This document shows positions 1 through 46,228 of a stretch of 46,228 nucleotides of DNA, one piece after another. Made by a program: the position numbers and the translations under genes. Source of the DNA: Klebsormidium nitens (Eukaryota > Plantae > Klebsormidiophyceae); NCBI GenBank assembly GCA_000708835.1, contig DF237604.1:1-46228 (forward strand), written 5' to 3'. Position 1 is the stretch's first letter. Each line of letters starts with the position of its first letter. The notes under the pieces were generated by a model. It was not told where the DNA came from and did not search any database. It worked only from the letters and a program-made list of their open reading frames with translations.

Positions 1-142
1 CACCTGGGTAGGTACCTTGGTACCGCCTCTTGTCTGGTAGGTACCACAGGATCATGCATGAGGGGGTTCCCCCTCGTTCCGCTGGATGTGCACATCTTTT
101 ACTACCTATGTTATTAAATTGAGGCTATATTAGATATACCTA

Positions 143-467
143 CCGTAGAGCGCCCAAAACCGGATCACGTACCATTGCTGGATCACCTCCGCAAACTAAA
201 CTGGACCTATCTTGATCCAGTCTCCTATTTAACAAATGTCCAAAACTGGATCAGCGCTTTTGTGCGGAAAACCGAGGTTTTTGACTCCAGAGCATGACCT
301 AAAGTTGGTCAAATCTGGATCCAAGTGTATCGGCAGATCTATTAGGGACGCCCTTGAAAAACCTGGATATGAGGAGAAAACCGCACTTCTAAATTGTAAT
401 TGCGTTAAAAAATACTGCAAATAAGCGGTGCGAAAAATAAGGTGATCCAGTAATGGGCGCTCTACGG
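143..467. mobile_element. Tc1/mariner-type MITE (325 bp, TA target duplication)
   Basis: CCGTAGAGCGCCCA at 143-156 and its exact reverse complement TGGGCGCTCTACGG at 454-467, each flanked by TA (141-142, 468-469). The perfect inverted repeat extends to 20 bp (137-156 / 454-473), with further subterminal GGATCAC/GTGATCC matches. No coding capacity. The superfamily is inferred from the TA flanks only. Confidence 0.7.
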
Positions 468-645
468 TAGGTAGTTTTAGCTTCAAATTCTGAAACCAGC
501 CTAGGTAGCTACGGAATTGGCGTTCAAGCCCCTTGCAGTACCTACAAACTTTTCTAAACGGAGCGGCTCATTCTTCGCAAACCGAGCATCTTCAGCAACA
601 TCATCTGCTGCAAGGGTCTGGAACGTGCATTCTGCTGCTCTAAAG

Positions 646-3600
646 ATGTATCATCGTTTGAAGGCCAGCCTTTTGGTCGTGTTCTTGACTGCTGCAGGAC
701 AGCGCGCATCGGGTCAAGCGGTGAGTGGGAGCATTGCAACTGTGATGGCACAAAAGGAGCAGATTGCGGTGCAAGGGGCACGCAGCGCAGCGATCAATGA
801 GGAGAATGCGTGCGGTAAGCCTTAGCACGCCCGACTGTGCATGTAATGTTGTCCATGTGTGTTGTTCGGTGGCATTCTTGGAGACCGTTAGTATAGATGC
901 GTGAAGACACATGATTAGGATTAGGTTACAGATGCGGTTATAGAGCAAACTCGTCATGGGTTCTGCACACGGCACCATGTTCAGAAAGCAGCACAGGGTT
1001 AGTGAACCTCTATATGAGGTTGGAAAGTTAGAGCAACATGCGTAGAGTCGGTGCACAGTGTTTGGCTGGTAAGTCCTGGGGTCTGTGCTGGCAATGCAGC
1101 GAAACCCCTAAGGTAGTTCCAGTGTGATTCCAGTGTGATGACCTCTTTTATCTGATTGCGGAAGGGCTAAATTGTGAAGAAGCTCGTAAGCTTAGATGCG
1201 CGATAGTTTGATACCAGAATCAAATCTTGGACGCTGACGAAGGTACTGACAAAACTCCAAAAGTAGGATGAAAACAGACCTTTTTTGACTCCGCCAGATC
1301 TTCTTTGCAGCGGCGATTGCGGCGTGCGGCATCAATCCCTCAGCCCTTGCTTGCACTCTCGCTCCTGTATCTTCCATGACAACCATCTGCCTCAACACTG
1401 GGCAAGGAGAACAGCCGGCGTGCAACAATGCCACTTGCAGCAACCTTCTGTTGTCATATGACCAATCTAATATCAGGTAATCTGGAGTTTTTTCAATTCA
1501 ATTCAGCATTCGAGTCTTTGAATCAGAATTGGTTTGAAGTTGCAGAGGGGTGCAACAAAGCTCTCCGAACTGGCCGAGAAGCTGAGCAAAGACACGCTCT
1601 GTTCGTTAGCACAATGTGTTGATAGCTCTGTGGCAGATGTGGACAAAAGTTCGAGTTTTGGACTTGGCGCTGTTTGAAAAGTGAGTTAGTCTGCAAGGCC
1701 GTCTAGAATTCAAACCGGCACCATCACTTTCTTGCCTATTCGTTTTTCCTGTCTACCAATTGTCACTGCCCTTTATCTGTTCCACTCTTTCGAAAAACTC
1801 AACTAATCTGCTCTGGCCCTTATTGGCGCCTGCTTTTGTGCAAAATCATGCAATATCTGTCTGTTGCCAGCCTACCGAAGCCTCCTGTAAGATTCTGCGA
1901 CCTGTCTATCAAGGACTAACCCCGTGCCATACCTGTTTCATCAACCAGCCTTCTGGATTGGTAATATTCCATCAAGGTATCAGAGGCCGTCCTGCCAATA
2001 TTTTGGGCTTGAGACCCTTTTTACGTGCACAAATGTGAGTGCTTTTCAAAATTTGGCTAGCCTACTGATCTTTGCAGACTACCCGACGGGGTTGGCGTCA
2101 AGAAAGCCCCAGCGCCAAACCCCGGCGCCGTGAACGCTCGACTGCGCACAAACTACCTGCAAAGAGACATCTGTGTCCAGAAGCAACTAGACACTGTGTA
2201 CAAGAGCGTCGTTCCTCAACCCTCAGGCAGCGACATCCCTGACTTTGCATATTATGGCGGCGCATCGGGAGTGTTCCGCATTTTCCCCGCGGTGGTAAGG
2301 CCCGTTCTACTTTCAACCGTCAAAGGGTGAATCAATCACCTGAAAACATGCGAATCGGTGCAAGATAGTCAATAACAGCAAACCTCATATTGGTTTAACG
2401 TTTGACTGGAGCTGACATGCTATAAGTCGGAGAACATGGCCAGCACTCGGAGCTCGAGATGGTCGATCTTCTGCAAAGTTTGACCAGCCCTGTCCTGGAA
2501 CTTTCCCTGAAAGCTTGAGTCAGGGAAGCCGACCGAAACAGGCGGAATGACTTGGTTAGTTGTTCGCGAAACGTCTAACTAGAGTTTGCGGCTGGTCAAG
2601 TTTTCCATGTCATCCCTTCTGTTTCAGTTCACGCTGACTGGCCCAAAATATAACAGGCGTCCCGAGATGCCCGTTGCTTAGCACGCAGGCCAGTTGAAAC
2701 ACAGAACGCTCGGCCGTCATGTTCGTGCTACTTGGAGAGCAAACCGGATCGGTACATGCGGCCTGTGATCTCTTTTGGCAGGCATACGATCAGTCCCCGC
2801 TTGCTGATGGCAGCGGAGTGCAGTGCTCTCCGTCGTACGATCCACGAAGACGACCTTGGTAAGCTCAAGGAGTGTCTATCTCTCTCTAGCTTATCTAGTC
2901 TTTCGGTATACATGAATACGATGCATTGTCCCAATTGTATTGCTCCCCACCAGTCGCGCTGACTGAAGAAGACCCATCTGATGTAGTTGTCACAGCAGAA
3001 GGCTCTTACTTTTGGATCCTTTCCATGTTATTGTGATCTGATCCTTTTCGAAACGCTGCAACTCGCAAGCTGCGAAGGTTCTTGATCCTGATCTGCCCAT
3101 GCCTTGTCTGACGTCACGTCCTCGATCTGCTCTCTCTTTTTTCAGATACTCACCAGAGTTTCGGCTGGTCAGGAGGGGCCTGCTACAAAGACCCTGGAGA
3201 GTTTGGCTAAACTTGATTTATTCAGCGGTGGGCTCGTCCATGTCTTTGTGGTCATCTATAGCGCGCCTAACCCCGTTTGCAAGACAGTACGGAATCATCA
3301 AACTGCCGGTCCGGATATTCTGTACAGCGAGAGCCTAGCGGACACTTCAAGCCGCAGGAGATCGCGCCTTGCGCAGGGCGCGGCCGCAAATGGAGCAACT
3401 CCTGAGCCCTTGCTATAAAGCAGAGCTTCAGCGTTACCTGACATGGCCCACCTGCGGATGTGTCATGCGCAGATTCTGGGACAAGAAATCACGAATCATT
3501 CTCAAATTAGACATTTGGTGGGGCCTAACGAGCGCTGACCCCTTCTTTTCAAGTCTTGGCGGATGACTGAAAGGCCGTTCTTCATCAACCAGGTACGCCG

Positions 3601-6600
3601 GTGCGGCCTCCCAAACGAAGCTGCTCGTTATCCTCTTGGACCTAGGACCCTTCCTCAACTCGCCGATCGCGTTCGGCACGGCCGCTGGCGTCACCAAGCT
3701 GGCTGCGATGAAGGCGGCGACCGCGGCGCTCTTTGAGTCTCTGAGGGCCTTCGACGTGGTCGCCGTGGTGACGGTCTCCAACTCGACCGGCGCGCAAGTG
3801 CTGACGACGGCATACGGACAATTTGTGAGTCGGCATTTGTCATAGGAGGAAACTGTGCTTCAAGAACGTGCTTCAAGTGCCTTTCTTAAGAGTCGAAGGG
3901 CCTTAGACGCGGTCGCCAAGGTTGCATTCTCCAACTCGACGGTGCGCAAGTGCTGACGACGGCATACGGACAATTTGTGAGTCAGCAACCGTTATAGGAA
4001 GAGACTGTGCTTCAAGAACTTGATCAAAGGTACTTCCACTCTTTCGAGTCTCTGAGGGCCTTTAACGCCGTCGCCGTGGTTGCAATCTCCAACTCGATCG
4101 GCGCGCAACTGCTGACGACAGCATTTGAACAGTCCTCGAGTCGTCTGCAAAACTATCCGCCGTTCTGGAACCCCCTGCACGAGTAGCGTTGCTCCGTAGC
4201 TGTATGCAAACTGGGAGAGTAACAAAGACCATTTGATTGCGGTACATACCAACACGGCTGAATACGGCGTAAGGACGGGTAGCAGTATCTGTGCTAAAGT
4301 TATCAACGTGATCAAAGGATCCTGCGCAGGCGTTCCGAATTCACTAGATTGAAAGTCCCGTAAGCTTATTTCCAGTTCTTTGTCTGCCGGACACCTCGAT
4401 CGCAATGAGAACACCTTTTAGTAGAGGCCATACAAAAACTGAGCCACGTTTGTCGGCTAGATACTCCCTGCTTTCTCGACTTTCCACTTCACTTCTGCAT
4501 CCCGCAGGTTGCGACTCCTATTGTCTGTTGTCTCGTACTTGAACAGGGACCCGTTCGGTGCAGCTCGTCCAAAAGCAGAATGCTCCTTTTAAGAGGACGA
4601 AAAGTTAGGGCCGTCAGGCATTCAGTACCAGGTATCTGGTTTTATTATGCGTCAAAATGGGGCTGGAGTGAATCATGATGATTGCCTTGAGAAGCGGCTT
4701 GCCAACCATCAGAAACCCCAAGCAGCATTTTGATCCCTCACCTCTCCCCCTTGCTCTCAAGGCCCCGGTAACGACGTACAACGTTCCCCGGGTTGACAAA
4801 GGGGACGAAGCGATCATGGCGCTGGACGCGGCGGTCCAGAACTTGACGGCGGCCACTTCCGGCACGACGGATCTGTTGAGCGGTCTCACTCGGGCACTCT
4901 CAGTCGCCGACTTCGAGCTCGACTTGGGGAAGACTATTTGCGAGCGGGTAAGCATATTCATCTCCGTTATTTTGCCGTCCCCTGTCTTGACTCAAGTGAC
5001 CTGTTCTCGATCCTTCAGGCTCTCCACTTCGTCCCTCATTTTCCTTTCAGCTTTGCTCAGAACCCCAGGCACGAAGGGGAAGCGACGTTTGCTTGGTTGG
5101 TGGTCTATATCACAACGTTTTTCACCATGTATTTCTCTGACTTTCGAAACAGTGCCTTTGTTTAGCTGTCCCAGCGGACGGACGTAGATACAAACCCCCC
5201 GCGGTGTGCTCTACTCCCCTAGTCTATAGATTCCAGGATCGACGGTCAGTTGGAGGACTTGTTGGGGTTCCATCCAGGCCGTTGAGACGAGGATTGTGGT
5301 TGAGAGAACTTTTGGGAGTCCGCTAAGGGTTGGCAGTCTAGATTTCCGTTCTGACGAGCTTCGAAAAGGACTTCGTTCTTCCTCAGACCGTGCAAAAAAG
5401 TTGTGGTTTTGGACAGAACCTGCATGGAGTCGAAGATGCGTTCGTCCTCGAGGACTGAATGGTTCTTAATCAAAGCCGCTTGCTTGATCAACAAAGACAG
5501 ATGTCTAGAGGAACACGAATGTCGCGGTTTGGTCCTATGCGAGAGCAATTGTCCAACTGGAGCCAACGTCCACTGCTGCTTCGTGAAGTGCTTGCAGAGC
5601 AAATAGAAAGATTAAGGAAACACAATGGTCCTGGTGCGAAGCTTGACACGAATGTCGGCTTTAAATAGTCGTCGCCACATGGGTAGGATGCCGCAATGGC
5701 ACCCATAAAGCTCGGCGACTTCGAGGCCCGCAGGGATCACCTACTGAGTCGCTCCAATCGTGAGCATGTGACAAGATCGGCGGGGAGCGTGAGTTTGGTG
5801 TTAATCTTCGCACATGCCGAGAAGCAACTTGAGAGAGACGCCCTCATTCGTTCAATAAGGGTTGCTCTCTTAGCTTTGTCTTTCTCTTCAGGTGGTTGTC
5901 GTTTTAACGGACGGTCTGAGTTTGGGTAACACGACAGCAGCGGGTTTGACGGCGGCGGTGCAAGCGCAACAGCTCCGAAGAAAAGAAACAAGCGTCCTGT
6001 TCTTCTCCGTCGGTGCGAGTAAGTCCCATCATTGAAGTTTTTGAGTTGTTGATCTCCGCTTCTTCCTGTGACGGATCACTGGGGAGTTGCAAAATCCAAA
6101 GTGCGCTGATCGAGACAATCTGCGAGGTCACGGTGTTGTCTATCTTGGATATTGGTAGGAGGTACTTCCAGAGAACCAACTGCCACAGACGCCTGAAGAA
6201 CGAGAAACCTTTTGGCCACGATCTCGTGGGTGCGAGCGCGCGCCCGTGATCAGATATCAAATTCGTTGGACTTCGCCGTTGAGTCGTAGACTTAAGCGCG
6301 CCGTTTGACAAACCCATCTGACAGCATTCTTGTCCGTCTTTGTCCGCGATATACTAAGCTTAAATTCCCTATCACGAAGAGACTATTTCAACACGCCCTT
6401 AAAGAGGGCGTTGGCGGATGCATCCGCATTCAGCGACCACTCAGCAGAGATTGATGGTTTTTGGTCGCCAAGATGGTACCACGTGGTCATTCGCTGATGG
6501 CGACTACTTACCTTTCGCTCCGCCCGCTACGTCGCTAATGACGTCACTGCGGATGTATCCGCCAACGCCCTCTTAAAAGAGACACAAATCCCCGCCGTAC

Positions 6601-9600
6601 ACGTGGGAGGAGCGCCCAGTCGGGGGCGCTCCTCCAGCAAAATGAGGGACGGTTAGTAAGTTAACCCTGAAACCGAACAGCCAAAAAGCGCTTGAAGACG
6701 ATGCAAACTGAAAGGCGTCCAAACCCTTGCCGCGCAGTCGGGAGGAGCGCCCAGTCCGACGCGCTGCTCCAGCAGGTGTCCTGCGCCACGGGCAGCGTGT
6801 GGGGCAAGCTGGACGACTTCGAAAACTCCCTGCTGTCGATGTATCCCTATTTCAACCTTCTGGCGGCGCGCAGCTTCTACAATCCGGGGGTCAGCAATCA
6901 AACCTACTTCACGCAGCGCTACACGAGCCCGTCACGACACGTGGACATCATCAGTCCGGCCAGACCAGGTGACCGACTCGGTTTGTTTGCTAACCTTGGT
7001 CAGCGCACTTAACCAGGTGACCGACCCGGAGTTGTGGGTTCTTATTGCAGAGGGTTCTTGTCTTACCGGGAGGTCAGGGCACTTGACCAGGCGGAAAGCG
7101 TCTTCGCCCGGTAGACACGCATCTGGACCGCGGATCATACACGCCTGGTCAACGTTGAAGTGTTTTCTATGGTTGTTGTGCAAGGGTTTGACCAGAGAAC
7201 GCCTGCGTTTGAGCATAGCCGGGTCGGCCGTTCACAGGAAGCAATCTTCCCTTTTTTTTCATTCCGCGACTCCGGACCGACCTGTCTGTTGACTTTCACT
7301 TTCTTCAGCATTTTAAATCACGGAGCTTGCAATGCCGCATCGACTCACACTACAACAATTCAGGTCTCCTCGCTTGTGTCCATGACGGCAGCGCTTCAGT
7401 CTGCGAGACTGTTCGGCGGCCTGGTTTACGTGGCCCTCTACCTAAAAACCTTGGTCAACTGTCTCGCAACCAAGCATGCTCTGTAAACGATTCTCGTTCT
7501 AGTATCCGCAGTTCTTATCAGCAACTGTGCCGAATTCGTCCGATCTAACGAAAGTCCTAGTCAGAGGTACTGGAGCGTCCGGTTTCTATTGAGCGAAAGT
7601 CCTGAGCACAAGAGACAAAAAAGGGGGTGTTCTTCAAAGTAAGTGCGTAATCGGAACTGGGGGTCTGTCATTGAAGAAAGCCTGAGCGGAGTCGGTGTTT
7701 GACTTCGTAACAACGCCGGTCAACGGCGAACAGTCTTTGTATTGGCGATAAGTACGACGGGGAGGGGAGCTTTGTGGCGTCCCAACTAGAACTGGGGGTT
7801 AAGGCGCATAATAGTAAGGGTGATATCAGTCGGTGCAGCCTTCGACGGGGCGGGGAACTTTGTTGGCGTCACAACTAGAACTGGGTGCTAATAACAACAA
7901 GGTCAACATAGATCCTTTGTCTCCACGCAGTTTACGACGGGGCGGGGAATCTGGTGGGCGTTGCTGGGGGGGACTTCTCTTTGCAGTCCACGCTGCTGCG
8001 GAACTTTTCGCTGGAGGAGGTCGATGCGGAACTCAACAGCAGAATCACCTTGGAGCGGTGCTCCAACGTTACACTCTCGGAATGCCGCCTCGAGGTGAGA
8101 TTTGCGTCTTGTAAATCCTGGGGTTGCACGAAATGTTTTCGATTGGAAGAACGCTTGGTTGGAGGGCTTTAAAAAAGAGGTGCTCCAACCTGACACGCTC
8201 GGAAAGCCGCTATGAGGTAAGATTTGGAAGTTTTTGAATTCAAGGTTGCAAAACACATTTTTCAGTTGGAAGCACGTTTGGTTGGAGGGCTTTTGAGAAA
8301 GGGGTGCTTTGACGTCACTCTTGAATGCCGCCTCGACGTGGAGATTTTCACACCTTACTTTCCAACAAAAGTAATCCAGGACGTTTGTATTCCTCAACCG
8401 GGCGTGGCTGTATTGACTCTTGCCGGATCCGGTGGATGGATATTCACGTGGAAACGCTAGTGGCTCTGGTTAAACTGGGCGCTTCCGTTTGGGGAGCGCT
8501 CAAACGGAGCGGTTTGCACGGAACGTTTTGGTGCCTCTAACCGTAAGCCTGGCGACTTTCAGTCCTTCTGAGACAGGCGGCTCTCATTCAGGGGTCCGAA
8601 GGATGTCGAAAGAGTGCAATTTTGGAGTCTGTGCGGCCTTACATTACCGAAGGCTTACTCAATGAGAAGCATCAAGAGGCTTTTTAGGTGCCCTGCTGAA
8701 CCAGAGCGAGAGTAAGGCGGACCTAGAGCAAACCTCAGAGCGGCACCCGATGCGAAGGTCTTAACTTAGTCTAGTCGCAGTTAGCAGCTTTCAAACAGTC
8801 GACCTTCTGCTGCATACCTTCGTAGAATGGCTACGCGGAAGCTTGCGCTGAATGTAACATACGTTTCCTCTCCCTTCCATAAAGTTCACAAACTTACGCC
8901 GTGACCAATATAACCTTTTGCCGAGGTGCAATTCTTAGCCTAAGTTATGCGTGTCTTCGCTTTCTGCGAGCCCTGTTGCAGCTGAGTCGGCTTTTAAGTT
9001 GCATTGCTGGCTTTAGCTTTACTGGAAGTTCCTTCGTATCGAAGGAACATGCAGCAAATACAAAAGTTCCCCCTGACTCGCTTTCGGGATGATCCGACCT
9101 ATATCACGACAGATCCCGTTGACGCAAGGCTCCCTTACGAGACAAAACTTGGAGGGTTAAGATTAGTAGATTGCGACCCGAATAGAAGTCTCACCACGAG
9201 GGTTTCGGAGCATTGTTTACCACGCCGTTGAAGCTCTGATCAACTAACCCATCTTCGTCCTCTGCAGACGATCCGCCAGTTCTCCGGGTACACTTGCGGC
9301 ACCAGCTCGGGTTGCCCCGCTATAGTTGTCTCGCCCTGCTCCATCGCCACCCCCCCCCAGACCAACAGCAGCGTCACCGTTCTGCAACCCCCCCAGAGCA
9401 GCCCGCTCTCGGACCTGCTGTGCTGCGGCACGTGCGCATTAAATGCCGCCCCACTGCCCGCGCCCACAGCCGCTTCTAGCAACAGCACATCTGGGGGCGG
9501 CTTATCTGGCGCGGCGGTCGCGGGGATCGTTGGGGGAAGCGTGGGGGGTTTGGTATTCATGCTTGCAGTGATCGCCGCATTGTGGTGTTGTTGCCGCCGG

Positions 9601-9762
9601 AAGACGCATCCTGACGGTAAAGTACGTCAGCAAGGGGCGCTGCGACCTACCGGGGCAAGTATGAATGGACCAGCGGCTGCTAGAGCTTCAGAACCTGCTC
9701 GGTTGTCCCGTCCGTTTGCGGAAGTGGACGAGGAGACGATGATGAACCCGAACCGTGATTAG
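646..9762 (+). CDS. Gene A: alpha2-delta/CACHD1-like Cache+VWA type I membrane protein, 10 exons, 687 aa
   Basis: Exons 646-814, 1311-1476, 2078-2294, 2782-2858, 3593-3824, 4762-4947, 5892-6018, 6738-6968, 7931-8094, 9268-9762. All introns are GT-AG, phases are compatible, and the total is 2064 nt. Motifs in alpha2-delta order: signal peptide (MYHRLKASLLVVFLTAAG), AYYGGASGVFRIFPA, YDPRRRPWYAGAASQTKLLVILLDLG, VWA (ALDAAVQNLTAATSGTTDLLSGLTRAL; VVVVLTDG; VLFFSVG; LLQQVSCATG), TYFTQRY...ISPARPVYDGAGNLVGVAGGDFSL, then TM helix (IVGGSVGGLVFMLAVIAALW) and CCCRRK. Confidence 0.88.
3906..4133 (+). repeat. Two degenerate tandem copies of the 3' end of gene A exon 5 inside intron 5
   Basis: CTCCAACTCGAC..GCGCAAGTGCTGACGACGGCATACGGACAATTTGTGAGTC recurs at about 3929-3983, donor site included, followed by a copy of the first intron bases (ACTGTGCTTCAAGAAC). 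A second, more diverged copy (GAGTCTCTGAGGGCCTT..CTCCAACTCGATCGGCGCGCAA..CTGACGAC) lies at about 4040-4130. Confidence 0.85.
6403..6573. mobile_element. PIF/Harbinger (Tourist)-like MITE, 171 bp
   Basis: 26-bp TIRs with one mismatch: AGAGGGCGTTGGCGGATGCATCCGCA (6403-6428) and TGCGGATGTATCCGCCAACGCCCTCT (6548-6573). Flanked by a TAA direct repeat (6400-6402, 6574-6576). Located in intron 7 of gene A. Confidence 0.8.
7753..8345 (+). repeat. Degenerate echoes of both ends of gene A exon 9
   Basis: The exon start TACGACGGGGCGGGGAATCTGGTGGGCGT is echoed at about 7753-7780 and 7841-7870. The exon end GGTGCTCCAACGTTACACTCTCGGAATGCCGCCTCGAGGTGAGA is echoed at about 8179-8222 and 8303-8340, with a period of about 123 bp that also repeats the intronic TTGGAAG..CG.TTGGTTGGAGGGCTTT. 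Confidence 0.8.
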
Positions 9763-10447
9763 GGCGCCGGTCTACCGCGCGGTTATTTGAGAGGTATACA
9801 ACGCTTGTGACGCAGAGAGGGAGGCCGTTAACGTATGAGATTGTGATTGGAAGCCGGTCCAACACAAGCGGATGATTAACCAGCCCTCACATAGGGATAA
9901 GCGAAGAAAACAAATTCAGATCGTACTCTCCAATTCGAGATTGTATCATAGTCGACCATCGTTGAAGAGGTCTCTGCGAGTCAACCAATCACTTAACCCT
10001 ATGAACGACTCAATGCTGTTTAACCGACAGTAGTTTTTTTGGTTATAGTTACAGTAGTTGCTCGGCTTTGCTTCCAAAGCCGCGATAGGGGAGTTTGTTG
10101 AAGACTGCGCAGGCCCACTGTTGACATCTGTAAGTAAGCCCGAGAGCTAAAGGAAAGACGTCCAGCGGAAGGAAATAGAGGAATAGTTGCAATGGAAGGG
10201 ACAGGTGGAAAACGCTGCGAGATTGCTGATCAAACGCACATTAATGGCCCTATAAGGCACCGCGACCGCATAGGCAAATGTGCTTGAGAGAGAGATCGAA
10301 CGTTGGTATGTTCATGCTCGTAGCGAAAGATCGTCGGTCGGTCTATAGATCCGAATAGGAAGAGCGATTGAACCGGAATTTTACGGTTCGTTCATCGTCA
10401 AATCTTTAGCGGCGTAGCCAACGAATGGTTGGGATGTGCCTAGATGA

Positions 10448-10775
10448 TCTGCCCAGCTCTATCCGACGCGAAACAGCAGCCAATCGTTTTGCACCATTTT
10501 CGCGCCCTGGAAAAGAAGGCGCGTGCAGCTGCATCATTGCAATGTCCAGGCCTTCTTGAAGCGCATGTCGTGCAAATTTTTCAACAGTGCTGCACATCGA
10601 AGGCTTATCTTCTGTATCTGCAAGGTTCTCAATCACTGCGCCCTTAAGGAGAGAACCACCATCCCTAGGTCGCGGCAAATATGCCGCCTTCGAATTAGTT
10701 GGGGTACATGGTCTGCATATAGAGTTTCTTTGCAAGACTAGCTAGCGCAGCGCCCCGGGCCCACCGCGCATCACC
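10448..10775 (-). pseudogene. Decayed copy of gene B exon 1 (four-helix-bundle domain)
   Basis: The reverse strand shares nucleotide blocks with 21088-21415: AGTCTTGCAAAGAA, GGTGGTTCTCTCCTT, CTTCAAGAAGGCCTGGACATT, TTGGCTGCTGTTTCG, ATAGAGCTGGGC. It translates in part as AVIENLADTED...ALQEGLDI...RLAAVSRRIELG. It has indels and no downstream exons. Confidence 0.85.
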
Positions 10776-11503
10776 TCGCGAATTGCAGCGTAATGAAAGA
10801 TGAGTTCGACGACGTCATGCACGTTGCTTTTATAAAATGTTCATTAAGCTGAGCCGTGAACCGTTTCATTCGCCTTATGCACCTAAAACTGGATATCCGA
10901 AGGCCTGACAGTTCTTTACATGTCATTGAAAAACACCTGCATATGTCTCCCGCGCCCATCCGAGCCTAGGCCCCAGCTGAGACACATGCTTATAGCTCCC
11001 CGCACCGTTTTCCTCACATGCGGCAATCAATGCTGTTGCTGAATTACTGGCATCTTCTTAATTCGTGTACGTCCTTATGCTCACGACCGTTTGTGCGTTA
11101 AACTGGATCGATCATTACTTCTGACATTATTTACGACCTGAGAACACTGATCCAATGTAGAGCGTTATCGTCTGGTCAAACCTTATTTGACGGTCTCCTT
11201 ATCCGACGCAAGCTGACTGTTACTTTTTTGACTCGCTACTTCAACCTTACCGTCAACGACGGTACACTCAATCTCATACGGCTAAAGAAGACATCCCTGG
11301 TTAGAACTACTCACGACATATCTACGGTCGCTTACCGCAGGAAACAAGCTTAAACTTGGTTGGATACGTTATCAACCACCGCCCGGCGGCCTGTGTTGGA
11401 ACCGCTCCAACAGATTCCATACTTGTAACCGTGACCTGTAACCCAATGTTGTCCCTGATAACTGAAGGAAGTCAGGATCCTTTTGAAGAGATCTGGAATT
11501 GTC

Positions 11504-14500
11504 TTATGTTGGTCGAGCGCCCTGGTGTCGACCTGGGTTCATCATATCCTCCTCGTCAACATCAATGACCGGACGCGGCCCCCAACTCGTTCCCAGGACT
11601 TCGGCAGCCGCTGCTCCGTTCTGAGTGTTCCCATCCGTTTGAAGCGGCACTTGCTGACGTGAGTTGCCGCCAGGTTGCGCCTTCCGGCAGCAGCAACAGT
11701 ACACTACAACGATCACTATAATGATAACTACTAAACCCCCGACGCTTCCCCCAACGATTGCTCCAGTAGGTGAGCCGCCCCCCCCCGTGCCGTTGCCGGG
11801 AGCGGCTGTGGGCGCGGGCGGCGGGGCGGCATTCAATGCGCAAGTGCCGCAGCATAGAAGGTCCGAGATCGGGCTGCTCTGGGGGGGCTGTAGAACGGCG
11901 ACGCTGCTGTTGGTCGAGGGGGGGGTGGCGATGGAGCAGGGAGAGACAACTAGAGCGGGGCACCCGGAGCCGGTGCCGCAGGTGTACCCCGAAAACTGGC
12001 GGATCGTCTGCAAGAACGAAGATGGGTTAGCGTTTTGGTTTGCAGCGGTGTGGGGGCCGAAGAACGCGGAGCGGTTGGGGAACTGCTTCTCTGGTCCAAA
12101 ACGACTGAGCCTCGGAAGCAGTACATCCAAAAATATACCCAAATTGTCAACGGCTCGGTTCCAATCAGCGCCTTCCACTTTCGCAGTAACTCCATCTGAG
12201 GGCAGGTGGTCATCGCAACGGCGAGACTAGATTGTTCTCCGAAGCTTTTCAGCAAGCGAACAAGAAGAAGTGGAAGGGGCCGGTGATCTGCACGGCCGGC
12301 AGGGTGCCCCCGCTCTGGAATCCCTTCAACCAATGTTGACCAGGAACAACAATGCCCTTTGTGCATTCATATCAGGGTACAAAGCTACGGAGAGTCTCGA
12401 CCCGGGGGTGCAAACCGAGAGCGTCAGGACTCAGAATGGAGCAACGTTCCAGAAACAGGCCCTAGATCCAAGCATGGCTACGAACGAATTGTCTTGCGTG
12501 TTCTGATATTCGGGAGGAATAGTCCAACGTCGAGGCGGCGCTCCGAAACCGTCACATTGGAACGGAAAGTTTCACTTCGGAGCGGCATTGCGAGAGCGCC
12601 ACGTTGGACAGATGCGCCAAAATCGTTTCTTAAGGAGCAAGATATAGTTCAATCCGCCCTGCGTGATGCCAAACTTAAGACGTCCTGCGTGATCGCAAAT
12701 ACCGTAGCCGATTTATTGAGGAAAGTCTCACTTCGAGGCGGCATTCCGAGAGCGATACGTTGGAGCACCGCTCCAGCGTGATCCTGCTGTTCAGCTCCGC
12801 ATCCACCTCCTCCAGCGTAAAGTTTCGAAGCAGCGTGGACTGCAGCGAAAAGTCCCCCGAGGCGACGCCCACCAAGTTCCCCGACCCGTCATACACTGCG
12901 CAACACGGGAAGGGTTCCGTCGTTCACCCCTTTTTTAAAGAATCGTTAACCCAGATTTTCATTTGTGACTCCCCCGCCCCGTCAGATACTGCGCAACACA
13001 GGGGAGGCTTCGTTCACCACGTTTCTGATCGTGATGTCAGAAAGCTTCCCCGCCCAGTCGGACACTGCGCAAACACAGGGAGGTTTTCTAAACCACGTAT
13101 TATTCAAAATTTAACCCACTTCCCGCTTGTGAGACCAACCCCGCTAAAGGTAACCAATTAATACTTGAATACCTTCGCCGGTTTTGGTCAGTCGTGTGAC
13201 TTGGCGACCCCCGTGTGCGCCCAATACTCTTCTACACTCGAAGAACCAAGCCTTATAGTACGCAACACAAAACCGAGAGACTCATCTGGCAGCTTGGATG
13301 GTTAACGTGAACGTCCGATTAAAAGCTTTGGGAAATGTCCCAGAGTACGTTGGAAACTTTTTCGGACGGACCCCATTGACAACACAGCCTGCTGAGGCTC
13401 CCGGCCCCGTCGATATAAACCTCTAGAATAGGTTTAGTAAGCTTAAGTTTTAGTACTGGGACGGGTAGGGTTAGCAAGGTGGTGAGGGTGGGTACGAGTG
13501 CGGAGCGGCGGATCATTTGGGTTAAGCTTTTTAGTGTTAGCCTCGTTCTTACTAAAACTTGAGCTTACTAAAACATTTCTAGAGAGGTTTCCCGTCAATT
13601 GCCGGGAGTGGACGTGCATGTCCTACGTTAAACTCTAGAAAATCAACGACTGACGGAAGCGCCGGTTACCTGGTCTGGCTGGACTGATGACGTCCACGCG
13701 TCGCGACGCGCTCGTGTAGCGCTGTGTGAAGTAGGTTAGGTTGCTGACACCCGGGTTGTAGAAGCTCCGCGCAGCCAAAAGGTTGAAATAGGGGTACATC
13801 GATAGCAGGGCGTTTTGAAAGTCGTCCAGCTTGCCCCACACGCTGCCCGTGGCGCACGAAACCTGCTGTAGCAGCGCGTCGGACTGAGCGCTCCTCCCAA
13901 CTGCATGGCAAGAAGTGCTTCGGCGGTCGAAGGGCGTGGCATATGAAGTCGGCTCAGAGTCGTTTCGTGATGCGGAGATGAAGTTGCAGAAAGCCAAGAT
14001 TCTGGGGACACTCTCATGGGCCACGAAGTGTAAGAAGGTGCCGCGCCACGACTTTTCAGATTAGCGCGCTTCAAATCACCTCTGAAAAGCAATCTACTCA
14101 GTGATGGAAGGCATTGCGGAATCGTTGGCAGCAACTGTCTGCAGGCGCTAGCATCGCAGGATTGTAGCTGAAAGGTTTCGTGCTTCAGGCAGCTGTGTGG
14201 ACACGAGTGTTGAACACTAGAGAGTCGTTTCTTAAACCAATTCCGATATTATGGTCACACCACGGATTAATTCTTCCAAGCGTTTCCGATCAGCGCACCA
14301 TTCCAGAACTCTGTCTCGGTCCGACACAGCTAAACCCTCCCTGGTGAACGGGACTCACTGGCGCCGACAGAGAAGAAGAGGACCGTCGTCTCCTTTCTTC
14401 GAAGCTGCTGCGCTTGCACCGCTGCCGTCAGACCCGCTGCTGTCGTGTTACCCAAGCTCAGGCCGTCCGTTAAGACAAGAACCACCTGAAAGGAAAAACA

Positions 14501-17500
14501 GCACTTAGAATGCGACATTGGTTCGTTTTAACGTGAGGGATACGCCCTCACGTGGCTTCTCAGGCTCCGTAAAGGCGAACAGCATCACAACTGCCGCAAA
14601 AATGACCGAGTGGTCACGGTTGGGGCGACCGACCAGGGGGCAGTGTGGGCTTCGGGTCGCCGAACGTCACGGGTCTCAGAAGCTTCCTTTTTACCACCAG
14701 GCAAGATCAATTAATGCCAGCAGCACTGCCTCGAACCAAGAGAGTCAAACAATGGTCGACCGAATGAGCAGATTGTGCAAGCACGGTGTAAGAGATGATG
14801 AACGCTGTCAAAGCTTTCTAGAAGGTGAGATTTGGACATACAAGATCAACGACTCGGCACACAGTGCCTCTGTTGAGCATCAATTTCAGAAATCCAATCC
14901 TCAAGCACAAGCGCATTTTTATTCCATCCAGAGCCAGCTTCGTTCCACGTATTGTCTTTACGAACTTCCGAATCTGTAAAGAGTTGCATATAGCTCTTGT
15001 CAGAAGGGACGGGTGGAGAACGCGGACGTTCCGCGGGCTCCCTGATACCTCGTTCCATTAGCTCTTCGTATCCCAACAAGAAAAGTCCTACCGAACATTG
15101 ATCCCCTTGACTCATAGCCCGGGGCAAAAGTGCGGAAAAGGCAGCCGGAAACCATCTCTTTTGTTCATCCGTTTAGGCTTGACTTTCTGGAGGAAGGTAA
15201 CCTTACGGTGCTCATCATGAGATTGGAGTCCAGCTCTACCTACAGACAGGCGTGATTCTTACCCGCTCGCAAATCGTCTTCCCCAAGTCGAGCTCAAAGT
15301 CGGCGACCGTGAGCGCTTGGGTGAGCCCGGTCAACAGATCCGTCGTGCCGGAAGTGGCCGCCGTCAGATTTTGAACCGCCGCATCCAGCGCCATGATGGC
15401 TTCGTCCCCTCTGTTTACCCGGGGAACGTTGAAAGTTGTAACCTGGGCCTGGAAGCAGGGGAACGGTGGGGTTCGACACCGGAACAGCACACCGAATTAT
15501 ATCAGACCCGGTTAGCGCGTCGTTCGGGCAACTTACGTCCGGACAACATGGATCCAATCTACTCGACCCTTCACAAAAACTGATCAAGTGCGATTCTTTT
15601 GAAAGCGCATTTTCCGCGACTTTTCGTACTAAGTTCTGGATGAGTCTGCTGCCTTGTAAGGAACTTCTTGCAAAGACGACAACTGTGGCAGCAAAGTGCT
15701 GCAGTAGCTGGAGAAAGGCTCTCTGGTGGGTCGAAGTACCAAAGACGACTTGAGGAGTCGACTCGGTTGTCCTTACGTGACGGGTTCACACAGGTTTCCG
15801 AAACCATAGAAACGGATCATGACGGCCCCGCGTTCTGCTCTGGCAAAAGGAGCAATTACTTTAATACGTGCTACGAACGTGTCAATCTCCCAGGCAACAA
15901 AGCATGAACGTCGCACAGCGGATGCAAGGCAAAGCGATAACCTGATGAAGCATCCACCTCGATTTATAGAGACAGGACGTGGCTCTGATTCCGCGCCGTC
16001 TCTTTCATGAAGGATTACTCCGCCGTTCGACTGTGTAAACAGCGGAGGGGCTTCACCAGACTTTGAACTTTGAACCCCATCACATGAGCACTCTCAACGA
16101 AGCACACCGAAAGCTGTTCGCAGAATTACTTTTTACGGAAACCCTTTCAAGTTTCGGGACGGACACCGCTACCCGTTGACTGGTGAAAGTATTGGCCATG
16201 TTGCCAAGCACCGCAGTCAATCTGCTCCCACCACGCACAGCTATGGGGCTACGAGATCCGCACAAGGGTTTGACCCGGGCGGAAAGCGCTGCGGACGACT
16301 CACAAACTGTCCGTATGCTGTCGTCAGCACCTGGGGCCCCGTCGAGTTGGAAACCGTCACCACGGCGACCACGTCAAAGGCTCTCAGAGACTCGAACAGC
16401 GCCGAGACGGTCGCCTGCATCGCAGCCAGCTTCGTGACGCCGGCAGCCGTGCCGAAGGCGACCGGCGAATTCACAAAGGGCCCCAGGTCCAGCAGAAGAA
16501 CGAGCAGCTTGGTCTGGGAGGCCGCACCAGCGAACCTGATTCGTGTAGGAAAGGAGGCGGGTTAGTCTGGTAACTGACGAGTGACTTAACAGTTGAGTGA
16601 CTTAAGAAAGGCGCCCGGGGGACGGGTGGGGTTAGCCTGGTGGTTAGGGTGGGTTCGGGTGCGGAGCAGGTGATTGTTGGGTTAGGTTTTTAGTTTGCTT
16701 GTTCGGAGTTCGTAAATTTGAAGTTACTCACCCTTAAGTCACTCCGGAGTTGCCAGTATCGGCGAGTTGACTCATCTGCCAAATCTGAGCCCGTACTGAA
16801 AGTTAGGGGTGTTCCAGTGAGCTTCATGCACCATCAGTTGCGACTTTCCGTTGCGATGGCAAACAGGAAAGAGTGGCGCATCTCCATTCACCGCAAGGAC
16901 TCACAAGTACTCAGCATTGTGGGGTCTTGGGCTTCACCATCTGCTTCCAAAACTTATAAGATAACAAGTTTTTCAAATGTTGGACAAAACTAGAAAGCAC
17001 AAGACGTCAGCGGCGTGTGGAAGTCGTTAAACTTTGAGCTCCGATTGATAGCGAAGTCCAAGAAGTCGCGCACTTAGGGCAGCGCACAGGCCAGGGCAGA
17101 GGTCGGCCTTTTAAAGCGGAGGAAAGCTTTATTTGATACAAAAGTCCTTGATGCAGTCCCAACGATTTGTACTACCCCACAAATCGAAACAGGCGAGCTA
17201 CATACGAAGTCTACAGCCACAGATACGCAGCCGACCCGGAAAAATCAGGAAAATCAACCAAGGCCAGTATTGTCGACAATTCCGCCGCTGATGATTTGGT
17301 TTCAGGTCTACAGAGAGAACCTAAAACCCAGGTTGTGGCTGGAACGTGACATCCAACAAGGCATGGGCGAATCACGTTCGGGAGACGTCGCCACTTTGCC
17401 CGCTTGCAGCTTCTTGACAGCGAACTTTATTTCAGTGACAGACCAAAGGGTTCATGAGACGCTCTTCACTTTGACCTCTCTCAGAATACTGGTCGAACTG

Positions 17501-19947
17501 GCTTATAACACGGCTTGATTGTGAGCTGAAGCAAGTGAGACACTCTTTTCAAGTATGAGATCCGGTTCGAACTCCGCAGAGCTACCAAGAAAGCGGAGAG
17601 TGTTTCAGTGATTTACCAAGGCCGTCTTCGTGGGTCGTAGCTCGGAGTGCACTGCACTCCACTGCCATCGGCAAGTGCGAACTGATCGTAAGCCTGCAAG
17701 ACAGATCACAGTCTTTATAAAAGTTCCACATATTGACTTTGCTCAATGGGCAGCACTCAGCGCTGTCATTACTATCAAGAGTTCTGTATCGCAACTGGCT
17801 ACGAGCTACAAGTTGCAGATATGAAGAAATTTGTCCGGATGGCTGGGATGAGTAAGAAATGATTCAGAAGCCAGCTGCCGGATTGCTTGACCAGCAACGT
17901 ATAAGTTCCCTTTCTGGAGAAACAGACAGCCGGATAACATCAACCGGATTGTCACTGACTGAATTTTACCAACAATCTCAAGACACGTTCCACCAGATTC
18001 CTGAAATTTTACCGACAATCTCAAGACACGTTCCACCAGATTCCTGAAACTTTTGACAACTTGAGCTCCATCACCGGCAATATCCTTCACACAGAAGTGT
18101 GTCAAAACTTGGCGGCTACAAACACAAGATTCAAGCTTGAGAATTGCTAATATGTCGCAAATTCGCAGGAACTGATTCGTCCTCTGACGGATCATACGGA
18201 ACGTGCCTTACCACAGCGGGGAAGATGCGCATCACTCCTGATGCGCTGCCATAAAAGGCAAAGTCCGGAAAGTCACTGGCCAAGGGTTGAGGAACGACGG
18301 TCTTGTATCTGTTGTCTAGTGGTTTCTGGACACAGATGTCTCTCTGCAGGTAATTGGTACGCAGGCGGGCGTTCACGGCGCCTGGATTCGGGGCAGGGGC
18401 TTTCTTCACACCAACCCCATTAGGTAACCTACAAAAGAATGTAGTGGGCTGGCCAGGTGTCAAAAGGAACCAAAATCTTAACGAAAGGTATTGGCCATTC
18501 CAAATTTTTGATTGTGAAACACACGGTCATCAAGGGCCCATGAATTTCCTTTAGGCAATGGCTGCCCCAGCCCGATTGAAAGGACTAGTGGCATCCAAGG
18601 AACAGCTTCACAGACAAGGATTAGGCCCGTTCCTTGGACAGCGGCAGCTTCTTGCACGAGCTTTCTACAGTTAATAGGAGAGGTAGAAGGACGGTCTTGA
18701 ACCAAAGGCAACAATGGACTTTCTGGTATTCTGTCATCTGAAGGCTTTTCATGCCAACAACTGTGCTCTTGTAGGCCTAGGTCCTGTGCACACTCTGAGA
18801 AAAGGACAACTGCCCCCACAGACTGCTTGTCCCAACACTATGCAGAAAATCAAAGTTGGGATAGATTTTGGTCTCACCTAATGTTGGATTGTTCGTAAGA
18901 AAACAAAAGGTTGCTGCATGTCGCATTGTTGCAGGCCGGTTGTGACCCTTGCCCAATGTTGAAGCAGGCGGTTGTCATGGAAGAAACAGGTGCGAGAGTG
19001 CAAGCAAGGGCTGAGACATTTGAACCGCATGCCGCGATTGCCGCTGCAGACAAGATTGGCAAAACTTGGTCAGATACAAAAGATCTATCATAAATCTAGC
19101 TATTTGATCTGCAAATGGCTTCTTGATTATGAGACGGAAGCCTAAAACTGTACCTTACCTTGTCCAGCTGTGATGTTGGATTCGTGGAGTTCTTCCAGGA
19201 AAATAACCCTACAACTGGCCCCCACGCCGTGTCTGGAATACTCTAAGCTTTAATATTTTTCGATGTGTCACAAGCAACTCAGCATTTTACCATGAACAGT
19301 GAACAAATATCCTTGAAAAGTAAGAATCAAGTTATCTTGTCTCTTAGAGCAATTGCTTCCGAGGATTCTATCGCAGCCAGCGCAGGACCAAAGGGTAGCA
19401 ATGACCTACTTTTTCGGATTGTAAAGTGTGTGTATTAGTGGGATTCAATAGGAACACACCTGGATGCTTGGTTGCAATGCACAAACAGAGCGGAAGCACA
19501 TGCTCGCCAACGTCAAATAGGTCTCATGGCTGGCATTGCTCTGAATAGTTGTCAAACCCCGCACACAGCATTATACCCTGTTCTCTTTCTGGCAATTTTA
19601 GAAATGGTGCCTCGAGCAGATCCCATGGGAGAACTGATGCTCAAGGCGCTTGCTCTCTAGCAGCAGCCTTCACAGCGATGAATACTCTGGATATGTTGGA
19701 TTTCCCACAAGAATACAAGAGTCTATACTTAGAATACCAAGGTGGCCAACTCTGGAGTGGATCAATGGGCAAACTTACCACACGCATTCTCCTCATTGAC
19801 AGCTGCGCTGATTGCCCCTTGCACCGCAATCTGCTCCTTCTGTGCCATCACATTTGCAATGCTGCTGCCCGATGCTTGACTCCGTGCGCCAGGCCATGCC
19901 GCACTCAGGAACACGACTACAAAGCTGGCTGTCAAAGTGAAGTGCAT
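11504..19947 (-). CDS. Gene A': paralogue of gene A, alpha2-delta/CACHD1-like Cache+VWA type I membrane protein, 10 exons, 690 aa
   Basis: Exons in transcript order: 19947-19779, 19043-18878, 18428-18212, 17693-17617, 16535-16304, 15448-15263, 14485-14359, 13900-13670, 12895-12732, 12007-11504. The first nine exon lengths equal those of gene A (169, 166, 217, 77, 232, 186, 127, 231, 164), and the total is 2073 nt with no internal stop. Same motifs: YDPRRRPWF, LLLDLGPF, VVLVLTDG, YFTQRYTS, GVASGDFSL, TM helix, CCCCRK. Confidence 0.88.
12530..13080 (-). repeat. Degenerate echoes of both ends of gene A' exon 9
   Basis: The acceptor plus exon start (forward strand CCCCG.CC.GTC...ACTGCGCAA.ACA.GG) recurs at 12971-13004 and 13045-13080. 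The exon end plus donor (forward TCACTTCG.GGCGGCATT.CGAGAGCG..ACGTTGGA) recurs at about 12566-12608 and, more weakly, at 12530-12565. Confidence 0.75.
13417..13590. mobile_element. Fold-back/MITE-like element with a G-rich telomere-like core (intron 8 of A')
   Basis: 35-bp inverted repeat with 4 mismatches: CTCTAGAATAGGTTTAGTAAGCTTAAGTTTTAGTA (13421-13455) and 13550-13584. It surrounds the core GGGACGGGTAGGGTTAGCAAGGTGGTGAGGGTGGGTACGAGTGCGGAGC. No target duplication was identified. Confidence 0.65.
16567..16756. mobile_element. Second fold-back element with the same G-rich core but different arms (intron 4 of A')
   Basis: GAGTGACTTAAG (16595-16606) pairs with CTTAAGTCACTC (16733-16744), and CTGGTAACT (16567-16575) pairs with AGTTGCCAG (16748-16756, 8/9). 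The core GGGACGGGTGGGGTTAGCCTGGTGGTTAGGGTGGGTTCGGGTGCGGAGC aligns closely with the 13.46-kb core. Confidence 0.6.
17962..18047. repeat. 43-bp tandem duplication (2 copies) in intron 3 of A'
   Basis: AATTTTACC(A/G)ACAATCTCAAGACACGTTCCACCAGATTCCTGA at 17962 and 18005, with one mismatch. Confidence 0.9.
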
Positions 19948-21087
19948 TTTAGGAGCAGCAACACAAAGTGGGACCACACAGAGATTGCGAAAGATGCTCG
20001 GGCCTGGAGGAAACAATATCTGACCGCCTTTAAGAATCGTTGCAGCTGGAAGGCGCTTGCCTTGGTGATTGTTCGCACCAAATCCAATTGAGCTAGGGTC
20101 AAGGCAAATGGATGTTTGGGTACCTACTTCTTTTCCAAGGCCGTAGCGTGAGCCATGGACCTAATCATGCAGGGGGAACCCCCAACTACCTAGGTAAACC
20201 TAGGCAACCCTCTGAAGCTTACGCCGATGGTAGGTACCTATTGTTACCTTCTACTGTAGGCTACCACAGTAGGTAGGTAGGTACCGGTACCGGTATGGCG
20301 GCGTAGGCCATGATGTCGTTACTAGGTAGGTACCGTACTCCAAACTTGGCCAAGCAGCATGTGACATGGTCCCGGTACCTACGGAGTCACGAGTGGCTTT
20401 GGCCGGACTGTACAGCGTACAACATCATAGGTACCGTACCGTACGGTGCAGAAAGTGCTGAACAAAGGTACCAGACTCCAGTGTCCAGACTCGTGCTCAA
20501 AAGCGCACGGACGGTGACGGAAGTTGGAACGTAGGTACACCGTACCGTTACGTAAGTCTGCAAGTCTCAGATCCGACGTCATCGATATCAAGCAAAAGCG
20601 ATTATCTGTGCATGGCCAGCCTAACCACATACCAAAACCCTATGGTGAACTGAGGTCAGTCACAGGCTAGTGACAAACCCTATGGCGTTCCGCCAAGGGT
20701 CCGCCTTGACCCACCGTAAACGGCCATACTAACCCCACCAAGATCAGTACAACCCGAAACTGGCCGAGGCTTCTTCGGGCACCGAGTCTCATCTACCGGG
20801 TAGTAAGCGCCCGGTTCAGAATACGGACACGACGTTGGAGTTTCGCCGTCGACAAGCGGTGCCAAGTTCCAACCTACAGTACCGCTGTCCGGACCGCCTA
20901 GCCGGAAGTTGAGACTTGCAAAGTCACGAACAGGATAGGTACTGTTTTGACAAGATGAAGGCTTGCCTTTCTTTCAAACCTGTCTATGGCAGGCGTTTCG
21001 AAGCTCACAGAGCTCTGCGTTGGTTCCTTCGCTGATTCAAAACCCAGCTCCACCATCTCGTGCAACATTCTGCCATAGAATCTGGAT

Positions 21088-21564
21088 ATGGCAGGTCATG
21101 CAGTGGGCGCCGCGCTCAGTCTTGCAAAGAAGCTCTATGCAGCTATTCAGACTGTACCCCAGCTTCGAAGGCAGTGTGCCAACCTTGAGGAGGTGGTTCT
21201 CTCCTTGGAGGCGGTCATTGAGGACCTTGCCAATGCAGAAGATGATCCCAATGTGCAGGACCTCTTAGGAAAGTTGCAGGATGCACTTCAAGAAGGCCTG
21301 GACATTGTGCAGCAGGGGGAAGGGAAGGGGCTCCACGATTGGGCACGCCTTGTTTTCCAGGGAGAAAATGTGGCAAGGAAATTGGCTGCTGTTTCGGGCC
21401 GCATAGAGCTGGGCCTAACTAGCCTGCTTCCTGGGATGAAGGGTCAAATGGGGAAGATTAATAAGGATGTGGCTGAAGTAAATGCACAACTCAGGGAGTT
21501 GAAGGAGCAACTGAACAGGATTGCTGAGGCTATTGACGAGAACAGGGCTGAGATATCTGATCGG
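21088..21564 (+). other. N-terminal four-helix-bundle domain (MLKL-NTD/RPW8/MCAfunc/UND-like) of gene B
   Basis: MAGHAVGAALSLAKKLYAAIQTVPQLRRQCANLEEVVLSLEAVIEDL...LQDALQEGLDIVQQ...ARLVFQGENVARKLAAVSGRIELGL matches the helix pattern of these domains (QC..L motif; L..AL.EG..IV). Assigned by eye. Confidence 0.65.
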
Positions 21565-24500
21565 GTGAGCAACAGAGCTTTTGGTGCTTTCAACAATGGA
21601 AGGTACTCTGCTGAATTGCCAGAATCCTCTTTCTAAGTATCAAACTAGGGTTTCATTTCATTCCAATTGCTGTAGGAGCCACGCAAACCAAGCCAGATAG
21701 ATCCATGCCACTTCGCGTTGAATCTTTTTCAGTTCCACCCAAAGTTGGACCAAGCCATAGGATTATGCTGCATATCCCAAGTTGCCAGGTGATGGCACCC
21801 TACAAGGTGTTGGTTTGGTTCTCAAAGCTCATGGCAGCCTATCACTCAGATGCAGTGGCTCAATTGCACAGCAGGCTGGTCATCATCCTGGTTCACTGAA
21901 CGTACAGGCTCAGTAGGTGCCGCCAGTCAGCGGGAAATCAAAAATATTGCATATTACCTAGCCCTCCAGTGCCGTTTGCATGCTTCAAGTAATCCGCTGG
22001 GAAGTATCCAGATTCGTATATTTCTGTCCAAGATCTATATTCCATCATCTTATTGGCGCAAGCTTGATACCTGAGCAAGCACATAAGAGAGTTCACCGAT
22101 CTTCACTTTTTCATTGGTCAGGTTCGCAAAGTTGCTGAGAGGGGCGCCAGCAGCATCGGCGCTCAGCATAATGAGGAGCGCATCATTGAGCTCCTTGCAG
22201 GGAGCAGCATGGGGACGGTCAGCATGGTCGGTTTGGAAAAGGAATGGAAAAATTTCCGAAGTGAGGCCATGCTGGGACCAGACCAAAAACAAGTTTGGCT
22301 GTCAGATGCAGACATGCTGATAGAGGATATCATGTTCAGGCATTTGTTGGACATGGAAAAGCTGCTTAAAGCGACAGAGAAGACGGAGCAAGAGAGCATG
22401 CGGTTGAAGGAGGAGTCCAAAATGGCAGCGAAGAATGCTGCAGAGAATGAGAAACTGAGGAGAAGCTTGGCGCAAGTCAGCAATGAGTTGAAGGCCGCAA
22501 CGGAAAGCCCAGGTACCTCTCAGGAGGCACTCAAGGTGAGGCGCTTCTATCCAGGCACTCTTGAAAATGTTATTGGGAATTTTTGTATAGAGGGCCAAGA
22601 CGTGCCAAGGCTTCTAAAGGGGCTAACAAACCTGCTTTTGGTGCAAGGATGCCGGGGGGTAGTGTCCACATAAATCTGACTTGCATCTAGCTCTGTCTTG
22701 CGGTTGGCGTCCCTTACTATGGGTCACCAACTTCTGACAGGATCTTCAAGTACTGACTGGCACAGGACGAGCAGATTTATCAACAGCAAGCGACAAGAAG
22801 CACTCCCTGAAGATGTCTGCCTTTCATGTATGAAGCTTATCTTTCGTCATCGTTACAAGCATTCAAGTGTTGCCTTCGAAGAGCAGATTCTGCCAAGCAA
22901 TTAGGACCCGCTAGATCATTTCAAGTACACTTCCTGGGTTGGATAGTCAGTTGTTGGGAGGTTGATGCACCTCTAATTCTTAATGACTCTAATGACTCTC
23001 CTTTCACTCCTGATCCCTGATCCCTTGCCATGCAGGACGCTAATGTGGAGATTAACCGTGGCATGCCGGCCCACATCTTGGAAAGGATGCTGAACGAGTT
23101 GCACGCCAAAGCAGGCCTGGCAAAGGAGAGCACGAAGTCTGATCATGAAAAGGCGGACCATCTGTACCCTAGGAGCTTTACGTGCCGCATCTGCTCCTGC
23201 ACGCTTGAGGACCCAGTCGTTGTGGAGACGGGGTACTCGTTCTGCCAGAAGTGCCTTGAACAGCATCTGCAAAGTGACACTCCTACGTGCCCAATCACAA
23301 GGAGGCCCATGAACACCAGGTGAGAATTTGTGCTTGTGTATGCCGAGCTTTTGCAGTCTTCCATCTGTTGCCTCCCTTCAAGCGCTGCCCTTTTCAGTTG
23401 AGTATCAGATGTTCTAGCTTTTCTTAAAATGGCACTTCATTCTTTTCGTTTCATAAGCTCGATTAGTTAGGCAATAGGTTGAAGGCTGGGAGGCTGACCC
23501 TACAGGAAGTCTGATTCAAGTTCTGATTGTATGTGCTACTTGCTTTTCATCCAGTCACCACCACCATTCCAGGAATCAAATGCCCCCATACACTGCTCTC
23601 ATGTGTCAGATTCCACAGCTTCATTGATGCGAGCCTCTCTGTGTTTTTGCAGCATTGTCATTAAAAACATCGACCTCCAACTTGCGATCACCAACTGGTG
23701 GGAGTGGCTGAGCGACTGGATCGGTCGTGAGCGCGCCTTGCTCTCATCTTTGAGGCCCTCCGACCCCCCTCGCTCCAATACCTCGTCCCCTCGTCATGAG
23801 AGGCATATCAACGGTCTTGTTGACGAGGATGCATCCAGCGCAGTCGATGCGGAGGTCACGAAGGACCACGATGTCGTGAGTGCGCTGTCAAACCTCTCGT
23901 TGGACGACGGGCTGAATGCGAAGGTGGCAATCGGAGCGGCGCAACTGACCAACCTCCTTCAGGCCCACCCGCAAAAGTGGAAGCAGATGTGTGGTGCTCA
24001 GGCGATTAAAGTAAGTAGACCTAAGCTGGCGCTTGAGTAAGCTTGGAACTAGCCTGACAGCACAAGCTCCTTTGAAGCATCTTTGTCCATGAGGGCCCGG
24101 TCGTCTTAGCATGGAGTAACAACATACTTGTGTTACATAGTAGAAATCCGGACAGATACACCGTCATTGTCGAATGTCTGGTCTTGGCTTGGACCGAGCA
24201 CGATGGAAAATTGGATTATGATTTCTTTGGACAACTCCCTTCGTTCGTCAGGAACATTGGCTTCAAGAAAGGTCTTTGAAGCTATGTAACAACTGCATCC
24301 TGCTGGAACTCGACCAGGCAATTTATACCTTTGATAGATTTGCTCCATACTTCGTCAGCCTCTAGCTTCTCTTTTCTCAAAGTATTGATGAACACTCGTA
24401 ACTTCCAGGAATGATTGCATCAGCCTTGAGCTCCCATTAAATCAAGTTTGAGACACTGATCTGTCTTGTTTCTTGATGAGCATCCAATTTTTACCTTGCA

Positions 24501-27500
24501 ACGGGCTGACTTGTGAGCTTGTATTCATCCGCAGCCTCTGGTTCGCATCCTCCGCATGAAAGGCCAGGTCCGGCTTTTCGGGATAACGGCCCTAGAAGCT
24601 ATGATGGCGGTTGCAGTGCGAGAAGCGTACGAGAACAACAATGAAGAAGCAGAAAAAGTAAGTACTGAGGGACTTTTGGACAATTCCCCTAGTGGAGTTG
24701 ATTGTCAGATCTGCGGTCCCCAAGAGGTTCTGGTTCGGAGTATCCTTTCAAAAGGAATTTCAAAGCTGCGAGGTCATTGTACCAAGCGATTTGATTGTGC
24801 CTCTTCGTATGGCGATCCTTGCAGCATCCAGCGAAGTCTCTTCATTTGCAACCCAAGAAACCCTTTTCGAATTCCTGGGGAGACCTCCTTGAAAATTCCG
24901 TACGTTCTCATCTACTTAATTGTTGCTCCATGACGCACTTAATCCAAGTCCATTCTGCAGCTCGTCCGGTTCCTGCCTAGGCGTGTGAGCTCCAGCCAGT
25001 CATCTCTGTCGTCATCTTCGTTGGTTCTCCCAATCTGCAACAACTGTTTCTGCTTGACAGGCCTGCGGAGAAATCATCGACGAGGCACGCGACAGCTTGC
25101 TTGAGCTTCTGTCAGACGAGAGCCCTGCCGTCAGAGCCAAGGCCGCAGAGACAATTGGACACTGTTTGGAAGTGCAGACGGTCGCGGTCCTGCTGGCAAA
25201 GCAAGAGAGACCGGGGCTGATCACCGGGCTCATGCATCTAAGCTTCGCAGAGGTGAGCACGTCCAAAGCAGCAGGTATGGTAATCTTTAACCTCATTGAC
25301 AGCACTGGGTTGTCAAGCCGCTACAACTACTTATGTTATCAGTTCCGATTTGGAGATTGCTCTTGCCTACCAGGAACAAGCGAAGAGACGAAAGATCGCC
25401 TTAGCCTACAGGAAGATTCATTCTGAAGTTCGTGCTTGACGCTTCCTCCGAAACCTCTAGGTTGGATCATCTACTTTGCGTCAAGATTCTTTTTATTCTT
25501 CCCATGAACCGTACGTCGAACGATGCCACTAAACGGAGCCAAACCCATAACAATCAAATGTGTCCCCATTGGAGATCAAACAGTCGACGTTAGCATTGAT
25601 TCTGGCCACCGGCCGACTGGTCAAAGTTGGGTGCGAATGAAACGGCTTTTGCACCTGATCATCGATCCGTAACTCACAATTGGTGGCCTTTCGTCTAAGG
25701 AGCGAAGTCGTGAGCGTCTGAAATTTACTAGGACGCGCTACTTGCTTGTGTAGTGCCTTCGTCCAGCATATCATATCCAACTTGTTCTGGAAGTTATAGA
25801 ATGTGCGAAACTGGCCATGCAGATTTGCAGTTGGGTATGAATCTTTTCGAAGAAATACGAATTATGAGTAACTTGTACCTTTGTTGTACCTAGGCCTCAC
25901 GAAATCTAGCCGTGTCTCAAACTTTAAGTTTGCCAAAGGGCTGCCTATCAACTGACCACGATCTTAGAATCCGCTCGACAGTCCCCAAAGTGTCTCTGGC
26001 CTGCATCGAGCGTTGCCTCAAGATCCAGCTTCTGCTTGTGCAGGATCTGCACGAGATGATGCACGGAGTCCACGGCCCAGCCACGATCGAAAGCGTGCGC
26101 GGCATCGGCCGCCGCGTGCTTTGCCAGCTGGCAAGAGTCGTCGTCACCAACCAGGCGCAGAGCGCCAAGCCAGCCACGGACCCCGCACCCGAGGACGTCG
26201 TCGATTGCCTCTGGAAGCTCGTCCACGACCCCTTCACGACGATCGAGGCTTTGCACATGCTCACGCGGCTCGCTCGCGGGGGCGCGTCCGGCCTTTCCGC
26301 GCCGTCGGTTGCGGAGGGCGCGCATGCAAGGACGGCTCTTCTCACGTACCTGTTGGGGCAGGCCGAGAGCAATAAGCCGCTCAGATTGCCTCTGGCGGAG
26401 TTCCTCTCCGGTTTGGCGGCGACCACGAGCAAGCCGGGTGACCTGCTTGAGACCGGGGGAGTCGACAAACTGTTGCGCCTCCTCCAAGTTTCCGTGAAGG
26501 AGATTGAAGCTGAACCGGGGGTTGCGGAAGGCTGGGCTTGCTTGTCATTCTTGGTGGATGTCCTCGCAACAACCTCTATGGGGGAAGGGGAAGGGGAGGA
26601 GGAGACGCAAGTGAGGTCGGCCGTTGAGAGACGGGATCTGTCGGTGGCAACTCTTCTGGAGCTATTGAAACTCACGATACAACAGTTCGTCCCAAGAGCA
26701 CGCTTCTTCGATCTCAGCTCTTCGCTTCAAGACTCCGTCCAAACTTTTCAAAGCTCCGCACTGCGTTGTGTCGGACTCCTCTCGGTTAGCGAGCCATTTT
26801 CGCGCTATTTCATCGAAGAGGGAGGAGTCGAGCTCATTTCCCAGGTCCTCGAGGCGGTCCGCTCGGCCGGCTTGCGCACCCGAGACTGCGCAAAGGCGCT
26901 CGCAGGGCTCATGGTGGCGTGCCCGGTAAAAGCGGAGGCGGCGCTCAAAAACTCCGTTGCGCTTCTGGGACTGTGCAAGATTCTAGACGGGGGGAAGGGA
27001 GACGAGCGACTCGCGGCCCTGGACGTCTTGAAATGGGTTGAGTCGACCACTAGCGTGGCTGAAAATCTGGAGCCGGCGTGGCTTTGTCCAGTAGGAGAGG
27101 AGTCGGCCAAGTGCCGGGCAGCCGGCGCGAAACTCTTTGACAAGCTTTCGAGTAGCTGGGGTGACCGGGTGAGAGTCCGAGTTTTGTGCCATTTTCCCAG
27201 CCCGCTTCGTTTTATCCATGCTTCGTGCGTCAGACCCGCGTCAGAAAGTTGCATGATTCTCGCATATTTGTCCTTCGGCATTGATAGCTTTTTTGCGCTG
27301 ATCTTGCACGCACTTCAGAATAATTTGGTGCCGCGCCCTGGCCAATCCCGTCCTTGGTAGGCAGGAACATCGGTTCTCCTCTTCGATCACGGATGCCTTC
27401 TTGTGGGGCCTATTCTTAGATGTACCGATAGTGGATTGTTGGAAACTTCGTTCCGAGCGTGTTGGATTAAGATATGGAGCGTAGGCTAATAATTGCGGCC

Positions 27501-30017
27501 ATCTCGATGACCGACTTGGCGGTTGCGTAGCAGGCTCTTTGACGTTTCTCGAACTGTCGTAGTCTCCTTTCAATCGGTGGTCTTAAGCCCTCTTCCGTTC
27601 TGGTCGGCGTGCACCGTTCCCCGTTCATCTCGTACATGTACCAAATTATCGGATCTTGTATCATACCAGACAAGCTGACTGAGCATGTGGTTTCTGCTGC
27701 AGGACACAGATGCGATCAGTGCAGCTCTTGACTTCCTCGCGGACGCCCACAAGCGCGGTCTTAGAGGCGGTCCCGCGGCGCACAGCGTTTTGCAAGCGGT
27801 CAAAACTCTCACCACCAACGTGCAAAACTGCACCGCGTTGTTGGGCGACGAGCACGGGGTAGACGTCCTTGTTCAGGTCGCCAAGCGATTGAAGATTCCA
27901 ACGGCCCAGATCATGATGCAGATCTGTGAGCGCATCCCGGACACTGCGGCTGCGGACAGCAGATTCGTGGCGGCCCTTGTAAGCTTGTTGGACGATCCGG
28001 ACGCTCGGAGCTTGGCCGCAGTCGCGCTGGACAAGCTAGCGTCCAGCGCTGCCAGTCTGGGAGGTCTGGCGGGGGGCAGAAACGAGCACGTCACAGTGCT
28101 GCTGAAGGCTGTTCCGCTAGCGAGGGCGGAAGACAAGGTCGTGTTGGTGCGCGTTCTCTGGCGGCTGTGCAAAGCGATCGGGGCGGCTGTTGCTGAGGCG
28201 GTTGTGAGCGGCGAGGGGGTAAAGATCATGTTCACGGCAGCGGGGACGCTGGAGGCGAGCGGGCGAACCGGAGACGCCGTGGTAAGTCGACCTTGGATCA
28301 GACCTTGAAAAACTGAATGCGTTTCTTGATCCTGTCCTTTTGTTGGTTCGTTCGGGTCTGTTGCCCTTTCTTTTGGTTGCCCGCCTGTGGGCTAGCCAGA
28401 AGGTTGTTGGCCGAGAGATTGCCGGCCTCATAATGAACGTTCGCTTAATCGTTCAATCGCTCAAACGCTCTCTGAGCGGATTGGACGAGAGTTTGAGAGG
28501 GGCATAACGTACAGTCTCGCGACACATGTAAGAGGGAAAGGCTAGGATGCGGCTCAATTATGCAGCCGGTGAGTTTGAGAACAATCGGAATAACAAGACA
28601 CTTAATTCGGGAATGCTTCGAGCCCCTTCCGTTTTCGGAACTTTCGAATCCTTCTTCTTGGGTGATCTCCTTTTGTCGTCTCTTCTTCCGGATTGGGTAT
28701 TCTTGCACATGTCCTGAAGCTGGACATGCTTTACTTGGGATAGAAGTCATCACACACTCACCTTTTGGCTTGAAACCCAGAAAGACCGTGTTGACGAGTC
28801 GTACAGATGTGTCTTACCCTCTTTGCGCATATTTTTTGGCCGACAGTTCGAGAATGCTCCTTACCAAAGCCAGGAACAAGCGGACATCTGGACCCGTCCA
28901 GTCATGATTACGTGAAGGCGAGCACCTTCCTCAAGGATGCAAGTCGGCAAGACCGAAGTCAAACTTGCTCCCTTCACCCTTTGCAGGCATGTCTCGTGGC
29001 GATTTACAACCTGAAGGTCCCGTCGACGGACCTGGGCAGAGATATTGTCGCCGCCGGCGCCACCACTTTTCTGGTCAACCTTTTGGAAGCCAGCGTCGAC
29101 AGAAGTGTAGAGGATAGGACCGTGCGTTACGCTATGTACTTCCTGGGGTGCGCTGCAGATGCGGACCCGGACGCCTGCATAGACGCAGGACTCGTGAGGG
29201 CACTCGGGACGTACCTGGAGATAACGAAGGGGAAGGAACAGTGCACCCTTGTGGGGATAGGTGAGAAAGGGAAGATTTTGGCGCATGCTTTTGCCTCTTC
29301 CAAGAGCTCCAACAAACATGCACTCTCTTCTACTCAGAAAAACGAACTGAAGCAGGGCAGCCTTGGGCTGCGGCTCTTTGAAGTAGATTGAGCAACTTTC
29401 GGCTTTCTCAAAAATCAAAGTAATCCCTTTCTTTTGCAGTCAATGCAAGAGATTTGGGTAGATCAATTCTTACTCGGAACAGGATGTCCGAGAGACTCAT
29501 GTTGAGGGAAAGAGAAGTGCGGCAATAGAAACATAAGTGAAGTGATAGACTTGAATGTAAACCTGAGCATTGCAAGCCCAAAGAAGAAAGAGATTCTCTG
29601 GACAAAATGATGAAGAAAGAGCGGAAGTCGACATGTTAGCCGCAATGGAACAGCAATAAGAATCTTTCCTGGTGATTGTTCGTTTCGTTTAATCCAGCTA
29701 GTGAGCACTTGAAGCTCCTTTTCAATGCAGAACTGATCGCTGCCCTTGTAAGCAGTGAGCGTGCCAAGACGGCTATTGTCAAAACTAGCGCAGCGGCGCA
29801 CTGTGCGGACTTGATGAAAGGAGGCAAGCGGTGCCGGGCGAAAGCGCCGAACAGCCCGTGCGAAGGGGTCTGTGTTGCCGAGGCCACACGGTTAACGGAA
29901 GAGCTTGCAAGACCGAGAAGCAAGGTGCTTTTCTTGACTCTTTGAATTCCAAGACTTTGTTTTTTCTGCGACCTCCTTGCTTACTTGCAGCTAGTGGAGA
30001 GTAAGGTCCAAAGTTGA
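21088..30017 (+). CDS. Gene B: four-helix-bundle/UND + U-box/RING + ARM-repeat protein (plant U-box E3 ligase-like), 11 exons, about 1348 aa
   Basis: Exons 21088-21564, 22122-22535, 23036-23319, 23653-24010, 24535-24657, 25061-25252, 26044-27168, 27703-28281, 28987-29260, 29731-29924, 29991-30017. GT-AG introns, compatible phases, 4047 nt in total. U-box-like segment RSFTCRICSCTLEDPVVVETGYSFCQKCLEQHLQSDTPTCPITRRPMNTSIVIKNIDLQLAITNWWE. ARM/HEAT-like units include AIKPLVRILR, LLELLSDESPAVRAKAAETIG, ETGGVDKLLRLL, EEGGVELISQVL, AAGATTFLVNLL. The last exon is the least certain. Confidence 0.82.
23168..23700 (+). other. U-box/RING hybrid domain of gene B (split by intron 23320-23652)
   Basis: CRIC (23183-), ETGY in place of the RING C-x-H, CQKC (23243-23254), CPIT (23288-), then the U-box C-terminal helix IKNIDLQLAITNW. 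Confidence 0.85.
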
Positions 30018-33000
30018 AAGCCTCTCGAGAAGCTCCTAATTCGCAGCTTTCTTGATGGGTTGTCCTGGATTACTTGCCGACTTTCGTATTTGGGCACTCG
30101 GAAAGCGAAGGACCGAGACCTTGGGCTGTGTGCCGACATGGACGCGTTCACTGCAATGGATTAGGAGAAGCGCAGTTACTTCCAGAAGCTTGGTAGCCAA
30201 AGCGTTAAAAATTATAGAAAAGTACTTAGCTATTTGGTTTTTTTTTGCAGTCCTCGTGGCGCGGCACACTCGGACGAGTCAGCTCCACGTCTTAGGGCCT
30301 ACCATGCAAAAGTCTGGCGGGATTAGCCATGCCGGATATCTGCAGGCGATTATTGGGTCGAGCTTCACGAGGAACTCTCAAAGCATCGTCGTCAAGTAGC
30401 TTTATTTGACAGTCACATCAATCATATATCTATTCTTGTGTGTCCATTGAAGGCGTCAAGGTTACAATCAGTAATAAGGATAAAGGAAGGTAGCAAGCTC
30501 TAGTTGTACATGATAAAAGGAGATTACGTATTGCCGTGCACTAACTATTGACTAGCCGCTTTCAGGTTCTAGTTGGGCGGTCTAGGATTGTGGATAGGCT
30601 AACTGCGAAGAAGTTGATAGGATAGAGAACTTCAGAGCCGATGAAAACAGCTTCAGGCTAAGTTTTGGCTTATTGGCAGTAAACTCGTGTATACGCTGAC
30701 CGCTCAAGTCGCTCATGATGCACGCTGTGCAAAAAAGAGACATGTCACTTCCGTACACTTGCCAGCCAGAAGACGATCATGTCCGCACATGACGTGTTCC
30801 AAATTTCAAAGTCGCTGTTAAAGCCCATGCACACATGTATACTCATGAGCGTTCAGCTCATTCTGGACCATCGTTTGAAGTGTGTCGCGAATCTGATGCA
30901 CATGGAGCTGTGCATATACATCCTCTTACATGTACAAGAGTATGTATTGCATCAACCATTGCGTACGTCGCAAATTCCACGAATATGACTCATTGATCGA
31001 GGACATGGGCATGAGCCGCGTGGTTTTGATCAGCTCTCCCATGATTCAAGTTGAAGTATCGGGCATTTTTATTAATGCACAGAATTTGGCCGGACGCTAT
31101 GATTCATAACTGGATATAGCTGAACTTCTATGGCGTCTGTGTCGAATCATGTTTTGGGGGAATGAAAGGAGGCAGTTTCCGCGTCGGACGGCCGGCAATC
31201 TTGAGGGGATTCTGGCCCTTTGATGTCCACTCGCATGTGTATTTTTCTGATGGGACATGGAGTTATGGTGACGCGGCCATCTTATACATTCAAGCCTGTC
31301 AGCTGTGACATGTGATGCATGTCACAGCTGAAGGGCAGATTGAATGCAATTGTACGGTCGCTGTTACTTCTGCACGTTGACAAGCCACTGGAGAAAGATT
31401 CAAGCGAGGAGCGACCTTCCTTCTGTTTGACTCAAGCCTGCGGGCTTTATAGCAATCGAGGATAGCTTCATCACACTCTGCTAGAATCCATTTTAGAAAA
31501 GCCGCCCCGGGCGCACAGTGTCTCTTCTTATAGCCTGGCCTTGATTCATGCCAACCGGGCCCCCCAGAACTCTCAGACCCCTTAACCAGGCCGTACGTAA
31601 CTAGAAGATTTTCAAGTGATAGTGCTCGGCTGCCCGCGCGCCCAGACAATCGAGTCAGCTCGCTCTCGGTGTACCAGAAAAGAAGGTATTAATGCGGCTC
31701 ACAGGCTGGTAGTGATGTTCAGCAAGACGCACAGACAATGGAAACAAAGTGGATAAGTCCCCGATAAGTCATGTAGGGTCGATGAAAGAGGACGTTTTTG
31801 AAGGATATCGCCAAGTCGACCGCCAGGTCCAAAACAAGGCTCCAAGGCCCAAAGTGCTTCGTCGGAATCGTCGAACAGGGGAATAGGCAGGCACTGCCGT
31901 ATCGGGTCGTCTCTGCCCGATTGCTCGACAGGCCCTCAGGCCCCCTCAGATTTAACGCCAATCTTTGCTGGTCCCATTTTTGTCTTCCTAGAACAGTCGA
32001 GACTGCGCCCTTGAGTAAAGCTTCGGCCAATGCAAAGCGTCCTTCACGCATGCTCTGGTGCTTTCAAAATCGGGCTATCTGCCTGTTGCGGTGGCAGCTC
32101 ATTGAAGCTGGGAGGGGAATTGCGTTCTTGCAGGGGCTTGGGCAGCTTCAGTTCAACAATTTTGTGCAACTTCTCTCGGCTGCATAATTATTAAGGTGGA
32201 ACGGTGCCTCCGACCGCTCTTGACTTCTCGAGACGAACCTTGCAGGACTGGAGTACTTTGGTTGGAGGACTGGAAAACGCCCGCGCCGACACCGGAATGG
32301 CCAGACGATTCCGTGTCGAATTCCTACGTCCACGTTGCCTGAAAGAAACTATGGCACGCGCGGACGACGTGCCGCCAGCTTTTCGAAGAGGCCCTGTCGA
32401 AAAAGGAACCGCCACGCTTTTCCGCAGCAAGGCGAGCCGAGTCGTGTCTCATCAGGGCCTGGCCGACCGTTCGAGCGCTTGCTTCTGTACCTTAACACCA
32501 CTTCCGGAGCAGCCACTGTAAATCAGAGCACCGGTTTGAGCCCTCACCTCACGTCCGACAAGCGGAGTAGAAAGTCCCGAAATCTGCCCTGCCTACGTTC
32601 TCACCGGGTGTTTTGGTGCTAGTATTGAAGTTTGTGTTGAACAACAGTTCTCAAAGTGCAACTCATTCCAATTGCCGAAAACAACCAACGATCTCTGTGG
32701 AACTGTCGCTCACGCGCTGCCTAGGACGTTCAGTCCAAGCTTGCAGCGGTGCGACTCGACAGGCCAATCATGAGCACGGCCCTGCCAAAGAGCAGGAAGC
32801 GTTGCTCGCTATAAGTTGCCCCATGGATTCGTATGCGGTGTGATCGGATGGATGAGGCCGTCCTGGCAATCGGCAACGGAGTGCAGAAATTTGAATTGGC
32901 TGGGACGCAGCTAAGATTGGTGTCGCTGCCGTCGATGTTTTGATGTCAGCGCCGCTCCGCACTCGCTCTTGTCCGAGGGTATCGTCTTGATTGGCCAAAA

Positions 33001-35400
33001 TTTGTGCGAAACTGTGCCCGAATGACATTGGCATTTCCTGCAGACTCATGAGGCTTCTCTATGAAGGTCGGACGGCAGCAAACCGTCTGTCGGGATCGCT
33101 GTTCGTGAGAGCAACGCCGACGCGGTGCCCGCCCATCTTCCGTCCGAGGACCACGTGATCATGAGGCTGCGAGTAGAAGGCAAACCTGGAGCCAGTATCC
33201 TAGATCAACGTTGACAGAGTGTTCATTGCAGACGATTGCCTTCGACTCTGGTCAGGAAACACAGGCCAGCGCTTTTGCTCGAAACAGCAGGATATGGACC
33301 TGACTCCGTTCTTGCGAGTCGCTGCGTCGAAGAAGCTCAGACAACGTGCGCTCATACAAAGAGACAGCCAAGACGCGGAATCCGTGACGGGGCTTACGGA
33401 ACAGATAGTTACGTACGTTGGTCGTGAGCATGCCTGTGTCGCACTTTCGATCAATTGGAACCCGGCGAAGGGAGACAGAGTGCTGAGTACCGTTGAAAAA
33501 GAAGAAGGACCAACTCAAGCCGGCGCACGACAATAGCACGGCAGCTGGAGAACTCAAAGAATGCGGTTGAACCGTCGGGCGGAAGAGCAGGGACCAGCAC
33601 GGAAACGGAACGAAGTTGACGCTGTCAGCGGGCCTGAAGTGCGCACATGGAGGAAGACGAGACGTCAGACCGGATTCTTGGGATCAAATCCGGGTTTGAT
33701 TCGAGTGAAATTACCGGGCAGCGTTCGGCCACGGTGCTATTGAACGGTATTGACCAAGCAATGAGAGGGCAGAAAACAGGCGCGAGGACAAACGGCGAGA
33801 AGCAAGAAAACTTCAGACGAGAAGGCTGTTGTTCCGTTGCGCCTCGACTCAGTAACGGAAAATAGAAAAACGGATCTGAGATGCTCAAATACAAACCAAT
33901 GAAAGAGGGGTGGGTGAGCTTTCTTCAGCGAGTACAATGGCGGAGAGGTGCCCCAGCCCCGAAATGAGCGAAAGGCAGGAAGATGCTCGAATGCCAGAGC
34001 GACGCGTGGCGTGCAGCGGAAAGAAGGACTCCTTCCGTGGAGGGAGGTAACCGGCGGATTGCCCGGAGTTGGTCCGAGCAGAAAGCTGTGTCAGAAGCGA
34101 ATAGCAAAGAACTGTATCAGGCGCCAGCTAGGATGCAAAAGGAGGAAAACCAGGGTTAAAGACAGCGGGAAAAAGAGCCAAATACTGTAGATTGCAGCGG
34201 TGTCGTCCTGACTGCCAGTGGAAAAGCCCCGCCTTTGGCGAGAGCGCTGCTAGCCTTAAAGTAGAGGAGCGTCACACCAGAGTCAGCGATGATCAACCCC
34301 TCGGAGACCGTGTGAAACTTTATTTTTCACTTAATCATCGACAAAGACGTGTATGTTTAGCCCGATCAAAACTTCTTCCTTCTTTATCCACTTGCGGCGG
34401 GTGGGGCTGCAGAGCAAGAAGAAATTTCAATCATAATTGGTTCAAGATCACTTCGATTTCTATAAGCTAAAGGTGTAACAGGACAGTTTGCCTGGAACCG
34501 GTGGGGTTTGTAAGGTGGTCTATACTGAGCCCGGGTGCGGAGCGGGTTGAGGTAAGATTTGTGTTCCCTTCGTTCATTTTGTAACGTGGGCTTATTGGAA
34601 TATACTCAAAGATAATACTCCAGTGGCGTGCCGGTTCCCAGAGCGTAGCGGCGGCGGCGAAGCGGCGGGTGCGGCAGCCGAGTGTCTGAAGTAGATAATT
34701 GTGCAAACTTGCAAAGAACAAGATGGGCATTCCCCCTGCTGCTGCTAGGGTTTGATCGGCAAAAAGCGAATTGTATTCACCAGACCTGGTGGACGCTTCC
34801 GGCCTTTGAAGTCGACCAACTGAGGGTCTTGAGCGATTTCGTCTGAATCCTTGTCAAAGACCGTAGCGTGCAACGCCCGGGCTCGGCTGATGCATCCTCT
34901 GAAAACTGAGAATCAACATGCTTTCCTTTCTTCATCGACTTTGGCCCCCCTTGCACTCGATCTTCGTCACAAAATCCAAGAGCTGCAGACTTCGCTGGAT
35001 GTTTTGAGGACGTTCCCCATGCCGCCTTGGCTCGTGCTCTTGGATCTCAGACAAACTACTGAGATTGGCTTTTTTAATCGACTCGCCCACTGAAAGCGCT
35101 AGGCTCAGTCTTACTTCTAGAAGGAACCATCGTCTCCATGGGCTCCAACTGGATTTGGATGTAGGATAAGGTCAGGTGCTCAAGGGCAGAGCAGCAGGAG
35201 CTCCGATGGAAGTATGGAAGTACATAGGTATATAGTAGTTATGGATTATATCTTCTCACATACTCTCCCCAAACATTGGCGAGATGCCCGCCCCAGGACG
35301 ACTCTGCGCAAAATGGTGACTCGAATGACATTCGGCTTCCACAAGCCCTGGAACCAATTAAAATTGAACCATGAGTGAAGTCGCCACATAGAACCGTGAT

Positions 35401-35502
35401 CAGGACGGACGCGCTGTTCTCAGTGACGGACGCCGGACGGAGCGACGGCCGCCGGACGCAGCGGCGGACGGAAGGACGGAGCGGCGGACGGACGGACGGA
35501 TG
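35401..35502. repeat. GGAC/CGGA low-complexity microsatellite-like tract
   Basis: GGACGGACGC...CGGACGGAGCGACGG...GGCGGACGGAAGGACGGAGCGGCGGACGGACGGACGGA. This is the complement-type motif of the CGGTCGGTCC arrays inside the adjacent element. Confidence 0.7.
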
Positions 35503-35655
35503 ACCTCCGCATAAGATGTATTGTACGAAAGAGAACCCAAGACAAAGCCCTGTACCCGCCCTGTAGAACGCAGAAACGGTCTGAAGTCAGCGCAAAGCAT
35601 TTCTTCGGGTCTAAGTGGTCCGGTTGTGATTCTTGTGGACGGTCCGAGTCATTGA

Positions 35656-36393
35656 TAGGGGCCCGCTAATCTTGTCCACAGGGGAGATTCCAAGTCGGAA
35701 TCGGTGCCCTTGTCGGCGGCGGAACCGGCGGAACTCCAGTTGATTTCTGAATATTTTTAGCATTTAATTAATTGCATGAATTGAAATTGACAGTTGAGAT
35801 GAAGTCACTACGGTCGGCAGACTGACCGACCGCCGGACTGTGACTTTGGTGGCCGGTTAGCAGGGGGGTTAGGGTGGGTGAGGGTAAGCAGGGCGGAACG
35901 ACTTAGGGTTAGGGTCATCATCTATCCTTAGGGTTTTATTTTGTTGTCACCTTCCAGTGACTTGGTGGGGAAAGCTTGGGGGTTAGGGTGGGTTCGGGTA
36001 GGTCCCGGCGGGACAACTTGGGGTTAGATCCTATTAACCCTTGGGTTTGCGGTAGTAGAAGTTAGTGGTCTAGCGGTCGGTCGGTCCGGCTGGTCCGGCC
36101 GGGGTGGGCCATCCCGCCGACACTCGCACTGGCCGGGCGCGGTATGTAGCGGTACTGGTAAGTTGAACCTTGAAAACTTCCCGGACCGACCGACCGGCGG
36201 ACCGAGTCATGCAGTCCGGCGGTCGGTCGGTCCGCCTGGTCCGGCCGGGGTAGGCCAGCAGTGAAAAACTGGTCCGGTGGTCGGTCGGTCCGGGAACCGC
36301 AAAGACAATCATATAGGAAAGCAAATGGAGCGGAACGCCGTGTAGAACGGAAAACTTAAAATATCCCCTATGGACAAGATTAGCGTGGCGGTA
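35656..36393. mobile_element. hAT-like non-autonomous element (738 bp) with an 8-bp target duplication
   Basis: Direct repeat GTCATTGA at 35648-35655 and 36394-36401. The ends begin TAGGGGCC and TACCGCCA (reverse strand). Both continue, at the same 8-nt offset, into a 25-bp inverted repeat CGCTAATCTTGTCCA(C/T)AGGGGA(G/T)AT (35664-35688 / 36361-36385). The interior has GGTTAGGGTGGG cores and CGGT/ACCG arrays. Confidence 0.65.
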
Positions 36394-38539
36394 GTCATTG
36401 AGGAGTAGTAACAATATTTACAGATTCACGTCGGGGCGGCGGAGCGGCCTCCGACTTTTAGCTGCATCTCGAGTTTGCACAGTAGCGGCGTGCTTGTTAG
36501 AGGAAAGAAAGCGCGTACATACTTTTGACCGCCATCGGCTGCCAGTGGTTTTCCGCGCAACAATCTGGCGAATCCTAAGACGGCAAATCTGGGTTCGGCA
36601 ACTTCTTAGGGGTTGCCATGCCAGTCAGAACTCTGCCTAGCACGTGAAAATACTTATGATTCCCGGCAAGGGAAAAACCGAGCACTAGGTCCGAAATGTC
36701 AAACTTTTTGAGACGAAGATAGCCGTTCTCTGACCGCCGCGCATGTCACCTTCTGTGACGCCCTGTGAGTCGGTAGAGAAAGCAAAAAACGACAGGCACA
36801 ATTCGTGCATCAACGCGCACCTTGAAGACTCTGTCCGAATACGATAGCTTCGCTTCTAAGGTGCCTTGTCAGAATTCTGCAGGTACACGTTCAGATTGGA
36901 AAGGAGCCGGGGGGTTCCTCGAGCATCGCTCGGATAATCGCCTACCAAAAGCTGGTGTCGCTATCCGGAGCTAGCGCAGAAAACCGTGCATAACTCGCAA
37001 AAAAGAGAGACGGATCACCAGCGATGCAAAGGCTTCTTACGACCCCACCCCCTCCACCGTCAGACGGCATCGAGGGGTTTTATAATCGGGGGCGCGGCGC
37101 GCTTGCGCTGTCCCACATGGGCGAATGCAATTGGAAAGAATAGCCCACGCTTTGAGTGCAACTGGACGGCCGGTCACCTTCCTCGGGACGTGAACGAAAC
37201 TCCAACTGAACGGGCCCAGTGGTTCATAAATTCCGAAGCGGAACCAGTTTGCCTGCTTTGCCTGCCGGCCGGATCAGTCTGAGAGGCTTTTAGAAGTGTC
37301 CACGGATGGGGATAAAAGTATCCGTGGGCTTCTCTTCTTCGGGTTTGAGCTTTGAATCTGAAGAATTCCCTCTAGTCGCGTCCCTATCTCAGGATTGACA
37401 TCTGGCGGGTGTCTTACTGGACCGCGGAATAGGCCTGGTTTCCTGTACGTCCCCCCGTTTCTTTTTGCCTTTATTGACATGTCGCTTTTTTCGACTGCGA
37501 CTCGTCATTCAAACGGGCAGTATTTCAATTGCGCATCTGAGGCTATAAGAGTTGTCACAATCAGCTGGTGTGATAACAAAGCGAAGTTTCATGCGATCAT
37601 CTGAGGACTTGACCGCGAAACAGGCCTGGATGTGTGGTCGGTTGGGTAATCGACAAAGCTCTCTAAGGCTCTCGGAATCGATCGCCACTCTGTCCTTATG
37701 CGACCCTCTCCTGGAAAAATCCGTTCCAAGTGGATACGAACCAACACCAAAGACGTCACCTCGCTCCTATATGATGATCAGGCACCTGGTCAGCAGCTTT
37801 GCGAAGATGGGGTCCAGCCTGCATCATCGGGACTCCACCCATTCGGTTCCACGAAGGATCCGGACGTCAGCTACTTCGGCGCAGCGCACGCGTGTCTTCT
37901 TGAAGGCGCGCTAGTCTGAGCCGGTTTCCTTTTTACAAGTCCTGCATATCGTGAGCACTGAAACTAATGAAGGGACGTATTGCAACGGTGGATGCGGACT
38001 CGCTAGCGTGAGGCGATTGATGCTTGGAAGGTTCTGGTTTACGTTCGAAGCTTGAGCTTGGAAGGAAGCGGGCCCGGGAGGCTTGCTTTGGTCCTTTGGA
38101 TCTGCCGCTTTTTAGAGGATTGGTATTGCTGTCAGCACCTTCTCCTCATTGCCAACGTACACTACAATGGTTAAAGAGCTGGGGGTAAATAATGAGACGA
38201 CGTTCTGCCCATGTTCTCCGCTAAGGTTCCTGTTGGACATTATTTTGAGCAGCAAGGATCGCGCAAGGAGCTGTTACTACTGAATTGATAGCGCCTTTCC
38301 CAAGATGAAAAGGTTTCCACCGTTTCAAATGTGGCGCATCAAAACTACTGGAAATCAATGGACAGCTCTAGTGCAAATCACTAAAAGTACTATACATAGC
38401 TGGGAGGGTGAAAGTTTGAAGCTTTGTCAAGGCTTGCCGCAAGAGTGCTGTAGTCACTTTCAGGCCCAACGAAAAGCAATGAGCGAGGTCTAAGATTGAT
38501 CAATTGTGACATGATCATCAGCGTATAGCTGGCCGCATC

Positions 38540-41500
38540 AGTACGTACGGATCCCGGCCGCGGGTATCGCGCTGCCGCCCGCGGCCGCGCTGGTCGAGCC
38601 TGAGGCTTTGAAACGGTCCGGGTTTGGCCAACTTCAATCTGGACGAGACCGTCTACTTCCAAGTTCGGGCCTACCAAATGAAGTTCGGCATTATCTTGAC
38701 GGCCAAGATCGGTGACCACGGATCGGACGGTGGAGAGACGGCAATGATTGTGACGGAACGCCCGTGACGGTAAATATGACTGGAGAGGATTTGCCACGTT
38801 AGCCCCCTGCCGCGATTTACCGGTACACGAGAGGCCCGACCGTCGAACCGTACAAACTTAGGGACTTGTGACCCGGGCACATGGGCAGCGTTCCGGGCGG
38901 TGGTCGGTGCACGAACTTAGGAAGTTGAGATCAGGCCGAAAGGCCATCTTTGAAAACTTGAAGGGCCCGGGAAATTCGGACCGAGGAGCAGGGTAGGATC
39001 TGCCGAGGCAAGTGTTACTTAGAGGAGAGGCTTTGCTGTGGGAAGTAGAGTTGCTCAGGGCTTGAATAATGGAACTTGTGGACTCACATTGTACTGGATT
39101 CAACAGTGGGATCACTGGAAGCAGTGGGCAGTTGTCCAGTGGGCAGGTGAGGGTAGAGCCAGCCACCTTGAAGCGCATTGCTTCAGGCTACTTCAGAGTT
39201 GATTACCAGCAATGCCAGCTGAGGGTAGCTGTCAAGTGCCTCACATGCGCACAGCAGCTCTGGGTGAAGGATACATCCTCAACAAGTGGTGGCAGTGATC
39301 TGCGGCTCACATTCCGTAAGGGCCAGGAGAGCGATGTGAGTAATGGGCTCTACAAGGGCTATCTGATCAGCTCAGAAGTGCCAAAGGGAAAGCAGACAAA
39401 GCAAGTTGTGTGCCTCAGTTGCATAGAGAGACTCCTGGGCAGCATTGCGGAGAGTGCAGATGGGCAGTCAATCATTCTGGGGTGCAGAAGAGATGGGGGT
39501 GCAGAGGCTGTCATTCTACGGCGACAGCATGGCGCGGCATTCTGGACCCAGTGCCTTGAGCTCACCACTGAGATCCTGGCCTTCCTGTCGCAACGAAATG
39601 AAAGCACAGTGGTGCGTAAGAAACGCGCGCTGAATGCGGCAGAACGAGTAATCAACAGAGGTGCAGCCAAGGGGGTGCGTCAAAGGGGGCCACAAGAGGG
39701 AGAGATACCGGCAACGACTGATGTAAGTGGCAGATCACGCCCACTCTTTATTTCTTTCTATATATAACATCAGGACAAATCAATGACGACAGAATCTTAT
39801 TCGATGACAGTGCCGCTTTGCAGAGCTTGCTATTGCTTGAAATGTCGATGCTTGAGAAATCACAAACGAAAGCTGCAACGCCTTGACTTCCATCTCGTGC
39901 TCAGCCTCCTTAGACAGAACCCAGAGCATGAGATAGCTGGCCAGGCTCTGAAGTTGCTGCTCGCAAATCGCGATTTTGAAAGGGATGGGAGCCTGGTTTT
40001 TGAGATGCAAGATGGAACGCAAAAGAGACTAATTGATATAGCGCCCCCTTGCAGGCGGGAGGTGCCGATGAGCTCAGCGTAGATGCGAGCATCAAGAGCC
40101 AGGCTTCGCGCTACCTCGATATGATCGGCAACGGGGGCTGTCACATATCTGTGCCGGCTGAAAGCGCATGCCCCCCCTTGAGACTCTACATGCCGGCTTG
40201 GGATCACAACGGCCGAGGGAGAGCAAAGCCGCTGGGCAAGCCGGACAAGAGCTGCGCGCTTCTTGAACAAGTGTGGTGGGACACCTTGGGACAGCTGAAT
40301 TGCACTTGCGACAGGGGACGGCTCACAGAGGATGCGCCATGCGTGCATAAGCTGGCCATGGCCGCACTGAGCGAGAGCTGGATCCGATGGGCAGAGATGC
40401 CAACTCGACAGATGCTGGGGCAAGGAGTGAGGGTCGAGCGACTCGCGTCGGACGAGAAGGGGAGCTACTTTGCCGTGCGCGACAATCCCAATGGTGTCTC
40501 CCGGCGCATGGTGTTTCGAAGCAAGGGTGGGTGTTGGTATTGCGAGGGGAAGAGGGATGGATGCCCGTCGTTGACGGACTGCTCTCACATAGGTGCGGCA
40601 AAGGCCGCTCTGATCAAGGGGGAGGTTCCCACAACAGAGGCGCTCGTTCTCGGATCAGGGTCGCTTGCAAGGGCCGCCACTAGTTGGCTGGAGTCATTCG
40701 ACGGCAGAGTGCCTCTGATAGGGGCGCCGGCAGTGGAGCTATCCTCGGGGTCGGAAGGGAATGCGGATCGAGACTCGGGGTCAAGCAGAGGGGGGGAGGG
40801 GGAGCGAGGGGAGGAGGGGAAAGAGGGGCTCTCGGACGAGGAACGGTACCTTCTAGGGCTCCTCGAGAGGCGGCCACACAAAGAGGCGGCATGCGCCGGA
40901 GACTCGTGCTTTTGTAAGAGACACGAGTTTCTCTTCGGTGAGGCTAGGCCGCCGACGGAGGAGAGGAGGGAGGGGCAAGAGGGGGGGCACGACGCGGGAG
41001 TCAGCAACGAGATGACTGAGGGGGGACCTGCACTCAAACGAGCACGGAGGTCGAAGGCGTTCTGGAAGGCAGAAGCACAGCGGCCAACAGAAGTGGCTCG
41101 CAGTGGGGCGAATGGGAGGTCGGGGCAAAGGTCGGGACCATCGACGGATGCCCGGGGGAAGGATGCGATCCATGGCTGGGTCGCCGCATGTTCCAATTGC
41201 AAGTTGAGCTTTTTAGCGGCAGGGGGGGCGTGCAAGCATGAGAAGGAGCGGCACTCAAAGGTCCCGGTGATGCTTTTGAGCACCGAGGCGACTCAGGTGT
41301 CAAAGCCAAAGCTCGCGAGGCTCTCTGACGCCCCAAACTTCCACGACCCTTGGGTCACGGCCCTAAGCGGTTCCCCCGTTCGAGTCAGTAGGCTCAGAGA
41401 CTGCCACTTCAAAGAGCTCTCGGATCTCGGCCTGCTCAACGCACCGTGCCCGCTCGACCCTCCTCCTTGCGGCGGTTCTTGGGTTGAGAGAGAAGTGGAA

Positions 41501-44250
41501 GCCTCGGTGACCGCTTCGCAGTGGAGCCAGCGGGTTCGAGTGCGCCTCTATCACTGTAATTGCCCCGACGAAGCGCACACCATCCATTTTGACGGGGAGC
41601 ATCTAGGGCTTTACACTTGGAACCGGAGGACCCTCTTCGTGCAGCAGAGTCTCCAATTGCTCCTGCGCGGCATGCAACACGGGCACTCGTTCAAGGCGGA
41701 GCTCGCCACCAATCAGACGGCCTTTCAGCAATGCCCAGAGGCGGAGGTCTTGAGCGAAGAGACCTGGCGGCGCGCGAGTTTGGACTTCTTCAAGTTGCTC
41801 GGTCTTGGGATCCGGGATTGCTGCACTCTTTGCGGTCCGCATCCGAAGGTCAGTAAATGTCAGGCAGAAAGTTGAATGAGTGTATGTACAGAACTGGGAT
41901 GCTCGAGTTGGGCGCAATAAGGTGTGTACATCCTGGGCACGCTATTTAGCATGTTGAAGCGTCGGCGGCGCTGTTTGATCGAAAGAGTGTACAGTGAATG
42001 ACAATCACAAAGCTTTGCAAGCATCTGAACGGATGTACACTGTTTGCAGGTGCTGCTCTGCGACGGGATCGTTGGGCTGGCCAATTCGGACGGGGGCAAG
42101 CGTCCAGGGGGGCTGGGGTCCACGACCCTGGACATTCGGCGCACCATGGTGCATCCGAGCGTGTTCGAGAACGGGCAGCTTCTTCAGAAGCGGTCGATCT
42201 CGGGCCAGGACTACTGCGGAGCGGGCCTGGAAGGAGGTGGCATGAAGAGAAAGCTTATCCTCCAGCCGGAGCTCCGAGAGGCGATCGCGCGTCTCTCTCA
42301 GCACCGGCCGAAGGACGAGAAATTGGGTTAGAGGCTCTCGGAAGCGGAGTTCGGCGCTCTTCTGGATGGGTTGGCGAGCGATCCCTGCACCGTCAAAGGG
42401 TTCGGCCCTGGCGAAGGGGAAGGGTTGCTGCCGGAGGACGGCAGGAGGCGGATGCTAATCGAGCAGCGCACGATGGTGAGAGACCGGAACACGGCAATCC
42501 TCGAGCTCCTGAGAGGCATCCAAGGCGATTTCGAGAGACGGGGGATGAACGGAAACCTCTGGGAGTCTTGGATGAGCGAATGGACGGAGCTGCTTTATTG
42601 TTTGGGTGCGCACGACAGCGACGAAGACCTCATCGGAGGGGAGGGATTGCGCGTGGTCCGCAAGCTTCTTCTTGGGAGCGAAGCCACGCTTGAAGACCGG
42701 AGGCAGTTAGGGAGATCGGCTCCGATCCTGAGACGGATCCTGGACGCTTACGGCGGGCTGACCTTCCCAGAGTTCTTTATGCAAACCCTGCATCTGCTCT
42801 ACTTGCTGACCTTGCTTGCACGAGGGTTGACGGGGTTTGAGGGAGAGGGACGTCTCGGCTGGGCGGCTGACGCGATTCGGCCGTTCGACCAAGCCGTCTG
42901 GTTGCTTGCCGATGCGCGAGCGCGGCCGCTTGGGATTGATGAGCGCAGACGGCTGGAGCAGGCGCGTGCCTTGGCAAACGAGCTTTTGCCAGGAGTCGAG
43001 AGCCTGGCTCCGAGCCCCCAGCAGTGGGCGGTCATGAGTGAGAGGCAGAAGGCATTGCTGTGGGAGCGGCTGGGTCGGAACGAGGAGGGCGTTTCGCTGC
43101 ATCCGCTCCCAATTGGGCACAGCTTTCGAGCCGAACAGGACGCGCTCGCTCGGTATGACTTCCCGGGCTGGGAGCAGTATCGAGGCTTGCCCCATTTCAG
43201 CGATTTCGAGCACCCTGACGGCCGCAGCAAAGGGTCGGAGGAGTTCAAATGCGCTTCGGGGAAGACCGTCGGGGAGTGGGATTCTGAAAACGTGCCCGGA
43301 TTGGTCAAAGGTGGGGGGAAGGCGGGCAAGAAAGGAGCCATTTCAAAGCGTCCGAATCGGAGCCGGGGCGCCTTCCTTTTCTGCTGTCCGCACCGGTTGA
43401 TCTATGGCTATAATGTGATGCTGAGGGGCGAGAGTCCACGGGATCCGTTCGCAATTCTGTACACGCGGCTGAGGCGAGAGGATCTCCCCCGGGTTTTGTG
43501 TTACGACAATGCGTGCGCTCTGCGCAACTACTGTATGCGCAGAGCCCCGGCCCATTTCTCCGACGTTCGCTTCGTCGTTGACAGGTGAGCGGCTCCCCAA
43601 GTTAAGTTTGCTTTTTGCAACGGATGCCTTGGCTCTGGAGTCGAATGTGTACATGCAAGCCTGTGTGTGGAAACGAACGCACCATGCAAGTGCTAGCTCA
43701 AGCTCGATTGAATGCTGATGTACACGTTTCCTGTTTTACAGATTCCACTATGCGAAAGCTGGGGCCGAAGTGCATAAGTGTGGGCCTAGCAATTCAGTCG
43801 ACCTCTACGAGTCGCTGAATTGGGTAAACACAAGCGCGGTTGAGTCCGTGAACAGCTTCCTGAAGGGTTTTCGCTCGCTGGGGTGGTACAGCAGCCTGGA
43901 AAGCTTCATGGTCATCTTGCCCTTGCTCCTCGGGGGGTACAACGCGGCTCTGAGGCGCGTCGACGATGCGAAGCTGTGCGTCGCGATTGCGGCGACCTGT
44001 TGGACGGTTGGGATGCGATTAGCGTTGCTGAGAAGGTAGGGTAGGTGCCAGGCGGGAAGATGATAGAAGGACAGTTGTGTTTTCGATCCTGAAAGAGCAA
44101 AGTGTGAAGAGGGTAGGTCTCTGAGGTAGGTATATTTGGACGGAGCAAATGGAGGGAAGAAGGGTAGAGTGATGGGTACAATCTGTTTTTGAGGTAGGTA
44201 GGTAGGTCGGTAGACGCCTTTTTTCTTGGCCGTAGAGGTTTTTTTTTTTT
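38540..44250 (+). mobile_element. KDZ-family DNA transposon locus (ends not defined)
   Basis: Inferred from the transposase gene. No TIR or target duplication was found by eye, so the boundaries are approximate. Confidence 0.5.
39069..44039 (+). CDS. KDZ (Kyakuja-Dileera-Zisupton) transposase with SWIM and CxC-type cysteine clusters; 4 exons; interrupted by one in-frame TAG
   Basis: Exons 39069-39722, 40055-41848, 42050-43584, 43742-44039 (GT-AG, phases 0, 0, 2; about 1426 codons). Motifs: SWIM CTC-x10-CVH (40301-40348); C-x6-C-x5-CSH (40541-40588); CxC-like cluster HCNC...IHFDGEHLGLYTWNRRTLF; CTLCGPHPKVLLCDG; GAFLFCCPHRLIYG...ESPRD; LCYDNAC; VDRFH...HKC; NTSAVESVNS. In-frame TAG at 42329-42331. 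The true start codon is uncertain. Confidence 0.88.
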
Positions 44251-44410
44251 TTTGCTCTCTCTCGTTTCAAAATCACGTAGACGTTTTATAGTAGAGTATA
44301 AATACTATCTACCTACCTACCTTTTATTATATATAACCCTTATACCATCCCTAAAACTTCAATTTCTATGCACCTACCTTGGACCTACCTCGGACCTACC
44401 TCACCTACCC
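44034..44410. repeat. Mirrored GGTAGG/CCTACC-rich spacer with a central T15 tract
   Basis: GGTAGG(T) motifs on + at 44034-44213 (for example GAGGTAGGTAGGTAGGT), T15 at 44239-44253, and (A)CCTACC motifs at 44308-44410 (for example CACCTACCTTGGACCTACCTCGGACCTACCTCACCTACCC). Confidence 0.75.
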
Positions 44411-44491
44411 TCCACCCATTGCTCGTACGCTTGTACTTCATCATTGAGAGCAACGGTGGCGTGGTTTATTACCATTCCGCTCCAACCATGC

Positions 44492-46228
44492 TTATTGGTG
44501 ATCAGCAACTTGAGCCTTTACGACAATCTCACGGCTCACATAGTAGCGTCGCAATGATATACCTCTGTAGCCAGTTGTGTTTCGCCCTTTTATCTTGATT
44601 TGCTTGGCATAAATCACGCCCTTTAGGCTTTCCATGAGAGCCTTGAATTCAGTGACGGTCATTGGGCGATCGCGCCTTCCCACATAGTTCTCGTACGCCT
44701 GCTTGAGCACATCCACATGCGCAACCGTACCTTCACGAACAATGCAATGATCGGCAATAAAGTTGTTGAAGTGGTCGTTAGCTTGTACATACCCCTCGAG
44801 AGCATCTTGCATCTCCTTCGGCAAGTCCTCTACGGAGGGGAGGCGGCCTCTCGCGTACCAAGCCATGCTGCCTCGTACGAGCCAAGCAAGCATCTGCTTC
44901 CTCCACTCTGGCGTTGTGATCTTATCCTTTAAATCGGGGTCGATGAGCCGTTCGTTCGTGCCCGGGTGCGGTTTGTCAACAAACTCGCGCTTAAAGGGGA
45001 AAACGCGGAGCTTGATCTTTAGCGTGCCCGAATCGGTTACGTCAAACTTCGGAAGCTTGTTTGTGCAGATGATCGGCAAACAACGCATCTTTACCTCAAC
45101 CGGATCTTTGTGTAATCCACGAGCGGTCATGCATCCATCGCCGGAAGCGATGGACTTAAGATTAGCGCCATTATAAACATCATCTTCTTTAACCTCTTCC
45201 AATATGGCTAAATGTGCGCCATCAAGCTTGACAAGATGCGGTGTTGCCGCACCCTCCGACCGAGCACCGGCCCCAATAACACAATCTCGATCCATTGAAA
45301 CGCAATACTTGTCCCCGCATGCCTCTTTAACAGCGTTAGCGAGCGCTGTCTTGCCCGAATTGGAAGCTCCATACCAGATACAGAATTGCTTCTCTCTGAA
45401 ATGTCCCGTTATGCCATAACCAAGAGTCATCTGCAGAACGGGGATCATCTCCTTCGTTTTGTGTCTGCTGCATGAAATCGTCAACCAGTGGGGACGGGTA
45501 TGTATGCCCCTCGTACTCCGTTGCACACTCCTTCGACAGCACATTGCTCGGATGATGGGGTATGAGGTCGCCCGTCGGTAGATGTATGGCACCGGATGTT
45601 GTATTTAAGTAATCCCTAGCCGCATCGAGCTCTTTAGCAAAGTTCTCGACTTTTAGCAGATCCTTTAGTAAAACCAGACACCTACTTGCAATTGGGACTT
45701 ACTCGACGTCCGGCCCCTGTCACTTAGCCGTCTGTGTTGTCCTTTTCTTGAGAGCTTCGAATGCTTTTAAGATAGCCCTCTCACCGCTCTTTGCTTTTCG
45801 AACGTCCTCTTTCGAAGGAGATTCGATCAAACTATGAGCAACGTGAAGCTGCTCAATCTCGGCATCTTTCGTACATTCTGCCTCAACGAGCTGGTTGGTG
45901 TGTATCTCTGTGAGATACTTTAGACAAAACGTCTTCACTCTTCCCATGTGGTACATGAAAGCGTTTCTGAGCACCGTCGCTTCTGAGTCGCACGACATCC
46001 ATGAGGTTCCATTCCATAACCAGAACCTTCCGGCATCATACACGACCCGTCTGTCATGCTCGAAAAGCTTTGCAAAGATCGATGCAGCTCCCCAATCGCT
46101 CCTGCATATCATGGCTTCCATGAACGGCCGCTGCAACCGCGCATTCAGATTGCTTTCGCAACTCACAGTACGGTCTTGAATTCCAAAAGCCCCCACCCCC
46201 ACTTGTTCGAGAGCGGCAGGAATGCTCA
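44492..46228 (-). pseudogene. D5/P4-family primase-associated SF3 helicase (D5_N + helicase + winged-helix), intronless, disrupted; 5' end lies outside the window
   Basis: D5_N-like segments SDWGAASIFAKLF...VVYDAGRFWLWNGTSW and FAKELDAARDYLNTTSGAIHLPTGDLIPHHPS. Then LQMTLGYGITG, Walker A GASNSGKT (45347-45370), Walker B LAILEE, LKSIASGD..TARGLHK, motif C IICTNKLP, FPFKREF, and C-terminal GYRGISL. In-frame stops at 45720-45722 (TGA) and 45699-45701 (TAA), and a frameshift near 45455-45470. Confidence 0.88.

Follow-up and report, generated by a model that had tools for sequence, protein, structure and literature searches.

In PctA, the AA_motif of dCache_1 domains is composed of Y121/R126/W128/Y144/D173, its C-terminal half being spaced as Y[x~27-34]D, and the Asp of the neighbouring Y-x-D (D146) lies outside these five residues (Gumerov et al. 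2022, PMC8915833). As a whole, dCache_1 domains bind many ligand classes (PMC8915833). Proteins whose dCache_1AA domain is split by a VWA domain, including forms with a single dCache, were predicted across almost all eukaryotic supergroups, Archaeplastida and Streptophyta among them (Gumerov et al. 2022, PNAS, PMC8915833). Single-dCache_1 proteins with a VWA domain and the motif were found across non-vertebrate eukaryotes, and the family was not detected in any angiosperm genome; CACHD1 displays two dCache_1 domains, with an intact AA_motif in the second (PMC8915833). Ligand contacts were experimentally defined for alpha2delta-1 (Y238, R243, W245, Y452 and D493; bioRxiv 10.1101/2022.12.05.519047). 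The position of alpha2delta-1 A217 and alpha2delta-3 F221 has a role in pocket size, a Phe obstructing bulky ligands in alpha2delta-3 and -4 (PMC9901441).

The locus described here belongs to a window of 46,228 nucleotides (contig DF237604.1) from Klebsormidium nitens (Streptophyta), in agreement with the alga-like source suggested earlier from the sequence. Two convergent (tail-to-tail) genes of ten exons each, A and B, occupy positions 646-19947 (Table 1). They correspond to public records KFL_006550020 (protein P0001) and KFL_006550030 (protein P0008), and code for type I membrane proteins of 687 and 690 residues named "hypothetical" or "VWFA domain-containing" in databases (UniRef: "VWFA domain-containing protein"). 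The model of gene A was based on conservation blocks between the paralogues and on GT-AG boundaries. All introns of both genes were GT-AG, the spliced reading frames were uninterrupted and the spliced models were letter-identical to P0001 and P0008.

Table 1. Positions of genes A and B and of their features in the window
Feature	Gene	Position	Strand	Remarks
Whole gene	A	646-9762	+	stop 9760-9762
Exons 1-5	A	646-814, 1311-1476, 2078-2294, 2782-2858, 3593-3824	+	
Exons 6-10	A	4762-4947, 5892-6018, 6738-6968, 7931-8094, 9268-9762	+	
Signal peptide (predicted)	A	646-714	+	residues 1 to ~23; basic n-region, hydrophobic core, A-S-G; read by eye
F178	A	2274-2276	+	column of alpha2delta-1 A217 / alpha2delta-3 F221, pocket-size position
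YDPRRRPW	A	2836-2859	+	six-frame translation
AA_motif, N-terminal half	A	Y203 2836-2838, R208 2851-2853, W210 2857-2858 + 3593, Y211 3594-3596	+	aligns to alpha2delta-1 Y238/R243/W245/Y246
Intron 4	A	2859-3592	+	divides the Trp210 codon (TG/G)
Degenerate MIDAS	A	3639-3653	+	D226-L-G-P-F in place of D-x-S-x-S
FTQRY	A	6908-6922	+	six-frame translation
Y453 + S455	A	6920-6922, 6926-6928	+	match PctA Y144/D146 and alpha2delta-1 Y452/D454 (columns counted in alignments)
GVAGGD	A	7957-7974	+	six-frame translation
D483, in GVAGGD	A	7972-7974	+	matches PctA D173
TM helix and juxtamembrane CCC	A	9511-9594	+	TM residues ~605-629, CCC 630-632; weak TM-type Pfam matches 610-635
Whole gene	B	19947-11504	-	
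Exons 1-5	B	19947-19779, 19043-18878, 18428-18212, 17693-17617, 16535-16304	-	
Exons 6-10	B	15448-15263, 14485-14359, 13900-13670, 12895-12732, 12007-11504	-	
YDPRRRPW	B	17616-17639	-	six-frame translation
AA_motif, N-terminal half (Y203...W210)	B	17617-17639	-	F211 = 16534-16532, first complete codon in exon 5
FTQRY	B	13716-13730	-	six-frame translation
Y453 + S455	B	13718-13716, 13712-13710	-	six-frame translation, spliced model
GVASGD	B	12852-12869	-	six-frame translation
D483, in GVASGD	B	12852-12854	-	six-frame translation, spliced model

RNA data bore out the proposed splicing for six introns of gene A (introns 3-8), reproduced exactly by spliced transcript contigs (2-4 runs from 3 studies), and for one junction of gene B (exon 7/8), which a spliced contig of run X20 spans. 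Intron 4 of gene A was partly retained: an unspliced contig (2832-3621) had a depth of 17.7-37.6 versus 50-66 for the spliced contig, the depth over other introns being 0-6. The retained form displayed a TAA immediately after the Trp. Between the two genes, dN/dS amounted to 0.14 overall and to 0.09 in the ectodomain core, with a dS of 0.54-0.59. A pseudogene or an annotation artefact was ruled out for both by intact reading frames, spliced mRNA and the overall dN/dS.

Both proteins displayed Y203-x4-R208-x-W210-(Y/F)211 ahead of the VWA insert, with Y453 and D483 (Y-x29-D) behind it. The five AA_motif residues of dCache_1AA occurred at homologous columns of A and B in the sequence alignments, and the Y453-x29-D483 interval falls within the published 27-34 spacing in both paralogues. 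The codon positions given in the preliminary description (Tyr 2836, Tyr 6920 and Asp 7972) were exact. Its other readings held as well: a Tyr (A) or a Phe (B) after the split Trp codon once spliced, a distance of 30 residues from Tyr453 to Asp483, and, in both genes, a Ser replacing the acidic residue of Y-x-D (RYTS). The bare Y-x4-R-x-W pattern is not rare, since two occurrences were observed in six frames versus 3.5 expected in shuffled sequences. Its significance therefore rests on context, namely the alignments to alpha2delta-1 and to PctA/PctB and the conservation in four homologous genes.

The two further members of this set, L001 and L002, were metagenomic homologues (JGI 3300060285 and 3300060284) with identities of ~60% and ~35%, in which R, W, Y453 and D483 were invariant; L002 displayed a Phe at the Y203 position. 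Of the four genes, only L002 kept the acid of Y-x-D (as Y-T-D), the other three having Ser. The column of residue 178 was occupied by Phe (A), Met (B and L002) or Thr (L001). Expression, correct splicing, dN/dS and the invariant motif residues speak for a retained function of A and B. In both metagenomic loci, a homologous TIR exon was present downstream on the same strand; that of L001 was devoid of its own start codon.

In phmmer searches of P0001 against the PDB, the 13 best matches were all alpha2delta-1, at E 9e-5 (residues 169-470 of P0001 aligned with 208-469); PctB (E 0.003) and PctA (E 0.01) came next. With a family profile, the alpha2delta-1 match improved to E 2.6e-6. Along this alignment of about 300 residues (HMMER), Y203/R208/W210/Y453 coincided with the Y238/R243/W245/Y452 columns; upstream of the VWA domain, only the last ~40 residues of A were aligned. 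The part following the VWA domain matched PctB on its own (E 0.003), with GVAGGDFSLQ facing GVVGGDLSLQ (GVVGGDLSLK/Q in PctA and PctB) and Y453/D483 facing PctA Y144/D173 and the equivalent PctB residues. These alignments support homology of A and B with the first dCache_1 module of alpha2delta, the one that a VWA domain splits.

Among the four Pfam families proposed beforehand for comparison, dCache_1 and VWA were recovered below their curated cut-offs. VWA scored 23.4 bits on A (cut-off 23.8, residues 246-420). The dCache_1 profile (PF02743) scored 19-22 bits, versus a gathering cut-off of 45, and its match covered residues 442-488 and no more of the 240-position profile than 108-154; the Pfam search gave no match in A for positions 1-107 and 155-240. 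An interruption by VWA should in itself bring the dCache_1 score down; the low score therefore weakens formal membership, not homology. The other two families were absent: VWA_N (PF08399) did not match even at E 10, whether the whole protein or residues 24-215 or 100-215 were searched, and neither VGCC_alpha2 (PF08473) nor a second dCache_1 was recovered by Pfam. By language model, the neighbours were VWA clusters of diatoms (0.98) and, from chordates, alpha2delta clusters with VWA_N/VWA (0.94).

Exon-by-exon searches of Pfam and PDB returned only a weak VWA_2 match on exon 5 (E 0.027), the exons being too short. Searching a representative library with exon 8 retrieved P0001 and two metagenomic fragments (P0002 and P0006); four further matches were repeat proteins and were discarded as spurious. 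Word-index searches with the whole protein or residues 110-530 or 160-270 recovered only the two K. nitens paralogues (E <= 10, proteins of 378-1202 residues), and none of the 138 stretches matched by family patterns in a metagenome scan was confirmed.

The order of elements is the same in both proteins. A predicted signal peptide comes first, with an N-terminal helix and a six-Cys segment behind it, and next the N-terminal half of a putative Cache distal module, which closes with Y203-x4-R208-x-W210. The VWA insert stands at exactly the alpha2delta position, and the other half of the distal module, carrying Y453/D483, follows it. The remainder consists of a stalk rich in Cys, Pro and Ser, a single TM helix, the CCC cluster and a tail of 55 residues, which in A ends with a conserved acidic D-E-E-x-M-M-N-P. 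No N-terminal TM or cytoplasmic signalling domain was present in either protein. The VWA domain of A spans roughly residues 215-420 (exons 5-8), and its Pfam match lies between W210 and Y453. The insertion thus splits the AA_motif halves and aligns to the alpha2delta-1 VWA, so that the split announced in the preliminary description was confirmed. The D-x-S-x-S of the MIDAS was lost, being replaced by D226-L-G-P-F in A and B, D-L-G-P-Y in L001 and D-I-G-P-S in L002. The MIDAS of CACHD1 is also imperfect. Downstream of D483, about 60 ordered residues precede the Pro/Ser/Cys-rich stalk, and the ectodomain ends about 120 residues past D483. This short segment, together with the lack of any match at dCache_1 profile positions 155-240, indicates that the membrane-proximal module is probably absent; the unit of A and B may be a single module instead of a double Cache.

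AlphaFold2 models reached a pLDDT of 29 with a 4-row alignment and of 40 (pTM 0.33) with a 13-row alignment including exon translations of L001 and L002, the Cache part staying below 50. Foldseek on the latter, weak model retrieved generic VWA folds (ITIH1, Ku, TFIIH p44) with alpha2delta-1 among them.

From their sequences, ligand binding by A and B is plausible. As a whole, the best explanation, in which we place moderate confidence, is that they represent a short single-Cache form of the VWA-split dCache_1AA proteins, with a pocket for an amino-acid-like ligand and signalling in the alpha2delta mode. They would form an old inverted (tail-to-tail) duplicate pair of type I glycoproteins of the plasma membrane or secretory pathway, belonging to the eukaryotic VWA-split dCache_1AA family (superfamily of alpha2delta and CACHD1). 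The five motif residues would build one pocket for a free alpha-amino-acid-like ligand, whose carboxylate would contact R208/W210/Y203 and whose amino group would contact Y453/D483. Specificity would be tuned towards small ligands, and differently in the two paralogues, by the Ser at Y-x-D and by the residue governing pocket size, Phe in A and Met in B. Since an N-terminal TM, a MIDAS and a signalling domain are lacking and a membrane-proximal module is not detectable, a bacterial piston or metal-mediated Cav docking seems unlikely. By analogy with alpha2delta, the most likely mode would be that ligand occupancy alters trafficking or the association with partner membrane proteins; sorting signals may lie in the CCC, which could be palmitoylated, and in the acidic tail with D-E-E-x-M-M.

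Other readings of the same features were weighed. A and B could be surface adhesion or cell-wall-associated VWA proteins, the Cache remnant serving as a scaffold and the motif being a ligandless relic. Such proteins would fit the small part matching the dCache_1 profile (~45 residues), the probable lack of a proximal module, a UniRef name limited to "VWFA domain-containing protein", nearest language-model clusters with VWA families only and the chance frequency of bare Y-x4-R-x-W. Yet, all five motif positions were kept in both paralogues at a dS of ~0.55 under strong purifying selection, four of them were invariant in homologues down to ~35% identity, and the VWA domain is devoid of the metal site usually needed for VWA adhesion, which makes this reading unlikely.

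The pocket itself could accommodate something other than an alpha-amino acid (an organic acid, a polyamine or a GABA-like compound), through the Asp-to-Ser change and the bulky Phe/Met. S455 indeed stands in place of PctA D146 and alpha2delta-1 D454, F178 (A) and Met (B) lie where a Phe obstructs bulky ligands in alpha2delta-3/-4, and the range of ligand classes bound by dCache_1 domains is wide. However, the Y-x-D Asp is not among the five AA_motif residues, which are all present, and L002, from the same family, keeps Y-T-D; a small-molecule sensor of this type is therefore considered quite improbable.

It is more doubtful still that A and B are true alpha2delta-type auxiliary subunits chaperoning or trafficking an algal four-domain voltage-gated cation channel, with a constitutively filled pocket acting as a structural cofactor and not in sensing. 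Alpha2delta contacts the channel via its MIDAS motif in Cav/alpha2delta-1 structures, and this motif is destroyed in A and B (DLGPF) and altered in all four family members; the second dCache_1 and the VGCC_alpha2 half are absent as well. What speaks for such a subunit is that the best-scoring solved relatives were all alpha2delta-1, whose pocket holds endogenous L-Leu while added amino acids have no trafficking effect of their own (PMC9901441). Least probable of all is a distinct, minimal streptophyte-algal receptor class in which a VWA devoid of MIDAS would split an amino-acid pocket built from one Cache module, the proximal module being absent, and in which this unit would be coupled in related algae to a cytoplasmic TIR, giving a free-amino-acid receptor of Toll-like topology with the K. 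nitens pair as TIR-less decoys or co-receptors.

Should the pocket bind amino acids, as favoured here, A and B would give the plant lineage its first amino-acid receptors of the family that are amenable to experiment, in an early-diverging streptophyte alga near the origin of land plants. They represent the gabapentin-binding module in a compact version of one unit and lend themselves to biochemical and crystallographic work on the VWA-split pocket. Moreover, they differ at the residue setting pocket size between alpha2delta-1/2 and alpha2delta-3/4, so that nature provides a pair in which specificity can be compared. Conceptually, the gain is limited, since the family and its predicted eukaryote-wide function were published in 2022 (PMC8915833).

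Compared with alpha2delta-1 (e.g. PDB 7MIX, 8FD7 and 6JP5), their best sequence match, A and B shared an identical VWA insertion point, and YDPRRRPWY of A was almost the same as YDVRRRPWY of alpha2delta-1. They are shorter (687 versus ~1100 residues) and display a TM helix and tail, but no second dCache_1, VGCC_alpha2, delta peptide, VWA_N match or MIDAS DxSxS. Residues W225 (accessory; Leu in A) and D454 (Ser in A and B) of alpha2delta-1 are not conserved. With CACHD1 they have in common a type I membrane topology, the superfamily, and a TM helix followed by a cytoplasmic tail. They differ from it in possessing only the VWA-split first unit, with the motif inside that unit, a distinction drawn from the published description of CACHD1. 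The label "alpha2-delta/CACHD1-like" of the preliminary description was thus appropriate as to homology with the VWA-split first dCache_1 module; it did not extend to the remainder, as there is one Cache unit and no VGCC_alpha2, VWA_N, MIDAS or recognisable membrane-proximal module.

Relationships with PctA, PctB and Tlp3 were observed downstream of the VWA insertion, which these proteins do not possess: residues 437-491 aligned to PctB 119-172 and PctA 131-171. The Y-to-D spacing (29 in A and B) was nearly equal to that of PctA (28), versus ~40 in alpha2delta-1, and is in this respect as in bacteria. The two sensor-flanking TM helices and the cytoplasmic signalling domain of these proteins are absent from A and B, and so, probably, is their membrane-proximal module.

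A close resemblance was seen to the single-dCache_1AA proteins of protists, algae and invertebrates described by Gumerov et al., which likewise have one Cache unit, VWA-split between Y-x4-R-x-W(Y) and Y...D, and the five AA_motif residues. No membrane-proximal module was detectable in A and B, unlike in these forms, and the Streptophyta example highlighted in that study has a Ser/Thr kinase attached to it, where A and B carry only their 55-residue tail. The earlier suggestion of a role uncharacterised outside animals and bacteria is correct for experimental characterisation, which is missing, but a bioinformatic prediction for eukaryotes had already been published (PMC8915833). Judged by their sequences, A and B are uncharacterised members of the kind predicted in 2022 and not a new kind.

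By sequence comparison, genes A and B are uncharacterised members of the VWA-split dCache_1AA kind described by Gumerov et al. (2022, PMC8915833). That study recorded dCache_1AA proteins carrying an inserted VWA in Euglenozoa, Heterolobosea, SAR, Haptista, Choanoflagellida, Archaeplastida and Metazoa; its set includes single-dCache_1 proteins, as well as kinase-fused forms in Streptophyta. The host, K. nitens, is a streptophyte alga (class Klebsormidiophyceae), and the whole window was eukaryotic in character, rich in introns and of ~52% GC. When the + strand over 1-10600 was aligned to the reverse-complemented 10000-21000 stretch, ten blocks emerged in collinear order at 77-90% nucleotide identity, every one bounded by AG...GT and with unalignable sequence between them. 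The joined blocks formed two genes lying tail to tail, 1.7 kb apart. Their products, P0001 (full-length gene A product, found in a representative protein library with exon 8 as query) and P0008 (gene B paralogue, found by word search), were letter-identical to the spliced models. Both are deposited (Klebsormidium nitens KFL_006550020 and KFL_006550030) as 'hypothetical protein' or 'VWFA domain-containing protein'. For gene A, the model of exons 1-2 and of the 9/10 exon junction relies on paralogue conservation, reading frame and identity to the database protein.

Coordinates and characteristics of the features recorded in the window
Feature	Position	Strand	Characteristics
Gene A	646-9762	+	Joined blocks form an open reading frame of 687 codons
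Gene B	19947-11504	-	Joined blocks form an open reading frame of 690 codons
CxC4 cysteine cluster, KDZ transposase-associated	40049-41872	+	E 2.6e-4, under cut-off
DUF5906 match	44495-45592	-	29.8 bits, over cut-off

The preliminary description had reported two alpha2delta/CACHD1-like proteins keeping the dCache amino-acid motif, and each sequence element that it named was found where it had been placed. Six-frame translation placed YDPRRRPW with its Tyr codon at 2836; FTQRYTS (Tyr at 6920) and, 30 residues past that Tyr, GVA(G/S)GD (Asp at 7972) were also recovered. After splicing, the residue next to the Trp, whose codon is split by intron 4, was Tyr in A but Phe in B. In protein numbering the set reads Y203, R208, W210, Y/F211, Y453, S455 and D483. 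The short Y-x4-R-x-W pattern is not significant by itself (2 occurrences in six frames vs 3.5 expected from shuffles); its significance comes from the homology context.

Single-exon searches of Pfam and PDB, performed exon by exon, matched almost nothing. Full-length P0001 and P0008 scored 23.4 and 23.2 bits with Pfam VWA (cut-off 23.8) and 19-22 bits with dCache_1 (cut-off 45), of which profile positions ~108-154 alone were matched; neither protein had a Pfam match to VWA_N or VGCC_alpha2. In a phmmer search of all PDB sequences, the best 13 matches were all alpha2delta-1 (E 9e-5; P0001 residues 169-470 vs 208-469), followed by the chemoreceptors PctB (E 0.003) and PctA (E 0.01), and a four-row family profile improved the alpha2delta-1 match to E 2.6e-6. 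YDPRRRPWY fell over alpha2delta-1 YDVRRRPWY (columns Y238, R243, W245) and FTQRYTS over WTNVYLD (column Y452), with Ser opposite D454. In the PctA/PctB alignment Y453, S455 and D483 corresponded to Y144, D146 and D173, GVAGGDFSLQ lying over GVVGGDLSLK. As aligned, these residues are exactly the five-residue amino-acid-binding set (AA_motif) defined in PMC8915833, and also the gabapentin and L-Leu contacts resolved by cryo-EM (bioRxiv 10.1101/2022.12.05.519047). In a language-model neighbour search, the closest clusters were diatom VWA (0.98) and chordate VWA_N/VWA alpha2delta (0.94).

The first post-VWA residues, S-F-Y-N-P-G-V-S (P0001 437-444, window ~6872-6895), aligned to PctB P-W-Y-N-A-A-T-S, a segment that directly follows R-x-W in bacteria. 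Both VWA flanks (RPWYAGAAS ahead of the insert, SFYNPGVS behind it) therefore resemble one bacterial stretch, which could be either the footprint of an insertion event or chance.

Genes homologous to A and B, and matching them in exon layout, occurred on two JGI metagenome contigs, L001 (~60% identity; YDPRRRPW, YFTKRYRS, GVAAGD) and L002 (~35%; FEPRIRPWY, VYTD, GVAAGD). All four genes therefore keep R208, W210, Y453 and D483 unchanged; the Y203 position is Phe in one of them, and the acidic position of Y-x-D is Ser in three and Asp in one. Word searches among proteins of 378-1202 aa yielded no further relative at E <= 10, nor did a metagenome scan with family patterns. In both contigs an ORF encoding a TIR domain lay downstream on the same strand (L001 8495-9127, L002 16210-16719; Pfam TIR_2 E 9e-13 and 2e-14; 30% mutual identity). 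The L001 TIR exon has no in-frame ATG past the preceding stop and must therefore be spliced to an upstream exon. This arrangement beside the Cache-VWA-TM gene could reflect fusion or conserved linkage; no TIR was found in the K. nitens window.

Contigs from four public runs were compared over window 2100-8094. Their joints (2294|2782, 2858|3593, 3824|4762, 4947|5892, 6018|6738, 6968|7931; 2-4 runs, three studies) matched modelled introns 3-8 of gene A exactly, all GT..AG. It follows that the runs consist of RNA and that transcription and splicing of gene A proceed as in the model. One contig (run X20) displayed four differences over exon 8 and a loose 5' end, which was identical to the final stretch of exon 7 in gene B (14386-14359) running into the start of B exon 8; gene B is therefore also expressed and spliced. 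Apparent gene A polymorphisms in this run (6778 G>T, 6781 C>G) were rejected, since they stem from the contig of a gene B transcript that cross-maps here with 90% likeness. The paralogues are an old duplication under purifying selection (Nei-Gojobori dN/dS 0.14, dS 0.54; dN/dS 0.09 over residues 105-550).

Intron 4 of gene A (2859-3592) was selectively retained: an unspliced contig (2832-3621) reached depth 17.7-37.6 vs 50-66 for the spliced form, the other introns showing 0-6. TAA immediately follows Trp210 in this transcript, which would yield a 210-residue secreted N-terminal fragment ending exactly at the R-x-W motif half. Within intron 5, the 3' half of exon 5 recurs as two incomplete, decayed copies (3897-3983 and 4043-4161), one reading FESLRAFNAVAVVAISNSIGAQLLTTAF, the other frame-shifted; gene B has neither, and both are left out of spliced contigs.

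Elsewhere, an ORF of 182 aa (21088-21633, + strand), divergent from gene B, displayed several weak sub-threshold matches (E 1e-4 to 4e-4) to the N-terminal four-helix-bundle cell-death domains Rx_N, MLKL_N and RPW8; no family was found for adjoining ORFs.

The architecture, the homologous placement of the motif, expression and purifying selection are established here; beyond these, the predicted pocket would bind a free ligand of amino-acid type, like the pockets of PctA and alpha2delta-1. Alternatively, the proteins might be channel auxiliary subunits with a structural ligand, adhesion or wall proteins in which the motif is a relic, or sensors for a non-amino-acid ligand. For an amino-acid-binding pocket, the output would most likely be alpha2delta-like, ligand occupancy altering trafficking or partner association, because a flanking N-terminal TM, metal-ion site (MIDAS) and cytoplasmic enzyme domain are lacking and the proximal module is probably absent. 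Sorting may depend on the CCC cluster and the acidic D-E-E-x-M-M tail. Possibly new are the probable proximal-module loss, family-wide MIDAS loss, the paralogue pocket-size difference and TIR linkage in relatives.

Structure prediction was of low confidence: AlphaFold2 mean pLDDT was 29 with four alignment rows and 40 with 13 cleaned rows (including exon translations of L001 and L002), the Cache parts staying below 50. Foldseek with the better model retrieved generic VWA folds only; alpha2delta-1 was one of these and had the highest sequence identity.

Compared with known systems, the K. nitens proteins have ~60% of the alpha2delta length and, unlike alpha2delta/CACHD1, a single Cache unit, the second dCache_1 and VGCC_alpha2 being absent. 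In neither P0001 nor P0008 did any segment match the part of the dCache_1 profile that represents the proximal module; judging from the profile, each protein therefore probably has one distal module as its whole Cache unit. The VWA metal-ion site is lost, D-L-G-P-F replacing D-x-S-x-S, and all four genes display D-[LI]-G-P. Past D483 come ~60 residues, a Pro/Ser/Cys-rich stalk, one TM helix, the CCC cluster and a 55-residue tail; in this region, A-F-S-G-Y...A-I-V-V-S-P seems to resemble the PctA terminal hairpin F-S-G-M-G-Y...I-L-V-H-P. The alpha2delta-1 A217 column, where Phe in alpha2delta-3/4 blocks bulky ligands (PMC9901441), holds Phe in A, Met in both B and L002, and Thr in L001. Y-to-D spacing is bacterial-like, with 29 residues here and 28 in PctA, in contrast to ~40 in alpha2delta-1.
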